Assembly: GCA_018303115.1 (NCBI GenBank)
Contig: JAGVYT010000001.1
Location: forward strand, 10,279 to 74,278
DNA from: Candidatus Woesearchaeota archaeon
GTDB taxonomy: Archaea; Nanobdellota; Nanobdellia; Woesearchaeales; UBA10216
DNA length: 64,000 nucleotides
Direction: 5' to 3'
Shown here: positions 1 to 64,000 of the stretch, piece after piece
How positions within the stretch are numbered: the stretch's first letter is position 1
How the letters are laid out: each line of letters begins with the position of its first letter
Notes under the pieces: generated by a model
What the model was told of the DNA's origin: nothing
The model's database searches: none
What the model saw: the letters and a program-made list of their open reading frames with translations, nothing else
Translations under genes and position numbers: made by a program

Positions 1-548
1 CAAAATACAAGGCAGAATGCGAAAAGGCACTGCAAAAAGAGGAAATGGAATGGGTTGTCATCAGACCGGCAACAGTATGCGGTTATGCGCGCAGGCTAAG
101 GCTTGACCTGGCAGTCAACATACTCACGGTCAACGCGCTCGTGAACAGAAAAATCAAAATCTTCGGGGGAAACCAGCTAAGGCCCAACATAAACATCAAG
201 GATATGGCAAGGTGCTATGAAGCCCTGCTAACAGCGCCCTCTGAAAAAATAAACCACCAAGTATTCAATGCAGGATACCAAAACCTCTCCATCAATAAAA
301 TTGCCAGAGCAGTCAAGAAGCTCTGCGGAGAAGACATTGAAATGGAAGTTGTCCCAACGGATGACAACAGGTCATACCACATCAACTCGGACAAAATTGC
401 AAGAATCCTCAGCTTCAAGCCGGAATTCACAGTAGAAGAGGCAATACAAAGCATCATAGACGCCTTCAAAAAGGGGCTGATTAAAGACGGCCTTAATAAT
501 CCAATATACCACAACATAAAAAGAATGAAAGAGCTTAATCTCAAGTAA
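1..548 (+). CDS. NAD-dependent epimerase/dehydratase family protein, C-terminal part (5' end outside window)
   Basis: ORF 45..548 reads like the C-terminal substrate-binding half of a GalE/RmlB-type SDR enzyme; reading frame is open to position 1. Confidence 0.6.
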   Translation, partial: KYKAECEKALQKEEMEWVVIRPATVCGYARRLRLDLAVNILTVNALVNRKIKIFGGNQLRPNINIKDMARCYEALLTAPSEKINHQVFNAGYQNLSINKIARAVKKLCGEDIEMEVVPTDDNRSYHINSDKIARILSFKPEFTVEEAIQSIIDAFKKGLIKDGLNNPIYHNIKRMKELNLK

Positions 549-2376
549 TCTCAAGAATCCTGTGGTCTTCATCTTCATACAAAACTCTCGCGTGCTCCCG
601 CATCAACCCCTCCATAAGGGACTCGCGGTGCTCAACATTTCCAAGCAAATCCCTTGCCAAATCTGTTTTTCCAAACAGGATGTGAGTGATGCCAAAACCC
701 TTCAATCCTGCATAAAGCTCACCTGCTGAAGAAAACTCATCAAAATCCAGCGTCTGCTGAAAATAGGTATCTGAAAGAAAATACTTACGCTCAAGATGAT
801 AGCTCCTTGTCTCCCGGAAGAAGAGAACATACGCCTCCTCAGAAAGGTTGTTGTTTGCAAACTGCAACGCCTTAAAAGGATTTGAATCCTCTCCGCCAGC
901 AAGGTAATTTTCCTTTGACACAACCCCAAACGCAGCAGGCATGCGCTTTGCAGCAATGCCAGCCCATACCGGAACAGAGAACAGCAGCACAAGAAGAACC
1001 AAGGCGGCAATGACAAGGCGATACCTTGACTTCTCAAGCACCCAAAACACAGAATAAGCAGCCGGCGGCATCAAGACTGCCATGACTGGAAGAAGATAGC
1101 GCAGCCCGGGATTTGTGAACTGCCACGCGAACATTGAAATAAAAAAGATGAGGACTGCATAGCCGGCAAACAGCCGCTTCCCGCCAGGAATGGCACGGGG
1201 GATGAAAAGGGGGAGAAAAACAAGGAAAAAAGGGGTAATGCCCAGAACGCTGTCAAACTTGACAGGGTTAAATGTTATTAGCACAGGAAGGACGGCAAAC
1301 TTTAAAATCCCCTTAACATTGAATGCGTTAAACCCGCTGTCCTCAGCAACTAGGCCTTCCATATGCCGGTTAAGCTCCACAGCCAGGGGGTCGCGAGTGA
1401 TTTTTGACAGGAACGGGTAAACAGGGTCGCCTGTGTTTGAGTAAACCCATGCGAACCATGGCGCTGCAACAAGCAGCATAACAGCACCTGCTGTTAAAGA
1501 ATACCTGGCGAACAGCTTGAAGTTGCTTCTATAACGCAGAATCAGCCACACAACAAAAGCCATAGCGAAAGCAACAGACGCAAATAAAGCGGTTATCTTG
1601 TAAAAAGCAAGCGAAGACGCAAAAACAGAAAACAACAACACCCACTTCATGCCCTGCCTTTCAGAAAAGGAAAGCAGGGAGTAAAAAGCCAGAATGGAAA
1701 AAAAGGCTATTGGAAGGTCTACGAGCGGCTGGGACGCCCACTCAATAAAAACAGGCATGCTGGCAAATGCCAAGCCGGCAAACCATGCCGCCTTTCTGGA
1801 GAAAAAGCGGTAAGTCGCTGCAGCAACAGCCAAAGCAGCCAACGAGCTAATAGTAGCTGCTAAAAGGCTCGGCACTTGCTCACCAACCCCAAATAATTCC
1901 GGCAGCACGTAGAGCATGCTAAAGCCATGGGGAATGCTGGCATGAATGTTATTCGGCATTTCAGAAACAGCGTGCTGCTGCGCGTAAAATTTTGCTATAG
2001 GAAGGTGGTAGTTAAGGGCGTCTATGCTGAACACAGGGGCAAGGGACATAACGAAATTGCCAATAAGAAGGAGCGCCAGGGCAAAAAACAGGAATGCGTT
2101 CAAATCCCACTTTACAGAAAGCCTTATTTTTCCCCAGCTTTTTATTTCACTTACAGAAAGAAGCAGGATAACAAAAGCCACTGCCACGAAAACCGGGCGG
2201 TAAAGCAGCCCGAGCAAGCCAAGATAAAAAATTCCCAGAGTTGCTAAAACAGTTCCCAGCCCGACAGAAAACAAAGCCTTCTCATACCATGCAAGCCCCA
2301 GCTTTGAAAGAACCCTTGAGCCAAGCAAATAAAAAATGGCTACCAAAGCAAGCCAAAAAAATATTTCAGCAATCAT
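541..2376 (-). CDS. integral membrane glycosyltransferase, GT-C fold (polyprenol-phosphate-sugar dependent, ArnT/PMT-like), family uncertain
   Basis: ~610 aa with >10 predicted TM helices followed by a soluble C-terminal domain. Start chosen at internal ATG (MIAEIFFWLAL...) because the upstream extension is Cys/Pro-rich and non-TM. Sits in a glycan cluster. Confidence 0.5.
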   Translation of the reverse strand: MIAEIFFWLALVAIFYLLGSRVLSKLGLAWYEKALFSVGLGTVLATLGIFYLGLLGLLYRPVFVAVAFVILLLSVSEIKSWGKIRLSVKWDLNAFLFFALALLLIGNFVMSLAPVFSIDALNYHLPIAKFYAQQHAVSEMPNNIHASIPHGFSMLYVLPELFGVGEQVPSLLAATISSLAALAVAAATYRFFSRKAAWFAGLAFASMPVFIEWASQPLVDLPIAFFSILAFYSLLSFSERQGMKWVLLFSVFASSLAFYKITALFASVAFAMAFVVWLILRYRSNFKLFARYSLTAGAVMLLVAAPWFAWVYSNTGDPVYPFLSKITRDPLAVELNRHMEGLVAEDSGFNAFNVKGILKFAVLPVLITFNPVKFDSVLGITPFFLVFLPLFIPRAIPGGKRLFAGYAVLIFFISMFAWQFTNPGLRYLLPVMAVLMPPAAYSVFWVLEKSRYRLVIAALVLLVLLFSVPVWAGIAAKRMPAAFGVVSKENYLAGGEDSNPFKALQFANNNLSEEAYVLFFRETRSYHLERKYFLSDTYFQQTLDFDEFSSAGELYAGLKGFGITHILFGKTDLARDLLGNVEHRESLMEGLMREHARVLYEDEDHRILEIT

Positions 2377-2476
2377 GCGTAAAACCCCAGAATTTGAATT
2401 GAGCGGATAACCAGGAAAGCAGCTATAGCTACGACAATCCACAGCAGCAATAACAAGTCAAGCCCTTTACCCATTT

Positions 2477-3139
2477 TCATTCAAAGTAAATAAACTCGTA
2501 ATCGCCCGTATAGCCAAGGCGCTCAAAAAGCCACACCCACTCCTCAGGCCTGAAAAAAGACTCTGCAGTCAGCGCCCAGCACTCAAGGTTAAACAGCTCA
2601 AGCTCATTCCTGTAAGATTCCATTGTAACATACTTATTCCTGCCAACCCTTTCAATCTCACTCAATGCAGTCTGCAATTCAGGGAGGGTAAGGTTATGCA
2701 GGGTGTTAAGGGATATAACCAAATCAAACTCCTTGTCCCCAAACCCGTAAGGCTCCTGCGCCCTGTGCACGAAAAGACTGCTTTTAACCTCCTCCTTGGC
2801 ATTTTTTATGGCATATTCCGAAATGTCAAACCCCTTAACTTCGCATTTTGGAAGCAGCTTCTTAAACTCATAAAGAAGAAACGCCTTTCCGCACCCAACA
2901 TCCAGTATTTTTGCGTTTTCCTGAAGGTTGTAAGCCTCAATAAGCTTTTTCGCGACAGTCTCCCACCTTCCGTCATACCTGTAGCCGCCATAGCCGTATC
3001 TCCTATCCCCGTCCCAGTATTCCCGGCCATACTTCCTGGATATTTTCATGCACTCAACTTTATCATCATTCATTCTTCCGATACAATCCCTTTTCGACCT
3101 TTTATGCAGCGGCGTTATAATAGCCAACAGTTTTCCCAT
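2477..3139 (-). CDS. class I SAM-dependent methyltransferase
   Basis: Motif I LDVGCGKAF, acidic residue at GFDIS, motif II FDLVIS. The ORF caller's start is a GTG; first ATG (MGKLL) used. Confidence 0.65.
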   Translation of the reverse strand: MGKLLAIITPLHKRSKRDCIGRMNDDKVECMKISRKYGREYWDGDRRYGYGGYRYDGRWETVAKKLIEAYNLQENAKILDVGCGKAFLLYEFKKLLPKCEVKGFDISEYAIKNAKEEVKSSLFVHRAQEPYGFGDKEFDLVISLNTLHNLTLPELQTALSEIERVGRNKYVTMESYRNELELFNLECWALTAESFFRPEEWVWLFERLGYTGDYEFIYFE

Positions 3140-3159
3140 ACTTAACACCTCACAACACC

Positions 3160-4080
3160 TCACGGCTTTTTCATAAGCTTTCTTATTTCTGCCAACAGGC
3201 TTCCAGCACTAACCGAATATTTTTCCATCAGACTCGCCTGAGAGCCATAACCATCCGGAAAAATGTCAGGGATGCCGATAATTCTGAACAGCTTGCCAAG
3301 ATTGGCTTCTGCTATGACTTCGGCTACAGCGCTTCCGAGCCCCCCGATAATGCTGTGCTCCTCAATGGTGATTATGCCCGACACTTTCCCGGCATACTTG
3401 AGAATGCTCTCCCTGTCTAAAGGTTTTATAGTGGGAACATGGAGTATCGAAACGTCAATCCCCTCATTTTTAATGGAATCTGCAGCTTCCTTAGCAAGCC
3501 CAAGCGTGATGCCAGTTGTTACAACCAGCACATCCTTTCCCTCCCTCATTGGAATGGCTCTGCCAATCTCAAAAGAATCATTGGAAGTGACTATGGGGTC
3601 AAAGCCCTTGGCAAGCCTTATGTAAATAGGGCCTGGGTAATCAACAGTTAGCGGCATCACCCTGCGCATTTCATCAGCATCAGCAGGGGCTATCACAGTC
3701 ATGTTCGGTATTGCACGCATAATAGCAATATCATCAATCGCCTCATGGGTTGGGCCAAGGGGGGCATACACAAGTCCACCGCCATTGCCAATAAGGCGGA
3801 CAGGCAGGTTATGCAGGCACAAGTCCAGAACAATCTGCTCAAAACAGCGCCTTGTTATAAAAGTTGCAATTGTGTTAACATAAACTATCTTGCCCTCAAG
3901 GGCAAGCCCTGCAGCCATCCCGATAATATTCTGCTCTGACACGCCCTCCATGAAAAAGCGATCAGGCATCTCCTTCTTGAACCTGTCAAGCGTGCCTGCG
4001 CCAAGGTCAGAGCCTATAAAGAATATTCTCCTGTCTTTTTTTGCCAGTTCGTAAACCATTTCCAAGCTTGTCTTGCGCAT
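3160..4080 (-). CDS. transketolase, C-terminal subunit (pyrimidine-binding and C-terminal domains)
   Basis: FFMEGVSEQN..GMAAGLALEGK, GPTHEAIDDIA and the MRAIPNMTVIAPAD block are typical of split transketolase subunit B. 1-nt overlap with upstream subunit. Confidence 0.85.
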   Translation of the reverse strand: MRKTSLEMVYELAKKDRRIFFIGSDLGAGTLDRFKKEMPDRFFMEGVSEQNIIGMAAGLALEGKIVYVNTIATFITRRCFEQIVLDLCLHNLPVRLIGNGGGLVYAPLGPTHEAIDDIAIMRAIPNMTVIAPADADEMRRVMPLTVDYPGPIYIRLAKGFDPIVTSNDSFEIGRAIPMREGKDVLVVTTGITLGLAKEAADSIKNEGIDVSILHVPTIKPLDRESILKYAGKVSGIITIEEHSIIGGLGSAVAEVIAEANLGKLFRIIGIPDIFPDGYGSQASLMEKYSVSAGSLLAEIRKLMKKP

Positions 4081-4892
4081 CAGTATTCCTCCAGCCCCCT
4101 GTAAAGTTCCTTAATTTCACCGTCGTTCAACCCGCTCTTGTGATGCCATTCCATGTTGCCCTCTGCAAACTTAATGCCCTTGCCCTTCATAGTATGACAA
4201 ATGACAACGCTGGGCTTACCCGCATCTACAGGCAGGTTTGAGAACGCAGACTTAAGCTCATCCAAATCATGACCATCCACTTCCCTGACGCCAAACCCAA
4301 AACTCCTCCACTTATCAGCCAAAGGCTCCAGGTCCTGAATGCCAACTGTCGGGCCATAAGACTGATACTTGTTATAATCCATAACAACAACGAGATTGTC
4401 AAGCTTATGCTTCCCGGCAGACAAGGCAGCCTCCCACACGCTGCCCTCATCTGCCTCACCATCTCCAATGACGACAAAAGTGCGGTAACCTGCTTTTTCA
4501 TAGCGCGCATTAAGGGCCATGCCTATCCCCACAGGAAAGCCGTGTCCCAAACTGCCTGTTGAAAACTCAACGCCGGGTATTTTAGGCTCAGGATGACCCC
4601 CAAGAATGCCATCAATCTTACAGAATTTCCATAACTCTGATTCAGGGAAAAACCCTTTCTCTGCAAGAACTGCGTAAAGCGCAAGACAGCCATGACCTTT
4701 GCTGAGGATGAACCTGTCCCGCCCCTCCCATCCGGGGTTTTCGGCTTTGTAACGCAGAACATCATCATACAAAACCCTGATAATTTCCACCAGGGAAAAG
4801 GCAGAGCCCAGGTGCCCGCGCCTGCTGCACTCCAAAATCCTGATTATTGTCCTTCGCAGTTCCTTTGATTTAGCGTCAAGAGGCATCGTCAC
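4080..4892 (-). CDS. transketolase, N-terminal subunit (TPP-binding)
   Basis: GHLGSAFS, SKGHGCLALYA, GSLGHGFPVGIGMA and GDGEADEGSVWEA thiamine-diphosphate motifs. Confidence 0.85.
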   Translation of the reverse strand: MTMPLDAKSKELRRTIIRILECSRRGHLGSAFSLVEIIRVLYDDVLRYKAENPGWEGRDRFILSKGHGCLALYAVLAEKGFFPESELWKFCKIDGILGGHPEPKIPGVEFSTGSLGHGFPVGIGMALNARYEKAGYRTFVVIGDGEADEGSVWEAALSAGKHKLDNLVVVMDYNKYQSYGPTVGIQDLEPLADKWRSFGFGVREVDGHDLDELKSAFSNLPVDAGKPSVVICHTMKGKGIKFAEGNMEWHHKSGLNDGEIKELYRGLEEY

Positions 4893-5950
4893 AACCCATA
4901 AGGAAAGTTCTTATAAACCAGAGAAACTTCGTCAAGAAGCACCCTTGCCTTAACAAGCTGCTCAGCCTGCACCTCCTCTGCCACCAGCGGTTCTCCATAA
5001 GCGAACTGCCTCCTGAGAAAATGCTCGGCAAGGAACTCGTTCAGGATGATAAGGCACCACTTGAGGCCGAAGAGAGGAAAAACAATCCTCAACCTTGCTT
5101 CAAGGGAGCTGTCTTCAGGAAAGCACGAAAGGACATTCCTGACAAAATGTTCCTTAAGCCCGGAACTAAGATTCATCTCCGGGTGAAGCAGAAAATCAGA
5201 AATTGTTTTTGCAGGGTCATCCCAGCCAAAATGCTCAAAATCAAGGAAAACGATAGAGCCGTCGCCTTTCCTCAATGCGTTATGGAATCCGAAGTCAGAC
5301 GGGCTTAGAACCATCCTTCTTTTCTTTATGAAAGAGCCGTATTCCAATTCGCTCCCAAAAAACTCCAGCTCTGACCTGCACCACCTGACAACTGAATTAA
5401 ACAAAGGCAGAAACTCCTCCTCAAGAAACCCGCTCAGGCCGACATCCTCTGAAATCTCAGCCAGCCGGTTATACCTTTTTTCCAAGTTTCCAACTACATC
5501 GCCAACCGAAAAAAAGGCCTCAGAAGCCGGAGAAATGCCGACAGCCTTCTGCCTCAGAGCATTAATCCTCTTAAGAAAATCAGAGGCATAGTCTATATCC
5601 CTCTCTGTTATACCCTGAGAACCAACCTTTGCCCCGTCAATATACTCGTAAATTGCAAAGCGTTGCTCATTATGAATGAAAATAGGCTCAGGGACGTTCC
5701 TTATCCCGTTATTCCAAAGAAAGCGCAAGGCGGAAAACTCCACGCCCATCCTGTCCCTGAAATCAAGCTCATTGGAAAAATAGAATTTACACGCGTATTT
5801 TTTAGAATCATTACACCTAACAAGATAAATCCTGCTGTTACGGCCCTTGGCGATTCTCTCAAAAGAACGCACGCCACTCCCCACTATAGGAAGTATAAGT
5901 GAAATCCTCTTCTGGAAGAACTTATCTTCCTGACCTGAATAAGTGCCCAT
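4889..5950 (-). CDS. aminoglycoside-phosphotransferase-fold kinase (APH/choline-kinase family), probable sugar kinase
   Basis: Catalytic-loop-like SDFGFHN and FLDFEHFGWDDP motifs of the APH/ChoK/AmgK fold. 4-nt overlap with transketolase gene. Confidence 0.6.
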   Translation of the reverse strand: MGTYSGQEDKFFQKRISLILPIVGSGVRSFERIAKGRNSRIYLVRCNDSKKYACKFYFSNELDFRDRMGVEFSALRFLWNNGIRNVPEPIFIHNEQRFAIYEYIDGAKVGSQGITERDIDYASDFLKRINALRQKAVGISPASEAFFSVGDVVGNLEKRYNRLAEISEDVGLSGFLEEEFLPLFNSVVRWCRSELEFFGSELEYGSFIKKRRMVLSPSDFGFHNALRKGDGSIVFLDFEHFGWDDPAKTISDFLLHPEMNLSSGLKEHFVRNVLSCFPEDSSLEARLRIVFPLFGLKWCLIILNEFLAEHFLRRQFAYGEPLVAEEVQAEQLVKARVLLDEVSLVYKNFPYGL

Positions 5951-6545
5951 TTATGCCATCCCAGCTCCTGAAAACCTTAACGCCGTCCAAATGCCCCTGC
6001 CCTCCATAAGGGTCATACAAAATCTTCTCGACCCATTCAGGGAACAGCCTGTCACAAAACGTTTCCTCAAGGTCGTCTATGAAATGCGTGCAGCCAAGCT
6101 GCCTGATTCGCTGCAGCTTCCCTTCCCTTGTAGACTCAAAGTGAACATCCGCTCTTGAAACAGCCAACCCCCCCTCTTTAAAAAAGTTGTTTCTTTCCAT
6201 CCAATCAAGCGCAGCTTTCCTGAAGTTGGAACCGCCCCCGAAGTAATTCGAGAACTCAGTCTTATGGCTGATTATAAAAACCTTAACCCTATTATCCTTA
6301 CACAGCCTGAAAAACCGCTCAACACCGTCTATAAGCTCAGCTTCCCCCATCCTCTGCCCGTAAATAACAGCCTGCACCTCCTGCCATTTTTCATCCCCGT
6401 GAACCTGCCTGACGGCATCGCGGATATGCCTTTTGACCTTCTTAATGCCCTCGCTGACTAAACCCATCTCCAGGGCAACCTTGTGTATCAGGGCATCATA
6501 GCTCACAATAGTGTTGTCCAAGTCCACTCCAATAACATAATCCAT
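5922..6545 (-). CDS. HAD-superfamily phosphatase
   Basis: N-terminal DxD motif (MDYVIGVDLDNTIV) and later FIISHKT / FIDD motifs. Start set at first ATG (ORF caller start is TTG). Confidence 0.6.
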   Translation of the reverse strand: MDYVIGVDLDNTIVSYDALIHKVALEMGLVSEGIKKVKRHIRDAVRQVHGDEKWQEVQAVIYGQRMGEAELIDGVERFFRLCKDNRVKVFIISHKTEFSNYFGGGSNFRKAALDWMERNNFFKEGGLAVSRADVHFESTREGKLQRIRQLGCTHFIDDLEETFCDRLFPEWVEKILYDPYGGQGHLDGVKVFRSWDGINGHLFRSGR

Positions 6546-6643
6546 TGTGTTTTGGTTGAAAAGCAAATCTATATAAATATTCTGACATTCCTCTGCAAAG
6601 GGGTTTAAGCAAAAGCCGCGAATATAAAACAGGCTATAACAAA

Positions 6644-7525
6644 ATGCCTAACGAAATAGACAGGATTGTAATCTTCGGGCACACCGGATTCATAGGCAGG
6701 CATCTTGAGAGGTTCCTGAAAGAAAAACACCCTGAACTGGAAATAATAGGGGCTTCGCTTCCATCAGTTGACCTTACCAAGGACAGTGCTCCCGTAAAAG
6801 GGCTTTTTGGAATGAAAACAGCAGTCATCATGCTGTCTGCGCTTAAGAGGGAACACGGCGACAACCTGGACAATTTCTTAAAGAATGTAAAAATGGCTGT
6901 GAATGTCTGCAAGCAAATTGAAAACAATCCTGTCAAGCGATTCATTTACTTCAGCTCAGCAGCAGTTTACGGGGAGGACGTCCAAAATTTAAGCATCAAC
7001 GAGGACAGCCCGGTAACCCCGACAACATATTACGGGATAGCGAAACACAGCTGTGAAAGACTGCTTAGAAAAGCCACAGGCTCCGGAAAAGGAAGCGCTC
7101 TCACTATTTTGAGGCCGCCGATAATATACGGGCCAGGAGACAACTCAGGCTACAGCCCTTCCGGGTTTGCAAAAACAGCGATGAGAGGCGAAACCATAAA
7201 ATTGTGGGGGGACGGCACTGAAAAAAGGGAGTTTATATTCGTGGAGGATGTTGCGAGGGCAGTAGAGAAGCTTGTCTTAAACAACCACGATTGCACGTTG
7301 AACCTGGCAAGCGGCAAAAGCTACACTTTCGCTGAAATAATAGACGAGCTGTCAAAACTGACTAATTCAGAAATAAAAGTCGAATCAAGGAAGAGAACGA
7401 AAGAAAAGGCTGACCACGGATTTGAAAACACTGCGCTGCTGAAGGTGTTCCCGGAATTTTCGTTCACGCCGTTAAGCGAAGGCCTTAAGAAAACAATTGA
7501 CGCGATAAAAGGGGGAACAGAATGA
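6644..7525 (+). CDS. NAD(P)-dependent sugar epimerase/reductase (SDR family, RmlD/GDP-fucose-synthase-like)
   Basis: N-terminal GHTGFIGRHL Rossmann motif, YGIAKHSCE (YxxxK) active site. TATA-like GAATATAAAA ~22 nt upstream. Confidence 0.65.
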   Translation: MPNEIDRIVIFGHTGFIGRHLERFLKEKHPELEIIGASLPSVDLTKDSAPVKGLFGMKTAVIMLSALKREHGDNLDNFLKNVKMAVNVCKQIENNPVKRFIYFSSAAVYGEDVQNLSINEDSPVTPTTYYGIAKHSCERLLRKATGSGKGSALTILRPPIIYGPGDNSGYSPSGFAKTAMRGETIKLWGDGTEKREFIFVEDVARAVEKLVLNNHDCTLNLASGKSYTFAEIIDELSKLTNSEIKVESRKRTKEKADHGFENTALLKVFPEFSFTPLSEGLKKTIDAIKGGTE

Positions 7526-9264
7526 GGCGCCGCACCTGCCGAAGCTGCCGAAGCGATGAAGTAAGAACCATGCTGGATTTCGGGATGCAGCCCCTTTCCA
7601 ACAGGTTCCTGAAATCCCCTGAAAAAAATGAGCCAAGGCACAGGCTTGCAATCGGGTTCTGCCATGCCTGCGGCGTTTTACAGCTAACTGATACGTTCCC
7701 GGCGAATGAGCTTATACCCCCTCACAAGTGGCTTTCCTACACAGAGCCTGAAAAGCACCTTGACAAACTTGCTGATGCGCTATCAAAACTGCCGGGAATT
7801 GAAAAGGATGCTCCAATATTCGCCATAAGCTACAAAGACGACTCCCTGCTGAGGAGAATGGAGAAACTTGGATTCAAGAACGTGGCCAGGCTTAACCCAA
7901 GAGAAGACTTGGGCGCTGAAGGCGATTACGAAGGGGTTGAGCTTATCCAAAACCTGTTTAGCGCAGAGAAGGCAAGGGGGATTGCAGAAAAAAAGGGGAA
8001 ATTCGGCATAGTCATAGCAAGGCACATCCTGGAACACTCTTACGACACACTAGATTTCATGAATGGGATAAAGGAACTGCTAAAGCCGGGAGGGCACGCT
8101 GTTTTTGAAGTGCCTGACTGCACCCTTTCCATGGAAAAACTTGATTACTCAATGGTCTGGGAAGAGCACCCGTTATACTTAACCCCTGAAACCTTCAGGA
8201 ACTGCCTAGCCATGAGCGGGTTTTCAACCGACAGGCTGGAAACATACCACTACCCGCTGGAGAATTCCCTTGTTGCAATAACAAAAGCAGGCAATACGGC
8301 GTTTTCGCCAGACAAAGAAGCCATCCAAAAAGAAGAGAAAAGGGCAAAAGCGTTTGCGCAGGAATTTGAAAAAAGAAAGGCAATGCTCAAATCGTTCTTT
8401 TCCGGTTACAACGGAAAGATAGCGGTTTTCGGCGCAGGCCACAGCGCAAGCGCCATCATCAACCTTTTCGGGCTGGAAAACATTGCATGCGTTGCAGACG
8501 ACAATGAAAAAAAGCATGGGCTTCTGATGCCAGGCTCACACCTGCCGATAGTCAGTTCAGACGTCCTTGAAAAGGACATCGACCTTTGCGTGCTTAGCGT
8601 CAACCCGGAAGCTGAAGAAAAGATAATAGCCAAGAAAAACCGGTTCAGGGGAAGCTTTCTGTCATTCTCGCCGGCAAGCAGGCGCTCAATATATGCAAAC
8701 CTCGCACACCTTGGAAACCCCGCCAAGTTCAGGGAGGTCAGCAAGGAAGTATACTACACAACAGAAAGCAGTGCCAAGCTCTACAAGGAGGACATAAGCC
8801 TCTTCAAGGAAAAATCAAGGAATAACGAGAGGGGGAAAAGCAGAATATGCACCCACGAAAGCACTGAAAACAAGCTCCATGAGATGTTCATCGTATTCAG
8901 GAAAGGCGCTTACGTAAGGCCGCACAAGCACCTTGACAAGCTGGAGTCGTTCCACGTTGTTGAAGGCAGCGCTTACGTTGTAACCTTTGATGAGCAAGGC
9001 GGAATAACAAACCTGTTTGAAATAGGCGAGTACCAGTCAGGGAAGAATTTTTACTGCAGGATGGCAGGGCCAGCTTACCACACCCTCATAATAAAATCAG
9101 ACTACCTGGCATTCCACGAAGCCACAACAGGGCCTTTCAGGAAATCTGATACTGTCCATCCGGCATGGTCTCCGGAAGAAGGCGACAAAGAAGGCATCAA
9201 AAAATTCATGGATAAGTTAGAGGCTTCGGTTAAGAGGCTTTTAGAGGACAGGAAAAATGGGTAA
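7522..9264 (+). CDS. sugar C-methyltransferase (TylCIII/NovU-like) fused to a C-terminal cupin domain
   Basis: N-terminal Zn-ribbon CRSCRS...CHACG, class I MTase core, a C-methyltransferase C-terminal domain. Last ~150 aa form a cupin-like module (PHKH...FHVVEGSAYVV...YHTLII), WbuC/RmlC/FdtA-like. ATGA overlap with upstream gene. Confidence 0.6.
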   Translation: MRRRTCRSCRSDEVRTMLDFGMQPLSNRFLKSPEKNEPRHRLAIGFCHACGVLQLTDTFPANELIPPHKWLSYTEPEKHLDKLADALSKLPGIEKDAPIFAISYKDDSLLRRMEKLGFKNVARLNPREDLGAEGDYEGVELIQNLFSAEKARGIAEKKGKFGIVIARHILEHSYDTLDFMNGIKELLKPGGHAVFEVPDCTLSMEKLDYSMVWEEHPLYLTPETFRNCLAMSGFSTDRLETYHYPLENSLVAITKAGNTAFSPDKEAIQKEEKRAKAFAQEFEKRKAMLKSFFSGYNGKIAVFGAGHSASAIINLFGLENIACVADDNEKKHGLLMPGSHLPIVSSDVLEKDIDLCVLSVNPEAEEKIIAKKNRFRGSFLSFSPASRRSIYANLAHLGNPAKFREVSKEVYYTTESSAKLYKEDISLFKEKSRNNERGKSRICTHESTENKLHEMFIVFRKGAYVRPHKHLDKLESFHVVEGSAYVVTFDEQGGITNLFEIGEYQSGKNFYCRMAGPAYHTLIIKSDYLAFHEATTGPFRKSDTVHPAWSPEEGDKEGIKKFMDKLEASVKRLLEDRKNG

Positions 9265-10486
9265 ATACACCAGGCGCGGCACGTGCAGGCTCTGCAGCTC
9301 AAAAGAGCTTGAACTTGCCTTTCAGCTTGCGCCAACGCCAATAGGAGATGCATACCTTCCAGTGAAGCAAAAACTAGAAAGCTATCCGGTTGAGCTTTTT
9401 TTGTGCAGAAGCTGCGGCCTTGCGCAACTGCTTGATGTTGTTGAGCCTGAAGAAGTATACCGCCCATACATATACAGGACAGCCGACTCACTGGGGCTGG
9501 TGGAACACTTCAGAAAATACGCTGATGAAGTAATGAAAGCCGTGAATCCCAAAAAAGGCGGCTTAGTGGTTGACATAGGCGGCAATGACGGCTCATTCCT
9601 GAAGTTTTTCAGAAATCATGGCATGAAAGTCCTTGGCGTTGACCCTGCAACCAAAATAGCCCGCGAAGCAACTGAATCCGGAATAAAAACACTGCCTGCC
9701 TTCTTCACGCCAGAACTCGCAAGCGAAATAAGGAAAGAGAACGGGAATGCCTCCATCATAACCGCAAACAACACAATGGCAAACATAGACGACCTGCAAG
9801 GCATGATGGACGGGGTAAAAAAGCTTTTAGCCCCTGACGGGGTGTTTGTGTTTGAAACAGGTTATGTGCTTGACCTGCTGCAGAAAAAAATCATTGACAA
9901 CATCTACCACGAGCACATAAGCTATTTCTCAGTAAAACCCCTTGAAAACTTTTTTCGGAATAATAGCCTGGAGCTCATAGACGCAAAGCGGGTGGCGACA
10001 AAAGGAGGCTCATTGAGATGCACAGTGCAGCTTAAAGGAGGTCCAAGGAAGCGCTCACCAGCAGCAGACGAGCTGATTAAGCTTGAGGCAGAAAGCAGAA
10101 TACACAACCACGAAACGTTCAGGGCATTTGCTTCCGAGCTGGAAAACATAAAAAACGAGCTGACTAAGCTGCTAAACGGGTTAAAGGCAAAAGGCAAGCT
10201 CATTGCAGGGTATGGGGCATCAGTAGGGGTAACCACCATACTGCATAATTTCGGACTAAACAAAAACCTGATAAGCTTCCTTGTTGATGACAACCCAAAC
10301 AGACAAAACTTATATAGCCCGGGCTTAAACATCCCAGTATTGAACCCAAAAGCGTTATACGAGAAAAAGCCGGACTACGTGGTCATCCTGGCCTGGCAAT
10401 ACGCAAAACCAATATTGGACAAGAACAAGGCTTATCTTAAACATGGGCGTTTCATAAACATAATCCCGAAAGTAGAGGTGGCATAA
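9257..10486 (+). CDS. sugar C-methyltransferase paralogue (TylCIII-like), no cupin
   Basis: Same architecture as the upstream gene: Zn-ribbon CRLCSS...CRSCG, MTase core VVDIGGNDGSF, C-terminal C-MT domain. 8-nt overlap with upstream gene. Confidence 0.65.
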   Translation: MGKYTRRGTCRLCSSKELELAFQLAPTPIGDAYLPVKQKLESYPVELFLCRSCGLAQLLDVVEPEEVYRPYIYRTADSLGLVEHFRKYADEVMKAVNPKKGGLVVDIGGNDGSFLKFFRNHGMKVLGVDPATKIAREATESGIKTLPAFFTPELASEIRKENGNASIITANNTMANIDDLQGMMDGVKKLLAPDGVFVFETGYVLDLLQKKIIDNIYHEHISYFSVKPLENFFRNNSLELIDAKRVATKGGSLRCTVQLKGGPRKRSPAADELIKLEAESRIHNHETFRAFASELENIKNELTKLLNGLKAKGKLIAGYGASVGVTTILHNFGLNKNLISFLVDDNPNRQNLYSPGLNIPVLNPKALYEKKPDYVVILAWQYAKPILDKNKAYLKHGRFINIIPKVEVA

Positions 10487-10487
10487 G

Positions 10488-11573
10488 ATGGGCAACAAAA
10501 TCAGCTGGTTCAGGAATTCATTCGGCGAGGAAGAGCTGAAAAAGCTGGGCGAGTCTGTAGCCCAAGAGCACATAAGCCTTGGCCCTGTCACAGCAGAGCT
10601 TGAAGCACAGTTTGCAAAGGAACTGAACATCCCTTACGCAGTGGCTGTGCCAAGCGGCAGCGTCGCACTCCTCATCTCCCTAATTGCATGCGGAATCTCG
10701 CCTGAGGATGAGGTCATCATGCCGAACCGAAGCTGGATTGCCACGGCAAACGCCCCGATTATCCTCGGAGCAAAAGCTGTCCTCGTGGATGTGCAGGAAG
10801 ACCTGCCACTAATCGACGCATCGCAAATCAGGGAAAAAATCACCCCAAAAACCAAGGCAATAATACCTGTGCACCTGAACGGCAGAAGCTCGGACATGGA
10901 AGCCATCAACAAAATAGCAAAAGAACACAGCCTGTTTGTAATAGAAGACGCATGCCAGGCAATGTTTTCAAAAAATTCCTCCGGATTCCTGGGGACACAG
11001 TCTGACATGGGATGCTATTCCCTTGGGGTAACAAAGCTTATCTCAACAGGCCAGGGAGGGATGATTGTAACAAGGAACAAAGAGCTTTACGAAAAACTAA
11101 AACTAATCCGCAACAACGGAACACCAGACCATTTCATCCCGGAATACACCACAGTAGGACTAAACTTTAAGTTCACAGACATGCTCGCTTCAATCGGCCT
11201 TGTGCACCTGTCACAATTAAAGGAAAGACTAAAGCACGTCAATAAGGTGTATGAAAAATATGCAGAGGCGCTCAAGGAAATGCCATACCTCAAAATGATT
11301 CCAGTAAACGTAAAACAGGGAGAGGTGCCAATCTATGTTGAAGTCCTGTGCGAGAAACGCGATGAGCTAATCAGTTTCCTCGCTTCAGAAGGCATTGAAA
11401 CCAGGCCATTCCTCCCAAACCTTGAAATGGCGCCTTACATTGAAAGCGGATATTTCCCAAACTCAAAGATTTTCGAGGAACAGGGCCTGTTCCTTCCTTC
11501 CGGCCCCTCACAGCCACTTGAGAATGTTGACAAGGTGATAGAAGCGTTAAAGCAGTTCGGGAGAGAATTATGA
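10488..11573 (+). CDS. DegT/DnrJ/EryC1/StrS-family PLP-dependent sugar aminotransferase
   Basis: Fold-type I sugar aminotransferase pattern with the lysine-containing GVTKLISTGQGG motif and IIPVHLNG block. Confidence 0.8.
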   Translation: MGNKISWFRNSFGEEELKKLGESVAQEHISLGPVTAELEAQFAKELNIPYAVAVPSGSVALLISLIACGISPEDEVIMPNRSWIATANAPIILGAKAVLVDVQEDLPLIDASQIREKITPKTKAIIPVHLNGRSSDMEAINKIAKEHSLFVIEDACQAMFSKNSSGFLGTQSDMGCYSLGVTKLISTGQGGMIVTRNKELYEKLKLIRNNGTPDHFIPEYTTVGLNFKFTDMLASIGLVHLSQLKERLKHVNKVYEKYAEALKEMPYLKMIPVNVKQGEVPIYVEVLCEKRDELISFLASEGIETRPFLPNLEMAPYIESGYFPNSKIFEEQGLFLPSGPSQPLENVDKVIEALKQFGREL

Positions 11574-12520
11574 AATTCATAGTCTTGGGAACAACAGAAT
11601 TCACGCTAAGATGCGCCCAGGCCCTTCTGGACAGCGGGGCTGAATTGCGCCTTCTTGTCTCAATGCCTGAACGCTCACGCCCAATCAATTCAGCAGACGT
11701 TTCGGGTTTTGCGCAATCCCATAAAATCCTCTACCATGAAACGGAAGACATAAACTCGCCCGAATCCTTATCTGCAATAAAGAAACAACAGGCAGATTAC
11801 ATCCTGGCATCCTGGCCAGCCATAATAAAAAGGGAAGTTCTAGGGGCAGCAAGGATGTGCATAGGCTCGCACCCTACAGACCTGCCGCACAACAGGGGCA
11901 GGCACCCCTTGCACTGGCTGATAACGCTAGGATTCAAGGAGTCAAAACTAAGCTTTTTCAGAATGAATGAAGGCATAGACTCGGGAAACATACTGCTTAA
12001 GATTCCATTCAGGATTGGCAAAAAGGACTCCATCATGGAGGTTGTTGCAGAACTGAACGATGCAGCATACAAGGGAACAAAGGGGCTTTACAGGCTGCTA
12101 AAGCGGTCAGTGCCCGAAGGAACAGAACAGGAGCATAAAGAAGCCAATTACTGGAGGAAAAGAAGCGTGCATGACGTGATTCTGGACTTAAGAATGCCAT
12201 CAGACACGATAATCAGGACTGTAAGGTCGTTTTCAACGCCATACCCATGCGCCAAGCTTATCTTTGAAGACAGCATCATTGCAGTATCAAAGGCAGAAGT
12301 TGCGCAAACACCGCTTTCTAAAGAGGAAATAATGAGGACAGAACCTGGAAAAATCATCAGCGCTGAAGGAAAAAGAATGCTGGTTAAAGCAGAAGACAAA
12401 ATCATGCTTTTAGAAACTGACGGGCTTCCACAGAAGATATTAGAGGCAAAATACATCCACCCCCCGTCAAAATACATTGCCGGATGGTCGCAGAATCAGC
12501 TCAAAAGACTAGAAAACTAG
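11570..12520 (+). CDS. sugar N-formyltransferase (formyl_trans_N family, QdtF/FdtF/ArnA-N-like)
   Basis: SHPTDLPHNRGRHPLHW matches the formyltransferase HxSLLPxxRG-type catalytic motif. 4-nt overlap with the aminotransferase gene. Confidence 0.7.
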   Translation: MKFIVLGTTEFTLRCAQALLDSGAELRLLVSMPERSRPINSADVSGFAQSHKILYHETEDINSPESLSAIKKQQADYILASWPAIIKREVLGAARMCIGSHPTDLPHNRGRHPLHWLITLGFKESKLSFFRMNEGIDSGNILLKIPFRIGKKDSIMEVVAELNDAAYKGTKGLYRLLKRSVPEGTEQEHKEANYWRKRSVHDVILDLRMPSDTIIRTVRSFSTPYPCAKLIFEDSIIAVSKAEVAQTPLSKEEIMRTEPGKIISAEGKRMLVKAEDKIMLLETDGLPQKILEAKYIHPPSKYIAGWSQNQLKRLEN

Positions 12521-12584
12521 AAGCACTAAGCCAGTATCTCCGAAAGCAGCTGTTCGCTGGCTGCGCCCAAGCTGCTTGCTTTGT

Positions 12585-12626
12585 TTAGCTTCTCTCCACT
12601 TAACTTGCGTAGGGGAGAGAAGCTAA
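12585..12626 (+). repeat. hairpin family member a (13-bp perfect stem TTAGCTTCTCTCC/GGAGAGAAGCTAA, loop ACTTAACTTGCGTAGG)
   Basis: Read directly. Lies between convergent gene ends. An additional 8-bp hairpin AAGCAGCT/AGCTGCTT at 12544-12577. Confidence 0.7.
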
Positions 12627-12737
12627 GTTAGGAGAACCTCAGCCAGCAAATGGGCACTTGAAAAGTTTACTTAACACAAGGGGAAAGAAGAAAAAGCAGA
12701 AAGAACAACAGTCATCACATAACTTCACTTTACCAAA

Positions 12738-13766
12738 TCAGCACATCTTGATTACGCATCTAATAACCCTGCCTTCGCGAAGTTCCTGTATTGCGGCATT
12801 AATCTCACCCAGACTGCATACCTTTGTCACCATCTTTTCAAGGCTAAACCTGCCAGACTCCTGCAGCCTCAGCAGCCTTGGTATGTCATACGCTGGATTG
12901 CTGTCCCCGCCGTGAGAACCGGTTATCTTCTTTTTGAAGTGCAACTTAAATGAATCTATGCACATCTTTTCCCCCGCTTTTGGAACGCCAACAAGAATTG
13001 TGCGCCCCTCCCTGCCGCTGACTTCGTAAGCAAGCTCCCTGATTTCCTTAATCCCAGTCGTATCAACGGCAACGTCGGCATCAGAGGAAAGATACTCGCT
13101 GATTTTCTGCCTTGCGTCTTCCCTTGAAGAATTAATGACATGCGTAGCGCCAAACCGTCTGGCATTTTCCAACTTAAAATCATTAATGTCAACCGCAATT
13201 ACCGGGTATGCTGAAGCCAAAGAGGAGGCAAGAATGATTGATGTCCCGGTGCCGCCTGCCCCAAAAACAACCAAGGACTCCCCGCTTTTCACGCCAGCAT
13301 CGTTCTGAACCACCCCAAAACCAGTAGTAACTGCACAGCCGTAAAGGGAAGCCAGCTTCATGTCAAAACTTTTTGGAATAGGGGTTATGCGATTTTCCGA
13401 AACGACAGCAGACTCATTAAAAGTAGTAACCCAGCCTGCATTAACCGTCCTGCCGCCAAGCTTATACACAGGGGTGGAAGACTCGACCCCCTTTCCTTTC
13501 CTCCAGTGCAAGACCACATGGTCGCCTTCCTTTACATTGGTGACGCCAGGGCCAACGCCTTCCACAACCCCGCTTCCCTCGTGCCCAAGAAGATGCGGCA
13601 GGAACCTATCAGGGCCCTTAACGCCTTCAATCTCATTAATCTGCGAGCCGCACAGCCCGCTGTAGTGCACCTTAACAAGAACCTGGCCGTAATGAAGAAC
13701 CTCAGGAATTTGAACTTCATCAACCACCAGAGGGGATTTCTGCTTCACTAAAATAGCCGCTTTCAT
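12738..13766 (-). CDS. zinc-dependent alcohol dehydrogenase (MDR family)
   Basis: GHEGSGVVEGVG and CGSQ zinc-ligand motifs, GAGGTG nucleotide-binding motif. Confidence 0.8.
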   Translation of the reverse strand: MKAAILVKQKSPLVVDEVQIPEVLHYGQVLVKVHYSGLCGSQINEIEGVKGPDRFLPHLLGHEGSGVVEGVGPGVTNVKEGDHVVLHWRKGKGVESSTPVYKLGGRTVNAGWVTTFNESAVVSENRITPIPKSFDMKLASLYGCAVTTGFGVVQNDAGVKSGESLVVFGAGGTGTSIILASSLASAYPVIAVDINDFKLENARRFGATHVINSSREDARQKISEYLSSDADVAVDTTGIKEIRELAYEVSGREGRTILVGVPKAGEKMCIDSFKLHFKKKITGSHGGDSNPAYDIPRLLRLQESGRFSLEKMVTKVCSLGEINAAIQELREGRVIRCVIKMC

Positions 13767-13879
13767 ATTTTACTCCAAACTCCTTAACATTTGGCAAAGC
13801 AGGCAGTTTAAAAAATTTTTGCAACATCAGTAAGCGACAAAAATAAGTCGCAGCATTGCCTTCACACGCCAAGGAAAAA

Positions 13880-13887
13880 TTTAAATA
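13880..13887 (+). promoter_or_regulatory. archaeal TATA box (TTTAAATA) 23 nt upstream of ATG 13911; leaderless-type promoter
   Basis: Same octamer and spacing recur at 20275-20282 (ATG 20305), 29812-29819 (ATG 29843) and 51957-51964 (ATG 51989). Variants occur at 17688-17695, 22685-22692 and 55695-55702. Confidence 0.55.
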
Positions 13888-13910
13888 GACTCTTCTTCCG
13901 CCAAAGAAAA

Positions 13911-14900
13911 ATGGGCAAGATTGTTGTAATCGGGAGCAATTCCTTTGCAGGCTCACATTTTATAGACTACCTTTTGTCAAACACGGACAGCTCCATCATA
14001 GGCATAAGCAGAAGGGATGAGAAAAAAGACGTATTTCTCCCGTATAAGAAAAACAGGAACCTTGAGCGGTTCAGGTTCCAAAGGTTCGACCTTAACAAGA
14101 ACATGGCTGAGCTTCTGAAATTCCTGGACGATGAAAAGCCGGAGGTAATTGTCAACTATGCCGCGCAAAGCGAAGTGGCGCCAAGTTGGGAAAACCCGCT
14201 TAACTGGTATGACACAAATGTTTCGGCTGTTGTAAAGCTGACTAACCATTTGAAAGGCCAGAAATACCTGAAGAATTACGTGCATGTCTCATCACCTGAA
14301 ATATACGGAACATGCTACATGGAAGTTTACGAGGACCACTCATACAACCCCAGCACCCCTTACGCCGCTTCAAAGGCAGCCGGGGACATGTTCATACAGC
14401 TGCTTGCCAAAAACTTCAATTTCCCTGCTATTATTGTCAGGCCGACAAACTATTACGGTCCATGCCAGCAGCTTTTCAAGATAATACCAAAGTCAATAAT
14501 ATACCTCAAGAAAGGCGAAAAGATTCCTCTTCACGGGGGAGGCAGGGCAGTAAAATCATTCATTCACATAAGAGACGTGTGCGACGGCATGCTTAAAATA
14601 GTGGAAAAGGGGAAAGCAGGAGAGATTTACCACCTCTCCCAATCTTCAGGCTACTCTGTCAGGAAGATAGTAGAAAAAATCTGCAGTAAAATGGGGAAAA
14701 AATTCAATGAAGCAACTGACATCGTTGAAGAGCGGCTTGGCCAGGATGCATCCTACATAATAAGTTCCTACAAAGCAAGAAAGCTGAACTGGGAGCCCAA
14801 AATAGGAATAGACGAGGGCCTTGCAGAATGCATCAAATGGGTGGAAGACAACTGGAGCGAAATAAAAACTGAACCCCTCAAATACATACACGAGGCGTGA
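13911..14900 (+). CDS. NDP-hexose 4,6-dehydratase (RmlB-like SDR)
   Basis: GSNSFAGSHF Rossmann motif, YAASKAAGD (YxxxK). TTTAAATA box at 13880-13887, 23 nt upstream of the ATG. Confidence 0.7.
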   Translation: MGKIVVIGSNSFAGSHFIDYLLSNTDSSIIGISRRDEKKDVFLPYKKNRNLERFRFQRFDLNKNMAELLKFLDDEKPEVIVNYAAQSEVAPSWENPLNWYDTNVSAVVKLTNHLKGQKYLKNYVHVSSPEIYGTCYMEVYEDHSYNPSTPYAASKAAGDMFIQLLAKNFNFPAIIVRPTNYYGPCQQLFKIIPKSIIYLKKGEKIPLHGGGRAVKSFIHIRDVCDGMLKIVEKGKAGEIYHLSQSSGYSVRKIVEKICSKMGKKFNEATDIVEERLGQDASYIISSYKARKLNWEPKIGIDEGLAECIKWVEDNWSEIKTEPLKYIHEA

Positions 14901-16114
14901 TAAAAATACCTGCAAAGAAGGAAATAACACAGCACTGGTATTTCGAGAAAAAGGGAATCATTTCACAACACCGCAACCTAAAATCGCAAAGCGACCTTGA
15001 TTCCTACGAGCAGGAAAGAAGAGACCTGTTTACAGATAAGCTTGCGCTGCCGCCAAGCGCCTTTACCAACTCGCAATTGCTTGAGTTCGGGCCTTCTGCA
15101 GGGGAAAACGCCATTGTGTTTGCAATGTGGGGGGCTTCATGCACGCTTGTTGAGCCAAACCTCAAAGCACACCCCTGCATCAAAAAATATTTCGAGCAGT
15201 TCAAACTTGCACAAAAGCTTGTCGAAGTAGACGGCTCAACACTGGAAAGCTACTCCAAACGCCAAATACCTGACAAGAAATTTGACTTCATAGTTGCCGA
15301 AGGATTCATCTACCTAGTGAAGCCAGACCCCATGTGGATTGGCTTCTTTTCCAGAATCATAAAGAACAACGGGTTTGTCATCCTGAACTACTGCGAGACA
15401 TTCGGCAACTTTCAGGAGCTGTTCCTGAAAGCAATTCACAGCAGAATGTGCAAACTCACAGGGATGGGCTCTGTGGAAGCTGCGGGGAAATGGTTTGGAG
15501 CCAAGTGGAATTCCATACCGCACACCACAACAATGGAGTCCTGGGTGGCTGACGTTTTAGACAACCCAACTGTCCGGCTAGCGCGATTTTACGAACTGAA
15601 AGAGCTGTGCACAAACCTCTGCAACTCTGGATTTTACCTATACTCTTCCTGGCCACCGTATAAGAACAGCCTTGAGGTGTATTGGGCCAAGAAAATGCCA
15701 AAACCAAAAGAGCAGCTTGAATCACAGAACGAATTTATCGAAAGAAGCAGGCTTAGCCACATGTTCGGCAGGAAGCATTTCCTTCTAAAGACTGGCCCAG
15801 AAATGGAACCCTCCATTAAAGAGCTTCTTACCCTCACAGACAGCCTGATAGACGAATTTGACAGGGACAAGGCAGAGAAATGCATCGAGCACCTTGGCAG
15901 CATAGAGAGGCTCATAGGCTCGGACGCAGTAATTTCAGAGCCCAAAGACGTTAAAGAAACGCTTAACGCGATTAAAAGCATAAAGCACATCCTTAACCTG
16001 CTTATTGCAGGAAACGCAGACGACATAGCAGCATTCTGCAGCAGCGACAAGGCATTCATCAAAAGCTGGGGAATGCCCACGCATTACGCTGTCTTCAGAA
16101 AAGGAAGCGAATAG
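14897..16114 (+). CDS. hypothetical protein with N-terminal class I methyltransferase-like domain
   Basis: LEFGPSAGENAI (GxG), FDFIVAEGF and NNGFVIL resemble MTase motifs I-III. C-terminal ~200 aa helical and unassigned. ATGA overlap upstream. Confidence 0.35.
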   Translation: MIKIPAKKEITQHWYFEKKGIISQHRNLKSQSDLDSYEQERRDLFTDKLALPPSAFTNSQLLEFGPSAGENAIVFAMWGASCTLVEPNLKAHPCIKKYFEQFKLAQKLVEVDGSTLESYSKRQIPDKKFDFIVAEGFIYLVKPDPMWIGFFSRIIKNNGFVILNYCETFGNFQELFLKAIHSRMCKLTGMGSVEAAGKWFGAKWNSIPHTTTMESWVADVLDNPTVRLARFYELKELCTNLCNSGFYLYSSWPPYKNSLEVYWAKKMPKPKEQLESQNEFIERSRLSHMFGRKHFLLKTGPEMEPSIKELLTLTDSLIDEFDRDKAEKCIEHLGSIERLIGSDAVISEPKDVKETLNAIKSIKHILNLLIAGNADDIAAFCSSDKAFIKSWGMPTHYAVFRKGSE

Positions 16115-16805
16115 ACTTCAAGCGCACCCTGAAGAACAGCCTAAAAACCGTGCTTACGATTCCAAAAACATTCCTGAGGCGCAGGGCAGTAGTTGAGCTG
16201 GTTTCCTGCAGCGCCATAATTGGAACTTCCTTTACAGAATGCCCCGCCTTCACGAGCCGTATAAGAATCTCAGGATAAACCCCGAAGCTGCTGGTTGTGA
16301 TGCTCACTTTCCCAACAAGGCTTTTTTCATACATCTGCATGCCAAAATAATACTTCAGGCGAAGTCCGAACAAAAGGTTCAGGAAAGCGGAAACAACAGC
16401 GGAAATGACCCGGCGGTGAAGAAGCCTGACCTTCTTGTTTCCGCTGTAGGAAATAACAACATCCGCCTGACCAATCTTGCCCATGTAATTCTCAAGAGAA
16501 TCCGGGGTCAGGCTGTCAGGGCCTGGAAGCAGCATCACGTATTCCTTGGAAGCGTGCCTAATGCCAAGAGCGTAGCTGTAACCAACATTCATGTTCCTCC
16601 TGTTATGAAACACCCTTATCCTGGAATTCCTTTTTGCAAGCCTGTCAACAATTTCCCCTGTCCTGTCACTGCTCCCGTCCTCAAAAATAAGCAGCTCGTA
16701 ATCTGAAAACAGCTTAGCGGCAATTCTACTGACACCCCTTACAGAAGATGCAATAGTCTGCTCATCGTTATACGCCGGTATTATGATGCTGACTGACTTT
16801 TTCAT
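16095..16805 (-). CDS. GT2 glycosyltransferase (ArnC/DPM1-like polyprenol-phosphate sugar transferase candidate)
   Basis: SIIIPAYNDEQTI and the FEDGSSD (DxD-type) motif. Start at internal MKKSVSIII. Confidence 0.7.
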   Translation of the reverse strand: MKKSVSIIIPAYNDEQTIASSVRGVSRIAAKLFSDYELLIFEDGSSDRTGEIVDRLAKRNSRIRVFHNRRNMNVGYSYALGIRHASKEYVMLLPGPDSLTPDSLENYMGKIGQADVVISYSGNKKVRLLHRRVISAVVSAFLNLLFGLRLKYYFGMQMYEKSLVGKVSITTSSFGVYPEILIRLVKAGHSVKEVPIMALQETSSTTALRLRNVFGIVSTVFRLFFRVRLKSIRFLF

Positions 16806-17182
16806 GCCCACACCGCGGAGTAGCCCATCATTGCCACCCCAAACACTATGGCGGCTATCCCAAGCCACTTATACTTATTCATGCGCTCCCCCAAAAACCT
16901 CACCGACAGCAGCGAAACCCAAACAAAAGTCAAGGCATTTGTGGGAAAGACAACCGCCAGGTCCGCATTTTTTAACGCCCACAAGTAAAAGGGCATAGGC
17001 AGCAGGTAAAAAAAGACGCCAAGCATAAGCTTATAGTTACGCAGCTGCTCAGCAACGCTAAAAGAAAACTTCACCGAGCCAAGCTTAAAAAACAGGGCAC
17101 CAAAAGCCACTGAAACCGTCAAAACCGCCACAATGCCAACTACAACGATTGTCTCAACCATGTTCAGCACCATAACCAACAA
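16802..17182 (-). CDS. small EamA/SMR-like 4-TM protein (ArnE/ArnF-like flippase subunit candidate)
   Basis: 126 aa, four hydrophobic helices, 4-nt overlap with the GT2 gene. Confidence 0.55.
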   Translation of the reverse strand: MLVMVLNMVETIVVVGIVAVLTVSVAFGALFFKLGSVKFSFSVAEQLRNYKLMLGVFFYLLPMPFYLWALKNADLAVVFPTNALTFVWVSLLSVRFLGERMNKYKWLGIAAIVFGVAMMGYSAVWA

Positions 17183-17513
17183 GGCTTATCCCCGCAGCAA
17201 TAAAAAATATGCCAAGCCAGTTAATCAAAAGCAGCACTTCATTCAAAACAAACAGGGCTACCAAAGCCACCCATACGTAACTTAATGCAAAAAAAGGGTA
17301 TGCGACAGACAATTCCGCCTTTTTAAGAGCAAAAAGCACAAGCATAGCCCCAAGGGCGTAAAAAAACAGTCCAAGAAATATGTTATAGTTGGTTATTATG
17401 GCCTGCACATTCAGCTCAAGAGCGGCTGCCCCTGTCTTATAGAAGTATTGGGCTGCTACAGAAAATACGGTAAAAATAACAATAAGCAAAATTGCTGCAG
17501 GACTGGTTTTCAT
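17154..17513 (-). CDS. small EamA/SMR-like 4-TM protein, second subunit
   Basis: ~120 aa from MKTSPAAILLIV, four TM helices, overlaps the partner gene. The longer ORF-caller start includes a non-TM extension that overlaps hairpin element e. Confidence 0.5.
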   Translation of the reverse strand: MKTSPAAILLIVIFTVFSVAAQYFYKTGAAALELNVQAIITNYNIFLGLFFYALGAMLVLFALKKAELSVAYPFFALSYVWVALVALFVLNEVLLLINWLGIFFIAAGISLVGYGAEHG

Positions 17514-17578
17514 CAAAAAGCGGAAACGCGACATGTTTTTAAAGATTTGCGTTGACTGGTTCCAAATCTGAACATATT

Positions 17579-17622
17579 CCACTTTCCTCACCCTAATCCA
17601 GTTAAGGGGGAGGAAAGTGAGG
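17579..17622 (+). repeat. hairpin family member e (stem CCACTTTCCTCACCC/GGGGGAGGAAAGTGAGG with one mismatch, loop TAATCCAGTTAA)
   Basis: Read directly, in divergent region between EamA gene (-) and pfkB kinase gene (+). Confidence 0.65.
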
Positions 17623-17717
17623 AAGCAGCAGGGCAAAGCAAATTGCATCGCAAGCTAACTTTTCAATAGCGCCAGAGAAGGATTAAATTTAAAAAGTAAC
17701 AGGGAATCGTTCTAAAC

Positions 17718-18758
17718 ATGGAAGAATCGTATATTGAGGGAATTAAAAGAAAGTATTCTATTGAAAAGCTGAAGGAAGCGCTGTCACAATTTAAAAGAAT
17801 AAAAATCCTCGTGATAGGCGACACCATAATTGATGAATACCATTTTACACGCCCGAAAGGCAGGGCAACCAAAGACCCGATTCTTTCAGTTGACTATGTC
17901 AACCATGAGGTTTACGGAGGGGGCATACTGGCTGTTGCAAATCATGTAAGCAATTTTGCAGATGAAGTAACATGCATTACGGCAATTGGAGACAGGAACG
18001 ACCGGAAAGACTTCATCACCGGCGCCCTCAACAAAAACGTAGACTTGAAACTTCTCGTAAAAAAGGACTCGCCAACTACAATAAAAAAGAGGTATTTGGA
18101 CAACATAAGGAATGAAAAACTGTTCAAGGTAGAGTTCATTAACGAAGCCCCAATTGATGAAGAAACTGAAAAAAAGCTTATTGGATTCCTAGAGCAGGAG
18201 CTGCCTAAAAACGACTTGGTCCTCCTTGGAGACTTCGGGCACGGCTTAATAACTGAAAAGGTCATAAAGCTACTGGAAGAAAAGTCAAAATACCTGGCAG
18301 TAAATGCGCAATGCAACAGCGCAAACCTCGGCTTTAATTTTGTAACCAAGTATAGCAAACCAAAATACATAACCATGGACATTACCGAACTGCAGTATGC
18401 TGTTTCGGACCGCTTCAGCACAGTGGATGTCCTGATGAAAAAGCTCAGGGACAAAACAGGCTTCAGCAATTTCCTGGTAACAATGGGAAAGGAAGGCGCA
18501 GGATACTTCAACAACAACAACATTAGATTCAGCCCTGCCTTTGTCACAAGGCCAAAGGACACAGTAGGGGCAGGGGACGCCGTCTTCAGCGTCACTTCCC
18601 TTTTTTCCTGCCTTGGAATGAAAGAGCTAATCCCGTTCATAGCAAACTGCGCAGGCGGCATTGCAGTGTCGTACCTCGGTAACAAGGAGAGCATAAATAA
18701 AGAGAAACTTCTGGAGTTCATCAGCCAGGCATACAATGGCGAGATTAAAGCAGTGTAG
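17718..18758 (+). CDS. pfkB-family sugar kinase, HldE kinase-domain-like (heptose 7-phosphate kinase candidate)
   Basis: ILVIGDTIIDEY N-terminal motif and GAGDAV near the C-terminus as in RfaE/HldE domain I. TTTAAAAA box 22 nt upstream. Confidence 0.65.
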   Translation: MEESYIEGIKRKYSIEKLKEALSQFKRIKILVIGDTIIDEYHFTRPKGRATKDPILSVDYVNHEVYGGGILAVANHVSNFADEVTCITAIGDRNDRKDFITGALNKNVDLKLLVKKDSPTTIKKRYLDNIRNEKLFKVEFINEAPIDEETEKKLIGFLEQELPKNDLVLLGDFGHGLITEKVIKLLEEKSKYLAVNAQCNSANLGFNFVTKYSKPKYITMDITELQYAVSDRFSTVDVLMKKLRDKTGFSNFLVTMGKEGAGYFNNNNIRFSPAFVTRPKDTVGAGDAVFSVTSLFSCLGMKELIPFIANCAGGIAVSYLGNKESINKEKLLEFISQAYNGEIKAV

Positions 18759-19815
18759 AAAACTCTTTCTTCATAGCCTCATAGCTTTTGCTGTTAACGT
18801 CAATAAATTCGGCATTGATGTTTTCAGCCAGTTCAGCATCATTTCGGCTGTCGCCAATAACAACAGCCATATCAAAATCACCGGGAGTCATGTTAAGCTC
18901 CTTCAGAGCCTGAAGAACCATTCCAGGGCTAGGCTTTCTCATGGCCTTATCCTTTACAAAGTCAGGATTAAACTGAACCCCATTTGCCGAAGCCGCATAC
19001 ACTTTATCAACGTCAGGGCAGAACTGCCAGTTATCTATAACAACACCCTTCTCCCTTAAAAATTCCGCAATGCAGCCGTTAACATCAGCCACAGTCTTAA
19101 GCGCAAAATAATTGCGCGCTACGCCCTGCTGATTTGAGATAACAATCTTGACAGTGTCATACTTTGTCTGAACATAAGAAATTAGGTCTATAACAGGCTT
19201 CTGCAGCTTAACCTGCCCCATCCAGTTCTCATCCCTGCCAAGAAAATCAACGTGCTCCACAAGAGTGCCGTCCCTGTCTATTACAAGAAGGATTTTTTCG
19301 CGCTTAACGTTATCCTTTATGTGGTTTATTATTTCAGTTGATGAAAATTTCTGGTCTGCCGTGTATTTCACCTCTCCGCCAGCCGCCTCAATAGCCCTGC
19401 GCTCTGCAGTTATGCCGGGGGTTGTCTTATTGACAAAATCAGGCCCCTTTATGTAAAATGATGGCTTAAGCCTCTCCACGACGTGAACAGCCCGCTCAAA
19501 ATCGCTGACGACCACGAAGTCAACAAAATTAAGGGCTGCTACGGAGTAGGCGCGCAAAAGCTCTGAAAAAATTGGCCTGCCGCTGCCCTTCCTTGCCGTT
19601 ACAAACCTGTCAGAAGTTATTGAAACAAACAAATAATCGCACAACTTCGCTGCAGACTCAAGATGCTTAATGTGCCCGGGATGGAGCAGGTCAAAACCCC
19701 CATGGCAAAGCCCAACAGTTTTATTCGCCTGTTTGAACTCTGAAATTTTCTTAACAGCAGCGCCAAAACCGATAATTTTGTCCGAGCTGAAATCGTTATC
19801 TTCCGCCTTAAACAT
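18745..19815 (-). CDS. bifunctional cytidylyl/adenylyltransferase-like domain (HldE domain II-like) fused to a GmhB-like HAD phosphatase
   Basis: N-terminal GLCHGGFDLLHPGHIKHL (nucleotidyltransferase HxGH-type motif). C-terminal LVIDRDGTLV ... IGDSRNDAELA HAD motifs as in heptose-1,7-bisphosphate phosphatase. Start 19815 preferred over 19875 because a TTTTATAT box lies ~30 nt upstream on the coding strand. Confidence 0.6.
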   Translation of the reverse strand: MFKAEDNDFSSDKIIGFGAAVKKISEFKQANKTVGLCHGGFDLLHPGHIKHLESAAKLCDYLFVSITSDRFVTARKGSGRPIFSELLRAYSVAALNFVDFVVVSDFERAVHVVERLKPSFYIKGPDFVNKTTPGITAERRAIEAAGGEVKYTADQKFSSTEIINHIKDNVKREKILLVIDRDGTLVEHVDFLGRDENWMGQVKLQKPVIDLISYVQTKYDTVKIVISNQQGVARNYFALKTVADVNGCIAEFLREKGVVIDNWQFCPDVDKVYAASANGVQFNPDFVKDKAMRKPSPGMVLQALKELNMTPGDFDMAVVIGDSRNDAELAENINAEFIDVNSKSYEAMKKEFSTLL

Positions 19816-20159
19816 GTTAACCAATGCCAGAGGCAACCCGGAAGAGAATATAAAAGTTTTGCTATAGCGGAACATTCACAGTGACCATTACCAGTCAATT
19901 TCCTGCTTAACTTGGGACTCCCTGCTAAGCCAGACAAGGGTCTTCAGGGGTTGTCCTGAATCCTGTTCGTGTAGCTACTGCATACCCTCAAACCTGTTCT
20001 CCAAAACTTCTATGACCACTCTATGACTCACATACGGCAGAGCAGGAGGGAGGGAAGTAGAAAGGAAGCGATAAACATGCGAGAAAGCCCTTTTAGGACA
20101 GCGCCGGGTCTTCAGGCATTGTTGAAAGTCTTGCCTGCTTGCTTATTCGCCCTTTCTTT

Positions 20160-20200
20160 TTTTCCTTCTCCCCTTAACTTGTTAGAGGGGGGAAGGAAAA
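20160..20200 (+). repeat. hairpin family member b (stem TTTTCCTTCTCCCC/GGGGGGAAGGAAAA with one T-G, loop TTAACTTGTTAGA)
   Basis: Read directly, in the 430-bp divergent region upstream of the surface protein gene. Flanked by further imperfect pairing (TTATTCGCCC / GGGCAAATAA). Confidence 0.7.
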
Positions 20201-20274
20201 TTGGAGGAAGAAGCGACAGCAGCAAAACGGGCAAATAACGACTTTTTCAACAGAGCCCCGGGTCTTCAGCAACA

Positions 20275-20282
20275 TTTAAATA
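20275..20282 (+). promoter_or_regulatory. archaeal TATA box (TTTAAATA) 22 nt upstream of the surface protein ATG
   Basis: Read directly. No SD-like sequence between box and ATG. Confidence 0.55.
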
Positions 20283-20304
20283 GTTATAAAACGGTTTTGC
20301 GGTT

Positions 20305-22677
20305 ATGAAAAAGAGGTTAATGGCAGTCCTGTCAATGCTGCTGTTTTTTGCAACAGTAAAGCCGGCAATTGCCGCAATCTCAATAACCTCCCCGGAATTC
20401 GGAGTAGCACAGGAACTCACTTTTGACCTTGAACTGAATACAGACTCAAGCGTATCGTGCAGGTTCAGCACCACCTTTGCAAAACCGTTCAATGAAATGG
20501 ATGAAGTCACCACAACAGGAAACACTCTTCACACAATAGAAGGCATCACACTGCCTGCGTTTGGAACAGAATACAACTACTTCATTAACTGCTCGTCCGG
20601 AACTGAAGCGTCGGATATCAAACTAAAAGCGGACAACACAGAGCCTTCAATTCTAAATGCTGTTGCAGAGCCTGAAAAGGTTCTGCAATCCCCGCTTGAA
20701 ACAACACTCAGTGTAAAAACAGGCGAGAATACAAGCTGCAAATACGACCAAACTTTTGAAGAGTATGACAGCATGGCCAATTTTTTTATCGGAAGCGACA
20801 GCGACAAAAACAACTACAAAAACTCACACGAAAAGCCCCTTACACGCCTTAGCGACAACACTGACTACACTTTCAACGTGATGTGCCGCGACTTATCAGG
20901 AAGGAAAACGACCCTTGCAAAAATCAGTTTCAAAGTCAACACAAGCACAGAGCCGGAAATAATTGACTTTACGCCAAAAGACGGCTCTTACAAGGGTGAG
21001 GAGAACGTTGTCATTTCCATAACCACAAACAAAAACAGCATTTGCAAATACGGAAGCGAATCGCCTCCAACAAGGGAGTCGGGAAATTTCAATGTCCAGG
21101 GAACACTGCACGAAACAACACTGCAGCTGGATGAAGGAAGCCACACTTATTATTTCAAGTGCGTGTTTGAAGGCCCTAAAGAACGCACAGCACAAACAAC
21201 ATTCACGATAGACAAGACAAAACCGGCAGTTTTGCTTGTGGATGACGACCAGAAACTTGACGATGCGCCTGACGGCTACACATACTACACAAACAGGCTA
21301 AAAGCAAGGTGGGAAGCAAAAGACAACGAATCAGGCATTAAAGACTACAATTACTCAATAATCTCGGGGAGCATGACGGTAGTAAACTGGAGCACAACAA
21401 CATCTGACGAAGTAACCGCAAGAGACCTTGAGCTGCAGGACGGAAGGGAGTATGTTTTCAGGGTTAAGGCGCGAAACAACGCAGGGCTATGGAGCGAGAC
21501 AAAGGAAAGCGACGGGGTAAGGGTTGACATAAGCCTGAACGCAGAGCAGGCCTGCAAGAACGAAGTAAAAGACGGGGACGAAACAGACGTGGACTGCGGA
21601 GGAAGCTGCGCAAGAAAATGCTTACTGAAAGAAAGCTGTGAAATCACTGACGACTGCTCAAGCGGATACTGCTCAGAGGGAAAATGCGCAAAGGGAAGCT
21701 GCGATGACGGCGTAAAAAACCAGGACGAAACAGACGTGGACTGCGGAGGAAGCTGCGAGGCCTGCCTTGAAGGGGATAAGTGCAAAGAAAGCATTGACTG
21801 CGAAAGCGGCATATGCGCAGAAGATATATGCATCTCAAAAGGCCCGTGCTACAACGGGGTGCTTGACCCAAAAGAAACAGACGTGGACTGCGGAGGGGTT
21901 TGCGCTGAACTGAAATCCATAAAATGCCAGCTAGGCAAAAAATGCTCTGGTGACGAAGACTGCAGAAGCAGAACTTGCGGCATAGACGGAAAGTGCGCTG
22001 CCATGAATGACGGGGATTATGATTCAGTAGTTGACGATAAAGACAACTGCCAGCGGGCTTACAATCCAAAACAGGAAGACACTGACAAAGACGGCTTTGG
22101 AGACTCATGCGATGACGACAGCGATAACGACGGCATGGCAGATGAGTGGGAGAAGAGCTACGGCCTTAATTTCATGAGCCCTGGCGACGCACTGCTTGAC
22201 AACGACGGCGACACGCTTTCAAACCTTAAAGAATCACACCTGAAAACAAACCCGCTGATGGCTGACAGCGACAGGGACGGGTATGACGACGCAGAAGAGG
22301 TTGAAAAAGGAACAGATCCAAACGATGCAGGGTCAAAGCTAAAGAAAAGCAGGCTGCTGACATTCTTTGCATGGATGCTTTTGTTCCTTGCAATATTTGC
22401 AGCAATAGCTTACTTTTATTACAGAAAGCTTACAGGCCCTGTGCTGGAAACAAAAAGGGAACAGGAAAGAAGGGCATCCCATTACGAACCGCCAAGAGCC
22501 GTTCAAGAACCCAAGCAAGAGCGCAAATACAGGCCAGAGCCGATATACAGGCCAACACCTCCTGAAAGAAGGCACACCACAGGAGACCTTGACGAAATCA
22601 GAAGGCACCACTCAAGCCTTTCAGGGGAAGAAGTGTTTGAAAGGCTAAAAAGGCATACGAGAAGGAGGCGACACTAA
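20305..22677 (+). CDS. surface (S-layer-like) glycoprotein candidate: signal peptide, Ig-like region, three Cys-rich repeats, TSP3-like Ca-binding repeats, C-terminal TM anchor with basic tail
   Basis: N-terminal MKKRLMAVLSMLLFFATVKPAIA. Three ~45-aa repeats with ETDVDCGGxC. D-rich DxDxDG repeats. TM helix LLTFFAWMLLFLAIFAAIAYFYY then a Pro/Arg/Glu-rich cytoplasmic tail. Many N-x-S/T sequons. TTTAAATA box at 20275-20282. Confidence 0.6.
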   Translation: MKKRLMAVLSMLLFFATVKPAIAAISITSPEFGVAQELTFDLELNTDSSVSCRFSTTFAKPFNEMDEVTTTGNTLHTIEGITLPAFGTEYNYFINCSSGTEASDIKLKADNTEPSILNAVAEPEKVLQSPLETTLSVKTGENTSCKYDQTFEEYDSMANFFIGSDSDKNNYKNSHEKPLTRLSDNTDYTFNVMCRDLSGRKTTLAKISFKVNTSTEPEIIDFTPKDGSYKGEENVVISITTNKNSICKYGSESPPTRESGNFNVQGTLHETTLQLDEGSHTYYFKCVFEGPKERTAQTTFTIDKTKPAVLLVDDDQKLDDAPDGYTYYTNRLKARWEAKDNESGIKDYNYSIISGSMTVVNWSTTTSDEVTARDLELQDGREYVFRVKARNNAGLWSETKESDGVRVDISLNAEQACKNEVKDGDETDVDCGGSCARKCLLKESCEITDDCSSGYCSEGKCAKGSCDDGVKNQDETDVDCGGSCEACLEGDKCKESIDCESGICAEDICISKGPCYNGVLDPKETDVDCGGVCAELKSIKCQLGKKCSGDEDCRSRTCGIDGKCAAMNDGDYDSVVDDKDNCQRAYNPKQEDTDKDGFGDSCDDDSDNDGMADEWEKSYGLNFMSPGDALLDNDGDTLSNLKESHLKTNPLMADSDRDGYDDAEEVEKGTDPNDAGSKLKKSRLLTFFAWMLLFLAIFAAIAYFYYRKLTGPVLETKREQERRASHYEPPRAVQEPKQERKYRPEPIYRPTPPERRHTTGDLDEIRRHHSSLSGEEVFERLKRHTRRRRH

Positions 22678-22714
22678 CAAAACTTTTATAATAATGCCAG
22701 ATTAACTGCGGCAT

Positions 22715-24454
22715 ATGCAAAAGCTTGACGCTGCAGCTGTGCTTGTTTTGGCGATTTTTTCTGCCATTCTTCTAAACGTTTCAGCGCAAAACTCAGCCAC
22801 CTTCGAGGAAAACAACCACCTCTCAACAGGCTATTACTTTCTGCTGACAAACGATTACCGCCTTGGGCCTGGCCACCCGCCCCTCACTTACAAGCTGGCT
22901 GCGGCACCGCTGCTTTTTTCAGGAGCAGACTTCCCTTTTGAAAACGATTACTGCAAAAACTTTCTTTATTACGGCTGCGCGCAGGAACTTCTATACAACT
23001 CAGGACTTAACAGCCAGCTTTTAACATTTCTAGGAAGACTCCCATTCACAGCGCTGGCTGCACTTACAGGGCTTGTAGTTTACCTCTGGTCAAAGCAGCT
23101 TTACGGAAGGAAGGCAGGCGTTCTTTCACTCCTCCTTTACTCCTTTAGCCCAGCAGTGCTCGGATGGTCTGCGCTGATAATGACTGACTTTTCTGCTGCA
23201 GCCTTTGCATTCACCAGCGTTTACTTTCTCTGGCGGCTTATGAGAAAGCCAAACACGCTCAACCTGCTTCTTACAGGGCTTTTCTTCGGCCTTGCCGTAT
23301 CGTCAAAATTCACTGCCGTTTTGTTCTTACCAATATACCTCTGCATAGCAGTTTTCTGGTTCTTTTCAGGAAAACCCTACAGCTTTTCCAGGCTGAAAAG
23401 GCATTTGCCAAAAATACTGCGCAACAGAGAAGCCTCATTTATAGCAAGCATAACAATAATAGCCGGTATTGCGTTCCTCGTTGTCTGGGCTGTTTACGGG
23501 TTTGACACAGGAAGCTACTCAAGCGGGGCTCCTGAGCGCTACACAGACTTGGTTTACGAAAACGTTCCTGCAAAGTTTGAGAACACGGCATCCTTCCTGA
23601 TTGAAAAAATGCCTTTGCCTTTCCCATCACTCTTTGTGGGAGTTTCCCAGCAAATATTTACGTCAGCAACAGGCTCAAAGCCATCCTTCCTTTTAGGCAA
23701 CACTTACGAAGGCGGCGTCTGGTACTTCCACATCATAGAGTTCCTCGTCAAGGTTCCAGCGGCATTCATTATCCTGCTTTTGCTCAGCATTTCAATGCTT
23801 TTAATCAACAGGAAAAGCTACCAAAACGACACCCTGTTCCTGCTTGTCCCTGCACTGACATACTACGCTGCTTTTGCCGTGATAATAAACATTGGCTCAG
23901 GCATACAGCACATACTTCCGGTTTTCCTTTTCCTGTTTGTCTTTGTTGGAAGAACAGCACTATCAAAAAAGCCGATGCAATGGCTTGTATACGGACTTGC
24001 CGCCTGGTATGTCATAGCATCATTATCAGCATTCCCACACTACATCTCATACTTCAACGAGTATGTTGACGATGACGAGGGCTACAAATACTTTCTTGGA
24101 GCAAACCTCGACATGGGACAGGACCTGAAAGCCCTTTCCACTTATGTGAAAGAAAATAACCTGGACATAAAACTCAGCTATTTCGGGACAACCGACCCCG
24201 CAGCCTATCTTGACTATGAATACCTGCCCTCACCGTTTTTCCAGGCATGGGCGCCTGGGTTCGCACATTCAAAAAATGACTTGAATGCCAATTACACTGA
24301 AAACTGCGGCAGGACAGAAGGCATCATAGCCGTCAGCATAACCAACAGGGAAGGGGCTTTTATGCTTAACAGCTCATGCTACGACTGGCTTAAAGAATAC
24401 GAGCCAACAGAAGTCATAGGGCACACAATATTCGTTTACAACATTACGCAATGA
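22715..24454 (+). CDS. GT-C membrane glycosyltransferase, PMT_2 / GT39-GT83 (ArnT-like) family
   Basis: Multi-TM protein with the conserved first-loop GHPPLTYKL motif typical of the ArnT/PMT family. TATA-like TTTTATAA 22 nt upstream. Confidence 0.65.
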   Translation: MQKLDAAAVLVLAIFSAILLNVSAQNSATFEENNHLSTGYYFLLTNDYRLGPGHPPLTYKLAAAPLLFSGADFPFENDYCKNFLYYGCAQELLYNSGLNSQLLTFLGRLPFTALAALTGLVVYLWSKQLYGRKAGVLSLLLYSFSPAVLGWSALIMTDFSAAAFAFTSVYFLWRLMRKPNTLNLLLTGLFFGLAVSSKFTAVLFLPIYLCIAVFWFFSGKPYSFSRLKRHLPKILRNREASFIASITIIAGIAFLVVWAVYGFDTGSYSSGAPERYTDLVYENVPAKFENTASFLIEKMPLPFPSLFVGVSQQIFTSATGSKPSFLLGNTYEGGVWYFHIIEFLVKVPAAFIILLLLSISMLLINRKSYQNDTLFLLVPALTYYAAFAVIINIGSGIQHILPVFLFLFVFVGRTALSKKPMQWLVYGLAAWYVIASLSAFPHYISYFNEYVDDDEGYKYFLGANLDMGQDLKALSTYVKENNLDIKLSYFGTTDPAAYLDYEYLPSPFFQAWAPGFAHSKNDLNANYTENCGRTEGIIAVSITNREGAFMLNSSCYDWLKEYEPTEVIGHTIFVYNITQ

Positions 24455-24489
24455 GCAGCGTTAGCCACTAACTGCTGCGGTTATTGTGA

Positions 24490-25446
24490 TTAAACAACTA
24501 AGGAACTGCTTTCCCTATACCACTTTACGAATTCTTCCATTCCCTGCTCAACAGAAACCGAAGGCTTAAAGCCAATAAGAAGGGAAGCCTTGCTTATGTC
24601 CGCATAAGTCGCTTTCATATCGCCGGGCTGCTCGCCTTCAACAGCAACATCTGCTTTCTTCCCAAGAAGCTTCTCTATAACACCTATAAAATCAACAAGC
24701 TTAAGCGGCTTTGAACTGCCAATGTTAATCACCTCAAAACCCATATCAGCTTCCATTGCCTTTACCAAGCCGGCAACAGCATCCTTAACATAAGTGTAGT
24801 CCCGCATGCTAGAGCCATCGCCAAAAACCCTGACAGGCAGCTGCCTGCTGATTCTGTCTGTAAAAATATAAGGAGCCATGTCAGGCCTTCCACGAGGCCC
24901 GTAAACTGTAAAGAACCTCAGACAAACAGACTTAATACCGTAAAGGTTATGGTAAATCCTGCAGATATGCTCTGCTGCAAGCTTGCTGACGCCATAAGGC
25001 GAATCAGGAACAGTCAAGCCGCTTTCCGAAAATGGAATCCTCGCAGAGCCGTAAACGCTTGACGAGGATGCAAACACAAACTTTTTTACTTTGCTTTTGA
25101 CGCACGCGTCAAGAACATTTATTGTGCCGTTAACATTTGTGCCAAAATAAGATACCGGGTCATTAACAGAAGGCCTAACCCCTGTTTTTGCAGCTATATG
25201 AAAAACATAATTTATCTTATGCTGCCGAAATACACCACTAACATCTTCTTTTTTCCTTACGTCACCCTCCACCAAAACAAAATTCTTATCGTCCAACAGC
25301 CCTCTTATGTTGGCTTCCTTTACGGATTTAGGATAGTTTTCCTCAAAATTATCAAAGCACACTACTTTCATCCCCCTGCCCAGAAGTTCCTCGCATAAGT
25401 GAGAGCCTATAAAGCCCGCACCGCCGGTTACAAGAGCTGTTTCCAT
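24490..25446 (-). CDS. NAD-dependent nucleotide-sugar epimerase (GalE/WbpP-like)
   Basis: [10 protein letters not shown] Rossmann motif, YGVSKLAAE (YxxxK). Confidence 0.75.
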   Translation of the reverse strand: METALVTGGAGFIGSHLCEELLGRGMKVVCFDNFEENYPKSVKEANIRGLLDDKNFVLVEGDVRKKEDVSGVFRQHKINYVFHIAAKTGVRPSVNDPVSYFGTNVNGTINVLDACVKSKVKKFVFASSSSVYGSARIPFSESGLTVPDSPYGVSKLAAEHICRIYHNLYGIKSVCLRFFTVYGPRGRPDMAPYIFTDRISRQLPVRVFGDGSSMRDYTYVKDAVAGLVKAMEADMGFEVINIGSSKPLKLVDFIGVIEKLLGKKADVAVEGEQPGDMKATYADISKASLLIGFKPSVSVEQGMEEFVKWYRESSSLVV

Positions 25447-25555
25447 AACCAGCAGGGTTTCAGCAGGGTATAAATATGTTTTTCTTTCCGATAAAGTATC
25501 TACGAACCTACAAACTCGAAAGCATATTAAATATCGTTTTTTACCCTAATCAACG

Positions 25556-25586
25556 CCATTAAGCGAATATTTATCTCGCTTAATGG
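25556..25586. repeat. perfect 11-bp palindromic hairpin CCATTAAGCGA-N9-TCGCTTAATGG at left edge of AT-rich island
   Basis: Read directly. Confidence 0.7.
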
Positions 25587-25656
25587 GTGTTATGCTCAAT
25601 TCAGAATTCAGGTTTGAAGCGTTACATTTATATCTTTAAAGATTTTCAAGTTAAAT

Positions 25657-26043
25657 ATGAAACCAGAAGATTACTTCAGAAATGGCAAAGTGTATGTTTG
25701 GAAAGAAACTTTTGCCGTTGTGAAATCAAAGAAAACATATCTCAATGCTTTTGCTAATATCATTGATAAGAATGAAACAACTGTAATTATTGACCAATCC
25801 AAATTCAATGAGAAAGACGCAATTGAAATTGAAAGAGATTGGAAGATATTAACTTTTGATATGGTTTTACCATTTGGATTGGTAGGATTTATGGCAAAAG
25901 TTTCTCAAGCCCTCGCAGATGAAAAAATATCTATTTTTGCCATTTCTGCCTATTCAACAGACCATATTCTTGTGAAAGAAAAAGACGTAACAAAAGCAAT
26001 AAAGAAACTTGAAAATCTTGGTTGCATCGTTGAAAAGAAGTAA
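25657..26043 (+). CDS. ACT-domain-like small protein (function unknown)
   Basis: 128 aa, weak resemblance to ACT/RAM-type ligand-binding folds. Located in the AT-rich island. Confidence 0.3.
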   Translation: MKPEDYFRNGKVYVWKETFAVVKSKKTYLNAFANIIDKNETTVIIDQSKFNEKDAIEIERDWKILTFDMVLPFGLVGFMAKVSQALADEKISIFAISAYSTDHILVKEKDVTKAIKKLENLGCIVEKK

Positions 26044-26060
26044 CGCCCGAATTCTGAACT

Positions 26061-26098
26061 CGAAATTTTTGCCTTCGGCATCGTTGCACTAAATTTTA
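26061..26098 (+). repeat. island direct repeat A, copy 1 (CGAAATTTTTGCCTTCGGCATCGTTGCACTAAATTTTA)
   Basis: 38-nt exact match with 27730-27767. Contains UUCG-loop hairpin TGCC-TTCG-GCA. Confidence 0.8.
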
Positions 26099-26122
26099 TT
26101 CCTAACGGAGAGCATAACACGC

Positions 26123-26767
26123 ATGCGATACGTTAAGTTCAATAATTTCAGGGGCTTTACGATAATGGGGCGGTTTTCAATTCGAAATATTTTAACACCT
26201 ATTCAATATTTTAAAATTATGGATAGTAAGAATAAGCCAAAATACGAATTTACTAATAAAATTACCGGTTCTTCTCTTCCCACTGATACTTTTCTAGAAA
26301 AATTAAGAGAATTCCTAACCAATAATAGCTTTTCTTGTTCTCAGACAAAAGAAAAGACTGGAGAAGCAAAAACCACAGGAGTCGGAGTAACAATGGAAGG
26401 AGACTTGGGTGGAGGTATTGCTCATTCAGATATTATCACAAATAAATGGAATCCGTTTAATATTAAATGCGGTGGAAAAACATGTTCTTTCTTAGGTAGA
26501 TTTAAAGGAAATATTAAACTGACAGAAATGGCTAAATATAGTAAAAAGAAAAGAGATATACATTATGAATTAAAAGATTACAATTTAACAGGCAATATTG
26601 ATTTTTCACCATACGGTTTTTGGATGTTTATTTTATTCTGCGTAGGTATATACCTCAGTTTTAAATTTTCAACTGGTTTTTGGATTGGGAAAAAGAGTTT
26701 ATGGAAAGATGGATACCTTGGGCTTTTGGAGTTGCTTCTATACTATTCGCTTTTGTTGGTGGAATGA
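26123..26767 (+). CDS. hypothetical protein with C-terminal TM segment
   Basis: AT-rich ORF. C-terminal hydrophobic stretch. 3' end overlaps the next ORF by 88 nt in another frame (possible frameshift). Confidence 0.3.
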   Translation: MRYVKFNNFRGFTIMGRFSIRNILTPIQYFKIMDSKNKPKYEFTNKITGSSLPTDTFLEKLREFLTNNSFSCSQTKEKTGEAKTTGVGVTMEGDLGGGIAHSDIITNKWNPFNIKCGGKTCSFLGRFKGNIKLTEMAKYSKKKRDIHYELKDYNLTGNIDFSPYGFWMFILFCVGIYLSFKFSTGFWIGKKSLWKDGYLGLLELLLYYSLLLVE

Positions 26768-26868
26768 CTATAAGAGATATAGTTGGTCTGATAAAGGATA
26801 AGCATGAAAAATTATTAAAAGATGCTGTAAAAGAGATAGACAAAGAAACCAAACGTTCAACAAAATAA
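26680..26868 (+). CDS. small membrane protein (single TM)
   Basis: 62 aa with WIPWAFGVASILFAFVGG helix and a charged tail. May be the displaced C-terminus of the upstream ORF. Confidence 0.3.
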   Translation: MDWEKEFMERWIPWAFGVASILFAFVGGMTIRDIVGLIKDKHEKLLKDAVKEIDKETKRSTK

Positions 26869-26881
26869 TAAAACGACTGCT

Positions 26882-26906
26882 CACTAACTTTACAGTCCTT
26901 CGGACA
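26882..26906 (+). repeat. island repeat C, copy 1 (CACTAACTTTACAGTCCTTCGGACA; GTCC-TTCG-GAC tetraloop hairpin)
   Basis: Shares CAGTCCTTCGGACA with 27622-27635 and CTAACTTTACAG with 29783-29794. Confidence 0.65.
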
Positions 26907-26915
26907 TTTACAAAA

Positions 26916-27314
26916 TCAATCCATCTTAACCAATTCTTCCGTAGAATAAACCCGAATTGTATTTTGCTTTTCTTTCAAATCCCTATCATTGCTCCACAAA
27001 TTGCATCTTAATTTTAGGGCAAGAGCCAAATATGGGACATCTTTTGGGTCTGGAGAAATCTTTTCGGCTTTTTCGATGAAAGGCTCAATTTCTTTTTTTG
27101 GCATTAGCATAACATTTCGTTCAAACAAATCAAAAAGGTCGTTAAAATTTTCCTCATTCCTTTTGGTCTTTCCTTCCAGATAGTCCTTGTATTTTCTGAA
27201 TTCCTCAAAAATAAATTCAGGTGCATAGAGTTTATGCTTAAACAGAATGTCTGATGTTCCGCTTTCTTTCAGCAAAGCTGCAAAAAGAACATTTGAATCT
27301 ATCACTAAATCCAT
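26916..27314 (-). CDS. vapC: PIN-domain ribonuclease toxin (VapC-like)
   Basis: N-terminal VIDSNVLFAAL with conserved Asp, later acidic residues (PDPKDVPYLALAL, SNDRD). Confidence 0.7.
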   Translation of the reverse strand: MDLVIDSNVLFAALLKESGTSDILFKHKLYAPEFIFEEFRKYKDYLEGKTKRNEENFNDLFDLFERNVMLMPKKEIEPFIEKAEKISPDPKDVPYLALALKLRCNLWSNDRDLKEKQNTIRVYSTEELVKMD

Positions 27315-27316
27315 GA

Positions 27317-27556
27317 TTAAGCCTTTTTGTATCTTTTAGCTAGATTTTTGTTTAGTTCTCTTCCTAATCTTAATGCATCTTCCTCAGTCAGAGTACTATC
27401 GGACTTGAATTTTTTCAAAAATTCCAAATCCTTTATTCTTTGCATAAATGCTTGCCTGGCTATCTCAGACCAATTCATCTCTGGGAATGTTTCCATTTTA
27501 TGTTTCAGTTCTGATGGAACTGCTAAAGTCATAGTTGTCATGTTCTTTACCTCCAA
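27317..27556 (-). CDS. vapB: VapB-like antitoxin
   Basis: 79-aa ORF immediately upstream of the PIN gene on the same strand (2-nt gap). Confidence 0.5.
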   Translation of the reverse strand: MEVKNMTTMTLAVPSELKHKMETFPEMNWSEIARQAFMQRIKDLEFLKKFKSDSTLTEEDALRLGRELNKNLAKRYKKA

Positions 27557-27613
27557 TTATGTGTAAATATGTATAATATGTTCAAATATATAAAACTTAC
27601 TATTTCTGCCCCT

Positions 27614-27635
27614 CAACTTTTCAGTCCTTCGGACA
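27614..27635 (+). repeat. island repeat C, copy 2 (CAACTTTTCAGTCCTTCGGACA); followed by a third UUCG hairpin TCTGC-TTCG-GCAGA at ~27643-27656
   Basis: Read directly. Confidence 0.65.
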
Positions 27636-27729
27636 GCTACTCTGCTTCGCAGAAATTCATGCAATTCGGTGACAATCTTTAAAAAATAATAAAAACGGCT
27701 GTCCCGCCGTCCTAAAGTTCGCTTTAACC

Positions 27730-27767
27730 CGAAATTTTTGCCTTCGGCATCGTTGCACTAAATTTTA
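27730..27767 (+). repeat. island direct repeat A, copy 2
   Basis: Exact 38-nt repeat of 26061-26098. Confidence 0.8.
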
Positions 27768-27844
27768 GTCCCTGCAAGTATTCGGGAGAGATTAACAGCG
27801 ATCGCATACGTTCAACGCAATAAAATTTAAGTTTCCTAGAAAAC

Positions 27845-27879
27845 GGGAATTCTCAGAGGTCATTCGCAAACTTCAGTTA
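27845..27879 (+). repeat. island direct repeat B, copy 1 (GGGAATTCTCAGAGGTCATTCGCAAACTTCAGTTA)
   Basis: 35-nt exact match with 29616-29650. Confidence 0.8.
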
Positions 27880-28115
27880 AGTCCGATTTTTGCGGACAAC
27901 TCAAAACCCTCTTCAGTAAGCCTTGTTTTCAGGTCAGAGCATTACTTTCTTGCCCTTCCGCTTTCTGTCAATGCTTCTACAATGTCTACTACTGAGAACC
28001 ACCATCCATCATTAAACCAAGTTCTTCTGATTTTTTTGCCTTAAAATACTACTAGAGCATTATTTTGGTTAGTCATTTTATTACTTCAACTGCATTATTT
28101 CCATTCATAGCATTA

Positions 28116-28991
28116 TCAATCTGCCTCAGAAAATATTTGGCTAATGATTTCATTTTCTTTTTGCGTAAAAGGTATATCTGGATTGTCATGGAAATAAAGA
28201 GAACGATTAGAACGATTATTAATAAGGTGGGTGTATCCAACTATTAGGTTCACTCTTCTATAAACTTCTTTTTGCTCAAAGAATCCTTTTTCCCTTCTAT
28301 TCCCATCTATGTATCCAATTTGCCGGCCATCTTTTTCAATTTGGCAATAACCCTTTATAGCATTTCGAAGGCTAGACACATCAGCAAATAATGTATTTAT
28401 AATAAGAATATTCTTAAATCCTTTTCTCAATTGCCGTGTTTTTCCTTTTAATAAATCATACAGTCTATAACAATCACTATTTTGTGTTACCTCATTGACT
28501 ACAAAATGCCCGCTTAATTTATTTCCCGATTTAAATTCTTCTAACATTGCAGTAATCTTATCTGTTACATGTTTATCTTCATTTAATACAGCTACCTCTA
28601 CTATAATATCCTCTTGGTCTAGTTTTATCAAGAAATCAGGGTTTTTATCAAAACCATCTATTTTTGGCTGATAACAAACATAAGGAATATTAATCTTCTT
28701 TAAATAAGCCCAAACATCAATTTCTGATATTATTCCGTATACTTGCGCAACTCCTCCTTTAAGATATTCAAGTATATGTTTCTTATGCGGATTAATTTCA
28801 TCTGCACCCAAATCATTTAAGTTACTTTCTAAATGCTGTAACTTTGGTTCTCTGTGTTTTATCAACCAGATTAAAGCTGATGGTTTATTTTTTCCTGATT
28901 CTTCATTAATCCAATTATCAGTGATAAGACTTTTTAGTAAGGGTAAACTATTTACATTAATATTAATTGTTTGTTTATCAAATTGGTTCAT
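28116..28991 (-). CDS. hypothetical protein, co-transcribed downstream of the RelE/AbrB pair
   Basis: 291 aa, AT-rich, no recognisable motif. ATGA-type 4-nt overlap with the RelE gene. Confidence 0.4.
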   Translation of the reverse strand: MNQFDKQTININVNSLPLLKSLITDNWINEESGKNKPSALIWLIKHREPKLQHLESNLNDLGADEINPHKKHILEYLKGGVAQVYGIISEIDVWAYLKKINIPYVCYQPKIDGFDKNPDFLIKLDQEDIIVEVAVLNEDKHVTDKITAMLEEFKSGNKLSGHFVVNEVTQNSDCYRLYDLLKGKTRQLRKGFKNILIINTLFADVSSLRNAIKGYCQIEKDGRQIGYIDGNRREKGFFEQKEVYRRVNLIVGYTHLINNRSNRSLYFHDNPDIPFTQKENEIISQIFSEAD

Positions 28992-29233
28992 TTGTAAACA
29001 TCCTTTCGGTGATCAAAACAATTTATTATGATACTATCTTTTTCTAATCTGTAAATTATCCTATAAGGGGGAATTCTTATACTTCGATGCCCTTTTAGCT
29101 GATACTGCAATGGTTTTCCTGATTCTGGAAGTTCGCCCAGTTTCCTAATATTTTTAATGAGTTTCAATCTCGTAGGCTTATCTTTAATCTTTCTGAATTC
29201 TTTCTTAAATTCTTCAGAAAATATTATCTGCAT
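28988..29233 (-). CDS. RelE/ParE-family toxin
   Basis: YRIIYRLEKDSIIINCFDHRKDVY matches the RelE/ParE C-terminal signature. Confidence 0.75.
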   Translation of the reverse strand: MQIIFSEEFKKEFRKIKDKPTRLKLIKNIRKLGELPESGKPLQYQLKGHRSIRIPPYRIIYRLEKDSIIINCFDHRKDVYK

Positions 29234-29234
29234 T

Positions 29235-29519
29235 TTAAGCCATCAACAAATCGTCTATATCTTCATCACTCATTTTAGTATCTATTTTAACTACTCTGCC
29301 TTTCTTAATTTGTTCTTCGCTTCTCTTAATTTTATCTATTAATACCATATCTTCTCTTAAAGCTTCTTTTTTAACTTGCTTTAACATAATATTCCCACCT
29401 TCATTAAATACAATAAACTTAGTTGATGGCTTTATGCCTGCATCTTTCCTTATTTCAGATGGTATTACAATCTGCCCATTCTGAGATATCCTAGTCATAG
29501 CAACTTCCATTTTTATCAC
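29235..29519 (-). CDS. AbrB/MazE/SpoVT-type antitoxin
   Basis: ISQNGQIVIPSEIRK swapped-hairpin motif. 1-nt spacing to the RelE gene. Confidence 0.65.
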   Translation of the reverse strand: MIKMEVAMTRISQNGQIVIPSEIRKDAGIKPSTKFIVFNEGGNIMLKQVKKEALREDMVLIDKIKRSEEQIKKGRVVKIDTKMSDEDIDDLLMA

Positions 29520-29615
29520 CTACAATATATTTTAATATTAAAACATATTTTATATATAAACCTTTTGGTTTTTGGGCTCCAAATTCTATTGTTCCTGGGC
29601 AACCTCCGCTCACGA

Positions 29616-29650
29616 GGGAATTCTCAGAGGTCATTCGCAAACTTCAGTTA
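29616..29650 (+). repeat. island direct repeat B, copy 2
   Basis: Exact 35-nt repeat of 27845-27879. Confidence 0.8.
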
Positions 29651-29651
29651 T

Positions 29652-29757
29652 ATCAAGTTGAGTAAATAGAGGAACTTGATTGCATCCATTGTTGCTACCG
29701 GACTCAACTTGATTATTAGGAAGTTGACCATGAAGTTCCAATATTTCGTCAACTTCC
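29652..29757. repeat. cluster of inverted repeats built on a CAACTTGA-like core (ATCAAGTTGAG/CTCAACTTGAT 29652-62/29703-13; GGAAGTTGAC/GTCAACTTCC 29719-28/29748-57)
   Basis: Read directly. Lies at right edge of AT-rich island, upstream of the GT2 gene at 29843. Confidence 0.6.
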
Positions 29758-29842
29758 CATAAGTCCGATGTTATACCAGTCGCTAACTTTACAGCTCACG
29801 TATTCCAAAAATTTAAATACTCTCCCAAGACACCGCTGCAAG

Positions 29843-30772
29843 ATGGCAACCGAGCTCTCTGTTGTAATCCCGGCGTATAACGAACAGGATAACATCCAGC
29901 CCCTCACTCAGGAGCTCATAAGCGTTCTTAATTCATACGGAAAGCCTTACGAAATAATTTTTATTGACGACGGCAGCACTGATGCCACTGCCGAGAAAAT
30001 CGCACTCCTCCATGAAAAAAACAGGAACATCCGCCTAATACAGTTCAGGAAAAACTTCGGGCAAACCGCAGCCCTTGATGCAGGCTTTAAGAATGCCAAC
30101 GGAAAGATTATCATTCCGATGGATTCGGACCTGCAAAACGACCCTGCAGACATACCAAGGCTTCTTTCAGGGCTTAACAATTCAGATGCCGTTGTCGGAT
30201 GGCGCAAAGACAGAAAAGACGCATTGCCAAAACGCCTTTTTTCAAGGCTGGCGAACGCCATGCGAAAGGCGCTTACAGGCGAGCGCATACACGACTCAGG
30301 GTGCACGCTGAAAGCCATCCGGAAGGAAGCAGTGGAGGAGCTTGACCTTTACGGGGAAATGCACCGCTTCATCCCTGCACTGCTTATGTGGAAGGGCTTT
30401 AAGGTTACGGAAGCTGTTGTCAGGCACCGCCCGCGCCATTCAGGAAAAACAAAATACAACTTCAAGCGCCTGCTCAAGGGATTCCTGGACTTGCTTGTGG
30501 TAAAGTTCTGGATGCAATACTCAACCAGGCCGATACACCTCTTCGGGGGATTGGGCATGTTTTTCAGCCTGCTTGGCGTTATCATGGGGCTACACTTAAC
30601 ATTCCTTAAAATATTCAGGGGGGAGCAGCTGGCAAACAGGCCAATGCTTTTGCTGGCAGTGCTACTCGTTGTCCTTGGAACTCAGTTCGTTCTTTTCGGC
30701 TTTATAGCAGACATACTGATAAAAACGCACTACAAGGGAAAGCCGCCTTACTCAATCAAGAGAACGCTCTGA
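29843..30772 (+). CDS. GT2 polyprenol-phosphate hexose synthase (GtrB/DPM1/ArnC-like) with two C-terminal TM helices
   Basis: VVIPAYNEQDNI and the IFIDDGSTD (DxD-type) motif, C-terminal TM pair. TTTAAATA box at 29812-29819. Start at MATELS. Confidence 0.75.
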   Translation: MATELSVVIPAYNEQDNIQPLTQELISVLNSYGKPYEIIFIDDGSTDATAEKIALLHEKNRNIRLIQFRKNFGQTAALDAGFKNANGKIIIPMDSDLQNDPADIPRLLSGLNNSDAVVGWRKDRKDALPKRLFSRLANAMRKALTGERIHDSGCTLKAIRKEAVEELDLYGEMHRFIPALLMWKGFKVTEAVVRHRPRHSGKTKYNFKRLLKGFLDLLVVKFWMQYSTRPIHLFGGLGMFFSLLGVIMGLHLTFLKIFRGEQLANRPMLLLAVLLVVLGTQFVLFGFIADILIKTHYKGKPPYSIKRTL

Positions 30773-30783
30773 CTCCGGTTAAG

Positions 30784-31392
30784 ATGAAACTATTCAATAT
30801 TCTGCGAAACCTCCCAATAGACTTGGGACAGGAGGGTATGCGCTCAAAAACCAAAGGGAAGATTATAGCGCGAAGCCTTGTTCCACAAGCAAAAGAAGGG
30901 CAAACTGCACTTGACTTAGGCTGCAGGGAAGGGACACAGTCAAAATGGCTTGAGAAAAAGGGCTACAAGGTAACAAGCATCGACATAGAAAAAAATTACG
31001 AAAAATGCCTGATAGTTGACTGCAATAAGAAACTGCCATTCAAAACAGGCAGCTTTAACCTCGTCTGGTGCAGCGAGGTCGTTGAACACCTTGAAAACCC
31101 CGGAAAATCCGTTAAGGAAATGAAGCGAGTCCTGAAACCCGGCGGATTGCTTTTGGTTACAACCCCGAACAGCAGGTGCTGGTTTTACAGAATACTATCC
31201 CTGGCGGGCTTTAAGCCGAAAAAAATACAGAACCCCGACCACAAACACTTTTTTGGGGAAAAAGACGTGAAAAGCCTCTTCCAGGACGCAAAAATACTCG
31301 GCTACTTCCCGTATGCGATTTACAAAGCAACCATCGGGAGAAGCCTTAATTTTTTAACACCCACCTTCGTAGTTATTTGGAGAAAATCGTGA
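30784..31392 (+). CDS. class I SAM-dependent methyltransferase (Methyltransf_11-like)
   Basis: ALDLGCREG motif I, VVEHLENP, LKPGGLLLVTTPN. Confidence 0.7.
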   Translation: MKLFNILRNLPIDLGQEGMRSKTKGKIIARSLVPQAKEGQTALDLGCREGTQSKWLEKKGYKVTSIDIEKNYEKCLIVDCNKKLPFKTGSFNLVWCSEVVEHLENPGKSVKEMKRVLKPGGLLLVTTPNSRCWFYRILSLAGFKPKKIQNPDHKHFFGEKDVKSLFQDAKILGYFPYAIYKATIGRSLNFLTPTFVVIWRKS

Positions 31393-31793
31393 GAGAAATG
31401 AAAAGATACCTCATTTTCCTTATGGGAGGAGGAATAGGCTTTCTTCTTACAATCCTTACCACGACTATGCTGACAGAAGTTTTCAGCCTCTGGTATGCGC
31501 TCTCTTATGCGTTTGGGCTTGCTGTTGGAACCATTTTCAAGTTCCTATACCACCGAAGGATAACCTTTAACAAGCCGAGCAAATGGAAAACCCGCTTCCT
31601 GAAGTTCATAATGCTTGTTGCTATTATGACCATAGTAAACTGGCTGTTGGTATATGCCAGCTCAGAAACATTGGCAAGAATCTTCCAAGGAGAGGTAAAA
31701 ACACTGCATTACTTGGCAAGCATCTTTTTTGTCAGCGGACTCCTGTCCCTTGTCAACTTCTGGTTTAACAAGCACTGGGTATTCAGGAGCTAA
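31377..31793 (+). CDS. GtrA-family 4-TM protein (lipid-linked sugar flippase-like)
   Basis: Small 4-TM protein with [11 protein letters not shown] and [10 protein letters not shown] motifs typical of GtrA. Alternative start at 31398 (MKRYL) avoids the overlap. Confidence 0.65.
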
Positions 31794-32709
31794 ACCACTC
31801 AATGGTCTTCTTCAAGCCCTCGTCAACGCCAACCTCGGGCTCCCATTTGAGGAGCTGTTTTGCCCTGCTTATGTCAGGGCACCTTGTCTTAGGGTCGTCC
31901 GCAGGCAAAGGCCTGAAAACTATCCTGCTTTTAGAGCCGGTTAATTCAATAATTTTTTCAGCCAAATCAAGAATAGTGAACTCATCCGGGTTCCCGATAT
32001 TGACGGGCTCGTTAACATCCGACAGCATCAGTTTGTAAATGCCTTCAATCATGTCGGAAATATAACAAAAGCTTCTGGTCTGCGAGCCGTCGCCGTAAAC
32101 AGTAATCGGCCTGTTTGCAAGAGCCTGCGTTATGAAATTGGGAACAGCCCTGCCGTCCTTTTTCCTCATCTGGGGACCGTAAGTGTTGAAAATGCGGGCA
32201 ATCTTTGCATCCGTATTATGCACCCTGTGGTAAGCGACAGTAAGGGCTTCAGCATAACGCTTCGCCTCGTCGTACACTCCGCGAGGTCCAATGGCATTAA
32301 CATTTCCCCAATAGCTCTCAGGCTGCGGATGAACTTTGGGGTCGCCGTAAACCTCAGACGTTGAGGCAAGCATGAAAACAGCCTTCTTGGAGCGGGCAAT
32401 CCCCAGGGCATTATGGGTTCCCAAAGCGCCAACCTTCAGTGTCTGGATGGGAAGCTGGGCATAATCAACAGGAGAAGCAGGACTCGCGAAGTGCAAAACG
32501 TAATCAACATCTTCTTTCAGCTCTAAAGGAAGCGATATGTCGTGGACAATCAATTTGAAATTCGGATTTGATTTAAAGCCTTCAATATTAGCCCTGTCGC
32601 CGGTAAGAAAGTTATCAACGCAAATTATTCTGTAACCTTTTTCAAGCAGGAACCTGCACAAATGGCACCCGATAAATCCTGCACCGCCGGTGATAAGGGC
32701 TGTTTTCAT
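31783..32709 (-). CDS. uxs: UDP-glucuronate decarboxylase (UDP-xylose synthase)
   Basis: [42 protein letters not shown] closely follow the UXS pattern. Confidence 0.8.
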
Positions 32710-33440
32710 TCTCCAAACCCCTGCCTCGCCTCTTCCAGAGCCTCAATCCAGCCAATGTCAAACCACCTCTCAAAATAAACGTGGCCGTAAACCTTTTCCA
32801 GATTCATCAGCCATGCAAGGAAGTAGCCCATCTTGTCAGCATTGTTCTTTTCATCAATGTAACGCTTAATCAACTCCAGTTTTTTCTGCGGAAAAAAGTA
32901 AATTCCCAAGGAAAGCAGCGTTGACTTCGGATTGGAGGCCTTTTCCATAAACTCTGAAAAGGAGTTGTCATCGTTCAAAACGACAGAGCCGGACTCGCGG
33001 GCAGCCTTGTAGGACTTTGACTCCCACAGCGGATTTATTATATTTGAAGCGCTTTTGAAAACATTAAAAGCGGGAACCAGGGAGAAATCAAAAATGTTGT
33101 CGCCGGCAACAACAAGAACGTCATCGTTAATGCCCCCCTTCTCAATGACGAACTGTATATCGCCAACCTGACCAAGCCGGTCGTCATTGCTTGCAGTGCC
33201 GTCATTCAGAATCTCAACAGGCACCTTAAAGGATTTGCCCTGAAGCCACTTCTCAAAATTTTTGTAAAACTTATCATTGGTAACAATGTAAATTCCATCA
33301 ACTTCGGGAATCTCAACAACCTTGTCTATAATGTGCTCAACAATCGGCCTGCCATTTACTTCAAGCAGGGGCTTTGGAGTCTCCTTTGTCAAAGGCCAAA
33401 GCCGTGATGCATAACCAGCGCAAGTCAGAACAGCTTTCAT
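32706..33440 (-). CDS. sugar-1-phosphate nucleotidylyltransferase
   Basis: N-terminal [14 protein letters not shown](K) nucleotidyltransferase G-loop. VVAGDNIF. Confidence 0.7.
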
Positions 33441-34735
33441 CGCCCCACCCCGATATAATTGAAACCCCTAGACTTCAAATCCTCAGGCTCGTAAATGTTC
33501 CTGCCGTCAATAATGTTAGGAACTGCCATCAGCGCCTTCATCTTTTCCTTGTCCAACTCACGGAACAAATCCCATTCAGTCGCAATAACAAGGGCGTGCG
33601 CATTTTCCAAAGCGCCCAAGGGGGTCTCCGAGAAAGCCACGCCCTTAACAACCTTCTTGGCTGTCTGCTCAGCGACAGGGTCAAAAGCGGTAATCACCGC
33701 CCCCAGCTTCTGCAGCTCATTAATAACGGTGATTGAAGGGGCTTCCCTCATGTCATCCGTTTTCGGCTTGAAGGACAAACCCCAAACAGCTATTTTTTTG
33801 CCATTCAAGTCAGGAACAAGCTTCTTAACTTTTGGAATAAGCGAAAGCTTCTGCCTTTCATTAACAGATTCGATGGCATTAAGCATGTCAGCATTGCAAC
33901 CATGCTCTTTAAAGATCTGTGTTAAAGCCCTGAGATCCTTCGGAAAGCAGCTTCCCCCGTAACCGGCGCCAGCCTGCAAAAACCTCGGGCCAATCCTGTT
34001 ATCCAAGCCAACCCCGCGGGCAACCATCTTGACATCCGCCCCGACCCTCTCGCACAAATGCGAAAGCTCATTCATGAAAGAAATGCGCGAGGCGAGCATG
34101 GCGTTGCTTGCATACTTTATAAGCTCTGACGTCTTAACATCTGTAAAGAAAATAGGCCTGCCGGTTCTTTCAATCGCCTTGTAAAGCGAATTCATGGTTT
34201 CCTTTGCCTTGCCATTGTCTGCGCCGATAACAATCCTGTCAGGAACCATGAAGTCCTGGACAGCCTCGCCCTCGCGCAAAAACTCGGGGTTGGAAACAAC
34301 GTCAAACTCATGCTTTTGCTTCATCTTTTCTTTTAAGCGCTCCTTAAGCTTGTGAGAAGTGCCAACGGGAACTGTGCTCTTCATAACAACAACCTTGTAG
34401 CCGTTAATGAACCTCGCTATGTCATCCGCAACCTGAAATACGGCAGACAAATCTGCCTTTCCATCACTATCAGAAGGCGTGCCGACAGCTATGAAAATAA
34501 TCTCCGAATTCTCAATAGCCAGCTGCGAATCAGTTGTGAACATAAGCCGTTTCTGAGCAGTGTTAGTCTCCACAATTTCGCGAAGCCCAGGCTCAAAAAA
34601 GGGCATGACGCCTCTCCTCAGATTGGAGATGCGCTCATCGTCGATGTCAACACAAATAACGTCATTTCCAAGGTTGGCAAGGCAGGCGCCTGTGACCAGC
34701 CCGACATAACCGGTTCCAACAACAGAGATTTTCAT
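33437..34735 (-). CDS. ugd: UDP-glucose 6-dehydrogenase
   Basis: MKISVVGTGYVGLVTGACLA N-terminal Rossmann, GGSCFPKD catalytic-Cys block. Confidence 0.85.
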   Translation of the reverse strand: MKISVVGTGYVGLVTGACLANLGNDVICVDIDDERISNLRRGVMPFFEPGLREIVETNTAQKRLMFTTDSQLAIENSEIIFIAVGTPSDSDGKADLSAVFQVADDIARFINGYKVVVMKSTVPVGTSHKLKERLKEKMKQKHEFDVVSNPEFLREGEAVQDFMVPDRIVIGADNGKAKETMNSLYKAIERTGRPIFFTDVKTSELIKYASNAMLASRISFMNELSHLCERVGADVKMVARGVGLDNRIGPRFLQAGAGYGGSCFPKDLRALTQIFKEHGCNADMLNAIESVNERQKLSLIPKVKKLVPDLNGKKIAVWGLSFKPKTDDMREAPSITVINELQKLGAVITAFDPVAEQTAKKVVKGVAFSETPLGALENAHALVIATEWDLFRELDKEKMKALMAVPNIIDGRNIYEPEDLKSRGFNYIGVGR

Positions 34736-34830
34736 GGCGAGACAGAATATAAACGGTCAATATAAATATCTTACCATTATCCTACCTTATCCGATAAGTT
34801 TATATATTATTGGTGTATAACACTTTCCGG

Positions 34831-34925
34831 AGCTGCCACGATTCAGCTTAGCTGAATTTATTTTCTCCCCCTTAACCAGTTAGAGAGGGGGAAAATAAGC
34901 CTTGCGCAGCAAGGGCGTGGCAGCT
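34831..34925 (+). other. 95-nt four-helix (cloverleaf-like) structured element, probable 5' leader of the gene at 34943; contains hairpin family member c
   Basis: Outer stem AGCTGCCACG/CGTGGCAGCT (34831-40 / 34916-25) encloses three hairpins: ATTCAGC-TTA-GCTGAAT (34841-57), TTATTTTCTCCCCC-loop-GGGGGAAAATAA (34858-98), CCTTGC-GCA-GCAAGG (34901-15). TTTATATA box at ~34798-34805 places a transcription start near 34830. Confidence 0.45.
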
Positions 34926-34942
34926 AAAGGGGAGAAGCAATC

Positions 34943-35740
34943 ATGAAACGCAAAATCAGTGTAACTCTTGACGAGAACATCCTGAAGGCCGTAGACGGGA
35001 TGATAGACAACATAATCATAAGAAACCGCTCGCAGGCGCTTGAGTTTCTTGCGAAAAATGCCCTTGGCGAGAACAAGACAGCAGTGATTCTTAGCGGAGG
35101 GGAGGAGTCAAGGCTGGAAATATCCCGGGGCGAATACAGGATTACAGCCAGAATAAAAAGCTCCACAGTGATAGAGCGCTCAATCAAGAAACTGCGTGAG
35201 AACGGCTTCAAGGAGATTTATGTCATAGCGAGGAAAAACGTCCTGACCAAAGTTTTTGACGTTGTAAAAGACGGCAGCGATTACAGCGTCAAGGTCAACT
35301 ACGTAGAGGAAAAGGAAAGCAAGGGAAGCGCTGACTCGCTGAAGCTTGCAAAGGGAAAGATAAACAACGACTTTCTCGTAGTTTACGGGCACGTTCTTTT
35401 TGAGAAAATAAACCTGGAAGCTTTATGGGGCAAGCACATGAAGCAGAATTCAGTAGCCACCTTAATGCTTACCACAGCAGCAAACCCGAGCGAGAAAGGC
35501 ACGGTGGCAATGGAAGGGGACAAGATACTGGAGTTCAAGCAGAAGCCCAGGAAGACAGACGTTTACCTTGTTTTTTCGGCGATATTCGCGGCAAGCCCTG
35601 ACATTTTCAACTACACCGAAGGAAGCCTTGAATACGATGTTTTCCCGCTGCTTGCCAGCAGGGGCCTGCTGTCAGGCCACGTCTCTGCAGAAAAGGAACT
35701 GCACATACACAGCGCAGATGACGTGAGGAAAGTGAAATAG
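34943..35740 (+). CDS. ribbon-helix-helix (CopG-like) DNA-binding domain fused to a sugar-phosphate nucleotidyltransferase-like domain
   Basis: N-terminal KISVTLDENILKAVDGMIDN..NRSQALEFLAK RHH pattern, then AVILSGGEESRL nucleotidyltransferase-like G-loop. Confidence 0.5.
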   Translation: MKRKISVTLDENILKAVDGMIDNIIIRNRSQALEFLAKNALGENKTAVILSGGEESRLEISRGEYRITARIKSSTVIERSIKKLRENGFKEIYVIARKNVLTKVFDVVKDGSDYSVKVNYVEEKESKGSADSLKLAKGKINNDFLVVYGHVLFEKINLEALWGKHMKQNSVATLMLTTAANPSEKGTVAMEGDKILEFKQKPRKTDVYLVFSAIFAASPDIFNYTEGSLEYDVFPLLASRGLLSGHVSAEKELHIHSADDVRKVK

Positions 35741-35790
35741 CCGTCAGATGCCAGAAAGGTTTTTATATAAGTTACCACTATTAAGTTAAT

Positions 35791-36543
35791 ATGAATCTTG
35801 GGGGCGTTGTTGCGGACGAGCAAAAGCAGCAGAGGAGCAAAACACTAGCGTTGTTTGACATAGGCGCAGTGCTCCTTGAATTGGATTATAGCACGTTTTT
35901 CAGGGAAGCCGCAAAGCTGTCAGCAGACGGCAAAAGCCCTGAAGATTTTAAGGAAGCCTACATAGCTGCAAATTTAGAGCCGAGATTTCACGCCGGCCAG
36001 ATGAGCAGCGGGAGCTACTTGAATGAGCTTCAAAGGCTTATAAACCCTGGCAGGAATCTATCTGAGGAAGAGCTGACAGCACTTGTTGGGATGCGGTACA
36101 CAGGAGCAATAGATGAAGTAGTTGAAATAAAAAGAAGGGCGCATGAGGCAGGCTATGCAGTTGGCTTGTTTTCAACCACATGCGAACTTGATGTGCGAAT
36201 ATTTAATGCGAGATATCCGGAAATGATGGAAACCTTCAGGCCGTCAAATCCGAGAATATTCTCTTTTAATGCAGGTTCCTGCAAGCCTGAACCACCAATG
36301 TATCAACGAGTTCAAGAGTTTGGGTTTGAGCGGGTTATTTTTATAGACGACAAACCAAGCCATATAAGGGCAGGCGTGGAAGAGTTTGGCTGGAAGGGAA
36401 TCCTGTTCACGCCTTATGTTGACCAGGCAGAGGCGATGAGGGCTGTCCACAGCGACACAACAATGCCCCAAAAGGATTTCAGAGTGGCTGACTCGGTAGG
36501 GGAATTAATTGACGCCTTAAGGTGTTTTGGAGTTGAGGTTTAA
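35791..36543 (+). CDS. HAD-superfamily hydrolase
   Basis: LFDIGAVLLE (motif I), SCKPEP (motif III Lys), FIDDKPS (motif IV). Confidence 0.55.
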   Translation: MNLGGVVADEQKQQRSKTLALFDIGAVLLELDYSTFFREAAKLSADGKSPEDFKEAYIAANLEPRFHAGQMSSGSYLNELQRLINPGRNLSEEELTALVGMRYTGAIDEVVEIKRRAHEAGYAVGLFSTTCELDVRIFNARYPEMMETFRPSNPRIFSFNAGSCKPEPPMYQRVQEFGFERVIFIDDKPSHIRAGVEEFGWKGILFTPYVDQAEAMRAVHSDTTMPQKDFRVADSVGELIDALRCFGVEV

Positions 36544-36544
36544 G

Positions 36545-37342
36545 ATGAGAGAGTCTGCGTATGGAAGGCAGGTTGTCTTCTACTGGGAAGGCCTGAAAGG
36601 AATTGATGATGTAGTAATAACGCCAGTGGCTTCGACACTGACACATACAGGTGAAGAACAAAAAGAGATAGATGCAAAAGCAAAAGAGCTTCAGGAAGAC
36701 CCTTTTAGGTTTAACGGTTATTTGTGGAGATTTGAAGGCGTAAACGAAACAGGCAGGAAACTCATGCTAAAGGTAAGCCCGATAAGGTATGCAGAACACG
36801 ATGCGTTAAGAAGGAAGAAACTGGCAATGAAAGACTATCCAAATCCGCTTGGAGTAACTGTTGGCCAGGAAACAGCTGACGGATACTTCCCGTTAGGGGT
36901 GCAAGGAACAGGCGATAACAGGGAACTGGTCTTATTGGGCTCCGGGTTTATAGAAAGGACAAAGGATGGAACCAGTTTAGAGGCTGCAGTAAGAAGGGAA
37001 TGCTTCTCAGAAGAAACAAGCTATGGCGGCAACAAATTTTATGACGCACCTGAATTCCTTGAAAACACTGCACAGGTGGTGGCTATAACTTTTGGCTCAA
37101 GAAAGGACACCGGAGTGGTTATGCGCCTACCACTACCTGTAACGAGTAGGGAAGTAGGATTAGGCGATGAAGAACATTCAGACCTGCTTTTCTTACCTAA
37201 TAGTCCTGCCATAGTCACGGAAGTTATGGGAAATGGAAGTTATAAAAGTATTCCTGCCACAGACCAGTTAATAGGCTTTCTAGAAAGGTATTCTAGCCTG
37301 AAAGAAACTGGAAGATTAGTAAGTGCTTATCAGCATCAATAA
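36545..37342 (+). CDS. hypothetical protein
   Basis: Start set at ATG directly after the upstream stop. No recognisable motifs. Confidence 0.4.
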   Translation: MRESAYGRQVVFYWEGLKGIDDVVITPVASTLTHTGEEQKEIDAKAKELQEDPFRFNGYLWRFEGVNETGRKLMLKVSPIRYAEHDALRRKKLAMKDYPNPLGVTVGQETADGYFPLGVQGTGDNRELVLLGSGFIERTKDGTSLEAAVRRECFSEETSYGGNKFYDAPEFLENTAQVVAITFGSRKDTGVVMRLPLPVTSREVGLGDEEHSDLLFLPNSPAIVTEVMGNGSYKSIPATDQLIGFLERYSSLKETGRLVSAYQHQ

Positions 37343-37379
37343 CAGTTAATTTTATAAATCAGCCGAGAATCCTGTGTCC

Positions 37380-37498
37380 TGATGAACGGCCATGGCCGCC
37401 CGGGTACACCCGATCCCATTTCGAACTCGGAAGTTAAGCGGGCGCACGTTCCTAAGTGTACTGCACATCGTGTGGGAAATTAGGATCGCTGTTCATCA
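37380..37498 (+). rRNA. rrf: 5S ribosomal RNA
   Basis: Terminal helix TGATGAAC.../...GTTCATCA. Internal CCCGATCCCATTTCGAACTCGGAAGTTAAGC matches the universal 5S loop B/helix III core. ~119 nt. Not adjacent to 16S/23S in this window. Confidence 0.8.
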
Positions 37499-37520
37499 CT
37501 TATTTTCTAAAGAAACACAA

Positions 37521-38519
37521 TCACTTGACAGCGTGGAATGCTGTCATGCCAGCATAAACCATGCCCTCGTCAAAGCGGGCTTCCAGGCCAGCACGAATCT
37601 CAGACGACAGCTGAGGTTCGGATTCCTTTAGTTCCCTGTAAGAATCGGGGTGAAGCTGCCTAACCCAGGAAAACAAATCAGCGAGATAAAAATCTGCTGT
37701 ACTTACTGCCTCTGCAAAGCCAAATTCTCTTTTGAAATGAACCGGCGAAACGACTGAAAAGCCTGCATGGTTAAGGCCGGAGATAACAAGGCGCTCTATG
37801 GCTGAAGAGGGTATCGGCTCCTTCCTTACTTTATCCAGTGAGGGGAGGTTAAATACCCTTCCAAAGGCCTGGGCTATCGGGTATATGCAGTCGTCCTCCT
37901 CAGGGAGCCAGTCACCGCCTAACGTAAGCGGAAGGTCAAAAAGGAACTCGCCACCGGGCTTTAAAACAGCATGGACGCTATTAAAAACAGAAGGCTGGTC
38001 TTGCAGGCGCACATAGCGCATCCCGGACTTCATAAAAACAAGGTCTGCAGGCGGAAGCTGCAAACTTTGTAAATCCTCCACACGCGCTTCAAGGTATTCA
38101 ATGCGGGTTTTACCGCCAACCTCTGCCAGATGCCCCTTTGCCACTTCAAGTGCTTCGGGAGCGCTATCTATGAGGATTAACCTCTCGGGCCTCAGAAAAT
38201 TCAAAACAACAGCTGAAGAATAGCCTGGCCCGCTGCACAAATCAACAGCAACTTCAGGTTGCTTGTTTTTGAGCAGGTAATAAAACAGTCCGAGCATCTG
38301 GGAAGTTCTTCCCAATTCCTTGCTGCGCTTCAGAAAATCTGCAAAGTACTCCCGCATATCAATAAAAGGCCTGACAGTGGAATAATGACTTGCAGCAGCG
38401 TCGCTGCCGATAGCTCTCGTCTCGTCGTAAAACCTGAGCGCCTCCAGAACAGCAGCCTCAGCTGAAGGCGAAAGAATTATTTTTTCCTCTGGTTTCGTAA
38501 TTTGCGCCATAGCAAACAA
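37521..38519 (-). CDS. class I SAM-dependent methyltransferase (substrate unknown)
   Basis: VAVDLCSGPGYSS motif I, LILIDSAPEAL, DLVFMKSG, LKPGGEFLFD. Confidence 0.6.
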   Translation of the reverse strand: MFAMAQITKPEEKIILSPSAEAAVLEALRFYDETRAIGSDAAASHYSTVRPFIDMREYFADFLKRSKELGRTSQMLGLFYYLLKNKQPEVAVDLCSGPGYSSAVVLNFLRPERLILIDSAPEALEVAKGHLAEVGGKTRIEYLEARVEDLQSLQLPPADLVFMKSGMRYVRLQDQPSVFNSVHAVLKPGGEFLFDLPLTLGGDWLPEEDDCIYPIAQAFGRVFNLPSLDKVRKEPIPSSAIERLVISGLNHAGFSVVSPVHFKREFGFAEAVSTADFYLADLFSWVRQLHPDSYRELKESEPQLSSEIRAGLEARFDEGMVYAGMTAFHAVK

Positions 38520-38551
38520 GCAAACCTATAATCAAATAAAAAACTATGTAT

Positions 38552-38676
38552 CGGGTAAAGTCAAGTTAAATGTGTTTTGTCTGCCTACTGTTATTTTCCC
38601 TCTCCTTGCCTAGTCGAGGAGAGGAGAAAATAAGCAGTGGGCTGGGAAAGTAACACCGGTTAGTTGACTTTACCCG
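38552..38676 (+). repeat. hairpin family member d embedded in a 125-nt nested inverted repeat (outer 13-bp stem CGGGTAAAGTCAA/TTGACTTTACCCG)
   Basis: Inner hairpin TTATTTTCCCTCTCC-TTGCCTAGTCGA-GGAGAGGAGAAAATAA at 38591-38633. A TATA-like CTATAATCAAATAAAAAAC lies just upstream (~38524-38546), so the element may be transcribed as the leader of the gene at 38704. Confidence 0.6.
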
Positions 38677-38703
38677 CCTATCGCAAATGTTAAATATCAC
38701 CTA

Positions 38704-39249
38704 GTGCCTAAAACCGGTATGGCTTTTGTAAGGGTTAAAAGAATAAGCGGAGGGGAATACGCTTACCTTGTGGAGAACTCATGGACTGAAAAGGGGGCAA
38801 GGCAGAAAGTCGGGAAGTATTTGGGCAAGGTTCACAAGCCGGAGAAGGTGAAAAGTGAGGGTTTAGGGGCGTTTTTGGGCATTCCTGACGTTGGAAAGCA
38901 CGTGCGCAGCAGCGACTTTAAAAGGGTAGCAGCTGACCTGATAAGGCTTGAGCTGCACAACCACGACGTGAAAAGTGATGAAATAACTGCGGATTTTGAG
39001 GGTTTTAGCGTTAAAAACCGCAGCGGCAAGAATGTTGTGGTAGCGATGAACAACGGCTTCCTGTGCAGCCACACAATGAAAAGCCTAGCAGGGTATGATG
39101 CTGACAAGGACTATTCAGGCTATCTTCTGGCTGACCTGATAACAGCTGCCGGAATAGTCCCGGAACAGGACGTGTTCATAGAACTTTACGGCAAATTCAG
39201 GGCAAAGCATGAAGCTGCAGCAGCAAGGAAGTTTGAGTTTTACTACTGA
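38704..39249 (+). CDS. hypothetical protein
   Basis: 181-aa ORF preceded by the 125-nt nested inverted-repeat element d. No motifs recognised. Confidence 0.4.
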   Translation: MPKTGMAFVRVKRISGGEYAYLVENSWTEKGARQKVGKYLGKVHKPEKVKSEGLGAFLGIPDVGKHVRSSDFKRVAADLIRLELHNHDVKSDEITADFEGFSVKNRSGKNVVVAMNNGFLCSHTMKSLAGYDADKDYSGYLLADLITAAGIVPEQDVFIELYGKFRAKHEAAAARKFEFYY

Positions 39250-39294
39250 AGTTTTTGCAAAGATATTAAAGGGCAAATCAATTCTCGAATACAC

Positions 39295-39600
39295 ATGACA
39301 TGGAACTGGCTGAAGGGTTATGGTGGCTGGCTTTTGCCTCGCGCTTATACTCCTGAAACTGGAGATGCGGAGAGGCTGCTGGGCAGTTCAGGACGCCTCT
39401 TGCGAATGCAGCGAGAAACCGGGCTGGGGGATAGTGACTTTGAAGAGTATTTGGGGCATTTGGAAGCTCGCAGGGCTTTGGCAAATCAACTCGGAAAAAG
39501 CCCTGACTCAGAACTTGAAGCTAAGATAAGAGAAACAGACGAAAAGATTGACAGACTATTACGGTTTGGTGCTGCCATGCAGCCTTTTCCGCGCTATTAA
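39295..39600 (+). CDS. hypothetical small protein
   Basis: 101-aa ORF, Gly/Arg/Glu-rich. Weak. Confidence 0.25.
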   Translation: MTWNWLKGYGGWLLPRAYTPETGDAERLLGSSGRLLRMQRETGLGDSDFEEYLGHLEARRALANQLGKSPDSELEAKIRETDEKIDRLLRFGAAMQPFPRY

Positions 39601-40697
39601 AAATCCATTGTTATCTTCCCTGTTTTCTCGTCTACAAACTTGATTCTGCGGTTGTCTTTCTGAAGCTGTTTTACAGCCTCCCAGCCGCCTTGCTTTCTGG
39701 CTGCGTTCACTGCTTCCAGAAGCTGTTTTATTTCTTGGTAATTCTCGTAAATTAATTCGCCGCTGCGACGGTTTTTTTCAATAAGATTCTTTGAAGCAGC
39801 GATAGCTTCCTCCTGGTGCTGTATGACGGCTTTCAGGCGGGAAATTTCCGAGTCATAGCGGGAAGGCATCTCAGCGGCAGTTGCGGAGAAGAAATCTTCC
39901 AAGGCTTCGCTGTAGCTGTCGAAGCTCTTTTTTTCGTAATTTTCATAGTATTTGAGACTGATGGGAACAGCGTCAATCGCTGCCTTGTTTTCGTAAATTA
40001 CCAACGGAAAAGGCTTGCTGTTCAGGAGCTTTTTGAGCGACTGGAGGATTTTTTGGGCGCTAGCAGATGTAACTGTGGCAGGCGCTGTTTTTTTGTTGAG
40101 CCCTGAGAGAAGGCAAAGCTCCTCGGCATACAAACCGCCTAAGGATAATTCAAGGGCAAAAAACCTGACCAAGTCTGTTTTGTTAGTGGATTTCAGCATC
40201 TGCAACAGCTGTTCATCACTGAAAGCCCTTGGGTCTGCAACAGCAGGGGGAAGCTTGTAAGGCCTTCCTGCAGCCATCTCGCGGGTGCTCCAGGCCTGTT
40301 TTTCTGCTACTGCAAGTATTTTCCCCTCATGGACGAGAATGATGTTACCCTTGCTGAAAAGCTCCAAAAACAGGCTAAAAAGGCTGTTTTTTGAGGAAAA
40401 ATCGAGCTGCAGGATTCTCTCAAAACCCGGCTGGCTCAGTGCTTTCAGGGTGCTGTTATTGAGTTTTTTCCGCAATAGCGAACAAAAGCCGGCTGCAGCA
40501 GACTGCTCCTTCTCTGAAGCCACATAACAGGCGTATGGAACCCTCACTTTTAGCATTGCGCGGCCCTTGCCTGTCATGTAAAACTGCAGAATAAGCCCCT
40601 TTCTGCCCTGCTGGTATATCTGGCTAAGCCTCGCCTTTATAAGCTTCTGCAGCTCACTAGCCAAATAAAGTATTTCAACAGCTGAAAATTGCTTCAT
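39597..40697 (-). CDS. NFACT-family protein (FbpA/Rqc2/Tae2 homologue, ribosome quality control)
   Basis: N-terminal FSAVEILYLASELQKLIKARLSQIYQ...LILQF is the NFACT-N signature, followed by coiled coil and NFACT-R-like region. Confidence 0.65.
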   Translation of the reverse strand: MKQFSAVEILYLASELQKLIKARLSQIYQQGRKGLILQFYMTGKGRAMLKVRVPYACYVASEKEQSAAAGFCSLLRKKLNNSTLKALSQPGFERILQLDFSSKNSLFSLFLELFSKGNIILVHEGKILAVAEKQAWSTREMAAGRPYKLPPAVADPRAFSDEQLLQMLKSTNKTDLVRFFALELSLGGLYAEELCLLSGLNKKTAPATVTSASAQKILQSLKKLLNSKPFPLVIYENKAAIDAVPISLKYYENYEKKSFDSYSEALEDFFSATAAEMPSRYDSEISRLKAVIQHQEEAIAASKNLIEKNRRSGELIYENYQEIKQLLEAVNAARKQGGWEAVKQLQKDNRRIKFVDEKTGKITMDF

Positions 40698-40738
40698 AAA
40701 ACCTCACTTTTGACTCATAGGAAAGTATTTAAATAAGT

Positions 40739-41332
40739 TTGCCCTTAAAAAGCTGCATGTGGAATCCTTTACGGGTATTCTTTGAGCATGACTACCGCTG
40801 GAACGAGCTTGACAAAACCCTCACAGACGCCTTTGAAAAAGTGAAGGCTGAGCGAAGCCTTGTTTTTTCCTGGCTGAATTATTTCAGGAAAAAGGACAAT
40901 GAAAATGAAAAACTGCAGCAGAAGGTGCAATACGCCCTTGGAAAGCACGATGCGGAAATTGATGCAATAAAAAATGAGATAAAAGGGCTTAAAGAAGCGG
41001 TAAAATCAGCCAAAATCAGTCCGTTTCCGGACCAAATCCGGACTAAGTCCGGACTAGAAAGCGGACTAGTTTCCGGACCTAAATTCCAGGGCGGCTTTGT
41101 GAACAGGATTGTGGCAATGGTAAGGCCCCAAAGGAAGGAATTTGTAATGCAAAAGATACTTGACATGGTTGAAAAAGGGGCATATACGACAAAGCAAGTT
41201 GAGACGGTAATTGTTCGCGAAAAGGGCCTTTGCGGGAGAACCGCGTTCTACGATTACATGAAAGAGCTAAAATACCAGAACCTGGTAAGGACTGCGCAGA
41301 AAAAGGGGAGAAAAATACTGATTTCTGAATAA
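40739..41332 (+). CDS. hypothetical coiled-coil protein with C-terminal winged-helix-like domain; contains an in-frame CCGGAC tandem-repeat array
   Basis: N-terminal heptad-rich region. Linker encoded by repeat array 41018-41079. C-terminal RIVAMVRPQRKEF..ILDMVEKGAYTTKQVE resembles wHTH. Confidence 0.4.
   Translation: MPLKSCMWNPLRVFFEHDYRWNELDKTLTDAFEKVKAERSLVFSWLNYFRKKDNENEKLQQKVQYALGKHDAEIDAIKNEIKGLKEAVKSAKISPFPDQIRTKSGLESGLVSGPKFQGGFVNRIVAMVRPQRKEFVMQKILDMVEKGAYTTKQVETVIVREKGLCGRTAFYDYMKELKYQNLVRTAQKKGRKILISE
41018..41079. repeat. tandem ~11-nt iteron-like array containing palindromic TCCGGA/GTCCGGAC cores (5 units), inside the CDS
   Basis: agtccgtttccggac|caaatccggac|taagtccggac|tagaaagcggac|tagtttccggac, read directly. 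Confidence 0.7.
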
Positions 41333-41337
41333 TTTTC

Positions 41338-41392
41338 AAGTCCGTTTCCGGACTAGTTTCCGGACTAAGTCCGGACCGAACCCGGACTAAAG
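41338..41392. repeat. second copy of the CCGGAC iteron-like array, filling the convergent intergenic space
   Basis: aagtccgtttccggac|tagtttccggac|taagtccggac|cgaacccggac. Shares a 15-nt exact block and unit order with the copy at 41018. Confidence 0.7.
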
Positions 41393-41902
41393 CTTTTTGA
41401 TGCGGTTAGCAAGCTTTTTGATGTCTGTTTCCTTAACTTTTGTCGCATCAAATTTGATTATGCGATGAGCTTTTTCTGTTGTCTCAACCAAGATAACATC
41501 AAATATTTCAGCATCAAGGTTTTCCCTTACCTTGGCCCTGCCATAGCCCCTTTTGGTGAGCCTGCGCTTAAGCTCCGGGATACTGCAGCTCAGCACAACA
41601 CAGGCAGATACCGCCTTATTAGGGAGAAAGTGAGAAAGGTGGGAATCCACAATAAGGCCCTTTTTGCCCTTTTTGGCAGCCGAATCCCTCACTTTCAGGA
41701 CTGCACGAGTGAAAAGTGAGGGGTCTACTATGGCGGTTTTACGCCTTTTATCGTATTTCTCAGCCAAATTGGCTTTTTTTATGAGCGCTGAGCCGGATAA
41801 GTACGCATAATCCAGAAAAAGTGAGAGTCTTTTTGCTATTACAGACTTGCCTGTGCCTGGAGTTCCTGTTACAACTATCACTTTTAGGCTGTTTTTGGCC
41901 AT
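41387..41902 (-). CDS. Fap7/adenylate kinase isoenzyme 6-like nucleoside-triphosphatase
   Basis: P-loop VTGTPGTGKS, LIVDSHLSHF, and VLSCSIPELKRRLTKRGY...KVRENLDAEIF resemble AK6/Fap7. Confidence 0.6.
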   Translation of the reverse strand: MAKNSLKVIVVTGTPGTGKSVIAKRLSLFLDYAYLSGSALIKKANLAEKYDKRRKTAIVDPSLFTRAVLKVRDSAAKKGKKGLIVDSHLSHFLPNKAVSACVVLSCSIPELKRRLTKRGYGRAKVRENLDAEIFDVILVETTEKAHRIIKFDATKVKETDIKKLANRIKKL

Positions 41903-41908
41903 TTTGCC

Positions 41909-42313
41909 TTATTTTCCCACCAATTCCACGATTATACGCCGTTCCTGCCTTGGGCCGTCAAACTCGCAGAACATAATCGCCTGCCACTTACCAAGAACAA
42001 GGGCGCCATCTTTAAAAGTTAGCGTTTCACTAGGTCCTAGCATGGCTGATTTGATGTGGGCAGCTGCGTTGTTGTCAACCTTGTCATGCTTGTAATCAGC
42101 GTGTTTAGGCACCATGCGGGAAAGTGAGAGCAGAATGTCTTCGCATATGTTACGATCCCAGTTTTCATTCACAATTACGGCTGCTGTAGCGTGCGGTGTA
42201 TAGACTAAACACAGCCCTGCCTTCAATTTTGACTGCCTCACTATGCCGTTTACCCTGCCTGTGATGTCTATCATCTCCTCGCTCCTCGTGGTTGAAAGGC
42301 TGAATTCAGACAT
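41909..42313 (-). CDS. YjbQ/UPF0047-family protein (secondary thiamine-phosphate synthase-like)
   Basis: IDIT..V...G.C.VY.PHATAA..INEN.D......D, AAHIKSAMLG, LVLGKWQAI, EFDG match the UPF0047 pattern. Confidence 0.7.
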   Translation of the reverse strand: MSEFSLSTTRSEEMIDITGRVNGIVRQSKLKAGLCLVYTPHATAAVIVNENWDRNICEDILLSLSRMVPKHADYKHDKVDNNAAAHIKSAMLGPSETLTFKDGALVLGKWQAIMFCEFDGPRQERRIIVELVGK

Positions 42314-42366
42314 TTTGAGCGGGTAATACGATTAAATATTTATAATTAAGCAGAATCTTTGCTTTT

Positions 42367-42693
42367 ATGAGATTTTTCTTATTAATAATACTTGTAGTTT
42401 TACTTGTAGTTTTAGCAACAATTACAGCCGGTTGCAGGAGTGAAAATGGGGATGACACCCCTGATGTGAACTCGGAGGCTGAATGCAACAGCGATGGTGA
42501 CTGCGCAACTGCAGGGTGTTCGGGACAGCTTTGCGTTAAAGCCGAAGATGCAGCCGGTATAATAACAACGTGCGAATACAAGGAAGAATACCGCTGCCTT
42601 CAGCTCACAAGCTGCGGCTGCAATGATGGAAGCTGCGGATGGGCGCAAACAGACGAATACATATCATGCCTGAAAGATTATCAGAAAAAATAA
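42367..42693 (+). CDS. small secreted/lipobox-like cysteine-rich protein
   Basis: N-terminal hydrophobic helix ending ITAGC (lipobox-like), then 10 Cys in ~80 aa. Confidence 0.45.
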   Translation: MRFFLLIILVVLLVVLATITAGCRSENGDDTPDVNSEAECNSDGDCATAGCSGQLCVKAEDAAGIITTCEYKEEYRCLQLTSCGCNDGSCGWAQTDEYISCLKDYQKK

Positions 42694-42725
42694 ATAACAA
42701 AGGCTGCTAAAGGAACAGGAGTTCT

Positions 42726-43175
42726 ATGAACTGCGACATGTGTGGCAAGGAAGCAGAAATGTATAAGTCAATCATAGAAGGCACTGAGCTTACTGTGTGC
42801 ATCAACTGCAGCAAATACGGGAAGCTTATAGGGAAGGCAACGCCTGCTGAAGCATTCAGGGAAAAGATTCCTGTTCTTGAACGCCAGCCTGAAATGGCGG
42901 AAACGGTTGCAAGCAACTTTGGCGAACTCCTGAAAAGGAAAAGGGAGGGGCTCGGGCTGAAGCAGAAGGAGTTTGCAAAGAAGATAGCAGAGAAGGAATC
43001 AACACTCCATAAGCTTGAAACCGGAACCATTAAGCCTACGCTGGAAAGGGCGAGGAAACTGGAAAAAATGCTTGGCTTGAAGCTTGTTGAGGAGCTTAAA
43101 GAAGAGCCTGTTGAGCAGAAAAAGGACAGCTCTGTGATGACGCTTGGGGACGTGGTCAAAATAAAAAAAAGGTGA
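42726..43175 (+). CDS. mbf1: archaeal multiprotein bridging factor 1 (Zn-ribbon + HTH_XRE)
   Basis: N-terminal CDMCG...CINCS zinc ribbon, C-terminal LLKRKREGLGLKQKEFAKKIAEKESTLHKLETG HTH. Confidence 0.7.
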   Translation: MNCDMCGKEAEMYKSIIEGTELTVCINCSKYGKLIGKATPAEAFREKIPVLERQPEMAETVASNFGELLKRKREGLGLKQKEFAKKIAEKESTLHKLETGTIKPTLERARKLEKMLGLKLVEELKEEPVEQKKDSSVMTLGDVVKIKKR

Positions 43176-43209
43176 TTAATTTATTGGCATAGAAACTTCT
43201 TCTGCAATT

Positions 43210-43899
43210 ATGGATTATGGGGATTTAACAGTAATAATACCAACGCTGAATGAAGAAAGAAACATAAAGGAGCTAATTAAGATAATCCGTAATAGTTATA
43301 AGGGAATAAAAGTGGTTGTAGCTGACGACGGTTCAACTGACAATACTGCCGCAATTGTTAAAAAATTCGGCATGAGCGATAAAAATATAAAACTGCTTGA
43401 CAGGGGCAGAGAAAAGACGCATGGATTGACGGCAAGCGTCATAGATGCAGTGAAAAATACGAAAACAGGGCTTCTCATCGTCATAGACGGCGATTTGCAG
43501 CACCCGCCAGAAAAAATAGCAGAGATAACTGCAAAGCTAAGGGATGGAAATGATTTGGTCATAGGGACAAGGGAAAAGGTGGAGGGGGAATGGCCGCTGC
43601 AGCGCAGGCTGATGTCAGTTATTGCCACAAACATTGCAAGGCTAAGGCTTATGAAGGCTGTTAAGGACCCGATGTCAGGGTTTTTCGGGGTAAGGAGCGA
43701 GCTTTTCAAAAAGGCGCTGGCAGCCAAGGAAAAAAGGTTTGAGAAAAGGGGCTACAAGGTCATGTTTGACCTGCTCAAGTGCGCTCCAATGGCAAGAACG
43801 GCAAACGTTTACTACACTTTCGGGAAGCGCAGTGGGGGGGAGTCCAAGATAGGGGTAAAGCAGGTTATTTGCTTCCTTAAGTCAGTTGCAAAGCCATAG
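43210..43899 (+). CDS. GT2 glycosyltransferase, dolichyl-phosphate mannose/glucose synthase-like (soluble)
   Basis: TVIIPTLNEERNI, VVVADDGSTDNT, VIDGDLQHPPE. Confidence 0.7.
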   Translation: MDYGDLTVIIPTLNEERNIKELIKIIRNSYKGIKVVVADDGSTDNTAAIVKKFGMSDKNIKLLDRGREKTHGLTASVIDAVKNTKTGLLIVIDGDLQHPPEKIAEITAKLRDGNDLVIGTREKVEGEWPLQRRLMSVIATNIARLRLMKAVKDPMSGFFGVRSELFKKALAAKEKRFEKRGYKVMFDLLKCAPMARTANVYYTFGKRSGGESKIGVKQVICFLKSVAKP

Positions 43900-43968
43900 C
43901 GCCTGCCTGGCTGCATTAACAGAACTTTTAAAAACTAACTGTTTCACTGAATTGCTAGGTGCAAAGGC

Positions 43969-45207
43969 ATGTCTGGAAACCTGCTTACTTACGCGGCATT
44001 GTATTTCGGCCTATTCACAGCGCTTTTCTTCATGGTAACCTTTTTTGAAAACAGCGGCAGACTCAAAAACCCGGAGCCAAGGATGTTCCCAAAGGTTACG
44101 GTAGCCGTGGCTGTCTACAACGGCGAAGACCACATAAGCAAGACCGTTGAATCGCTTCTCAACATTGACTGGCCAAGGGAAAAGCTTGAGGTAATCATCG
44201 TGGATGACGGCAGCACGGACAACTCCTACACGGCTGCCAAAAAATACGCCAGTGACAAAAGAGTGGTGCTGCTGCAACAGGAAAACAGGGGGAAGAACAA
44301 GGCGGTCAATGTTGCGCTAAAGCTGGCGACAGGCGAGTTCTTCGGGGTCCTAGACGTTGACTCCTTCGTGGAAAGGGACTGCCTGCGAAAGATGATGGGC
44401 TACTTTGAAAACGAGCGCGTCATGGCAGTTACACCATCCCTTAAGGTTTACGGCGCAAAGACGTGGCTGCAGAAAATCCAGATGATGGAGTTCCTGCTGG
44501 GGGTTTACCTGAGGAAGGTGTTCTCCTTCCTGGGGGCAATTCACGTAACCCCGGGCTGCTTTTCAATCTACAGAAAGGCCTTCTTTGACCGGACAGGGCC
44601 TTACGATGAGGAAAACCTCACTGAGGACATAGAGGTTGCATGCAGGATACAGTGCAATGACTACGCCATAGAGAACGCAATAGACGCCAACGTTTATACG
44701 CAGGGGTTCAAAAAATTCGGGCTGCTGTATAACCAACGGCTCAGGTGGTATAAGGGCTTCATTGACAACGTGATAAGCTACAAGAGAATGCTGCACCCGA
44801 AGTTCGGCAATCTTGGAATGTTCGTCCTTCCATCGGCATTCCTTTCAGTTTTCCTCACCTCACTTTTGTCGGCATACATGCTGGTAAAACTCGGGCAGGG
44901 CCTCTGGAAACAGTTCACAGTCCTGAAGTATACCGGTTTCGACCTGACACAATACCTGCACTATGACTTTGACCTGTTCTATATTTCAAACTTCAACGCA
45001 ATCCTGATACTGAACCTGATAGCACTCGCCTGGAGCATAACGGCCGTATACCTCGCCAAGAAACACTCGGGGGAAAAGAGTTCCATAATCCTCCCATTTG
45101 TAATATTCATGTTCACGTATGTTTTCCTCTACCCATTCTGGTGGGCCGGCGCAGGGTACTGCCGATTAACTGGAAAAAAGATACGCTGGGGAAACAGATA
45201 CCTATGA
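43969..45207 (+). CDS. membrane-embedded processive GT2 synthase (cellulose/chitin/hyaluronan-synthase-like; QxxRW motif)
   Basis: N-terminal TM, VIIVDDGSTDNS, VLDVDSF, QRLRWYKG (Q-x-x-R-W), multiple C-terminal TM helices. Confidence 0.7.
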   Translation: MSGNLLTYAALYFGLFTALFFMVTFFENSGRLKNPEPRMFPKVTVAVAVYNGEDHISKTVESLLNIDWPREKLEVIIVDDGSTDNSYTAAKKYASDKRVVLLQQENRGKNKAVNVALKLATGEFFGVLDVDSFVERDCLRKMMGYFENERVMAVTPSLKVYGAKTWLQKIQMMEFLLGVYLRKVFSFLGAIHVTPGCFSIYRKAFFDRTGPYDEENLTEDIEVACRIQCNDYAIENAIDANVYTQGFKKFGLLYNQRLRWYKGFIDNVISYKRMLHPKFGNLGMFVLPSAFLSVFLTSLLSAYMLVKLGQGLWKQFTVLKYTGFDLTQYLHYDFDLFYISNFNAILILNLIALAWSITAVYLAKKHSGEKSSIILPFVIFMFTYVFLYPFWWAGAGYCRLTGKKIRWGNRYL

Positions 45208-45959
45208 ACGAGCGCAGAATCAACAAGCACAAATACGCAGCAGTGTTTGCCATAACAACGCTGATTTTCATCCTTGGAATTGCTGCCGGGAATTACTACA
45301 GCGGCAAAAAGCTTTCAGAGCTCTCCGAGCTTTCACAGGCCATCCAGTTGGACACGCTTGGAGCAGAGCTGCAGTTCCTGCTAATAGCCTATGAGCCATG
45401 CAGACTGTTTAACGTAACTACGCTTGGCAACGAACTTTATTCAATAGGAAGCAAGGTTGACTTCATGGAAAGTGAGCTTGGCAGCGACAACAAGGAATTG
45501 CTTGGCCTGAAGGCATACTACAACCTGCTTGAGCTGAGGCACTGGCTCCTGCTTAAGCAGGCAGGCGGGCAGTGCAACCAGAAGTTTGACCGCATCCTTT
45601 ACTTCTACTCAAACAAGGGGGACTGCGACAGGTGCGAAGACGAGGGAGGCGTGCTTACTTACCTGCGCCGCAAGCACCCAACGCTCAGCATATACTCTTT
45701 TGACATCAACATAGACAACCCAGCCCTGCTCACAATAAAGCAGCTTTACAACGTAGGCGGAGAGCTGCCAGTGCTTGTCATAAACGATAAGACCTACAAC
45801 GGGTTCATGGACAGCAAAGAAATTGAGGAAGGGCTCTCAATTAGCACGCTGCAGCAGCGGGCCGTGCCGGAAGGAATCACTTCCCCCAGCTTCCAACAAA
45901 AACAAGCGCAATCATTTTCTCTTCTCCCATTGAGAACTGCATTTTTGAGGAAAGCTTAA
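45204..45959 (+). CDS. membrane-anchored thioredoxin-like (CxxC) protein, translationally coupled to the GT2 synthase
   Basis: ATGA overlap with the synthase. N-terminal TM helix. YFYSNKGDCDRCEDEGG (CxxC) in a Trx-fold-like context. 3' end overlaps convergent Trm14 gene by ~80 nt, so the exact end is uncertain. Confidence 0.4.
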   Translation: MNERRINKHKYAAVFAITTLIFILGIAAGNYYSGKKLSELSELSQAIQLDTLGAELQFLLIAYEPCRLFNVTTLGNELYSIGSKVDFMESELGSDNKELLGLKAYYNLLELRHWLLLKQAGGQCNQKFDRILYFYSNKGDCDRCEDEGGVLTYLRRKHPTLSIYSFDINIDNPALLTIKQLYNVGGELPVLVINDKTYNGFMDSKEIEEGLSISTLQQRAVPEGITSPSFQQKQAQSFSLLPLRTAFLRKA

Positions 45960-47031
45960 AATCATGCTTGGCGGCAGCCTCGGTTAATGCATCTGCATCA
46001 TGAGCAGCCACTACTATTCTGCCTTTCTTTGACAAGATAAGGCTTGCCTGATAGAAAAATTCCGGATAAAGCCGTTTTATTTTCGATGCGTCAGTGCTTT
46101 TTGACAACAAAGGCGGATAGGAAACAATATCGTCAACAGTGCCGTGTTCAAACTTCAGCTCAAGCCACTCCAGGTCAACCCTTGCAAAATTTATCACCTT
46201 GTTTATGCCGGCTATCTTGGCGTTTTTTTCTGATGAACGCACATTGGCGATGGAGGGGCTGTAGTTGAAAATCTTCAGCTTTTCAGTTTCAATTTTTTTA
46301 TCAACTGCTGCAAAAAAACTTTTGAAATTTATTGGCGAAAAAGGCTTTAGATTCAGGAACGAAAAGGAGTCTTTGCGATAGTAGTTTACAGGAAATCCTG
46401 AGCCAAACAAGGCTGCCTCAATCGCTATCGCTCCAGAACGGCAAAAAGGGTCCAAAAGGGCTGTGCTGCGCTTGAAGCCAGCCATCCTAAGCATGGCGTA
46501 AGCCACCGTGGCTTTCAAGTCAGATGAATGGCCGAAAATCCTGTAATCGCGCTTGCTTAAATCAAATCCTGCAACATCAATACCAAAAAAGCCCTTGTTG
46601 TCATTTATGCAGCAGAAAAATCGCAGCGATGGCGATTTGAAGTTAACATTGTCATTGCCGCTGATTTCAGAAATCAGGTTATTCGCAGCAATAGAAAAAT
46701 CGTGACTGTTAAAATCATGCTTTCCACGGCGCTCGCACTCAACAACAAAATCCTTTTCAGCCCAATCGCTGATTTTGAAATTCCGTAGTTTTAGTTTTAG
46801 ATTTTTAATAGCGGCAACAAGAGACGTTGCTGCTTCAAATTCACAAATTGAATAACAAAGCCTTGACAGTGACTGTGAACGGTAAGCCAACACACAGAAG
46901 TCCTTGAAATCCTTAATATCAAAAGTTACTACGCTGCTACTGCCACGAATATTTGCAGCAATAACGAGTTCTTTAATTTCAGCAGCGGCTATATCCTCAA
47001 TACCCGCGTTAGTAAGTGCAAATGCGTTCAT
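45877..47031 (-). CDS. THUMP-domain tRNA (guanine-N2) methyltransferase-like (Trm14/TrmN family)
   Basis: N-terminal ferredoxin-like/THUMP region, then class I MTase core (LLDPFCRSGAIAIEAA, ..SYPP.. DPPY-type motif). Confidence 0.55.
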   Translation of the reverse strand: MNAFALTNAGIEDIAAAEIKELVIAANIRGSSSVVTFDIKDFKDFCVLAYRSQSLSRLCYSICEFEAATSLVAAIKNLKLKLRNFKISDWAEKDFVVECERRGKHDFNSHDFSIAANNLISEISGNDNVNFKSPSLRFFCCINDNKGFFGIDVAGFDLSKRDYRIFGHSSDLKATVAYAMLRMAGFKRSTALLDPFCRSGAIAIEAALFGSGFPVNYYRKDSFSFLNLKPFSPINFKSFFAAVDKKIETEKLKIFNYSPSIANVRSSEKNAKIAGINKVINFARVDLEWLELKFEHGTVDDIVSYPPLLSKSTDASKIKRLYPEFFYQASLILSKKGRIVVAAHDADALTEAAAKHDFKLSSKMQFSMGEEKMIALVFVGSWGK

Positions 47032-47066
47032 AAAAAACGGAAAATAAGTTTAGTTTAAAAGGTTAA

Positions 47067-47588
47067 TCATGCGGATTTAACAGCAAGGCATGCATACGAG
47101 TAATCGGTAAGCCTTTCAATTTTACCTTTGAAACCTGTTTTTCCTAACAGGGCTTCAAGTTTTTGCGGAGAGCTCCTGCCGCACTTCACATCAACGCCTT
47201 CATCGCTGCGTACATGAACATAATCATCAGTTGTTTCAACAACATGGGGAAAACCCACACTAGCGCAGTGCTCTAATTGAACATCAAGGGCATTCTCAGA
47301 CCACGTAGTAACAATAAGCCTTCCATCAGGAACTAATAATTGGTTTACACTCCCTAGAACCTCTAATTGCGACTCCCCAGATGGTTCATTTAAGGAGTTA
47401 ATGGTGTTATAGGAAATAATCACTAAATCATACCAATTATAAGGCAAAGGAGGCCTACGAGCATCGCCAAGGACTAAAGCAGTTTTGTCTCTATATTTAG
47501 CAGTGTTTCTGGCTGCTTCCTCAAATTGTACACGGCTGTAATCTAAACCAGTGAAATGAGCTGCATGCGCAGCTAAAACCTTCAGCAA
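47067..47588 (-). pseudogene. class I methyltransferase fragment lacking SAM-binding motif I (5'-truncated or unconventional TTG start)
   Basis: Begins (TTG) at ...LKVLAAHAAHFTGLDYS, which is the post-motif-I region. An in-frame stop lies immediately upstream. Motifs II/III present (LVLGD, LLVPDGRLIV). Confidence 0.4.
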
Positions 47589-47629
47589 AAGTCATCAGCT
47601 ATCACTTAAAGAGATTAAAAAAAGAAAGG

Positions 47630-47941
47630 GTGATTCTGGGTTACCGTCCAAGGATTAACAACGAGCTGCTGGGTTTTAGTTCTTACAAAGTTTTTTTCTA
47701 TCTTAAAAATGTTTCAAAAGAAAGCTTTGTAAAGTTTAAAAATTATTTGAAGTCGCTGCCTGAAACAATATACATACTAGAGGAAGTCGGCATTACAGAT
47801 GTTGACATAGAGCTTATGCTGCCTACCGGAGAAAGTGTTTTTCAGTTTGTAGATAAAATTCGCTTTGATTTCCCAACGCTAATAAGGGATTACGAAGCAT
47901 TCTCGATAAAAAACTTAAAAGTAGAACTCCTGCCGTTTTAA
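47630..47941 (+). CDS. stand-alone Lrp/AsnC C-terminal (RAM) ligand-binding domain protein
   Basis: 103 aa matching the regulatory beta-alpha-beta-beta-alpha-beta part of Lrp/AsnC without the HTH. Confidence 0.45.
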   Translation: MILGYRPRINNELLGFSSYKVFFYLKNVSKESFVKFKNYLKSLPETIYILEEVGITDVDIELMLPTGESVFQFVDKIRFDFPTLIRDYEAFSIKNLKVELLPF

Positions 47942-48027
47942 GAAGCGGTATCACTTACTCTTTCGTCATCCCGCAACACAGAGCCAACCGCAAACTTTAA
48001 ATATCAGTTGATAACTATAGTTATCAA

Positions 48028-48555
48028 ATGATAACTGAAGATAACAATTTAAGGGCGGTAAGGCTTTTTTTTGAAAGCCCTGAAAAGAAGTTCCACATAA
48101 GGCAGATAGCCAGGCTCACGGGCATGTCCAGCACAGGCGTAATTAAAATAGTAAAGAGGCTAAAAAAATGCGGTTTGTTGAAATCAAAGAAGGAACGGAT
48201 GGTTGAAGAGGTTGAAGCAGACTTTGAAGGAAGGTTTCTGCAGCTGAAAAGGGCTTACAACCTTCTTTCTGTTTACGATTGCGGCTTAGTGAAGATGCTG
48301 AGGGATTTCTATGAAGAACCGCAGTCAATCGTGCTTTTCGGCAGCTATGGGGAAGGGACAGACACCTCAAAAAGCGATATAGATATAGCGGTTGTAACAA
48401 AAAAAAATGAACTTCCAAACGTGGATAAATTTGAAAAAAAACTCCGCAGAAAGATAAAGCTCATGGCCGTATCTCTGGAAAAGTCCACGCCGGAATTTAA
48501 AAATTCTCTCAGCAACGGGATTGTCCTGAGCGGATATTTGGAAGCGATAAAATGA
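48028..48555 (+). CDS. wHTH + minimal nucleotidyltransferase (MNT) protein, antitoxin-like
   Basis: N-terminal HTH (IARLTGMSSTGVIKIVKRL), then LFGSYGEGTDTSKSDIDIAV (GS...DxD of minimal nucleotidyltransferases). Confidence 0.65.
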   Translation: MITEDNNLRAVRLFFESPEKKFHIRQIARLTGMSSTGVIKIVKRLKKCGLLKSKKERMVEEVEADFEGRFLQLKRAYNLLSVYDCGLVKMLRDFYEEPQSIVLFGSYGEGTDTSKSDIDIAVVTKKNELPNVDKFEKKLRRKIKLMAVSLEKSTPEFKNSLSNGIVLSGYLEAIK

Positions 48556-48998
48556 CGCGCGAGTTTGAGTATTATCTGGAAAAGAACTTGGCAAAGAGGT
48601 CTGTTATAAATCGGTCTTTAGCAAAATCGCTTATGGAAAAAGCAGAACTCAGGCTCAAGCTATTGAACGAGGACAAGATAACAGATGAGATGGCTTCAAT
48701 AATGTTTGAGGAAGCGTATGAAGCTGTAAGGGAAGCCTCACAGTCACTAATGCAGGTTAAAGGATTTAAGCCATATTCGCATGATGCATTGATAGCGTTT
48801 TTAATAAAAGAAAAACTGATGCCCGAGCAGTTTATAAAATCATTTGACAGGTATAGGATATTAAGAAACAAATCGGTTTACGAAGCACAAAGGGTATCAA
48901 TAGAAACTTGTAAAGAAGCGCTTCAATTTGCAAAAAGGCGTATTCCTGAAGTTAAAAACAAGCTTTTTTCGCTATTAAACTCCAATATTATGCAGTAG
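48552..48998 (+). CDS. HEPN-domain protein, partner of the MNT gene
   Basis: ATGA overlap with the MNT gene. Helical 148-aa protein with R-x(4-6)-[HY]-like RNKSVYE segment. Confidence 0.5.
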
Positions 48999-51435
48999 AA
49001 TCAGTGTTGTTGTTCTCCTTCGCTATCTTCGCAACCGCAACAACCTCATCATTTTCTCCAAGGCGCATTATCCTTGCTCCCTGGGTGTTCCTTCCGATAA
49101 CTGAAATGTCCTTGGAGGGAACTCTAATCATGATGCCGTGCCTGCTCATGAACATAATCCCGTCATCATCAGAAACAGAAGCGATGCCAACCACCTTGCC
49201 GTTTCTCTCAGAAGTTTGTATGTTTATTACGCCATAGCCGCCACGGTTAATCAAGCGGTAGTCAGATACCGGAGTTCGCTTGCCATATCCCATTCTGCAG
49301 ACTGTAAGAAGGCTTTTTTGCTCTTCTGCAACAACCATGCCGATTACAGCATCCCCTCTCAGCTTAATGCCTCTAACCCCCTTTGAAGAACGGCCTGTAA
49401 TCCGGATGTCCGATTCCTTAAACCTCACTGCATAACCGTTCTGAGTTGCAAGAATAATCTGCTTTGTGCCGTCAGTCAGCTTAACGCTAACCAATTCATC
49501 ACCCTCGTCAAGCGTGATTGCAATTATACCACCTTTTCTTGGGTTTGAGTAAGCGTCCAGCCTTGTCTTCTTTATAGTGCCGTTCTTTGTTGCCATGACA
49601 ACATAGCCCTTGAAGTCTGCTACAGGAACAAATGCCGTAACCTGCTCGCCCTCACTAAGGTTGAGAAGGTTCACGATAGCCTTGCCTCTAGCATTGCGCC
49701 CTGCGTCAGGAATCTCATAAACCTTCAGCCAGTGCACCACACCGTGGTTTGTGAAGAAAAGAATGAAGGAATGCGTGTTTGCAACAAAAAGGTGCTCTAC
49801 AAAATCGTCCTCCCTAGTTGAAGCAGCAATAACCCCCTTTCCGCCGCGGTGCTGCTGCCTGTATTCAGTTAGCAAAGTGCGCTTGGCGTAGCCGGAATGG
49901 CTGACTGTTATGGCAACCTCCTCAGGCTTTATAAGGTCCTCATGCACGAAATCATCCTCCTTAACATCCTCTATCTGAGTCCTTCTTCCATCGCCATACT
50001 TATCCTTAATCTCCCTTAGCTCTGATTTTATTATGTCCAGTATCTTCTGGGGCGAGCCAAGAATGTCCCTGAGCTCTGCTATTTGGGATTTAAGCTGCGA
50101 GTCCTCATCGCGCAAAGCCAGCTGCTCAAGTGAGGAAAGCTTCTGCAGCCTCATCTCAAGAACTGCAACAGACTGCTTCTCGCTAAGAGTGAATTTTTGC
50201 ATCAGCGAAGTTTTGGCAGCAGCAGCATCCCTGGATTCTTTTATTGCCTTTACAACAGCGTCTATGTTCTTCAACGCAGCAACAAGGCCCTCAACTATGT
50301 GGAGCCTTTCCAAAGCACGGTTAAGCTCAAACTCGCATCTTTTTGTAACAACGCTTTTTCGGTGCCCTATAAACCCCAAGAGAAGCCTGTCCAGGCTTAC
50401 GGTCATTGGCATTCCGTCGACCAGACAAATCAGCGCAACAGAGATTGTTAATTCGAGCCGGGAATGGCTGAAGAGCTGATTCAAAACAACAGCTGAATTG
50501 GAGTTTTTCTTCAGCTCTATAACTATGCGCATGCCCTCCCTGTCGCTCTCATCCCTTATGTCTGAAATATCGCGCACTGTCCTATTCTTGACAAGCTCTG
50601 CAATCTCCTCAAGAAGAAGGGACTTGTTAACCTGGTAGGGAATCTCTGAAACTATTATGCACTCATGGTCCTTTTTCACCTCTACGAAAGTGCGCCCCCT
50701 TACCTTTAGCAGGCCCCTGCCTGTGCTGTATGCAGCCATTATTCCGGACCTGCCCCTGATTACGCCTCCTGTAGGAAAATCAGGGCCTGGCATAACATTC
50801 ATAAGCTCGTTAATCGGGGCATCAGGCCTGTCAATCTTCATAATCACAGCATCAGTAGCTTCAGAAAGGTTGTGCGGCGGTATGTTTGTAGCCATGCCAA
50901 CAGCTATGCCAGAGCTGCCGTTAACTAACAGGTTTGGGAACTTTGAGGGCAGGACAACCGGCTCTGTAACTGAGTTGTCAAAGTTAGGAACAAAGTCTAC
51001 TGTCTTTTTGTCAATATCCAAAAGAAGCTCTTCTGAAAGCGCTCTAAGGCGGGCTTCTGTATAGCGAAACGCAGCTGCCCTATCCCCATCAATAGAACCC
51101 CAATTGCCCTGCCCGTCAACCAAAGGGTATCTCAAAGAGAAGTCCTGCGCCATCCTCACAAGCGCATCGTAAATGGCAGCATCCCCGTGCGGATGATAGC
51201 GAGCCATGGCGTTGCCAATAATAGTAGCGGACTTGCGGAACGCTTTGCTATGCAGCAATCCAAGCCTGTACATGGTATACAAAACGCGCCTTTGGACAGG
51301 CTTCAGGCCATCCCTTATGTCAGGCAAGGCTCTGGAAACCAGCACAGACATAGCGTAATCTAGGTAAGAAACCTTCATCTCGTCTTCAATTTCACGATGC
51401 AAAACCCTCTGGTTCTGTTCTGTTTGAGGCGCCAT
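48988..51435 (-). CDS. gyrA: DNA gyrase subunit A
   Basis: [34 protein letters not shown], active-site AAFRYTE, six C-terminal beta-pinwheel repeats. Start at MAPQTEQN. Confidence 0.9.
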
Positions 51436-51571
51436 TTTTAAGCCAAAAATTAGGTGGAAAAACAGCCGTTTTCCCGACGACAAACATAAAGGAAGGGGTG
51501 TTTAAAAAGGTTTGGGTAATTTAAGCAGTTTTGCGTTCATTTTCAGCAACGACCGCGGCAATGGCAGAAAA

Positions 51572-51718
51572 TCACTCAAAAATCTCACGTAAAACAGACT
51601 TCCTTACATCCATGCTGAAATTGCAGTAAACACAGGCCTTGCGCTTGCCGATAACGCTTGAGTTAGTCTGGTATTTCATCCGGTTGCCGCATCGCTGGCA
51701 CTTAAGGAGGAACATCAT
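51572..51718 (-). CDS. 48-aa zinc-ribbon small protein (unannotated in ORF track)
   Basis: MMFLLKCQRCGNRMKYQTNSSVIGKRKACVYCNFSMDVRKSVLREIFE has two CxxC pairs ~18 aa apart. Below the 60-aa ORF cutoff. Confidence 0.4.
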   Translation of the reverse strand: MMFLLKCQRCGNRMKYQTNSSVIGKRKACVYCNFSMDVRKSVLREIFE

Positions 51719-51788
51719 GGAAAGAACACTGGGCGCATGGGTTTTTAATTTTAATTAAAAACTGGCATGCAGATATCCTGGGCTTGCT

Positions 51789-51830
51789 CAAATTTCTCCA
51801 CCCTTGCCTTGGCGTTGGTGGAGAAATTTG
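51789..51830 (+). repeat. hairpin family member f (14-bp perfect stem CAAATTTCTCCACC/GGTGGAGAAATTTG, loop CTTGCCTTGGCGTT)
   Basis: Read directly, in the 500-bp divergent region between gyrA and the gene at 51989. Confidence 0.7.
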
Positions 51831-51988
51831 GTATTGGACAATGGGCAGGATACAGGAATAGCCAAACAGCAAAGGGTTACTAAGCCTAAAAAACACAGGC
51901 ACAGAAGGCAGGCTTCTGCATTAAGCAATAGTGGTATATATTCTATATACAACAGGTTTAAATAGCAGGGTTTACAGTTTCTACTCTC

Positions 51989-52333
51989 ATGGGACAACAA
52001 ACATACCAGTATGGTGTATTAATGCGGACTTATGGCGATGCAAAAAAGGCTTCTGCTGAAGGAAATACCAGAATTGCTGAGCTTTTATACCCGGAAACAC
52101 TTAGAATGGCTCAAGAGAGACTGAAGTTTCTTGGAAGGGAAAGGGCTCCCCACCTGGTTCAAGAAAGAAAAGACCTTGGGCTGTTAATTGAAGCCCTGGG
52201 AAGAAGGTATGAAGAGGGATATAGGTTACCGGATTTAACCGAGGAGTCTAGAGAAGACTCCCCCCTAGACGCGCTTACAAGAAAGGAAATAAAACACTTA
52301 GTTGCAATGTCAACCTTTCCTAAGGAGATGTAG
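51989..52333 (+). CDS. hypothetical protein
   Basis: 114-aa ORF with TTTAAATA box at 51957-51964, 24 nt upstream. Confidence 0.4.
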   Translation: MGQQTYQYGVLMRTYGDAKKASAEGNTRIAELLYPETLRMAQERLKFLGRERAPHLVQERKDLGLLIEALGRRYEEGYRLPDLTEESREDSPLDALTRKEIKHLVAMSTFPKEM

Positions 52334-52955
52334 TCCTATCGCTGCCCTGCGCTTTCCCTGAATAATTTCTTTCTTCAGAATCCCGGCTTTCGCCCTCTGG
52401 AGAAACTTGCTGAACGTTTTCAGAAGAAGCTGCTTGGGGCTCCCCTTTTGCCTCTTCCACCCTGAACTTTTCCTTAACCTCCTCAGCGTTTCTCAGGTCA
52501 AAGTAGTTGAAGAAGCGCTCAGTCAGCCTGAGCAGCTTGGTTCTGCCGTGCTTTTCCCTTGAGATGAAACCAGAACTTTCCAATTCGCGAAGGTGGTCGT
52601 AAGCCTTGTTTGTCCTTACTTTAATAATGCCGGACTGCAAAACAGGCGCCTTCCATGCTATAACTGCAAGCGTTTCCATCATTGTTTTCGTAAGCTCTGT
52701 CTCTGCCACTATTTTCCTAACTACGCTTGAGTATTGCTCTCTTACAGTGAGCTTCCAGCCATCGCCCTCGTCAATAAGCAGCAGTGAGGAATTTTTAGAG
52801 TCGTAATCATTTTTTAATTCTTGCAGTTGCTGTATGATAGTAACGGCAGTAGTGCGACATAGCCTTGCTATTTCCTCTACGCTCATCTTTTTGCCTGAGG
52901 AGAACAACACGGCCTCAACCTTGTTTTTCAGCTCTTCCATTTTGGATTCGTGCAT
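52320..52955 (-). CDS. scpB: segregation and condensation protein B
   Basis: Two winged-helix repeats (EAVLFSSGKKMSVEEIARL..., ETLAVIAWKAPVLQSGIIKVRTNKAYDHLRELESSGFI). Start at MHESKMEE. Confidence 0.7.
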   Translation of the reverse strand: MHESKMEELKNKVEAVLFSSGKKMSVEEIARLCRTTAVTIIQQLQELKNDYDSKNSSLLLIDEGDGWKLTVREQYSSVVRKIVAETELTKTMMETLAVIAWKAPVLQSGIIKVRTNKAYDHLRELESSGFISREKHGRTKLLRLTERFFNYFDLRNAEEVKEKFRVEEAKGEPQAASSENVQQVSPEGESRDSEERNYSGKAQGSDRTTSP

Positions 52956-52965
52956 TTTCGTTCTG

Positions 52966-53364
52966 TTAATGGCGTTTAGTTTTAATTTTTTGCTTATCAG
53001 AACGATTAACTCTGGAGCGCTTTGCATCCTTTAGAATTTTTCTTAGTTTCTGCTTAAGCCCCGGCAAGTCTTTCTTGATAACATCCCAAGTCAAATCAAG
53101 GTCTATCCCAAAATACATGTGGATTAATATATCCCTAAAACCTGCAATTTGGCGCCAGCTTATTTCTGGATACTTATCCCGAAAATTTTTGGGAATGTTT
53201 TTAGCCGCCTCTCCAATAATTTCCAAATTTCTAATAACAGCATCCTGAATTATTTTTGATTTAAGAAACCCCTGCCTCGAAATTCCCTCAGTATATTTTT
53301 CTGCTTTCTGAATGCTGTCCAAAATGTGCCCTACGAAAACAGCAGGGTCTTTAGGAAGATTCAT
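52966..53364 (-). CDS. hepT: HEPN/DUF86 toxin (HepT-like)
   Basis: RQIAGFRDILIHMYFGIDLD contains R-x4-H. 4-nt overlap with upstream MNT gene. Confidence 0.7.
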   Translation of the reverse strand: MNLPKDPAVFVGHILDSIQKAEKYTEGISRQGFLKSKIIQDAVIRNLEIIGEAAKNIPKNFRDKYPEISWRQIAGFRDILIHMYFGIDLDLTWDVIKKDLPGLKQKLRKILKDAKRSRVNRSDKQKIKTKRH

Positions 53365-53654
53365 AATAGCCTAACCTCTTCCTTAAGCACCCTTTTTCTA
53401 AGCAGCGGATGGACGGACTTATAGGTTAAAACGTCAACTTCCCTCCTTAAACTGTCCTCCAGCTCCTGCTTCAGTCTTATAAGGTCCAGCAAAGTCTTTC
53501 TTCCCTTAAACCTGATTAAAACATCAACATCACTGCCTTTTTTAGCAGAGCCTCTCGCGTGAGAGCCGAACAATCCCGCTTTTGCCACTTCATGCCTGTT
53601 TAACACCGAAATGATAGCACTCTTCAAGTCGGATTTTTTAATCTGCTTTCCCAT
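53361..53654 (-). CDS. mntA: minimal nucleotidyltransferase antitoxin (MntA-like)
   Basis: GLFGSHARGSAKKGSDVDVLI (GS-x9-DxD). Confidence 0.7.
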   Translation of the reverse strand: MGKQIKKSDLKSAIISVLNRHEVAKAGLFGSHARGSAKKGSDVDVLIRFKGRKTLLDLIRLKQELEDSLRREVDVLTYKSVHPLLRKRVLKEEVRLL

Positions 53655-53816
53655 TCAAATCACCTGCCAACAATAATGCAACAGCCTATTTAAAAGTTTG
53701 CCTGAAAATTTTAGAGCAACGCAGGACAGCAACAGTTTTCTAACTACTAGCAAGTACTAAAACAAAAAGTTTATAAATGCCTTCTTTTTTCTTTTACAAA
53801 CAGGTACGGCTACAAA

Positions 53817-54707
53817 ATGGCAACAATACTTGACAATCCCAGAACAAAAGCAGGGCTTAACGACCCGTCAACCTCCTATTATGAAGGGTTTCTGGGAAGC
53901 CACAATTGGCAGATGCCCTTGCTTATCGATGCAGGCATGACACCGATTTCTTTCAAAGGCGTGTGGCAAAGGCGCTTGGAGGTTATCAGAAGGCTTAAGG
54001 AAGCCTTGGAAATGCATGAGCCAGAAGAACGAATAAAGGCGTGGGAAAGCCTGCAAACTGAATGGGTTGACACACACATTGGTTCTGGAGATGGCGCTGT
54101 AAGGCACAGCAGCGGCAGCGCAAAGATAGCGCCTGATGCGAATTACTTGAGACTTCTTACGCCTGAAACTCCGCTTAGAAACGGCAGTGTGCGATTAAGT
54201 GGCGGGGACTTCATAAGGTTGTATGGAGAACACTTCACCCCAGGACAAGTTGAAAGATACTTTGAGAAGTCATTAACAAGAGAAGAAGTCAAAGAAAGCC
54301 CGGTATGGCGCGCCTTAATGAGGGGAGACCAAGCACTGCTTAACCACGTTGCTGACACTGCTTTCGCACAAGCCGAAGAAAGGTTCCCGTACAGACCTAG
54401 ATATGACAGAGATGAAGGCAAGATGATGAGAGTTTACATTCAGAATGCTCCAAGCGAAGGCGCAGCCGGGCGCCTGTGGACTGCGAGCAGTCTTGTCAAC
54501 AACGCCTACGCCGGTAGCAGACGCTTAGACGATGTTGGGTGGTTGGTCGCGGTAGCGTCTGCGCCGAAGGCGCGTGTCGAAACAGGGGTTACGCTTGAGC
54601 AAAGAGTGAAGGCAGTTCTTGCAGCAACCAAGGGGCAAATTGGAATAGAAAACCTAGCCGGATACGAAATGCAAGTGCGTGACGCCCTACGGATTCTTGA
54701 GCAGTAA
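53817..54707 (+). CDS. hypothetical protein (compositionally GC-richer than surroundings)
   Basis: 296-aa ORF, Arg/Ala/Gly-rich, no motif recognised. Confidence 0.4.
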   Translation: MATILDNPRTKAGLNDPSTSYYEGFLGSHNWQMPLLIDAGMTPISFKGVWQRRLEVIRRLKEALEMHEPEERIKAWESLQTEWVDTHIGSGDGAVRHSSGSAKIAPDANYLRLLTPETPLRNGSVRLSGGDFIRLYGEHFTPGQVERYFEKSLTREEVKESPVWRALMRGDQALLNHVADTAFAQAEERFPYRPRYDRDEGKMMRVYIQNAPSEGAAGRLWTASSLVNNAYAGSRRLDDVGWLVAVASAPKARVETGVTLEQRVKAVLAATKGQIGIENLAGYEMQVRDALRILEQ

Positions 54708-54863
54708 AACAAAGGATTGGAATACATTTTTATAACTCGGATTTCTTCCAGTTTAAGTCCCAGCGTGCAACCGAGCAATGAGTTGTTTAGCTTGGACCTA
54801 CACGCCTCCATGCCAGGGCAGCTTTGCCTGCCATGAAATACAGCCGCGACAGAAATTAAGCGG

Positions 54864-55457
54864 TTAACTACACTTCTCCCAAAGCTCGCCGCTCTTCCTT
54901 ATCAGCCCCTCTTTTGTAAATGCCTGCATGAACGGCTCAAGCTGCTCGGGCTTTATGCCGACAAGTTTTGATACTTCTCCAATGGGTTTTCTGCCTGAGC
55001 TGAGCATTATCAGCAGGAAGTTTTTCAGGAGGTTTGCAGAGTTTCTCTCAAGAAGCTGGTTGGCAGCGTTAACGTCCTTAAGCTTGAAGTCAATGCCATG
55101 AAGCATTGCAAGCGTATCGCTGACAAAGTTCGACAGCTCAAGCGAAGACATCTTGAAATTTTCAGGCTTAACAATTTCAAGAGAAGATGGAAGGTAGTCG
55201 AAGCATATCCTTGTCAGGACAACGAAATCCTTAAACAGCAGTTCCACCTCCGCGAATGTTGAGAAAAGCTTGTCCTTTTCCTCTGCAGGGTGAACCTTGT
55301 CAGAGATAACATCGACGTCTTTTTCCTCCCTTAACTTCTTAAGAACCAGAGCGAGAGTGCCCTCAACGTGCTGCTTTGGGGCGCCGAGGATCTCAATCAT
55401 TATGCGGCAATGCAAATAACCCTTGTCCAGCTTCTCGTCAATAGCCTCCTGCTCCAT
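54864..55457 (-). CDS. hypothetical protein with C-terminal winged-helix-like segment
   Basis: EVSKLVGIKPEQLEPFMQAFTKEGLIRK resembles a wHTH. Remainder unassigned. Confidence 0.35.
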   Translation of the reverse strand: MEQEAIDEKLDKGYLHCRIMIEILGAPKQHVEGTLALVLKKLREEKDVDVISDKVHPAEEKDKLFSTFAEVELLFKDFVVLTRICFDYLPSSLEIVKPENFKMSSLELSNFVSDTLAMLHGIDFKLKDVNAANQLLERNSANLLKNFLLIMLSSGRKPIGEVSKLVGIKPEQLEPFMQAFTKEGLIRKSGELWEKCS

Positions 55458-55728
55458 AACCAGATGACAATTATAAGGTGTTTTTATAGTTTGCTGAAAA
55501 TAAAGAGTGTCAGAAATCGAAGATTTCTGAGCATGCTCAGAAGCTTCGCTTCTGACATCCCGGCAGCGGCATAATAATACTTCCCAAATAGTTCGGATGC
55601 GTCAATCCTGAAGAAAATAGCTACACACTCTCTGCACAGGTTATACAAAAAGGCGACGGATTATAAAAAGCTTTCCCTCAAGGCAATGATTAACTTTATA
55701 TAACATCAGAAATCCTGATTTCTTTTTA

Positions 55729-56790
55729 ATGGCTAAGCTAATACTAAGCGACAACACAACATTTGAAGGGAAACCCTTCGGCGCTGACGCTTCTGTCTTT
55801 GGAGAGGTCGTGTTCAACACCGGCATGGTTGGCTATCCCGAGAGCCTGACAGACCCGAGCTATCGCGGCCAAATACTGGTGCTTACATACCCCCTGATTG
55901 GAAACTACGGCGTTCCCGGCGATGAAAAGGACGAATTTGGGCTGGTGAAAAATTTTGAATCGGAAAAGATACAGGTCTCCGGATTGATAATTTCCGATTA
56001 CTCAGAGAAATACAGCCACTGGAACGCGAAAAAATCCCTTTCTGACTGGCTGAAAGAGCATAATGTCCTTGGAATTTACGGAATAGATACGAGAATGCTT
56101 ACGAAGAAATTGAGGGAAAATGGCGTAATGCTCGGGAAAATAATTAACGGCAGCGGTTACGTTGAGCTTTCCGACCCGAACCTGAGAAATTTGGTCGCAG
56201 AAGTGTCTGTAAAGGACAAGACGGTGTATAATAAAGGCGGAGGCAAAAAAATAGTGCTGGTTGACTGCGGTGCAAAGCTGAACATAATAAGGAGCCTGAT
56301 AAAAAGGGGCTGTGAAGTAATAAGGGTGCCGTGGAATTACGATTTTCCTAAGGAAGAGTTTGACGGGCTTCTAATCAGCAACGGCCCCGGAGACCCCAAA
56401 ATGGCAGATATTACAATAAAGAACGTTGCTGCTGCAATGGAAAAAGACATTCCGGTATTTGGCATCTGCCTTGGAAATCAGATAATGGCGCTGGCAGCGG
56501 GAGGAAATACCTACAAGATGAAATACGGCCACAGGAGCCAGAACCAGCCGTGCATAGAGAACGGAAGCAAGCGCTGCTACATCACAACGCAAAACCACGG
56601 CTATGCGGTTGACATGAAAAGCCTTGGCAACGGCTGGGAAGAATGGTTTGTTAACGCAAATGACGGAACGAATGAAGGGCTTAGGCACAGGACAAAGCCT
56701 TTCATGTCAGTGCAGTTCCACCCTGAAGCGGCCCCTGGCCCTGTTGATGCAGAATGGATTTTTGACAAGTTCCTGGAGATGGTGAAATGA
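55729..56790 (+). CDS. carA: carbamoyl-phosphate synthase small (glutaminase) subunit
   Basis: N-terminal CPSase_sm domain, GIC(L)GNQ catalytic Cys, HPEA. TTTATATA box 26 nt upstream. Confidence 0.9.
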   Translation: MAKLILSDNTTFEGKPFGADASVFGEVVFNTGMVGYPESLTDPSYRGQILVLTYPLIGNYGVPGDEKDEFGLVKNFESEKIQVSGLIISDYSEKYSHWNAKKSLSDWLKEHNVLGIYGIDTRMLTKKLRENGVMLGKIINGSGYVELSDPNLRNLVAEVSVKDKTVYNKGGGKKIVLVDCGAKLNIIRSLIKRGCEVIRVPWNYDFPKEEFDGLLISNGPGDPKMADITIKNVAAAMEKDIPVFGICLGNQIMALAAGGNTYKMKYGHRSQNQPCIENGSKRCYITTQNHGYAVDMKSLGNGWEEWFVNANDGTNEGLRHRTKPFMSVQFHPEAAPGPVDAEWIFDKFLEMVK

Positions 56791-57287
56791 GCGAGGAAAT
56801 GATTGATGTTTTGGATGAGGAAGACAAATTTGTAAGAAAAGCCTCTAGAGGCGATGTCAGGAAAAATGCGTTATTGCACAAGACAATTCACGTGGTTATT
56901 TTGAATGAAAAAGGGAAATTCTTTGTTCAAAAAAGGGCTGCCAACAAAGACATTTGGCCAAGATTTTATGAGGTAGGGGTTGGAGAGACTGTCATTGCCA
57001 ACGAGGATTATGATGAAGCTGCCGAGAGGGGGCTAAGGGAAGAAATAGGGATAAATGCAAAGCCGCAATTACTGTTTGAAACAAAGTTTCGCTCAGAAGA
57101 AAACAATGCAAACATAAGGGTCTATAAGTGCGTCATTAAAGAAGGCGTAACGTTTGTAGATAAAGAAGTCAGCGAAGGCTTTTTTGTTTCTGAAGAAAAG
57201 CTCAGAGGGATGGTTGAAGGAAAAGACTTTACACCGGATAGCGTGCATGTGATGAAAAAATACTGGGGGCTGAAAAATGCACGATAA
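56787..57287 (+). CDS. Nudix hydrolase
   Basis: Nudix box GETVIANEDYDEAAERGLREEIGI. ATGA overlap with carA. Confidence 0.75.
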   Translation: MSEEMIDVLDEEDKFVRKASRGDVRKNALLHKTIHVVILNEKGKFFVQKRAANKDIWPRFYEVGVGETVIANEDYDEAAERGLREEIGINAKPQLLFETKFRSEENNANIRVYKCVIKEGVTFVDKEVSEGFFVSEEKLRGMVEGKDFTPDSVHVMKKYWGLKNAR

Positions 57288-57774
57288 ATACGTCGCTATT
57301 GCTGACGAGGACGACAACGTCATAGGCAAAGCCACCTGGAAAGAGGCTCATGAGAAAGGCATGATTACAAGGGCTGCTAACGTGCTGGTGTTCAACTCAA
57401 AAGGCGAGCTTTTAGTGCACAAAAGAAGCCGGAGCCTCCCGACATTTCCGGGAATGTATGACATAAAGCTTGGCGGGGTGGTCGACGATGGCGAGGGTTA
57501 CGAGGAAACCGCCCTGCGGGAACTGAAAGAGGAGGCGGGGATAGAAAATGCCAAGCTGAAATTCTTATTTTACTTCAAATACAGAAGCGACGAATACAAA
57601 AATAACAGGAAAGTTTACAGCTGCATATACAACGGCAAAGTCAGGCTTCAGGAAGAGGAGATTGAGGAAGGAAAGTTCGTGACGCTGGATGAGGCAAAGA
57701 AGCTTGTTGCGGGAAGTGATGTTTCACCGTCAGCTGCAGAGGTGTTTTGGGAGTTTTTGAAAAGAAATGAATAA
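57277..57774 (+). CDS. Nudix hydrolase (paralogue)
   Basis: Nudix box GGVVDDGEGYEETALRELKEEAGI. Confidence 0.75.
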   Translation: MHDKYVAIADEDDNVIGKATWKEAHEKGMITRAANVLVFNSKGELLVHKRSRSLPTFPGMYDIKLGGVVDDGEGYEETALRELKEEAGIENAKLKFLFYFKYRSDEYKNNRKVYSCIYNGKVRLQEEEIEEGKFVTLDEAKKLVAGSDVSPSAAEVFWEFLKRNE

Positions 57775-60700
57775 GCCAAAGAAGGTTTTGGTGCTTGGAA
57801 GCGGCGCCATAAAAATTGGGGAAGCCGGGGAGTTTGATTTTTCAGGCTCGCAAGCCCTCAAAAGTTTGCGGGAGGAGAGGATTGAAACGGTGTTGGTGAA
57901 TCCAAATATCGCGACAATTCAGACTGACAGCAGGATTGCTGACAGAATCTACTTCCTGCCGGTAACGCATTACTTTGTCGAAAAGGTAATAGAGAAGGAA
58001 AAGCCAGACGGGATACTGCTGGGCTTCGGCGGGCAGACTGCACTGAACTGCGGCGTTGAACTTTACGACAGCGGAGTGCTGAAAAAACACGGGGTGAGGG
58101 TGCTTGGAACGCCTGTTGAGACGATAAAAGCCACTGAGGACCGCGAGCTGTTCGTAAAAAAACTTACTGAAATTGAATTGAAAACGCCAAAAGGAATAGC
58201 TGTTGACGGCATTGGGCTTGCATTGAAAGCAGCAGAGGTAATAGGCTATCCGGTCATGGTAAGGTCTGCCTATGCGCTTGGAGGCTTGGGAAGCAGGCTC
58301 TGCCGCAACAGCGGCGAATTAAAGGAGGCTGCAGAGATGGCTTTTTCTCACACCAAGCAAATCCTCGTGGAAGAATACCTGAACAAGTGGAAAGAGGTTG
58401 AGTATGAGATTGTCCGCGATGCGTATGACAACTGCATCACTGTGTGCAACATGGAAAACCTTGACCCGATGGGAATACACACCGGCGACAGCATAGTGGT
58501 TGCTCCATCGCAGACGCTTACCAACAACGAGTATCACAAGTTAAGGGCTATTTCAATCAAGCTGATAAGGCATCTCGGAATAGTCGGGGAATGCAATATA
58601 CAATTTGCGCTGGAGCCTTCAAGCGATGACTACCGAATTATTGAAGTGAACGCGCGACTCTCAAGAAGCTCTGCCCTGGCGAGCAAGGCGACAGGCTATC
58701 CGCTTGCATTTGTAGCTGCAAAGCTGGCATTGGGATACTCGCTCACTGAAATAAAGAATTCAATCACAAAAAAAACCATTGCCTGCTTTGAGCCATCCCT
58801 TGATTACGTTGTTGTGAAAATGCCAAGGTGGGACTTGAAAAAATTCAGGAACATCTCGCGCAGAATAGGAAGCCAGATGAAATCAGTTGGGGAAGTAATG
58901 GCTATCGGAAGGAAATTTGAGGAAGCGCTGCAAAAGGCAGTCAGAATGACTGATATAGGGGCGCATGGAATCGTCTGCAATGACTTCAGCTACGACATTG
59001 AAAGGGAGCTTGCAGAGCCAAGCGATGAAAGGATATTTGCGGTAGCGGAGGCAGTCAAAATCGGCTATAGCTGCGAGGAAATATCAAAGCTTACAGGCAT
59101 AGACGAGTGGTTTCTGCACAAAATAAAAAACATCACCGAGTTTGAAGAAAAGCTAAGAAAAAATGATTTTGACGGAACCGGCAGGGAGCTTCTTCTTCAG
59201 GCCAAGCAGCTGGGCTTTTCAGACAAGCAGCTTTCAATAATCTTCAATGTAAGCTACCTCGATGTGAAGAGGAAAAGGGACGAGTTAGGGATAAGGCCTG
59301 CGGTTAAGCAGATAGACACCCTTGCAGCAGAATACCCTGCACAGACAAACTACCTCTACCTGACTTACAATAGCGATGAGGACGACGTCAAATTCGAGGA
59401 AAAGAAGAAAGTAATTGTCCTTGGCAGCGGCGTTTACAGAATTGGGAGCAGCGTTGAGTTTGACTGGTGCTGCGTGAATGCAGTGCTAACGCTGAAGGAT
59501 TTGGGATACACAACTATCATGATAAACTACAACCCTGAAACAGTCTCAACAGACTATGACGTCTGCGACAAGCTCTACTTTGAGGAGATAAGCTTTGAAA
59601 CTGTGATTGAAATCTATGAAAAAGAGAATCCTGACGGGATTATTGTTTCCATGGGCGGCCAGATACCAAACAATATTGCAGTAAAGCTTGAGAATTATGG
59701 CGCAAAAATAATCGGAACACCTGCCAAGAGCATAGACAACGCAGAGGACCGCTACAAGTTTTCAAAACTTCTTGACGAACTGGGAATAGCGCAGCCTGAA
59801 TGGAAGGGGCTGACCAATTATGAAGAAGCCAGGGGCTTTGCAAACAGGGTTGGCTACCCTATACTTGTAAGGCCTTCCTATGTTTTGAGCGGTGCTGCCA
59901 TGAACGTTGCTTTCACTGATGCCGACCTTGAGACATACCTGACACGAGCCTCAAAAGTCAGCCAGGAACACCCTGTTGTCATAAGCAAATTCATGGTCAA
60001 TTCAAAGGAGATAGAGATAGATGCCGTAGCAAAAAACGGGGAAATCGTTGCCGAGGCAATAACAGAGCACGTGGAAAATGCAGGGGTTCATTCAGGAGAT
60101 GCCACCATGGTTTATCCAGGGCATGAGCTTTATGAGGACAGTGTTGAAAAGGTGAAAAGCATATCTGCGGCCATTGCAGGCAGGCTGAGGATAACCGGGC
60201 CTTTTAACATCCAGTTCCTAGCCAAGGAAAATGAGGTGATGGTGATAGAGTGCAACCTGCGCGCTTCAAGAAGCTTTCCGTTTGTATCAAAAGTCGGGAA
60301 GAACAACATGATAGAAACAGCGACAAAGGTAATGATGGGCGTAGATGTGAACTGCAAAGCCGCTGACATTAAGCATGTAGGCATAAAATCCCCCCAGTTT
60401 TCCTTCTCAAGGCTTACAGGAGCAGACCCAATCTCGACAGTTGAAATGGCATCAACCGGAGAAGTTGCCTGCCTTGGCGATGACGTGAACGGGGCTTTTC
60501 TTAAGGCGCTGATGGCAGCCGGGTTCAAACTGCCGAAGAAGAACGTGCTGCTCAGTTTAGGAGGTGAAGTCAACAAAGAGAAGTTACTGGAAAGCGCGAA
60601 GAAGCTGGAAGGAATGGGCTACAACCTTTTTGCAACGCACAAAACCTCAACATTTCTCAAAGAGAATAATATAGAAAACACCATGCTCCACAAAATAGGC

Positions 60701-60937
60701 GAGGACACCTCTCCAAACATAAAGGAATACCTAAGCAAAGACAAGCTGGACCTCATAATAAACATTCCAATAGAGTATACTGCCAGCGAGCTGGCAGACG
60801 GCTACACAATGAGAAGGAAGGCTGCAGACTTCGCAATACCCCTGATTACAAACAGGCAGCTGGCAAGGCTTTTCGTGGATGCGCTAAGCAGCAAAAAGAT
60901 TGAGGAGCTGGACATAAAGGCGTGGAATGAATACTGA
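57767..60937 (+). CDS. carB: carbamoyl-phosphate synthase large subunit
   Basis: Duplicated ATP-grasp halves, oligomerisation and MGS-like domains, 1056 aa. Confidence 0.9.
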   Translation: MNKPKKVLVLGSGAIKIGEAGEFDFSGSQALKSLREERIETVLVNPNIATIQTDSRIADRIYFLPVTHYFVEKVIEKEKPDGILLGFGGQTALNCGVELYDSGVLKKHGVRVLGTPVETIKATEDRELFVKKLTEIELKTPKGIAVDGIGLALKAAEVIGYPVMVRSAYALGGLGSRLCRNSGELKEAAEMAFSHTKQILVEEYLNKWKEVEYEIVRDAYDNCITVCNMENLDPMGIHTGDSIVVAPSQTLTNNEYHKLRAISIKLIRHLGIVGECNIQFALEPSSDDYRIIEVNARLSRSSALASKATGYPLAFVAAKLALGYSLTEIKNSITKKTIACFEPSLDYVVVKMPRWDLKKFRNISRRIGSQMKSVGEVMAIGRKFEEALQKAVRMTDIGAHGIVCNDFSYDIERELAEPSDERIFAVAEAVKIGYSCEEISKLTGIDEWFLHKIKNITEFEEKLRKNDFDGTGRELLLQAKQLGFSDKQLSIIFNVSYLDVKRKRDELGIRPAVKQIDTLAAEYPAQTNYLYLTYNSDEDDVKFEEKKKVIVLGSGVYRIGSSVEFDWCCVNAVLTLKDLGYTTIMINYNPETVSTDYDVCDKLYFEEISFETVIEIYEKENPDGIIVSMGGQIPNNIAVKLENYGAKIIGTPAKSIDNAEDRYKFSKLLDELGIAQPEWKGLTNYEEARGFANRVGYPILVRPSYVLSGAAMNVAFTDADLETYLTRASKVSQEHPVVISKFMVNSKEIEIDAVAKNGEIVAEAITEHVENAGVHSGDATMVYPGHELYEDSVEKVKSISAAIAGRLRITGPFNIQFLAKENEVMVIECNLRASRSFPFVSKVGKNNMIETATKVMMGVDVNCKAADIKHVGIKSPQFSFSRLTGADPISTVEMASTGEVACLGDDVNGAFLKALMAAGFKLPKKNVLLSLGGEVNKEKLLESAKKLEGMGYNLFATHKTSTFLKENNIENTMLHKIGEDTSPNIKEYLSKDKLDLIINIPIEYTASELADGYTMRRKAADFAIPLITNRQLARLFVDALSSKKIEELDIKAWNEY

Positions 60938-60976
60938 CAAAATAATTTATAAAAGCGGGAAATTAACGATTCGGAG

Positions 60977-61852
60977 TTGGGAAAAATGGCTGACATCGGA
61001 GTGAATCTTTGCGGGCTGAAGCTTGCGAATCCCACTGTGCTGGCTTCAGGAATTGTAGGAATAAGCAAGGCTTCGGTAAGCTATGCTGTAAAAAACGGGG
61101 CAGGGGGGGTAATACTCACTTACGAAGGCGGAATGCTGAATTCAGTCGGATACCCAAACCCTGGCATAGACAACATAGCAGAAGAGTTTTCCAACCTGAA
61201 AAGCGTGGGAGCGCCTGTGATAGGAAGCATAACAGGGAAAAATGCAGAAGAATTTGCGATGCTTGCAGGGAAGATAAACAAAATGGACTTTGCGGCAATA
61301 GAAATTGTAATGAGCTGCCCCCACACCCCGGGCTACGGCACAATGGCAGGGCAAAGCACGCCTGAGATAACCGAGGAAATAACAAAAGCAGTAAGGGCAA
61401 AGGTTACCAAACCGCTGTTTGTAAAACTTTCCCCAAACGTGATGGCAATATCAGAGATTGCAAAAGCTGCTGAAAAAGGAGGGGCTGATGCGATAACAGC
61501 TGTTAACACGCTAGGCCCAGGAATGGTTATAGACATAAAAAGCCGAAAGCCGGTTCTTGGAGGAAAAATAGGAGGGCTGAGCGGAGATGCGTTAAGGCCT
61601 GTTGCTGTCAGGTGCGTTTACGACATTTACAAGTCTGTAAAGATTCCAATCATAGGAACAGGCGGAGTGCTAACAGGGGAGCACGCGGTTGAGATGATAA
61701 TGGCAGGGGCAACAGCTGTGGGAATAGGAACTGGCGTTTACAACCGCGGAATAAGCGTTTTCAGGAAGGTTACTAGGGAGATTACGGCTTTCATGAAAGA
61801 GAATAACTACTCCACTTTGGAAGAAATGAGGGGGAAGGCGCATGAAGAATGA
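60977..61852 (+). CDS. pyrD: dihydroorotate dehydrogenase 1B catalytic subunit
   Basis: TIM-barrel DHOD motifs (GIVGISKAS, NTLGPGM, IIGTGGV). Confidence 0.85.
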   Translation: MGKMADIGVNLCGLKLANPTVLASGIVGISKASVSYAVKNGAGGVILTYEGGMLNSVGYPNPGIDNIAEEFSNLKSVGAPVIGSITGKNAEEFAMLAGKINKMDFAAIEIVMSCPHTPGYGTMAGQSTPEITEEITKAVRAKVTKPLFVKLSPNVMAISEIAKAAEKGGADAITAVNTLGPGMVIDIKSRKPVLGGKIGGLSGDALRPVAVRCVYDIYKSVKIPIIGTGGVLTGEHAVEMIMAGATAVGIGTGVYNRGISVFRKVTREITAFMKENNYSTLEEMRGKAHEE

Positions 61853-62648
61853 GATGCCTGTAACAGTGCCAATAAAGAAAGTGATAGACGAAGCTAATGG
61901 GATAAAAAGCGTAATTCTCCCTTACAGGCTTAATGCAAAGCCAGGGCAGTTTGCAATGATATGGCTGCCGGGGGTGGATTTAAAACCTGTTGGTGTTTCT
62001 TACCAGGACGAAAGCTCTTTTGGAATAACGGTATCTGCTGTAGGGGCATGGTCGAAAAAGATTTGTGAAATGAAGGCGGGAGAGCTTCTTGGGGTCATGG
62101 GGCCTTACGGAAAAGCATTCAAGCTTGAGGGAAAAAATATCGTCCTTATAGGAGGCGGGTACGGGGCTGCATCGCTGATGATGTTGGCAGAGAGAGCGCT
62201 TAAGGAAGAAACTAACGCCACTATGATTATTGGCGCCCGCAGCAGTGATTGCTTGATTTACAGAGAGCGTGTTAAACAGCTTGGTTTGAAAACAATCTTC
62301 ACAACAGACGACGGCAGCTTCGGGGAGAAAGGCTTTACTACAGATGTCCTGCAGAAAATCCTGAAAGAAGAGAAAGCGGATAAGGTCTTTGCAGTTGGAC
62401 CTGAACTGATGGAGAAGAGAGTAGCGGAGATTTGCCTCGAGAATAATGTGCCTTGCGAGATAAGCATTGAGAGGTATATGAAATGCGGCTTCGGGGTTTG
62501 CGGGGCGTGCAGCGTTGATGACGAAGGCAAACGCGTCTGCGTTGAAGGAACTGTCTTTAGCGGCGAGGAAGCGCTTAAAATAAGGGAATTTGGAAAATAC
62601 CATCGTGACGGAAGCGCACTAAAAAAAGAGTTTGGAGGGAAAAAATGA
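61842..62648 (+). CDS. pyrK: dihydroorotate dehydrogenase electron-transfer subunit
   Basis: FAD/NAD-binding fold plus C-terminal CGFGVCGAC 2Fe-2S ligands. Confidence 0.8.
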   Translation: MKNEMPVTVPIKKVIDEANGIKSVILPYRLNAKPGQFAMIWLPGVDLKPVGVSYQDESSFGITVSAVGAWSKKICEMKAGELLGVMGPYGKAFKLEGKNIVLIGGGYGAASLMMLAERALKEETNATMIIGARSSDCLIYRERVKQLGLKTIFTTDDGSFGEKGFTTDVLQKILKEEKADKVFAVGPELMEKRVAEICLENNVPCEISIERYMKCGFGVCGACSVDDEGKRVCVEGTVFSGEEALKIREFGKYHRDGSALKKEFGGKK

Positions 62649-63568
62649 GCTTTGAAGGCCGTCACATACTGGCAATAAGCGATTTTACAAAAGAAGAGCT
62701 GCTCAGGATAATAAAAGTTGCAGGCGAGGTGGACAAAGACAGGGAAAAGCATAAGGACCTGCTAAGAGGAAAAATAGCTGCCACGCTCTTCTTCGAGGCA
62801 TCCACAAGGACAAGAATGTCATTCCAGGCGGCAATGCAGCGCCTAGGCGGCTCAATAATAGGCTTCTCCGACGTCTCAATGACGTCAATAAAAAAAGGAG
62901 AGAGCCTCCCTGACACAATCAAGATAGTGAGCGGCTATTGCGACGTAATTATAATGAGGCACCCCGAATCCGGAAGCGTTGCAGAGGCTGCAAAGGATGC
63001 AGCAGTTCCCGTAATCAACGCTGGAGACGGCACAAACGAGCACCCCACCCAGACAATCCTCGACCTTTACACCATAAAGAAGGAGCTTGGAAGACTTGAA
63101 GGGCTAAAAGTGGGCTTTGTGGGAGACTCAAAGTACGGAAGGACAGTCCACTCACTAGTAAGGGCGCTCAGCAATTTCAACCCGGAGTTTTATTTCATTT
63201 CCCACCCTTTGTTAAAAATGCCTGAAGAGTATCTGGAAGGGCTTAACAAAAAAGGCATAAAATACTTTGAGGAAACTGACTTGTTCAAAGTAAGCAAAGA
63301 GCTTGACGTCCTTTACGTAACAAGAATACAGAAAGAGAGGTTTGAAAGCGAAGAAGAATACAAAAAGGTAAAAGGGGCTTACCGGCTCGGCAAGTCTCTT
63401 GCAAAACACATAAGAAGCGACGCAAAAATACTGCACCCCCTTCCAAGAGTGGATGAACTGGACCCAGAACTGGACGAGCTTCCCCAAAGCATATACTTCA
63501 AGCAGGCCCATAACGGCATTCCAGTCAGGATGGCGCTGCTCGGGCTGGTGCTTGGGAAATTAAAATGA
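62645..63568 (+). CDS. pyrB: aspartate carbamoyltransferase catalytic subunit
   Basis: STRTR, HPTQ, HPLP motifs. Confidence 0.9.
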   Translation: MSFEGRHILAISDFTKEELLRIIKVAGEVDKDREKHKDLLRGKIAATLFFEASTRTRMSFQAAMQRLGGSIIGFSDVSMTSIKKGESLPDTIKIVSGYCDVIIMRHPESGSVAEAAKDAAVPVINAGDGTNEHPTQTILDLYTIKKELGRLEGLKVGFVGDSKYGRTVHSLVRALSNFNPEFYFISHPLLKMPEEYLEGLNKKGIKYFEETDLFKVSKELDVLYVTRIQKERFESEEEYKKVKGAYRLGKSLAKHIRSDAKILHPLPRVDELDPELDELPQSIYFKQAHNGIPVRMALLGLVLGKLK

Positions 63569-63786
63569 GCGAAAAGCTTAAGTTAACTTCAGCAGAGAAG
63601 AAAAAATACCTTTTGCCGACAAAGGCTGATTTTGAAATTTTAGACAAATGCAAACAACTTGAAAAATCGGGCTTGACGAAATATGACCGATTCTTGGCGA
63701 ATTTCATCAAAACCCAGTTAGAGAAGGACTGGAGAAAAACGCTGCTAAAAGAACTGAACAGGCTTTTGAGAAAATACAAAAGGTAA
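63565..63786 (+). CDS. hypothetical small basic helical protein in the position usually occupied by pyrI
   Basis: 73 aa, ATGA overlap with pyrB, no Zn-binding Cys as in PyrI. Confidence 0.35.
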   Translation: MSEKLKLTSAEKKKYLLPTKADFEILDKCKQLEKSGLTKYDRFLANFIKTQLEKDWRKTLLKELNRLLRKYKR

Positions 63787-63802
63787 CCAATTGTTGTGAA
63801 AG

Positions 63803-64000
63803 ATGACGTTAGCAATTGTCAACGGAAAAGTAATGGTAAACGGAAAGCTGGAAGACAAAAACATATTGATAGAAAATGGAAAGATAACTAAAATTACTGC
63901 GGATAAAATCAGCAGCAGCGATAGACTTGACGCTTCTGGAAAGATTGTGCTGCCAGGGCTGATTGACGTGCATGTTCACCTTCGCGAACCGGGACTTACG
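63803..64000 (+). CDS. pyrC: dihydroorotase, N-terminal part (3' end outside window)
   Basis: GLIDVHVHLREPG metal-binding HxH motif. Confidence 0.8.
   Translation, partial: MTLAIVNGKVMVNGKLEDKNILIENGKITKITADKISSSDRLDASGKIVLPGLIDVHVHLREPGLT

Follow-up and report, generated by a model that had tools for sequence, protein, structure and literature searches.

Two convergent genes of a Woesearchaeota (DPANN) archaeon probably encode, judging from their sequences, three of the four activities of the β-type pathway to NDP-D-glycero-D-manno-heptose (probability about 0.7). One gene specifies an HldA-like sugar-phosphate kinase of the PfkB family, and the other a bifunctional protein in which an HldC-like nucleotidyltransferase (NT) domain is fused to a GmhB-like HAD phosphatase domain (NT-HAD). 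Bacteria build surface glycans from NDP-heptoses, which also strongly activate the ALPK1 sensor of vertebrates. A PfkB-type kinase together with an NT of the cytidylyltransferase fold is the signature of the β-anomer (HldA/HldC/HldE) route; the α route employs a GHMP kinase (HddA) and HddC, which has the NTP_transferase fold. The locus is a new architectural variant of a well-known pathway, a modest variation rather than a new principle. Throughout, the window denotes the whole stretch of DNA analysed, 64,000 nucleotides of contig JAGVYT010000001.1, and positions are counted from its first letter (Table 1).

Table 1. Positions of the genes, domains and overlap discussed in the text, in window coordinates.
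Feature	Position	Strand	Remarks
GmhA-like SIS gene	-2307..-1720		outside the window, placed from a 98.6%-identical contig
Split transketolase, N and C subunits	3160..4892	-	PF00456 at 1.8e-43; PF02779 and PF02780
GT2 glycosyltransferase	16095..16868	-	PF00535
Two small 4-TM EamA-type membrane proteins, ArnE/ArnF-like	16802..17648	-	PF00892
HldA-like sugar-phosphate kinase (PfkB family) gene	17718..18758	+	346 aa
Tail-to-tail overlap of both convergent 3′ ends	18745..18758	.	14 bp
Bifunctional NT-HAD gene	18745..19815	-	356 aa; start set from homologues
C-terminal GmhB-like HAD-IIIA phosphatase domain	18760..19296	-	residues ~173-352 of the 356-aa protein
N-terminal HldC-like nucleotidyltransferase domain	19306..19788	-	residues ~10-170 of the 356-aa protein

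Structure of the convergent gene pair

The first-pass annotation of this DNA had described a gene converging on the kinase gene and coding for an N-terminal HxGH nucleotidyltransferase and a C-terminal HAD phosphatase. This arrangement stands, but the start at 19875 does not. The enclosing ORF (18745-19875, minus strand, 376 aa) is single and uninterrupted, and an alignment with 19 homologues places the initiation codon at its M21, that is at 19815, in agreement with the length of ~355 aa found in all 120 best matches to the protein; the gene limits given in Table 1 therefore follow the homologues. The kinase gene ends with a TAG at 18756-18758 and the NT-HAD gene with a minus-strand TAA at 18745-18747. 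The resulting overlap, which had been singled out for a check of convergent transcription and antisense, is real but not conserved: at locus L002 a gap of 24 nt lies between the corresponding convergent genes, so there is no sign of a functional antisense element.

Both genes are real rather than chance ORFs, since they have strong homologues (best E-values of 1e-159 for the NT-HAD protein and 1e-181 for the kinase), at least four independent metagenome assemblies show the identical gene arrangement, and the catalytic motifs of both domains are invariant across 76 members of the NT-HAD family. The kinase is 100% identical to the NCBI entry 'hypothetical protein J4470_00135 [Candidatus Woesearchaeota archaeon]'.

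Kinase of the HldA type

The kinase matches PF00294 (E = 1.8e-15) and carries the sequence VGAGDAVF, which contains the GAGD catalytic motif. Its best NCBIfam model is TIGR02198 (rfaE_dom_I), which scores 130.9 bits against a curated equivalog cut-off of 345 bits and is followed by a second family at only 41.5 bits. In the PDB the only strong match is HldA from B. cenocepacia (4e84, 7e-15), with ribokinases next at ~1e-3. The HldE model NF008454 matches the kinase as well as the NT-HAD protein. The nearest characterised relative of the kinase in these searches is HldA, consistent with its earlier description as a pfkB kinase with affinity to domain I of HldE.

Nucleotidyltransferase domain

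A CTP_transf_like match covers residues 57-183 of the 376-aa ORF. The domain displays the motifs GGFDLLHPGH, RKGSGRP, KGPD and FSST; the first of these, which contains the HxGH signature, is invariant among family members, and the C-terminal (S/T)TT-type motif reads STT in the family and SST in the window protein. The likeness to domain II of HldE that had been proposed for this domain is supported by several comparisons. TIGR02199 (rfaE_dom_II) scores 108.2 bits, below its curated cut-off of 181.5 bits but still the top family by a wide margin, with the glycerol-3-phosphate cytidylyltransferase TagD at 34 bits. When a sequence profile is compared with the PDB, the best single-domain match is HldC (5x9q, 63 bits; TagD 44, CCT 35), and the top Foldseek match is BpHldC (5xf2, 3.8e-11). 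By family model, PDB profile and fold, the nearest characterised relatives of the domain are HldC and domain II of HldE.

Some family-specific motifs are altered. Of the heptose-1-phosphate-binding motifs of BpHldC, which are docking predictions rather than experimental assignments, TNG is changed to CHG, NSD to TSD, and EXTP is lost; the KG and KG(P) motifs are kept, and an insertion of 5-9 residues follows KGPD. The (F/L)XXGXSTT motif appears as DQKFSST in the window protein, which has no STTR5 arginine, the 'R5' position being hydrophobic in a variant clade of NT domains. It is to this clade, with CHG/TSD/FSST where others have TNG/NSD/RSTT, that the window domain belongs. Lachnospiraceae have NT-kinase genes of this clade, with the same variant motifs, that adjoin SIS and HAD genes. 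Because the NT is most closely related to NT-kinase proteins with the reverse order (~505 aa) and not to canonical HldE, the breaking of a bacterial kinase-NT fusion, as had been suggested, is not the likely history of the locus. Nor is a 'split HldE' in itself a novelty, as bacteria commonly have hldA and hldC as separate genes.

HAD phosphatase domain

Domain matches on the 376-aa ORF comprise HAD/Hydrolase_like and HAD-IIIA at residues 196-361, with the motifs DRDGT, SNQQGVAR, RKP and GDSRND. Residues D180, D182, G183, T184, R293, K294, P295, G321 and D326 (356-aa numbering) are invariant. The domain scores above the cut-offs for HAD-IIIA (TIGR01662, 69.3 bits; cut-off 44.6) and for the histidinol-phosphatase domain (TIGR01656, 87.6 bits; cut-off 84.15), and below those for GmhB (TIGR00213, 52.9 vs 149.6 bits; NF006506, 59.0 vs 178 bits). 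The HisB-N models reach 43.5-51.6 bits, lower than the GmhB models. The same order is seen in the PDB, where the profile search ranks E. coli GmhB (3l8e/2gmw, 48 bits) above 2o2x (42 bits) and HisB-N (35.5 bits), and the best Foldseek match is again E. coli GmhB (2gmw, 2.8e-10). Among the proteins compared, GmhB proteins are the nearest relatives of the domain, and its earlier designation as GmhB-like is upheld by profile and fold alike.

A Zn-binding cap (CxH + CxC) has been described as characteristic of GmhB and HisB-N (PMC9798254). The CxC half is absent from the window protein, which has CPD...AMRKP in this region, and CxCRKP occurs in none of the 120 family members. M. loti 2o2x likewise has no CxC ahead of its RKP (PDHPMRKP) in the alignment. 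The cap insert of the window domain is longer than that of GmhB.

Distribution of the fusion

The transferase-phosphatase fusion had been announced as new. NT-HAD is indeed a real and conserved family, with at least 120 clusters of ~355 aa in Woesearchaeota/Nanoarchaeota (DPANN), but it is not unique, and comparable fusions seem to have arisen independently elsewhere. An AlphaFold2 model of the window protein (mean pLDDT 93.1) comprises two domains joined by a linker of ~5 residues or fewer, and the short linker is conserved across homologues. Other domain orders are also found, namely PfkB-NT-HAD, HAD-NT-PfkB and NT-PfkB proteins, and in Micrarchaeota an operon (locus L065) encodes SIS, kinase and HAD-NT proteins. 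The L065 fusion clears the curated thresholds of both HldC and GmhB, with 199.7 bits on TIGR02199. Because the other fusions carry canonical motifs and the domain order in L065 is reversed, the NT-HAD, HAD-NT and three-domain fusions elsewhere look like independent events. At locus L003 two NT domains lie side by side, an arrangement that a simple one-pathway model does not explain.

Bacterial tblastn matches that appeared full-length (Geobacteraceae, Planctomycetota, Bacillota and others) were rejected as NT-HAD fusions, as ORF-level HMM mapping resolved them into hldE (kinase-NT) followed by a separate gmhB. In the literature searched, which included commentaries on the work of Tang et al., neither a description of this NT-phosphatase fusion nor a biochemical characterisation of any NT-HAD family member was found.

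Isomerase and glycan-island context

The assignment of the locus to an NDP-heptose pathway, also made in the first-pass annotation, is strengthened by its association with GmhA-type SIS proteins. A C-terminal SIS domain is present in 36 of the 120 closest kinase homologues, and orthologous kinases are fused to or adjoin SIS genes at loci L001, L005, L007 and L008. Inside the window no GmhA was detected, either by a six-frame HMM search built from the 36 kinase-fused SIS domains (best E = 0.31) or by tblastn, and the 10 kb to its right hold pyrimidine genes only, with no GmhA. In a 98.6%-identical contig, a GmhA-like gene does lie ~1.7-2.3 kb beyond the left edge of the window, ~19 kb from the gene pair and in the same island. 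Its product scores 119.7 bits on TIGR00441 (cut-off 209, not reached), is 41-45% identical to the kinase-fused SIS domains, and matches gmhA/phosphoheptose isomerase best, with DiaA and HxlB ranking lower.

Of all neighbours, the GT2 glycosyltransferase is linked most consistently to the fusion gene; its orthologue ends directly upstream of that gene at loci L001, L002, L004 and L005. This enzyme, weakly similar to ArnC, AglJ and dolichyl-phosphate hexose transferase, is likely the first user of the activated sugar. Among NCBIfam models the pair of 4-TM proteins matches ArnE and ArnF most strongly (35-44 bits, under cut-offs of 92-99), and the pair may serve as a flippase for a lipid-linked sugar. 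Transketolase is the best NCBIfam match for both split halves (260 and 193 bits), a possible local supply of sedoheptulose-7-phosphate. Further members of the island are PMT_2/GT-C enzymes, C-methyltransferases, a 4,6-dehydratase-like enzyme, a formyltransferase and an aminotransferase; the probable product of the whole is a surface glycan linked to a lipid. No clear HldD epimerase was identified in or beside the window, where several SDR genes fit GalE or dTDP-glucose dehydratase models better than the one for the heptose epimerase, and no heptosyltransferase was identified in or beside it.

Proposed pathway and alternative readings

In the proposed pathway, the GmhA-like SIS isomerase would convert sedoheptulose-7-phosphate to heptose-7-phosphate, the HldA-like kinase would phosphorylate C1, the C-terminal GmhB-like domain of the fusion protein would take off the 7-phosphate, and its N-terminal HldC-like domain would join the heptose-1-phosphate to a nucleotide to give NDP-heptose. 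The last two enzymes would thereby reside on one chain, with consecutive active sites arranged in a domain order opposite to the order of reaction, and intermediates may be channelled between the two domains. The NDP-heptose would probably feed the surrounding glycan island by a presumptive downstream route. What is observed is the structure of the genes, the identity of their domains, their conservation, their placement in families and their association with other genes. The exact sugar and nucleotide we infer; all four activities score under their NCBIfam equivalog cut-offs (131 vs 345, 108 vs 181.5, 53-59 vs 150-178 and 120 vs 209 bits) and some family-specific motifs have changed.

These same features leave some room, although clearly less than for the canonical pathway, for a locus that follows the same enzyme logic (1-kinase, distal phosphatase, then NT) on a non-canonical substrate, be it another heptose stereoisomer or another aldose derived from a ketose phosphate through the island transketolase, or with CTP, UTP or GTP in place of ATP. 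Scores far under the equivalog cut-offs, the altered predicted sugar-phosphate/nucleotide motifs of the variant clade (CHG, TSD, hydrophobic 'R5'), a phosphatase cap with a longer insert and no Zn site, and an island with many enzymes that handle unusual sugars, whether branched, aminated or formylated, would all fit this reading, as would the capacity of heptose nucleotidyltransferases to make CDP- and UDP-heptose (Tang et al., as relayed in PMC11461863 and PMC11573728). Against it, the SIS partner resembles GmhA in particular, more than DiaA or HxlB, the four activities are associated as in canonical operons, and for no domain does another substrate family score higher. It is very improbable, in turn, that the NT is a phospho-alcohol cytidylyltransferase (glycerol-3-phosphate, ethanolamine-phosphate or choline-phosphate) or a RibL-type FAD synthetase, with an unrelated HAD and a coincidentally adjacent kinase. 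The fold is common to all these enzymes, and in both sequence searches of the PDB the lowest E-value over the whole sequence belongs to 3elb, a human ethanolamine-phosphate cytidylyltransferase; it was rejected as the best match, as two domains in tandem add up to its score (33 + 25 bits) and HldC scores higher per domain (44 and 63 bits). The cytidylyltransferase alternative had been raised with the original description and was examined: TagD scores far lower than rfaE_dom_II (34 vs 108 bits), and CCT far lower than HldC in the PDB profile comparison (35 vs 63 bits), GmhB proteins are nearest to the HAD domain, and the association of kinase, SIS and HAD is kept across phyla and in several domain fusions. 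That the fusion is an artefact, with neighbouring genes joined through the loss of a stop codon or an error in sequencing or assembly, has a negligible chance of being right. Bacterial hldE and gmhB do often adjoin in NT-then-HAD order, and tblastn merges them into apparent full-length matches. The window, however, holds one uninterrupted ORF, the at least 120 homologous clusters share its length and conserved short linker, at least four independent assemblies contain the gene, and the predicted model is confident and continuous over the domain junction.

The β-type pathway is the reading we prefer. A more speculative and rather unlikely extension of the data is that the NT clade with CHG/TSD/FS[ST]T, together with a GmhB-like domain devoid of the zinc site, marks a distinct DPANN branch whose nucleotide-heptose would not be ADP-heptose but, for example, CDP- or UDP-heptose or another epimer of the heptose. 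Such a product might be tailored by the dehydratase, aminotransferase, formyltransferase and C-methyltransferases of the island. Its export would follow an Arn-like route, with GT2 loading it onto polyprenyl-phosphate, an ArnE/F-like flippase acting next and PMT_2/GT-C last, and it would decorate the cell surface of these host-dependent archaea. If true, this would be the first physiological role for heptose in archaea; why archaea make heptose 'remains elusive' in the words of the authors of the 2024 study, as given in PMC11573728. The outcome is a refined annotation and a hypothesis. With the locus comes a diverged clade of enzymes that can be tested directly for the sugar and nucleotide they use, and its conserved gene context (GT2, ArnE/F-like pair, GT-C enzymes) suggests a use in a lipid-linked surface glycan of genome-reduced DPANN archaea.

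Comparison with known systems

In the HldA + HldC systems of Burkholderia and Neisseria, kinase and NT are likewise separate polypeptides, and these proteins (4e84, 5x9q/5xf2) provide the nearest solved structures for the window kinase and NT, with a like fold and like catalytic HxGH and GAGD motifs. The window NT differs from BpHldC, to which it is ~28-29% identical in structural alignment, in its fusion to a phosphatase, the replacement of the predicted sugar-binding TNG, NSD and EXTP, and the insertion after KGPD. HldE (RfaE) of E. coli and many bacteria contains the same two domain families but joins kinase then NT in one protein, whereas the window has them on separate convergent genes. 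With GmhB (2gmw, 3l8e; M. loti 2o2x) the HAD-IIIA domain shares the same four catalytic motifs and the R-K-P residues; unlike GmhB, it is fused to an NT, is without the CxC half of the Zn cap, has a longer cap insert and scores below the GmhB-specific cut-offs.

Tang et al. (Science, 2024) reported archaeal NDP-heptose enzymes, and fusions that unite several domains of the pathway are known as well. For their heptose nucleotidyltransferases ('HENases') three architectures are given in the commentaries, namely an NT on its own, kinase/NT and isomerase/kinase/NT (PMC11461863, PMC11573728). The NT/phosphatase architecture of the window is not among the three listed there, and in contrast to the HENases the window protein is without the STTR5 arginine. 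Set beside that list, the locus gives a fourth heptose-NT domain architecture, in which the NT is joined to the phosphatase acting just before it in the pathway. Phosphatase and NT also share one chain in the Micrarchaeota L065 HAD-NT protein, in the canonical-clade NT-HAD proteins P0307, P0324 and P0336 (GenBank EKD49868.1) and in the PfkB-NT-HAD protein P0360. Unlike the window protein, these carry canonical T[NS]G and NSD motifs; P0360 has CPH...CDCRKP, and in the L065 protein the two domains stand in the reverse order.

A convergent kinase and nucleotidyltransferase–phosphatase gene pair

The first-pass annotation took this locus for an HldE split into separate genes, with the nucleotidyltransferase half fused to a GmhB-like phosphatase. 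Two convergent ORFs sit exactly at the coordinates it assigned, one for a PfkB kinase and one for a protein that joins an HxGH nucleotidyltransferase (NT) domain to a HAD-IIIA phosphatase (HAD) domain. The proposed tail-to-tail overlap is also seen at the junction, where the kinase stop TAG (18756–18758) and the fusion-gene stop TAA (18745–18747, minus strand) delimit 14 shared bp. Only the fusion start moves: because the best 120 homologues listed are ~355 aa long and align from ORF codon 21 onward, the true start is most likely 19815 rather than 19875, for a product of 356 aa. The same arrangement recurs in at least four independent metagenome assemblies, which rules out an assembly artefact. 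An NCBI protein from a Woesearchaeota MAG matches the kinase with 100% identity, and the host is a Woesearchaeota (DPANN) archaeon.

Coordinates of the gene pair and of surrounding features
Feature	Window coordinates	Strand	Remarks
PfkB kinase ORF	17718–18758	+	346 aa
NT-HAD fusion ORF	18745–19875	-	376 aa at full ORF length
GmhA-like SIS gene	-2307 to -1720		195 aa; outside window, on 98.6%-identical contig
SDR epimerase/dehydratase gene	1–548	+	323 aa, cut by window edge; ORF 45–548 is its C-terminal part
Arn-like gene set	10488–12520, 16095–17648, 541–2442, 22715–24454		aminotransferase, formyltransferase, GT2, ArnE/ArnF-like pair, two PMT_2
APH-like (353 aa) and 214-aa protein genes	4889–6566	-	overlapping
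C-methyltransferase–cupin gene	7522–9264	+	580 aa
CTGAAGACCC copies	19938–19947, 20106–20115, 20260–20269	-	all three on this strand
790-aa protein gene	20305–22677	+	divergent from fusion gene
Low-GC stretch	~26000–30000		GC 0.33–0.35
ORFs in low-GC stretch	26123–26767, 28116–28991		
Lone 5S rRNA gene	37382–37497	+	78.9 bits

Domain identity

A domain search identifies the kinase as a PfkB protein. Its best NCBIfam family is rfaE_dom_I (heptose-7-phosphate kinase; 131 bits, runner-up family 41 bits), and among solved structures only Burkholderia HldA (4e84, E = 7e-15) matches strongly, ribokinases reaching just ~1e-3, in agreement with the proposed HldE domain-I type. The fusion protein comprises an N-terminal CTP_transf_like domain and a C-terminal HAD-IIIA domain, the latter above the curated HAD-IIIA and histidinol-phosphatase-domain cut-offs. 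On a competing reading, the NT would be a glycerol-3-phosphate or choline-phosphate cytidylyltransferase and the HAD an unrelated phosphatase. The NT instead scores 108 bits with rfaE_dom_II vs 34 bits with glycerol-3-phosphate cytidylyltransferase (NCBIfam), and a PDB search with a family profile from 76 sequences places HldC (63 bits in one stretch) ahead of TagD (44) and choline-phosphate cytidylyltransferase (35). The lowest overall PDB E-value belongs to human ethanolamine-phosphate cytidylyltransferase, but only because two of its tandem domains each match. For the HAD, GmhB models outscore HisB-N models in NCBIfam, and the same profile ranks E. coli GmhB (48) above HisB-N (35.5). The AlphaFold2 model (mean pLDDT 93.1, pTM 0.67) forms two compact domains with at most about five linker residues between them; a fold search against the PDB matches it best to B. 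pseudomallei HldC (3.8e-11) and E. coli GmhB (2.8e-10). The motifs GGFDxxHxGH, RK...RP and KGxD of the NT and DRDGT, NQxGxAR, RKP and GDxxxD of the HAD are fully or almost fully conserved in the family. The HldE domain-II-like and GmhB-like assignments withstand the competing reading, and the initial interpretation is supported in substance.

All three domains fall below the NCBIfam equivalog cut-offs (kinase 131 vs 345; NT 108 vs 181.5; GmhB models 53–59 vs 150–178). The NT alignment separates into a canonical clade (HldE/HldC and one Micrarchaeota fusion) with TNG...NSD...E(x)TP...KGGD...(R)STT, and a variant clade (the window protein, all DPANN relatives and reverse-order NT-kinase proteins) with CHG...(I/V)TS(D)...KGP(D/E), a 5–9-residue insert and an S(S/T)T preceded by a hydrophobic residue. 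Since TNG, NSD and EXTP are among the docking-predicted heptose-1-phosphate-binding motifs of BpHldC (PMC7993394), the sugar pocket may differ. According to commentary on the Science 2024 study of Tang et al., the arginine of an 'STTR5' motif is tied to CTP/UTP promiscuity; motif comparison finds it absent from the window NT. A Zn-binding cap is described as characteristic of GmhB and HisB-N (PMC9798254), and its CxC half is missing from the window phosphatase and from all 120 family members compared. Given the sub-cut-off scores, variant NT motifs and missing CxC, the proteins are best called HldA-like, HldC-like and GmhB-like rather than proven equivalogs.

Gene content of the probable heptose pathway

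The beta-anomer route (HldA/HldC/HldE) is recognisable by a PfkB kinase paired with an NT of cytidylyltransferase fold, while the alpha-anomer route relies on HddA and HddC. Among the closest 120 kinase homologues listed (50–59% identity), 36 carry a C-terminal SIS domain, the GmhA isomerase fold. Related DPANN loci place the NT-HAD gene close to a kinase-SIS fusion (L001) or to adjoining kinase and SIS genes (L005, L007), and a stand-alone NT gene of the same clade occupies the latter setting in L008. A Micrarchaeota locus has consecutive genes for SIS, kinase and a HAD-NT fusion of reverse domain order; this fusion exceeds curated cut-offs (HldC 199.7 vs 181.5; GmhB 155.3 vs 149.6). Lachnospiraceae NT-kinase genes with the variant NT adjoin SIS and HAD genes. 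Further permutations are PfkB-NT-HAD, HAD-NT-PfkB and NT-PfkB. A six-frame search finds no SIS domain in the window (best E = 0.31). A 98.6%-identical contig reaching 6.8 kb further left carries a SIS gene whose best families are gmhA/phosphoheptose isomerase (119.7 bits, cut-off 209) and whose product is 41–45% identical to the kinase-fused SIS domains; the island is therefore predicted to encode all four heptose-pathway activities. An SDR gene at the window edge, 67–70% identical in two of the other loci (L007, L009), sits between a PMT_2 gene and this GmhA-like gene.

The surrounding glycan island

The most conserved neighbour of the fusion gene is a small GT2, weakly similar to ArnC, AglJ and dolichyl-phosphate hexose transferases; in four other loci, the orthologue of this GT2 ends directly upstream of the fusion gene. 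In the window, GT2 and kinase are separated by two small membrane proteins with strongest NCBIfam matches to ArnE and ArnF. The island also encodes a PseC/ArnB-like aminotransferase, an ArnA-N-like formyltransferase, a 4,6-dehydratase-like SDR, a split transketolase, two PMT_2 (GT-C) enzymes and two TylC3-type C-methyltransferases, one of them with a fused WbuC cupin. This enzyme set, with the GT2 and the ArnE/ArnF-like pair, suggests a route in which the activated sugar would be tailored by island enzymes and attached to polyprenyl phosphate, and after flipping across the membrane would be transferred extracellularly, with the split transketolase as a possible supplier of sedoheptulose-7-phosphate.

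The cupin fusion (Methyltransf_13/14; C-terminal WbuC-family cupin, 114 bits) is followed by the second C-methyltransferase gene. Directly adjoining the split transketolase are genes for an APH-family kinase-like protein and a 214-aa protein, the latter with no Pfam or NCBIfam match; neither has homologues in the 12 related loci compared.

The intergenic region 19876–20304 holds three copies of CTGAAGACCC, spaced 154 and 168 bp apart, and none occurs elsewhere in the 64 kb (chance expectation 0.10); two of the copies extend to roughly CCTGAAGACCCGGsGCTsT, and the element may be a regulatory site or small repeat. The divergent gene beyond encodes a secreted protein whose N-terminus resembles a signal peptide. 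This protein contains Cys-rich 'ETDVDCGG(S/V)C' modules in repeated copies, Asp-rich repeats of TSP3 type, a transmembrane segment at the C-terminal end and a basic tail; it is probably displayed at the surface and is a candidate glycosylation target. Further right, GC drops from ~0.47 elsewhere, and two ORFs there have no Pfam match; this stretch may be foreign or fast-evolving DNA within the glycan island. The 64 kb yielded no tRNA genes.

Distribution and comparison with known architectures

NT-HAD proteins form a conserved family of at least 120 clusters at 90% identity (52–69% identical over full length), in which the named clusters among the matches listed belong to Woesearchaeota/Nanoarchaeota and annotations read only 'HAD-IIIA family hydrolase' or 'rfaE ... 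nucleotidyltransferase chain/domain'. In GTDB species genomes, a scan finds single-ORF NT-HAD genes of the variant clade in DPANN loci only; bacterial matches of apparent full length instead consist of hldE and, after it, a gmhB gene of its own. Searched exhaustively, 1.84 billion representatives yield just a handful of full-length variant-clade clusters, and stand-alone NT and HAD versions at similar identity, which argues that fusion and fission are both under way. More distant NT-HAD proteins with canonical motifs, such as EKD49868.1 (GenBank, 'uncultured bacterium'), indicate at least one independent origin of the fusion. Bacteria routinely have hldA and hldC as separate genes. The uniqueness implied by the first-pass annotation is overstated, as is its framing of a broken-up HldE; the separate kinase itself is confirmed.

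Two loci show other arrangements. In a Woesearchaeota relative (L003, 10001–12660), a 513-aa gene for an NT-kinase protein, in reverse HldE order, comes directly after the NT-HAD gene, so that two NT domains ~41% identical to each other lie side by side. In a MAG labelled Gammaproteobacteria (L011, 7856–10534), an 893-aa ORF near an NT-kinase gene ends in a HAD of the DPANN NT-HAD family (234 bits, family HMM), which may reflect a mis-binned contig or an additional fusion architecture.

Archaeal NDP-heptose enzymes were already reported by Tang et al., for whom commentaries (PMC11461863, PMC11573728) describe three architectures: NT alone, kinase/NT and isomerase/kinase/NT. An NT-phosphatase architecture did not appear in the literature searched, which covers that study through these commentaries. 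The locus represents a novel domain arrangement within a known pathway, drawn from a diverged clade of enzymes with putative heptose specificity, and its NT/phosphatase protein lies outside the three architectures that the commentaries describe.

Follow-up and report, generated by a model that had tools for sequence, protein, structure and literature searches.

Archaeal integrons have been described by Ghaly et al. 2022 (PMC9668308), and Cortez et al. 2010 (PMC2958812) characterized the Xer/dif system of the Thermococcales, whose dif, a single site of 28 bp, lies apart from xerA. Accessory DNA is also known to be moved via host Xer, by IMEXs such as the CTX phage and by the pdif modules of Acinetobacter, a topic treated in PMC11705084 and PMC5357621. 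An IMEX is an entire phage or island occupying one dif site, and in the CTX phage the folded single strand forms a dif-like site that is used as a hairpin substrate, whereas pdif modules often carry TA (toxin-antitoxin) genes and are bounded by alternating, inverted sites. The VCRs of the Vibrio cholerae superintegron constitute a long, highly similar attC family in a sedentary, TA-stabilised array, for which the recombinase is IntIA, an enzyme with the IntI domain.

In the present study we examined 64 kb of DNA from a Candidatus Woesearchaeota archaeon (64,000 nucleotides, referred to as the window), in which a segment separating an epimerase gene from a GT2 gene is likely to be an integron-like gene-cassette array without its recombinase gene. 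An initial annotation, made from the sequence alone, had described an AT-rich accessory segment with direct repeats, a palindrome and inverted repeats, and this overall observation was confirmed, as was the composition, with a GC content of 0.30-0.37 per kb over 25-30 kb and approximately 0.46 in the rest of the window (0.328 for the insert at 25490-29806 vs 0.462). The insert lies between two divergent promoters, with the TATA-like box of the epimerase gene on one side and that of the GT2 gene on the other. A syntenic Woesearchaeota relative (L029) has an empty site in which the GT2-epimerase junction is uninterrupted, the distance being approximately 75 bp, and its sequence, aatataaataggttttctttcc|aaaaatttaaatag, aligns with the flanks of the window's insert on both sides; the insert is lineage-specific. 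The motif TTCC is found at both the left and right junctions, and this microhomology is the sole clue to the route by which the array entered the GT2-epimerase gap. No recombinase gene was found in the window, either in family searches, which covered the glycan island as well as mid-size ORFs without assignment, or by tblastn with an Xer protein, so that the reported absence of an integrase also held.

The gene blocks are separated by repeats A (26057-26102 and 27726-27771; 46 nt, 96% identical), B (27845-27879 and 29616-29650; 35 nt, 100% identical) and C (26877-26911 and 27606-27640, 80% identical, plus 29780-29794). Their reported order, A, C, C-A-B, B-C, held, but their interpretation as three families did not, all three being modules of a single structured boundary element. 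This element is built like an attC site, R''(nnnnnAAC)-L''-variable hairpins-L'-R'(GTT[A/C]nnnn[C/A]AAT), with an additional, highly conserved 5' module. It comprises in order optional hairpins with a GC stem and TTC(G) loop (repeat C), the 5' module, to which repeat A corresponds, and an attC-like hairpin made up of R'' (nnnnnAAC-A), L'', variable hairpins, L' and CGAT-G, of which repeat B is the 3' part. Judged from the flanks of 19-mer matches, the element is 160-250 nt long and ends in CGATGTT(A/C)|nnnn(C/A)AAT, with unrelated sequence beyond. RNAalifold predicted 45 pairs, with compensatory changes at 30, and 93.9% of cells were paired vs 78.5% after shuffling (0/500) and 38-52% when the pairing was slid; the attC-like fold, for which the initial annotation had suggested a test, is supported by this covariation. 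In the consensus fold the R pairs are AACA/TGTT, the L''/L' stem of 10-11 bp shows covariation at 8/10 pairs, and the R boxes (nnnTAAC / GTTAnnn) are commonly one mismatch off the canonical RYYYAAC / GTTRRRY. On the basis of fold and R boxes, and not of the IntegronFinder attC model, the element thus qualifies as an attC site. It was not found in Rfam. In other arrays the C hairpins lie exclusively on the array strand (25:0), and the other hairpin modules show the same strand bias. The conservation of the 5' module exceeds that of the recombination boxes, and the cassette model gives it no role. The window's own copies of the element are short or partial forms.

The 19-nt core of repeat A matched at least 120 metagenome contigs from many environments. 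This bears on the possibility that the segment is a singular mosaic of genes gained by horizontal transfer, with repeats that arose from local duplication and without a dedicated recombination system. In favour of this, repeats A, B and C have no copies elsewhere in the 64-kb window; however, the reading is contradicted by the matches of the 19-mer, as the modules recur in these unrelated contigs with conserved architecture and covariation, and it can be all but excluded. The recombination sites belong to a widespread, previously undescribed family that adjoins an ordinary Xer-type recombinase in DPANN archaea and a CPR bacterium alike. In 31 contigs with two or more sites, all were on the same strand bar one exception, with a spacing of 0.45-3 kb, and 38 units between consecutive R' sites measured 393-2146 bp and mostly held a single ORF. 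Integron cassette ORFs should be mostly promoterless and co-oriented, a criterion that these arrays do not fulfil (30 ORFs on the array strand vs 24 opposite). In 16/32 pairs the 5-nt flank following the upstream GTT was the perfect complement of the R'' flank of the next site, compared with 3.2/32 after shuffling (P < 5e-5), whereas complementarity to the site's own R'' showed no enrichment. Such start/end complementarity, present in half of these site pairs, is the signature of integron cassettes. The rule also holds from the primary site beside the recombinase gene (see below) in L231, L234 (a 7-kb R-M cassette), L236 and L111 and, with the crossover resolved only to a 12-bp box, for the ACT cassette of the window. 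As the repeats form same-strand arrays that obey this rule, they are not the generic terminators that their occurrence elsewhere might have revealed.

A tyrosine recombinase adjoins homologous arrays in other genomes; in 9/10 contigs its gene is located upstream of the array's first site and on the other strand, with no sites on the far side. The enzyme is of the XerA type (~265-295 aa), scoring 239 with the XerA model NF040815 (equivalog cutoff 220) and 214 bits with TIGR02249 vs a cutoff of 265. It aligns with Pyrococcus abyssi XerA (4a8e) end-to-end in a single stretch (162 bits) and with IntI4 (2a3v) in two pieces, 21 aa standing opposite 64 aa of IntI4, and is without the IntI-specific domain (~40 aa; patch III region). 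The enzyme of the related loci, and not the window, thus satisfies assignment to the XerA family, and the requirement for an integron integrase is met by neither. Annotated members of the family occur in Woesearchaeota and Nanoarchaeia, with 70-99% identity, and no other recombinase family was recurrent among array neighbours in 639 kb of array-bearing contigs. In a reciprocal test of four Woesearchaeota xerA lineages, copies of the element were located upstream on the opposite strand in 3/4 and a conserved primary site at xerA in 4/4. In all Woesearchaeota xerA loci examined (L231, L234, L236, L239 and L111) this site is found 70-130 nt upstream of the gene, and a CPR bacterial locus has the same layout, its primary site being 81 nt upstream of the recombinase gene. 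An attI-type site is thus present in related loci, and the window retains the site and a promoter remnant but not the gene. A dif site consists of 11-bp inverted arms around a 6-bp spacer and is present once, in the replication terminus. By inspection, the primary site can be read as an arm, a 6-bp spacer and an arm TTAnnnnCAAT, but the arms match at only 6-7/11 positions, and the sites are multi-copy. As XerA probably doubles as the housekeeping dimer resolvase, it remains possible that its nearness reflects arrays settled at a dif-like site and not a dedicated partnership.

These data also bear on whether the segment is an ordinary CALIN, i.e. a cluster of canonical attCs without an integrase of its own, served by a bona fide IntI (with the IntI-specific domain) encoded elsewhere or in other organisms, with the nearness of xerA incidental. 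The R boxes of the element do share the logic of canonical attCs (nnnTAAC-A ... GTTAnnn), like published archaeal attCs, and there are earlier reports of such clusters from Nanoarchaeota, Woesearchaeales and Pacearchaeales among them. Against this stand the conserved primary site by xerA in all examined Woesearchaeota lineages and the CPR bacterium, the joining of the first cassette to that site according to the start/end rule, the lack of an IntI insertion in the adjoining enzyme, the failure of any alternative family to recur in the array-bearing contigs, and a published survey with zero IntIs among its Nanoarchaeota genomes. We therefore consider this alternative unlikely, and favour an integron-like array whose recombinase gene is missing.

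The features of the insert are listed in the table. The left edge of the insert aligns with xerA upstream regions, and the xerA remnant is truncated ~40 nt beyond the TATA box, approximately where the xerA start codon would fall. The adjoining primary site, S0, has the layout AATCAAC-g-CCATTAAGCGA-loop-TCGCTTAATGG-gt-GTTATGCTCAAT, with a crossover inferred from sequence at or near G|TT (25589|25590) and resolved only to the 12-bp box. It contains the perfect 11-bp palindrome (25556-25566 / 25576-25586; its folding beats shuffled sequence) that the initial annotation had taken to mark the left edge; the palindrome is itself the primary recombination site and more than an edge marker.

Features of the inserted array (positions counted from the first nucleotide of the window)
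Feature	Coordinates	Strand	Details	Evidence
Whole inserted cassette array	25490..29806	+	4317 bp, GC 0.328	Between epimerase/GT2 TATA-like boxes
xerA upstream/promoter remnant	25490..25547	-	TATA-like box 25522-25536	Alignment A3, five Woesearchaeota xerA upstream regions
Primary (attI-like) site S0	25548..25600	+		Hairpin z = -3.96; design shared with xerA upstream regions
Cassette 1	25590..26132	+	543 bp; ACT-domain gene 25657-26043	Absent in L010; ACT_7 Pfam match
Boundary element copy A1, short form	26057..26143	+		nhmmer 5'-module match, E = 2.6e-12
Cassette 2 (end inferred)	26133..26855	+	182-aa ORF 26219-26767	ORF called in population contigs
Unit 3, vapBC (right end tentative)	26856..27579	-	vapC 26916-27314, vapB 27317-27541	PIN_2, RHH_12, VapB NCBIfam match
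Boundary modules only, without ORF	27606..27821	+		nhmmer match, E = 2.4e-16
Repeat B1	27845..27897	+	Element 3' part (P4, L')	Aligns with full-element 3' module, alignment A2
abrB-relE-291 unit	27880..29650	-	abrB/mazE 29235-29519, relE/parE 28988-29233, 291-aa ORF 28116-28991	
Terminal unit without ORF, nested hairpins	29651..29776	+		nhmmer 3'-module match, E = 4e-4; fold z = -2.4
Repeat C3	29780..29794	+	Truncated C-type module	Past last R' box, beside right junction of insert

Cassette 1 begins GTT-ATGCT, the perfect complement, over 9 nt, of its own R'' AGCAT-AAC (26110-26118). Its boundary element A1 consists of a P1 stem with the invariant 19-mer (26071-26089), a P2 hairpin, R'' GAGCATAAC, a loop of 13 nt and, at 26132-26143, the R' box GTTAAGTTCAAT, a short form also present in L123, L222, L225, L174 and L126. 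Cassette 2 closes with a degenerate site (26832-26866) that carries the R' box GTTCAACAAAAT, recognized by R' motif match, and is 73% similar to the tail of the second element copy, A2; this boundary is inferred and not demonstrated. The vapBC unit is flanked by the first two C-type hairpin modules, and its right boundary is assigned only tentatively to a weak R'-like GTTCAAATATAT within 27576-27591. The modules that follow comprise a C hairpin (27624-27634), a CTGCTTCGCAG hairpin (27641-27653) and A2 (27727-27821), in which the 19-mer occupies 27740-27758, R'' (GAGATTAAC) 27788-27796 and the R' box (GTTCAACGCAAT) 27810-27821. Over 67 nt, A2 shares 97% identity with the element of L111, a contig unrelated to the window. 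When the R'' of A2 (AGATT-AAC) was compared with both upstream flanks, neither matched. In B1 the R' is degenerate, GATTTTT replacing GATGTTA; the 35-nt B repeats that bound the abrB-relE-291 unit are identical as far as GTTA and diverge beyond. The right-edge inverted repeats reported previously held, and are the hairpins of the terminal unit (29652-29663 / 29702-29713 and 29719-29728 / 29748-29757), which ends in an L'+R' box CATAAGTCCGATGTTATAC (29758-29776; G|TT at 29770|29771). The ACT cassette is the only unit of the window with both demonstrated polymorphism and a rule-conforming start, and the other boundaries are based on degenerate boxes.

The calls of ACT-like, VapBC and AbrB-RelE genes held, but not the number of TA modules. 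Adjacent antitoxin and toxin genes of recognised type II families (Pfam, NCBIfam) form two pairs and not three, i.e. PIN_2 VapC with RHH/VapB-like and RelE/ParE (RelE/StbE) with AbrB/MazE; the 291-aa ORF is translationally coupled to relE/parE. Neither the 291-aa nor the 182-aa ORF matched a family in Pfam, NCBIfam or PADLOC. Two units are co-oriented with the array and the two TA units are inverted.

Comparison of strains shows that L010 is without the ACT cassette, with its junction at S0, within the 12-bp GTTAnnnTCAAT box. Two contigs (L004 and L009) end at the same base as this junction, and L006 has a scaffold N-gap there. At the start of the ACT cassette L003 has GTTAAACTCAAT, which makes exchange or conversion beyond G|TT possible, and the crossover cannot be placed more finely than the R' box. 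A further alternative is that the element is itself mobile and non-coding (a MITE or small RNA gene), or is an oriented terminator or insulator, and has spread among intergenic regions, the intervening genes being immobile and the ACT loss a microhomology accident. In its favour, the 5' module and TTC(G) hairpins are strand-specific, strongly conserved structures without an assigned recombination role, and the endpoints of the ACT deletion share a 12-bp imperfect direct repeat. However, it predicts neither 5-nt complementarity between unit starts and next elements 0.4-7 kb apart (16/32 vs 3.2) nor a matching box beside a recombinase gene; contigs from independent samples and organisms break precisely at GTTA|, and the element is absent from Rfam. 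This explanation is thus very unlikely. The strain comparison, like the searches for the repeats and for a nearby recombinase and the comparison with relatives, was a check proposed in the initial annotation, whose likening of the segment to an integron or other site-specific recombination system is supported.

In the favoured cassette-array reading, a unit starts with TT(A/C)nnnn(C/A)AAT, carries one or a few genes (here ACT, the 182-aa ORF, vapBC and abrB-relE-291) and closes with the structured boundary element. Recombination between two R' boxes at or beside G|TT is predicted to excise the unit as a circle, in which the R'' and R' flanks would pair perfectly, and recombination of this putative circle with the primary site would insert it. 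The catalyst would be the XerA-type tyrosine recombinase, and the substrate may be a folded single strand; both are inferred, as is the circle. Complete loci have a divergent xerA directly beside the primary site, of which the window keeps only the promoter remnant and the site; as the gene is missing here, any activity must be supplied in trans by a xerA located elsewhere in the genome. By analogy with chromosomal integrons, the TA pairs probably help to keep the array stable. The recombinase gene is absent from the window and no reaction has been observed; what the data show directly is the insert, the structure of the element, the arrays, the start/end rule, the ACT polymorphism and the neighbourhood of the recombinase.

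The arrays resemble chromosomal integrons and CALINs in their short cassettes, their same-strand folded sites with R''-L''-loop-L'-R' order, their R boxes (nnnTAAC / GTTAnnn), the complementarity of a unit's start to its own R'', the primary site beside a divergent tyrosine recombinase gene, and the TA and R-M cargo; arrays without an adjacent recombinase gene, as in the window, are also known. They differ in that the adjacent enzyme is XerA-type (~265-295 aa) and without the ~40-aa IntI-specific domain, the sites include accessory hairpins as well as an extra, highly conserved 5' module, the R' box reaches a conserved CAAT to give an 11-bp arm TTAnnnnCAAT, very short site forms occur (~30 nt from R'' to R') and, unlike classical integrons, the orientation of cassette ORFs is mixed. 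With Xer/dif they share an enzyme above the XerA equivalog cutoff that aligns fully with P. abyssi XerA, and an inferred crossover at the border of an 11-bp arm; in contrast, there are here many sites per genome, arrayed with gene cargo by xerA and with long folded structures. Unlike IMEXs and pdif modules, the sites are direct-oriented, the units are integron-sized and the attC start/end rule is followed. As with the VCRs, the attC sites are long, resemble one another closely as a species-level family and stand in a sedentary array with TA cassettes, although the element described here is common to very different hosts, even across domains.

Across 25-30 kb of the window the GC content per kb falls to 0.30-0.37, as against ~0.46 elsewhere, confirming the AT-rich accessory segment proposed in the initial annotation. 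Many metagenome contigs with >99% identity to the window carry the flanking epimerase; among genomes, the closest representative is L029, a MAG of Candidatus Woesearchaeota in which the flanking proteins are 65-86% identical and gene order is kept. There, only a spacer of ~75 bp separates the divergent GT2 and epimerase genes, and alignment of this empty site with the window delimits an insert placed exactly between two TATA-like boxes, with TTCC at each junction. The segment is therefore an insertion relative to L029, and the proposed comparison with a related genome supports this part of the initial annotation. The insert encodes an ACT_7 protein, VapC (PIN_2) with an RHH VapB-like partner, and AbrB/MazE as the antitoxin partner of a RelE/ParE toxin, together with two ORFs of 182 and 291 aa to which Pfam, NCBIfam and PADLOC assigned no family. 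As this content amounts to VapBC, RelE/AbrB and two unmatched ORFs, the claim of three toxin-antitoxin modules failed and two pairs remain. The statement that the window lacks an integrase held, no recombinase gene being encoded in it. Part of the 182-aa ORF carries strain SNPs far denser than the rest of the segment in population contigs, and its product may be a small protein, membrane-bound or secreted, that is hypervariable. Elsewhere in the window, two more AT-rich patches (GC 0.39-0.42) contain a nucleotidyltransferase gene and a nucleotidyltransferase-like ORF, respectively, in what looks like a TA-like arrangement, copies of the boundary element described below being absent from both, and a 790-aa ORF of the glycan island contains three tandem repeats.

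Coordinates of the features discussed, in the window unless another contig is named
Feature	Position	Strand	Detail
790-aa ORF	20305-22677		glycan island
Tandem repeats in the 790-aa ORF	21552-21904		three of 147 bp; 86% and 69% identity; 59-nt core
Match to xerA upstream regions	25470-25612		aligns when reverse-complemented
Insert	25490-29806		4317 bp; GC 0.328
Primary site (left palindrome)	25548-25600		attI-like
Left junction box	25589		GTTATGCTCAAT
ACT unit (cassette 1)	25590-26132		absent from L010
Right junction box	26132		GTTAAGTTCAAT
5' module of A1	26057-26106	+	
182-aa ORF	26219-26767		
SNP-dense stretch	26397-26617		in the 182-aa ORF
5' module of A2	27727-27788	+	
Contig break	27794		
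Shared contig end	29741		in the hairpin of the last site
Third element-profile match	29750-29776	+	
L' arm and R' box	29758-29776		
First AT-rich patch	46000-49000		
Nucleotidyltransferase	48028-48555		first patch
148-aa ORF	48552-48998		overlaps the nucleotidyltransferase
Second AT-rich patch	53000-54000		
97-aa nucleotidyltransferase-like ORF	53361-53654		second patch
182-aa ORF of L111	L111:540-1088		resembles an IS200-like Y1 transposase by eye; Woesearchaeota contig; ~1.4 kb from array
Type I R-M cassette of L234	L234:2690-9900		HsdM, HsdS, HsdR and small ORFs; complete system in a single 7-kb cassette

Searched against metagenomes, the 19-nt core of repeat A had >120 matches, a lower bound, in samples of groundwater, lake and marine origin. 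Scans of viral contigs with repeats A, B and C gave no match, and Rfam contained no family matching the element. As defined by the flanks of the 19-mer hits, this boundary element is ~160-250 nt long and consists, from 5' to 3', of a stem around the invariant 19-mer (GCCTTCGGCATCGTTGCAC), a second hairpin, GAnnnnnAAC-AG, a 10-11-nt L'' arm, variable hairpins, a complementary L' arm and the R' end CGAT-GTT(A/C)|nnnn(C/A)AAT, beyond which the sequences are unrelated. RNAalifold recovered all of the element's helices, with compensatory changes at 30 of the 45 predicted pairs; 93.9% of cells were paired, compared with 78.5% after shuffling (none of 500 shuffles reached the observed value) and 38-52% when the partners were slid. 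The element is thus laid out like an attC site, with R'', L'', a loop, L' and R', and attC-like folding, which had been suggested as a check, held for the element family. In short forms, to which the window copies A1 and A2 belong, only ~13-20 nt separate R'' from R' (L123, L222, L225, L174 and L126). The 19-mer is present in all retrieved contigs by construction of the search; its immediate flanks (columns 13-39 of the element alignment, in which the 5' module spans columns 4-66) are invariant in 40 of 40 aligned copies. Conservation of this 5' module exceeds that of the recombination boxes, even though identity among the neighbouring recombinases is only ~40%.

Repeats A (46 nt, 96% identity), B (35 nt, 100%) and C (35 nt, 80%, with a third copy of 15 nt) were all confirmed in place and occur nowhere else in the 64-kb window; their division into three families failed, since they are modules of one boundary element. 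Repeat B is the 3' part of the element (P4 plus L'), and repeat C is an accessory GTCC-TTC-GGAC hairpin, found 25 times in array contigs, always on the array strand, either 45-50 nt past an R' box or ahead of the next 5' module by 51-59 nt (102 nt in some cases). The C-A-B block is therefore a run of boundary modules. A similar strand bias, 12:0 in array contigs, was seen for the CTGCTTCGCAG hairpin. The element profile matched the window only at A1, A2 and the third site listed, all inside the insert, and the left palindrome is a minimal form of the element, AATCAAC-g-CCATTAAGCGA-loop-TCGCTTAATGG-gt-GTTATGCTCAAT. Compared with shuffled sequence, the fold of this palindrome is far better (z = -3.96) and that of one right-edge hairpin moderately so (z = -2.4); single-sequence folding of the remaining intergenic stretches was no better than shuffled and is uninformative for those window sites. 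A search of the window for AAC-N(8-45)-GTT hairpins returned the two A tails only. The R' motif is not enriched window-wide (17 hits, 11 expected), and only its local clustering carries information.

Two or more sites were found on 31 other contigs, essentially all on one strand and spaced by 0.45-3 kb. The 38 units between consecutive R' boxes are 393-2146 bp long and mostly contain a single ORF, with varied functions and in mixed orientation (30 ORFs on the array strand and 24 on the opposite one). In 16 of 32 pairs, the first 5 nt of a unit after GTT are perfectly complementary to the 5 nt that precede AAC in its own R'', compared with a shuffled expectation of 3.2 (P < 5e-5); complementarity between R'' and R' of the same site was not enriched (5 of 39 compared with 3.2, P = 0.18). 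Circular cassette intermediates swapping at or near G|TT would yield such a relationship between the start and end of a unit. Neither spread as a MITE nor a role as a terminator predicts this complementarity, and the view that the repeats are generic terminators, which would have refuted the initial annotation, is not supported by same-strand arrays that delimit units. Subterminal hairpins and a TTAC-like target also prompted IS200/IS605-type and TnpB guide-RNA readings, which were dropped because no such genes recur beside the element and because of the complementarity rule.

Presence or absence of the proposed cassettes among strains was confirmed in part. Strain contig L010 has an identical epimerase and lacks the ACT unit, its deletion junction falling inside GTTAnnnTCAAT, and the junction box is present on both sides of the unit in the window. 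The ACT unit begins G|TTATGCTC, and the perfect complement, GAGCATAAC, lies 13 nt ahead of the next GTTA. Two further contigs (L004 and L009) stop at the junction base and a third (L006) has a scaffold gap there. The ACT unit is thus polymorphic at a defined box, with the crossover located no more finely than the 12-bp box, and is the sole demonstrated unit in the window. The other cassette boundaries are inferred from degenerate boxes, and the R'' of A2 matches no upstream flank in the window. A contig break shortly after the 5' module of A2 was considered as structural variation and rejected: the overlap between L003 and L109 is no longer than 56 nt, which makes repeat A the simpler explanation. 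At the right edge, L007/L015 and L026, which come from separate samples, stop at the same base. This suggests a second structural polymorphism, and no alternative structure was found; protein look-ups with the window GT2 and methyltransferase returned only contigs of the same arrangement.

Clustering of the neighbouring ORFs singled out a ~270-aa tyrosine recombinase, so the suggested search for a recombinase near the repeats succeeded in other genomes, where the enzyme adjoins the arrays, and not in the window. Its domains are Phage_int_SAM_4 and Phage_integrase, and against NCBIfam it scored 239 with the XerA equivalog (cutoff 220) and 214 with the integron-integrase model (cutoff 265). It aligns end to end with Pyrococcus abyssi XerA, and in two pieces with Vibrio IntI4; as 21 of its residues lie opposite 64 of IntI4, it lacks the IntI-specific domain. 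The array-adjoining enzyme is therefore XerA-type and not an IntI. On nine of ten contigs its gene is encoded on the strand opposite to the sites and upstream of the first of them, and its far side is free of sites. In the reciprocal test, which started from four Woesearchaeota xerA lineages, element copies were found upstream of xerA on the opposite strand in three (L231/L232, L234 and L236), and a conserved hairpin site ending GTT(A/C)nnnnCAAT lies 70-130 nt upstream of xerA in all four. From this primary site onwards, the complementarity rule is obeyed in L231, L236, L111 and L234, in the last case across the 7-kb type I R-M cassette, which is bounded by GTT-CTATT at the xerA-proximal site and AATAG-AAC at the next element. 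The left edge of the window insert aligns with the xerA upstream regions over the primary site and the TATA/promoter box, and the match stops at the insert boundary, ~40 nt beyond the TATA box. The window therefore contains a copy of the platform without the recombinase gene, retaining a promoter remnant, the primary site and cassettes. That XerA is the catalyst, that the intermediates are circular and that the sites fold as single strands are inferences. Contigs L232, L235-L239, L241 and L242 stop 80-1500 bp upstream of xerA, three of them (L235, L241 and L242) exactly at the primary-site GTT. Many contigs break off at the arrays or a little upstream of them, so that short-read MAGs systematically under-assemble these arrays.

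A second recombinase lineage has homologues in Patescibacteria (CPR), and neighbours including TsaE and DUF4012. The CPR locus (contigs L241, L242 and L243, the last being the same as L182) has the layout seen in Woesearchaeota, with the element beside an Xer-type recombinase. Its primary box is the same 12-mer as that of the window, GTTATGCTCAAT, and the 19-mer core is likewise identical between the archaeon and the CPR bacterium. The first CPR cassette shows perfect complementarity, and two contigs begin exactly at TAAC|. As element, R box and 19-mer are common to both, the site family is shared across domains; the cassettes themselves may also be. A bolder reading, for which we consider the case finely balanced, is an integron analogue common to DPANN archaea and CPR bacteria and run by a resident Xer-type recombinase in place of IntI, with its own compound attC family and a cross-domain cassette pool. 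If true, this analogue could be an evolutionary step between Xer/dif resolution and integrons or a parallel that arose independently, and would account for integron surveys finding only integrase-less attC clusters in DPANN and CPR lineages. A specialized integrase is the defining feature of integrons, its specific domain contacts the extrahelical bases of folded attC, and the origin of integrons from Xer-like recombinases is an assumption that has not been documented. Here, the full cassette logic is seen beside a plain XerA-type enzyme without the IntI-specific domain, and the small size of the components (a ~270-aa recombinase, a ~50-nt primary site and folded sites 30 to 250 nt long) makes the question directly testable. 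Ultra-small episymbionts have reduced genomes whose accessory gene dynamics are poorly understood, and this system may be a route of gene flow in them.

The searchable literature yielded no prior account of this system. Archaeal integrons possess canonical compact attCs and IntIs with the extra domain, and for Nanoarchaeota only integrase-less clusters have been reported (PMC9668308). The R-box logic of archaeal integron attCs and of the present element is alike; however, the present system differs in its enzyme, in the 5' module and accessory hairpins, in the CAAT extension of R' and in its mixed gene orientation. With Xer/dif it has in common the enzyme family and an inferred crossover at the arm border. 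In contrast with the sites described here, the dif of Thermococcales is a single 28-bp site that does not adjoin xerA (PMC2958812).

Follow-up and report, generated by a model that had tools for sequence, protein, structure and literature searches.

A junction-forming palindrome at a predicted archaeal transcription start as a probable copy of a clade-restricted intergenic repeat

The 95-nt four-helix structure (copy m4; positions 34831-34925, + strand) of the analysed window, a 64-kb stretch of DNA from a Woesearchaeota archaeon, is with a probability of about 0.68 one copy of a clade-restricted palindromic intergenic repeat of the MITE/REP/Correia-like kind that was inserted at the transcription start of the gene downstream. 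Sequence comparison establishes the membership of m4 in this family, the gain or loss and the inversion of the element at this site, and the compensatory maintenance of the hairpins; the 5' structure may plausibly influence how stable the mRNA is or how efficiently it is translated. The analysis removes a false riboswitch or tRNA-like candidate. In addition, it documents a palindromic repeat family of an uncultured DPANN lineage with coordinates and two covariance models, namely a model of the core hairpin (R1) and a model of the full junction (R2).

Junction, promoter and predicted leader

The four-way junction proposed at 34831-34925 was recovered when the sequence was read and folded (-49.1 kcal/mol, z about -6). 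The minimum free energy (MFE) structure was identical to the centroid, dinucleotide shuffles of the same 95 nt gave -27.1 ± 3.8 kcal/mol (z = -5.85) and none of the 200 shuffles folded as well as the native sequence. For positions 34830-34926, a fold z-score of -6.85 was obtained. The reverse strand of m4 folds almost equally well (-46.8 kcal/mol, z = -6.68, nearly equal to the forward value of -6.85), so the structure is a property of the DNA palindrome rather than of one RNA strand.

The perfect 10-bp closing stem was found as described earlier: its 5' strand AGCTGCCACG (34831-34840, + strand) and its 3' strand CGTGGCAGCT (34916-34925, + strand) are the equivalents of the left and right inverted repeats of the element. 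Read directly, the order of parts is AGCTGCCACG, side hairpin H1 (ATTCAGC-TTA-GCTGAAT; 34841-34857, + strand; 7 bp, loop TTA), the core pyrimidine/purine hairpin TTATTTTCTCCCCCTTAACCAGTTAGAGAGGGGGAAAATAA (34858-34898, + strand), a single G, side hairpin H3 (CCTTGC-GCA-GCAAGG; 34900-34914, + strand; 6 bp, loop GCA), a second G and CGTGGCAGCT. The core hairpin carries the apical motif CCCTTAAC and is the module that defines the family (R1 44.4 bits, E = 6e-9). The arms thus measure 10, 7, 12+3 and 6 bp, and the side loops 3 nt. The sequence-only reading had placed three hairpins inside the closing stem with linkers of 0-2 nt; the three hairpins stand, and the linkers read in the fold are 0-1 nt, with essentially no conserved unpaired nucleotides at the junction. 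Since the identical arrangement occurs in the independent metagenome contig L012, whose gene is 100% identical, m4 is not an assembly artefact.

The gene downstream (34943-35740, + strand) encodes a protein of 265 aa in which a weak N-terminal RHH domain is fused to an NTP_transferase domain, according to Pfam. Of the proposed RHH-nucleotidyltransferase fusion, the NTP_transferase part was confirmed, and the N-terminal RHH domain matched weakly (E = 0.01), short of the Pfam cut-off. The TATA box of this gene, TTTATATA, was read directly at 34799-34806 (+ strand); the box had been noted one base off, at ~34798-34805. The ATG at 34943, 17 nt past the end of the structure, and the GGGGAG tract at -14 to -9 (34929-34934) are both located as had been reported. 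This Shine-Dalgarno-like tract belongs to the tail AAAGGGGAGAAGCAATC (34926-34942, + strand), which is absent in leaderless orthologues.

In 14 promoter-proximal genes of the window, a TTTAWATA box (0-1 mismatch) starts at -29 to -36 from the ATG and no Shine-Dalgarno motif is present; promoter-proximal genes of this genome are, to judge from their spacing, typically leaderless. Because of this window-wide box spacing and because the leaderless orthologues have 23-25 nt between the TATA box and ATG, the transcription start is predicted at about 34829-34832, that is, at the first bases of the closing stem, which supports the start at ~34830 put forward before. No other TATA box was found between the element and the ATG. 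Together with the TATA/ATG spacing in the leaderless orthologues, this bears out the 5'-leader position, and m4 probably begins the mRNA of the downstream gene as its 5' leader.

All orthologous loci compared have conserved the TATA box together with the preceding 30 nt. The strongly conserved sequence beside the box (34767-34798) is a candidate DNA operator, and regulation of the gene through a DNA operator adjoining the TATA box appears more likely than regulation through the junction.

A dispersed family of palindromic elements

Scans for inverted repeats showed that the window contains further hairpins of this kind, with a pyrimidine arm and a purine arm, each embedded in additional complementary sequence. 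The hairpin family that had been suspected from the sequence was confirmed with R1, which finds exactly six window copies, all with E <= 1e-7, corresponding to ~94 per Mb. The family core is a hairpin of 12-20 bp that has one pyrimidine and one purine arm and CCTTA(A/C)C at its apex, and it is surrounded by outer inverted repeats. The elements are ~90-142 nt long and non-coding, all 16 known copies are intergenic, and a 'CAGC-A-rich-GGG' motif is located downstream of most of them.

Copy m1 (12554-12649, + strand) lies in a convergent 3' spacer and forms a four-way junction with the closing stem GCTGGCTG/CAGCCAGC (R1 45.7 bits, R2 33 bits). Copy m2 (17547-17648, polarity ambiguous; R1 43.5 bits) precedes the TATA box of a gene for a PfkB kinase. 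Copy m3 (20116-20257, + strand) is of the long-hairpin type and has a 12-nt direct repeat, CCGGGTCTTCAG, at both ends. The next copy, m4, lies between the TATA box and the ATG of the RHH-nucleotidyltransferase gene. Copy m5 (38552-38676, + strand), a 125-nt extended hairpin with z = -10.6, fills the spacer between two back-to-back TATA boxes, and m6 (51776-51862, + strand) is found in the gyrA-divergent spacer, ~95 nt upstream of the TATA box of the next gene. The neighbours of the family are unrelated: PfkB kinase, an fn3/TSP3 surface protein, the RHH-nucleotidyltransferase, gyrA, a formyltransferase and hypothetical proteins.

Outside the window, R1 revealed at least 10 further copies in 89 kb from five related genomes, namely L001 (three copies), L002 (one), L010, L011 and L021 (two each). 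No R1 copies were found in ~110 kb of Woesearchaeota or Aenigmarchaeota with an orthologue at most 68% identical. A protein-based metagenome scan gave nine loci and no new carrier (L012 is the window sequence and L013 the L002 sequence), and a BLASTN search of the element against phage and plasmid collections gave no match. No junction matches were found with R2 in 661 kb of viral contigs. Pattern scanning of the viral contigs produced two matches to the 18-base apex, with the apex and the ACGTGCCG flank in common and without the long pyrimidine/purine stems of the family, and 75 matches to the 16-base H1; none of these 77 loci matched the junction model. In the genomes compared, the family is clade-restricted, being confined to one group of Woesearchaeota.

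The copies occupy divergent spacers in 11 cases, convergent spacers in three and tandem or intercistronic positions in two. Four of them (m3, m5, m6 and L001a) are located upstream of the TATA boxes of leaderless genes and therefore outside the predicted mRNAs; m1, L001b and L010a lie between convergent genes, and L010b lies between cistrons. The position between the TATA box and the start codon is taken only by m4, by the same-site copies in three other genomes and by L011a. The latter is placed in sense orientation between a TATA-like box, CTTATAAA, and the start codon of a small gene, which is preceded by GGGGGGAG. Most copies thus lie outside predicted transcripts and hence would not be 5' leaders. 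On the other hand, L011a would represent a second gene with the junction-leader architecture and leaves room for a leader function of the junction subtype.

The copies m4, L021o, L002o, L011a and m1 have the same MFE topology (closing stem, short hairpin, core, short hairpin) with z-scores of -3.6 to -7.3. The R2 scores of the four junction-type copies are 82-98 bits, next to the 33 bits of m1, and their RNAalifold consensus contains 24 pairs, 9 of which show compensatory double changes. Folding thus points to the four-way junction as a recurrent subtype and not an accident of m4. Single extended hairpins are formed by m3 and m5 (z = -5.8 and -10.6, respectively). Every copy has outer inverted repeats. 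At least two types can be distinguished by sequence (GCTG...CAGC and ...AAAGTC/GACTTT...), each with variation of its own. The end sequences of the family are GTTGAAAGTC and GCTG...CAGC, and the GCTG...CAGC ends are common to the junction-type copies. The interior of the closing stem covaries (CCACG/CGTGG, CCGCG/CGCGG, ATTG/CAAT). Hairpin H1 is present in L021, on the opposite side of the core, and in L002 and L011a, with compensatory changes at column pairs 13/30 and 16/27.

The energy of the arm duplex is -20.8 ± 2.9 kcal/mol within a copy and -12.6 ± 3.5 kcal/mol between copies, and the own partner arm ranks first in 10 of the 16 copies. Since own arms pair far better and the 5' arms of different copies are only ~55% identical, the stems appear to have changed with compensation. 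The apical CTTA motif is retained in about 14 of 16 copies despite the divergence of the stems. The compensatory stems and the conserved apical motif argue for selection on the fold and against a purely selfish, decaying transposon.

As for the strand on which the fold is maintained, the G.U count asymmetry and the MFE difference between strands favour the + strand in m3 and m5 and are not significant overall. The pyrimidine-first arm was rejected as a strand marker, because the reverse complement of a pyrimidine/purine palindrome has the same property. Hairpin-recognising transposition and replication-linked processes act at the level of DNA or single-stranded DNA. The equal folding of both strands and the many copies in untranscribed positions favour selection or homogenisation at this level, with an RNA role possible for the transcribed copies.

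Signs of mobility are concentrated in m3. Its exact 12-nt direct repeat CCGGGTCTTCAG is located at 20104-20115 and 20258-20269, and the right-hand repeat abuts TTCAG|CAA(A)CATTTAAATA, the ancestral sequence near the promoter in L010, L011 and L022. The repeat looks like a target-site duplication, and the promoters of the relatives would be consistent with an empty site. A systematic search revealed no flanking direct repeat of at least 9 nt with the right geometry at the other 15 of the 16 copies, and a Pfam scan of 60 ORFs of the window identified no transposase, integrase or HUH nuclease. No near-identical pairs of copies occur; the copies are 54-74% identical, appear to be old and diverged, and their identities do not support recent mobility.

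The orthologous site and competing explanations

The RHH-nucleotidyltransferase gene has hundreds of homologues, and loci were retrieved for a range of them. Protein identities to the window protein were taken from a pairwise matrix (a separate search gives 74% for L011 and 78% for L002). No element is present at the site in seven loci, which stand for six distinct orthologues from the clade itself or from its immediate surroundings; here the ugd-gene spacer measures 92-95 nt and the gene is leaderless. These loci are L007/L008 (83% identity; TATA box, 23-25 nt, ATG), L009 (81%), L010 (77%), L011 (75%), L022 (75%) and L023 (68%); for L010 and L011 the statement applies to the ugd site. In the window, L001, L002 and L021 (100%, 81%, 79% and 75%, respectively) the spacer is about 207-210 nt long and contains an element and an A-rich/GGG tail before the ATG. 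The insertion in these four carriers amounts to ~112-115 nt, and the element starts at the predicted transcription start. Conservation of the helices upstream of orthologues, on which the proposal of a dedicated leader had been staked, is not observed in most of them.

In a neighbour-joining protein tree, every carrier has a closer non-carrier: the window has L007, L001 has L009, and L021 has L010, L011 and L022, to whose proteins the L021 protein is 91-93% identical. The closing stem, H1, core and H3 of m4 all recur in the L021 element, which is however inverted relative to the gene, with H1 and H3 swapped. Its alignment score with m4 is 48.5 in the reversed and 27.5 in the forward orientation, and R2 gives it 94 bits on the minus strand versus 69 bits on the plus strand. 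The L001 element at the same site belongs to a different, long-hairpin subtype, and its identity to m4 (54%) is as between unrelated copies. The m4 and L021 elements are 74% identical and their flanking genes 75%, an equal divergence that fits long vertical retention at the ugd site. Copy positions differ in otherwise syntenic loci. The pattern at the site would need repeated gain, seamless loss, allele exchange between lineages or a mixture of these, and it differs from that expected of a riboswitch dedicated to one gene.

According to the repeat-insertion reading, m4 or its ancestor would have been inserted precisely where transcription starts in a gene whose mRNA has no leader in most relatives. 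With the TATA box unchanged, transcription would begin at the closing stem and produce a leader of ~112 nt, and the 5' end of the mRNA would be held in the 10-bp helix that closes the junction (about -49 kcal/mol). The GGGGAG tract, 9-14 nt before the ATG and outside the structure, could then provide a ribosome-binding site for a gene that has no leader elsewhere. As the element is palindromic, either orientation would leave a 5'-CCC...GGG-3' outer pair and a purine-rich tract on the gene side, which may be why the flipped L021 allele is viable. The effect on the gene would be a by-product of the repeat insertion, possibly later exploited, while the hairpins would be maintained for the element's own biology, in DNA or single-stranded DNA. 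The site offers a natural experiment, in which the same promoter gives a leaderless mRNA in most relatives and a predicted 112-nt structured leader with a Shine-Dalgarno motif in a few, flipped in one of them. If the leader alters expression, this would show small repeats rewiring the mode of translation initiation in archaea.

The compensatory hairpins and the conserved loop hint at a putative hairpin-recognising protein. In another explanation, which we consider unlikely, the family could be a functional structured nucleic-acid module, domesticated or never mobile, whose junction copies, when placed at a transcription start, act as a real 5'-leader cassette. A host protein would recognise the core hairpin with its CCUUAAC loop, in RNA or in single-stranded DNA, and the leader would shield the 5' end of the mRNA from 5'-to-3' exonucleases and move the gene from leaderless to Shine-Dalgarno-led initiation. 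Such a module would be in line with the pairing preference for the own arm (-20.8 versus -12.6 kcal/mol; first rank in 10/16), the apical CTTA kept in about 14/16 copies although the stems diverged, the covariation of all four helices, and the two unrelated genes that have the junction between the TATA box and a Shine-Dalgarno motif with ATG. The element at the ugd site has also diverged about as much as the gene, consistent with long retention. However, the majority of copies are located outside predicted transcripts, the element is inverted in L021, folding shows no strand preference, most orthologues do well without the element and the associated genes have no common function. A narrower proposal, in which the junction subtype alone would be a genuine leader module and perhaps bound by a protein, has about the same low likelihood or slightly less.

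It is doubtful, to a somewhat greater degree, that the junction elements form a mobile cassette which acts as a 5' leader in both orientations and inserts at the melted start region of leaderless archaeal genes. Such a cassette would supply a 5'-terminal protective junction and a purine-rich Shine-Dalgarno site and would thereby make translation of a formerly leaderless gene Shine-Dalgarno-dependent, and its core hairpin and CCUUAAC loop would be bound, as RNA or single-stranded DNA, by a putative DPANN protein.

Bacterial REP/BIME elements are bound by gyrase or IHF, and the copies could likewise act at the DNA level, as protein-binding or cruciform sites (activating, insulating or nucleoid-structuring in the manner of REP/BIME) or as bidirectional oligo-T terminators. 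We regard this as improbable. The equivalence of the two strands, the many copies that end 10-30 nt upstream of a TATA box (m2, m3, m5, L001a) and the runs of T4-T7 at the base of the core, on both strands, in half of the copies would agree with it. However, the stems differ with compensation, which is unlike the evolution of operator half-sites, and no candidate binding protein was identified. As for terminators, the T-runs are absent in half of the copies and, where present, precede the hairpin instead of following it, and divergent spacers need no terminator.

The sequence-only reading had suggested a riboswitch-like, leader-like or tRNA-like RNA that serves the RHH-nucleotidyltransferase gene and responds to a sugar nucleotide or a comparable ligand. 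This could draw on the strong fold that begins at the predicted transcription start and on the retention of an element at the site in four lineages, but it is very improbable and largely refuted: six distinct orthologues (seven loci) lack the element, which is inverted in L021 and belongs to another subtype in L001 (54% to m4, as for unrelated copies), paralogous copies stand beside unrelated genes, the linkers are 0-1 nt without a conserved unpaired core, no tRNA or Rfam match was obtained, and the conserved candidate DNA operator near the TATA box would be a simpler regulatory route.

The checks for known RNA classes were made as follows. ARAGORN found no tRNA or tmRNA gene in the window, and the dimensions of the arms are not those of a tRNA. 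The only match at the gathering level of Rfam in the window was the 5S rRNA (37382-37497); over the element, the best sub-threshold hits were snoRNA, asRNA and miRNA models with E >= 1, and the related loci likewise gave noise. Integrons are known in archaea, and an integron attC site was considered and rejected: AAC/GTT is located at the hairpin apex and not at the outer ends, and the neighbours are syntenic housekeeping genes. Origin-recognition boxes were rejected in view of too many loci and the lack of an AT-rich unwinding element, and a transcription-factor operator was rejected, since the arms covary rather than converge on a consensus.

Comparison with known elements

Like a riboswitch, m4 is a stable multi-helix junction in a predicted 5' UTR just upstream of a putative ribosome-binding site. 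Unlike riboswitches, the family has no conserved junction core, coherent regulon, fixed orientation or Rfam match, and it is absent from most orthologues.

The REP/BIME elements and the PATEs derived from IS200/IS605 conserve structure over sequence, have hairpins that can be recognised as single-stranded DNA and usually produce no target duplication. The family described here appears similar in the conservation of structure over sequence, in hairpins that could be recognised in this form, in the usual lack of a target duplication, in seamless-looking loss and in having copies in 3', intercistronic and promoter regions. It differs in that no match to a Y1 transposase (RAYT/TnpA) was found in the Pfam scans of the window and no GTAG-type 5' tetranucleotide is evident. 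In addition, its elements exceed a single REP hairpin in length and complexity.

For MITEs, a woesearchaeal genome with about 105 copies per Mb, one of the highest densities among archaea, has been described in a 2024 census (PMC11602168), and the ~94 per Mb of the window is close to the roughly 105 per Mb reported there. The elements are also MITE-like in being small, non-coding and intergenic, with inverted-repeat ends, multiple copies in one clade, insertion polymorphism and one copy with a flanking direct repeat. In contrast to classical MITEs, no partner transposase or matching IS ends were found, and the outer repeats are not conserved across copies. Furthermore, the copies are old (54-74%), their stems compensate rather than decay, and a 12-bp duplication is long for a MITE. 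Strict MITE membership is therefore unproven, as there are no common terminal repeats, a single duplication and no transposase found among the window ORFs.

The Correia elements (CREE/NEMIS) of Neisseria are ~100-150 bp long, non-coding, bounded by inverted repeats and multicopy, and they often insert between promoters and genes, where they are co-transcribed and their stable 5' UTR hairpins alter expression (PMC2649163, PMC2229807). Their insertions are polymorphic between strains. The elements of the present family are likewise small, non-coding and multicopy, with inverted repeats and insertion polymorphism, and m4 is located between a promoter and its gene. In Correia elements the terminal repeats are conserved over 26 bp, the target duplication is TA, an IHF site is present and processing by RNase III has been documented. 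The terminal repeats of the present family vary, no TA duplication is seen and 15 of the 16 copies lack a duplication. Around the conserved pyrimidine/purine core, the elements of this family fold either as a four-way junction or as an extended hairpin, and the host is an archaeon. To our knowledge, classical RNase III is generally absent in archaea. By analogy, m4 may be described as functionally Correia-like, which is a matter of resemblance and not of membership.

The divergent ugd/RHH-nucleotidyltransferase promoter and the downstream 5S rRNA gene

The ugd gene (minus strand) and the RHH-nucleotidyltransferase gene (plus strand) are served by a divergent promoter (34759–34806, operator-like part 34767–34798; ATATAAATATCTTACCATTATCCTACCTTATCCGATAAGTTTATATA), whose sequence is near-invariant across all orthologous loci compared. 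It is still discernible in two loci from relatives' genomes, L005 (Aenigmarchaeota, 52% protein identity) and L006. The promoter region contains a TTATCC direct repeat, and a palindrome, CTTATC-C-GATAAG, is located immediately upstream of the RHH-nucleotidyltransferase TATA box. Positions 34767–34798 are a likely operator through which the RHH domain would regulate its own gene.

At 37382–37497 (plus strand) lies a 5S rRNA gene (79 bits) that stands alone, with no linkage to 16S or 23S genes within the window. In the relatives it follows the RHH-nucleotidyltransferase gene at the syntenic position, likewise at a distance of a few kb (L001 12429–12542, L011 12660–12775 and L021 5561–5676).

Low-GC island and toxin–antitoxin-like genes

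The region of approximately 25600–30000 has a GC content of 33–35% versus about 47% elsewhere and is probably acquired DNA. It contains genes for a PIN_2 toxin-like protein (26916–27314) and a MazE/AbrB-type antitoxin-like protein (29235–29510), both on the minus strand; no Pfam match was found for further ORFs of the island. A Polbeta/NTP_transf_2 (MNT-type) gene starts at 48028; nested GATAAC/GTTATC-rich palindromes at 47995–48047 (TTGATAACTATAGTTATCAA...) overlap its start as well as the TTTAAATA box, and this arrangement looks like an operator of a toxin–antitoxin-type pair.

Sequences within an AAA_18 ORF and around two repeat copies

A perfect 10-bp hairpin, CCCTCACTTT-N17-AAAGTGAGGG, is conserved at 41686–41722 in the window and at syntenic positions in several relatives (L001 16790–16826, L002 16690–16730 and L003 12472–12512). 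Since the window copy lies within an AAA_18 kinase-like ORF (41387–41902, minus strand), its conservation may be coding conservation only.

The 429-nt spacer of m3, a long-hairpin copy of the dispersed palindromic repeat family, contains three occurrences of GGGTCTTCAG (19938–19947, 20106–20115 and 20260–20269). Two of them belong to the 12-nt flanking repeat of m3; the third (19938–19947), 170 nt upstream, may have been left behind by an earlier event or may serve as a binding site. At 51700–51762, upstream of m6, the copy in the gyrA-divergent spacer, a strong SD (AAGGAGG) is followed by a 14-codon ORF (MERTLGAWVFNFN and a stop codon) whose end is formed by a perfect, AT-rich hairpin, GTTTTTAAT-TTTA-ATTAAAAAC. 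This combination could be due to chance or could encode a tiny leader peptide.

Repeat-associated segment and viral hairpins

A segment of about 130 nt that directly adjoins the repeat-family copies L001a and L021b (L001 4620–4745, L021 4660–4790) is approximately 85–90% conserved between the two genomes in differing gene contexts. Within it are motifs resembling C/D boxes (CTGATGC ... TCTGAGC), as well as a hairpin of 41 nt, TCAAGAACTGC-N19-GCAGTTCTTGA. The segment, which is missing from the window and gave no Rfam match, possibly represents an unannotated small RNA.

Hairpins with a possible relationship to the repeat family were also found in two IMG/VR viral contigs (L024 740–780 and L025 6040–6100). 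They are devoid of the long pyrimidine/purine stems of the repeat family, and ACGTGCCG is located just 5' of the apex in both. The apex itself, CCCCTTAAC-N-GTTAGGGG, is identical to the apical motif of the Woesearchaeal repeat family.
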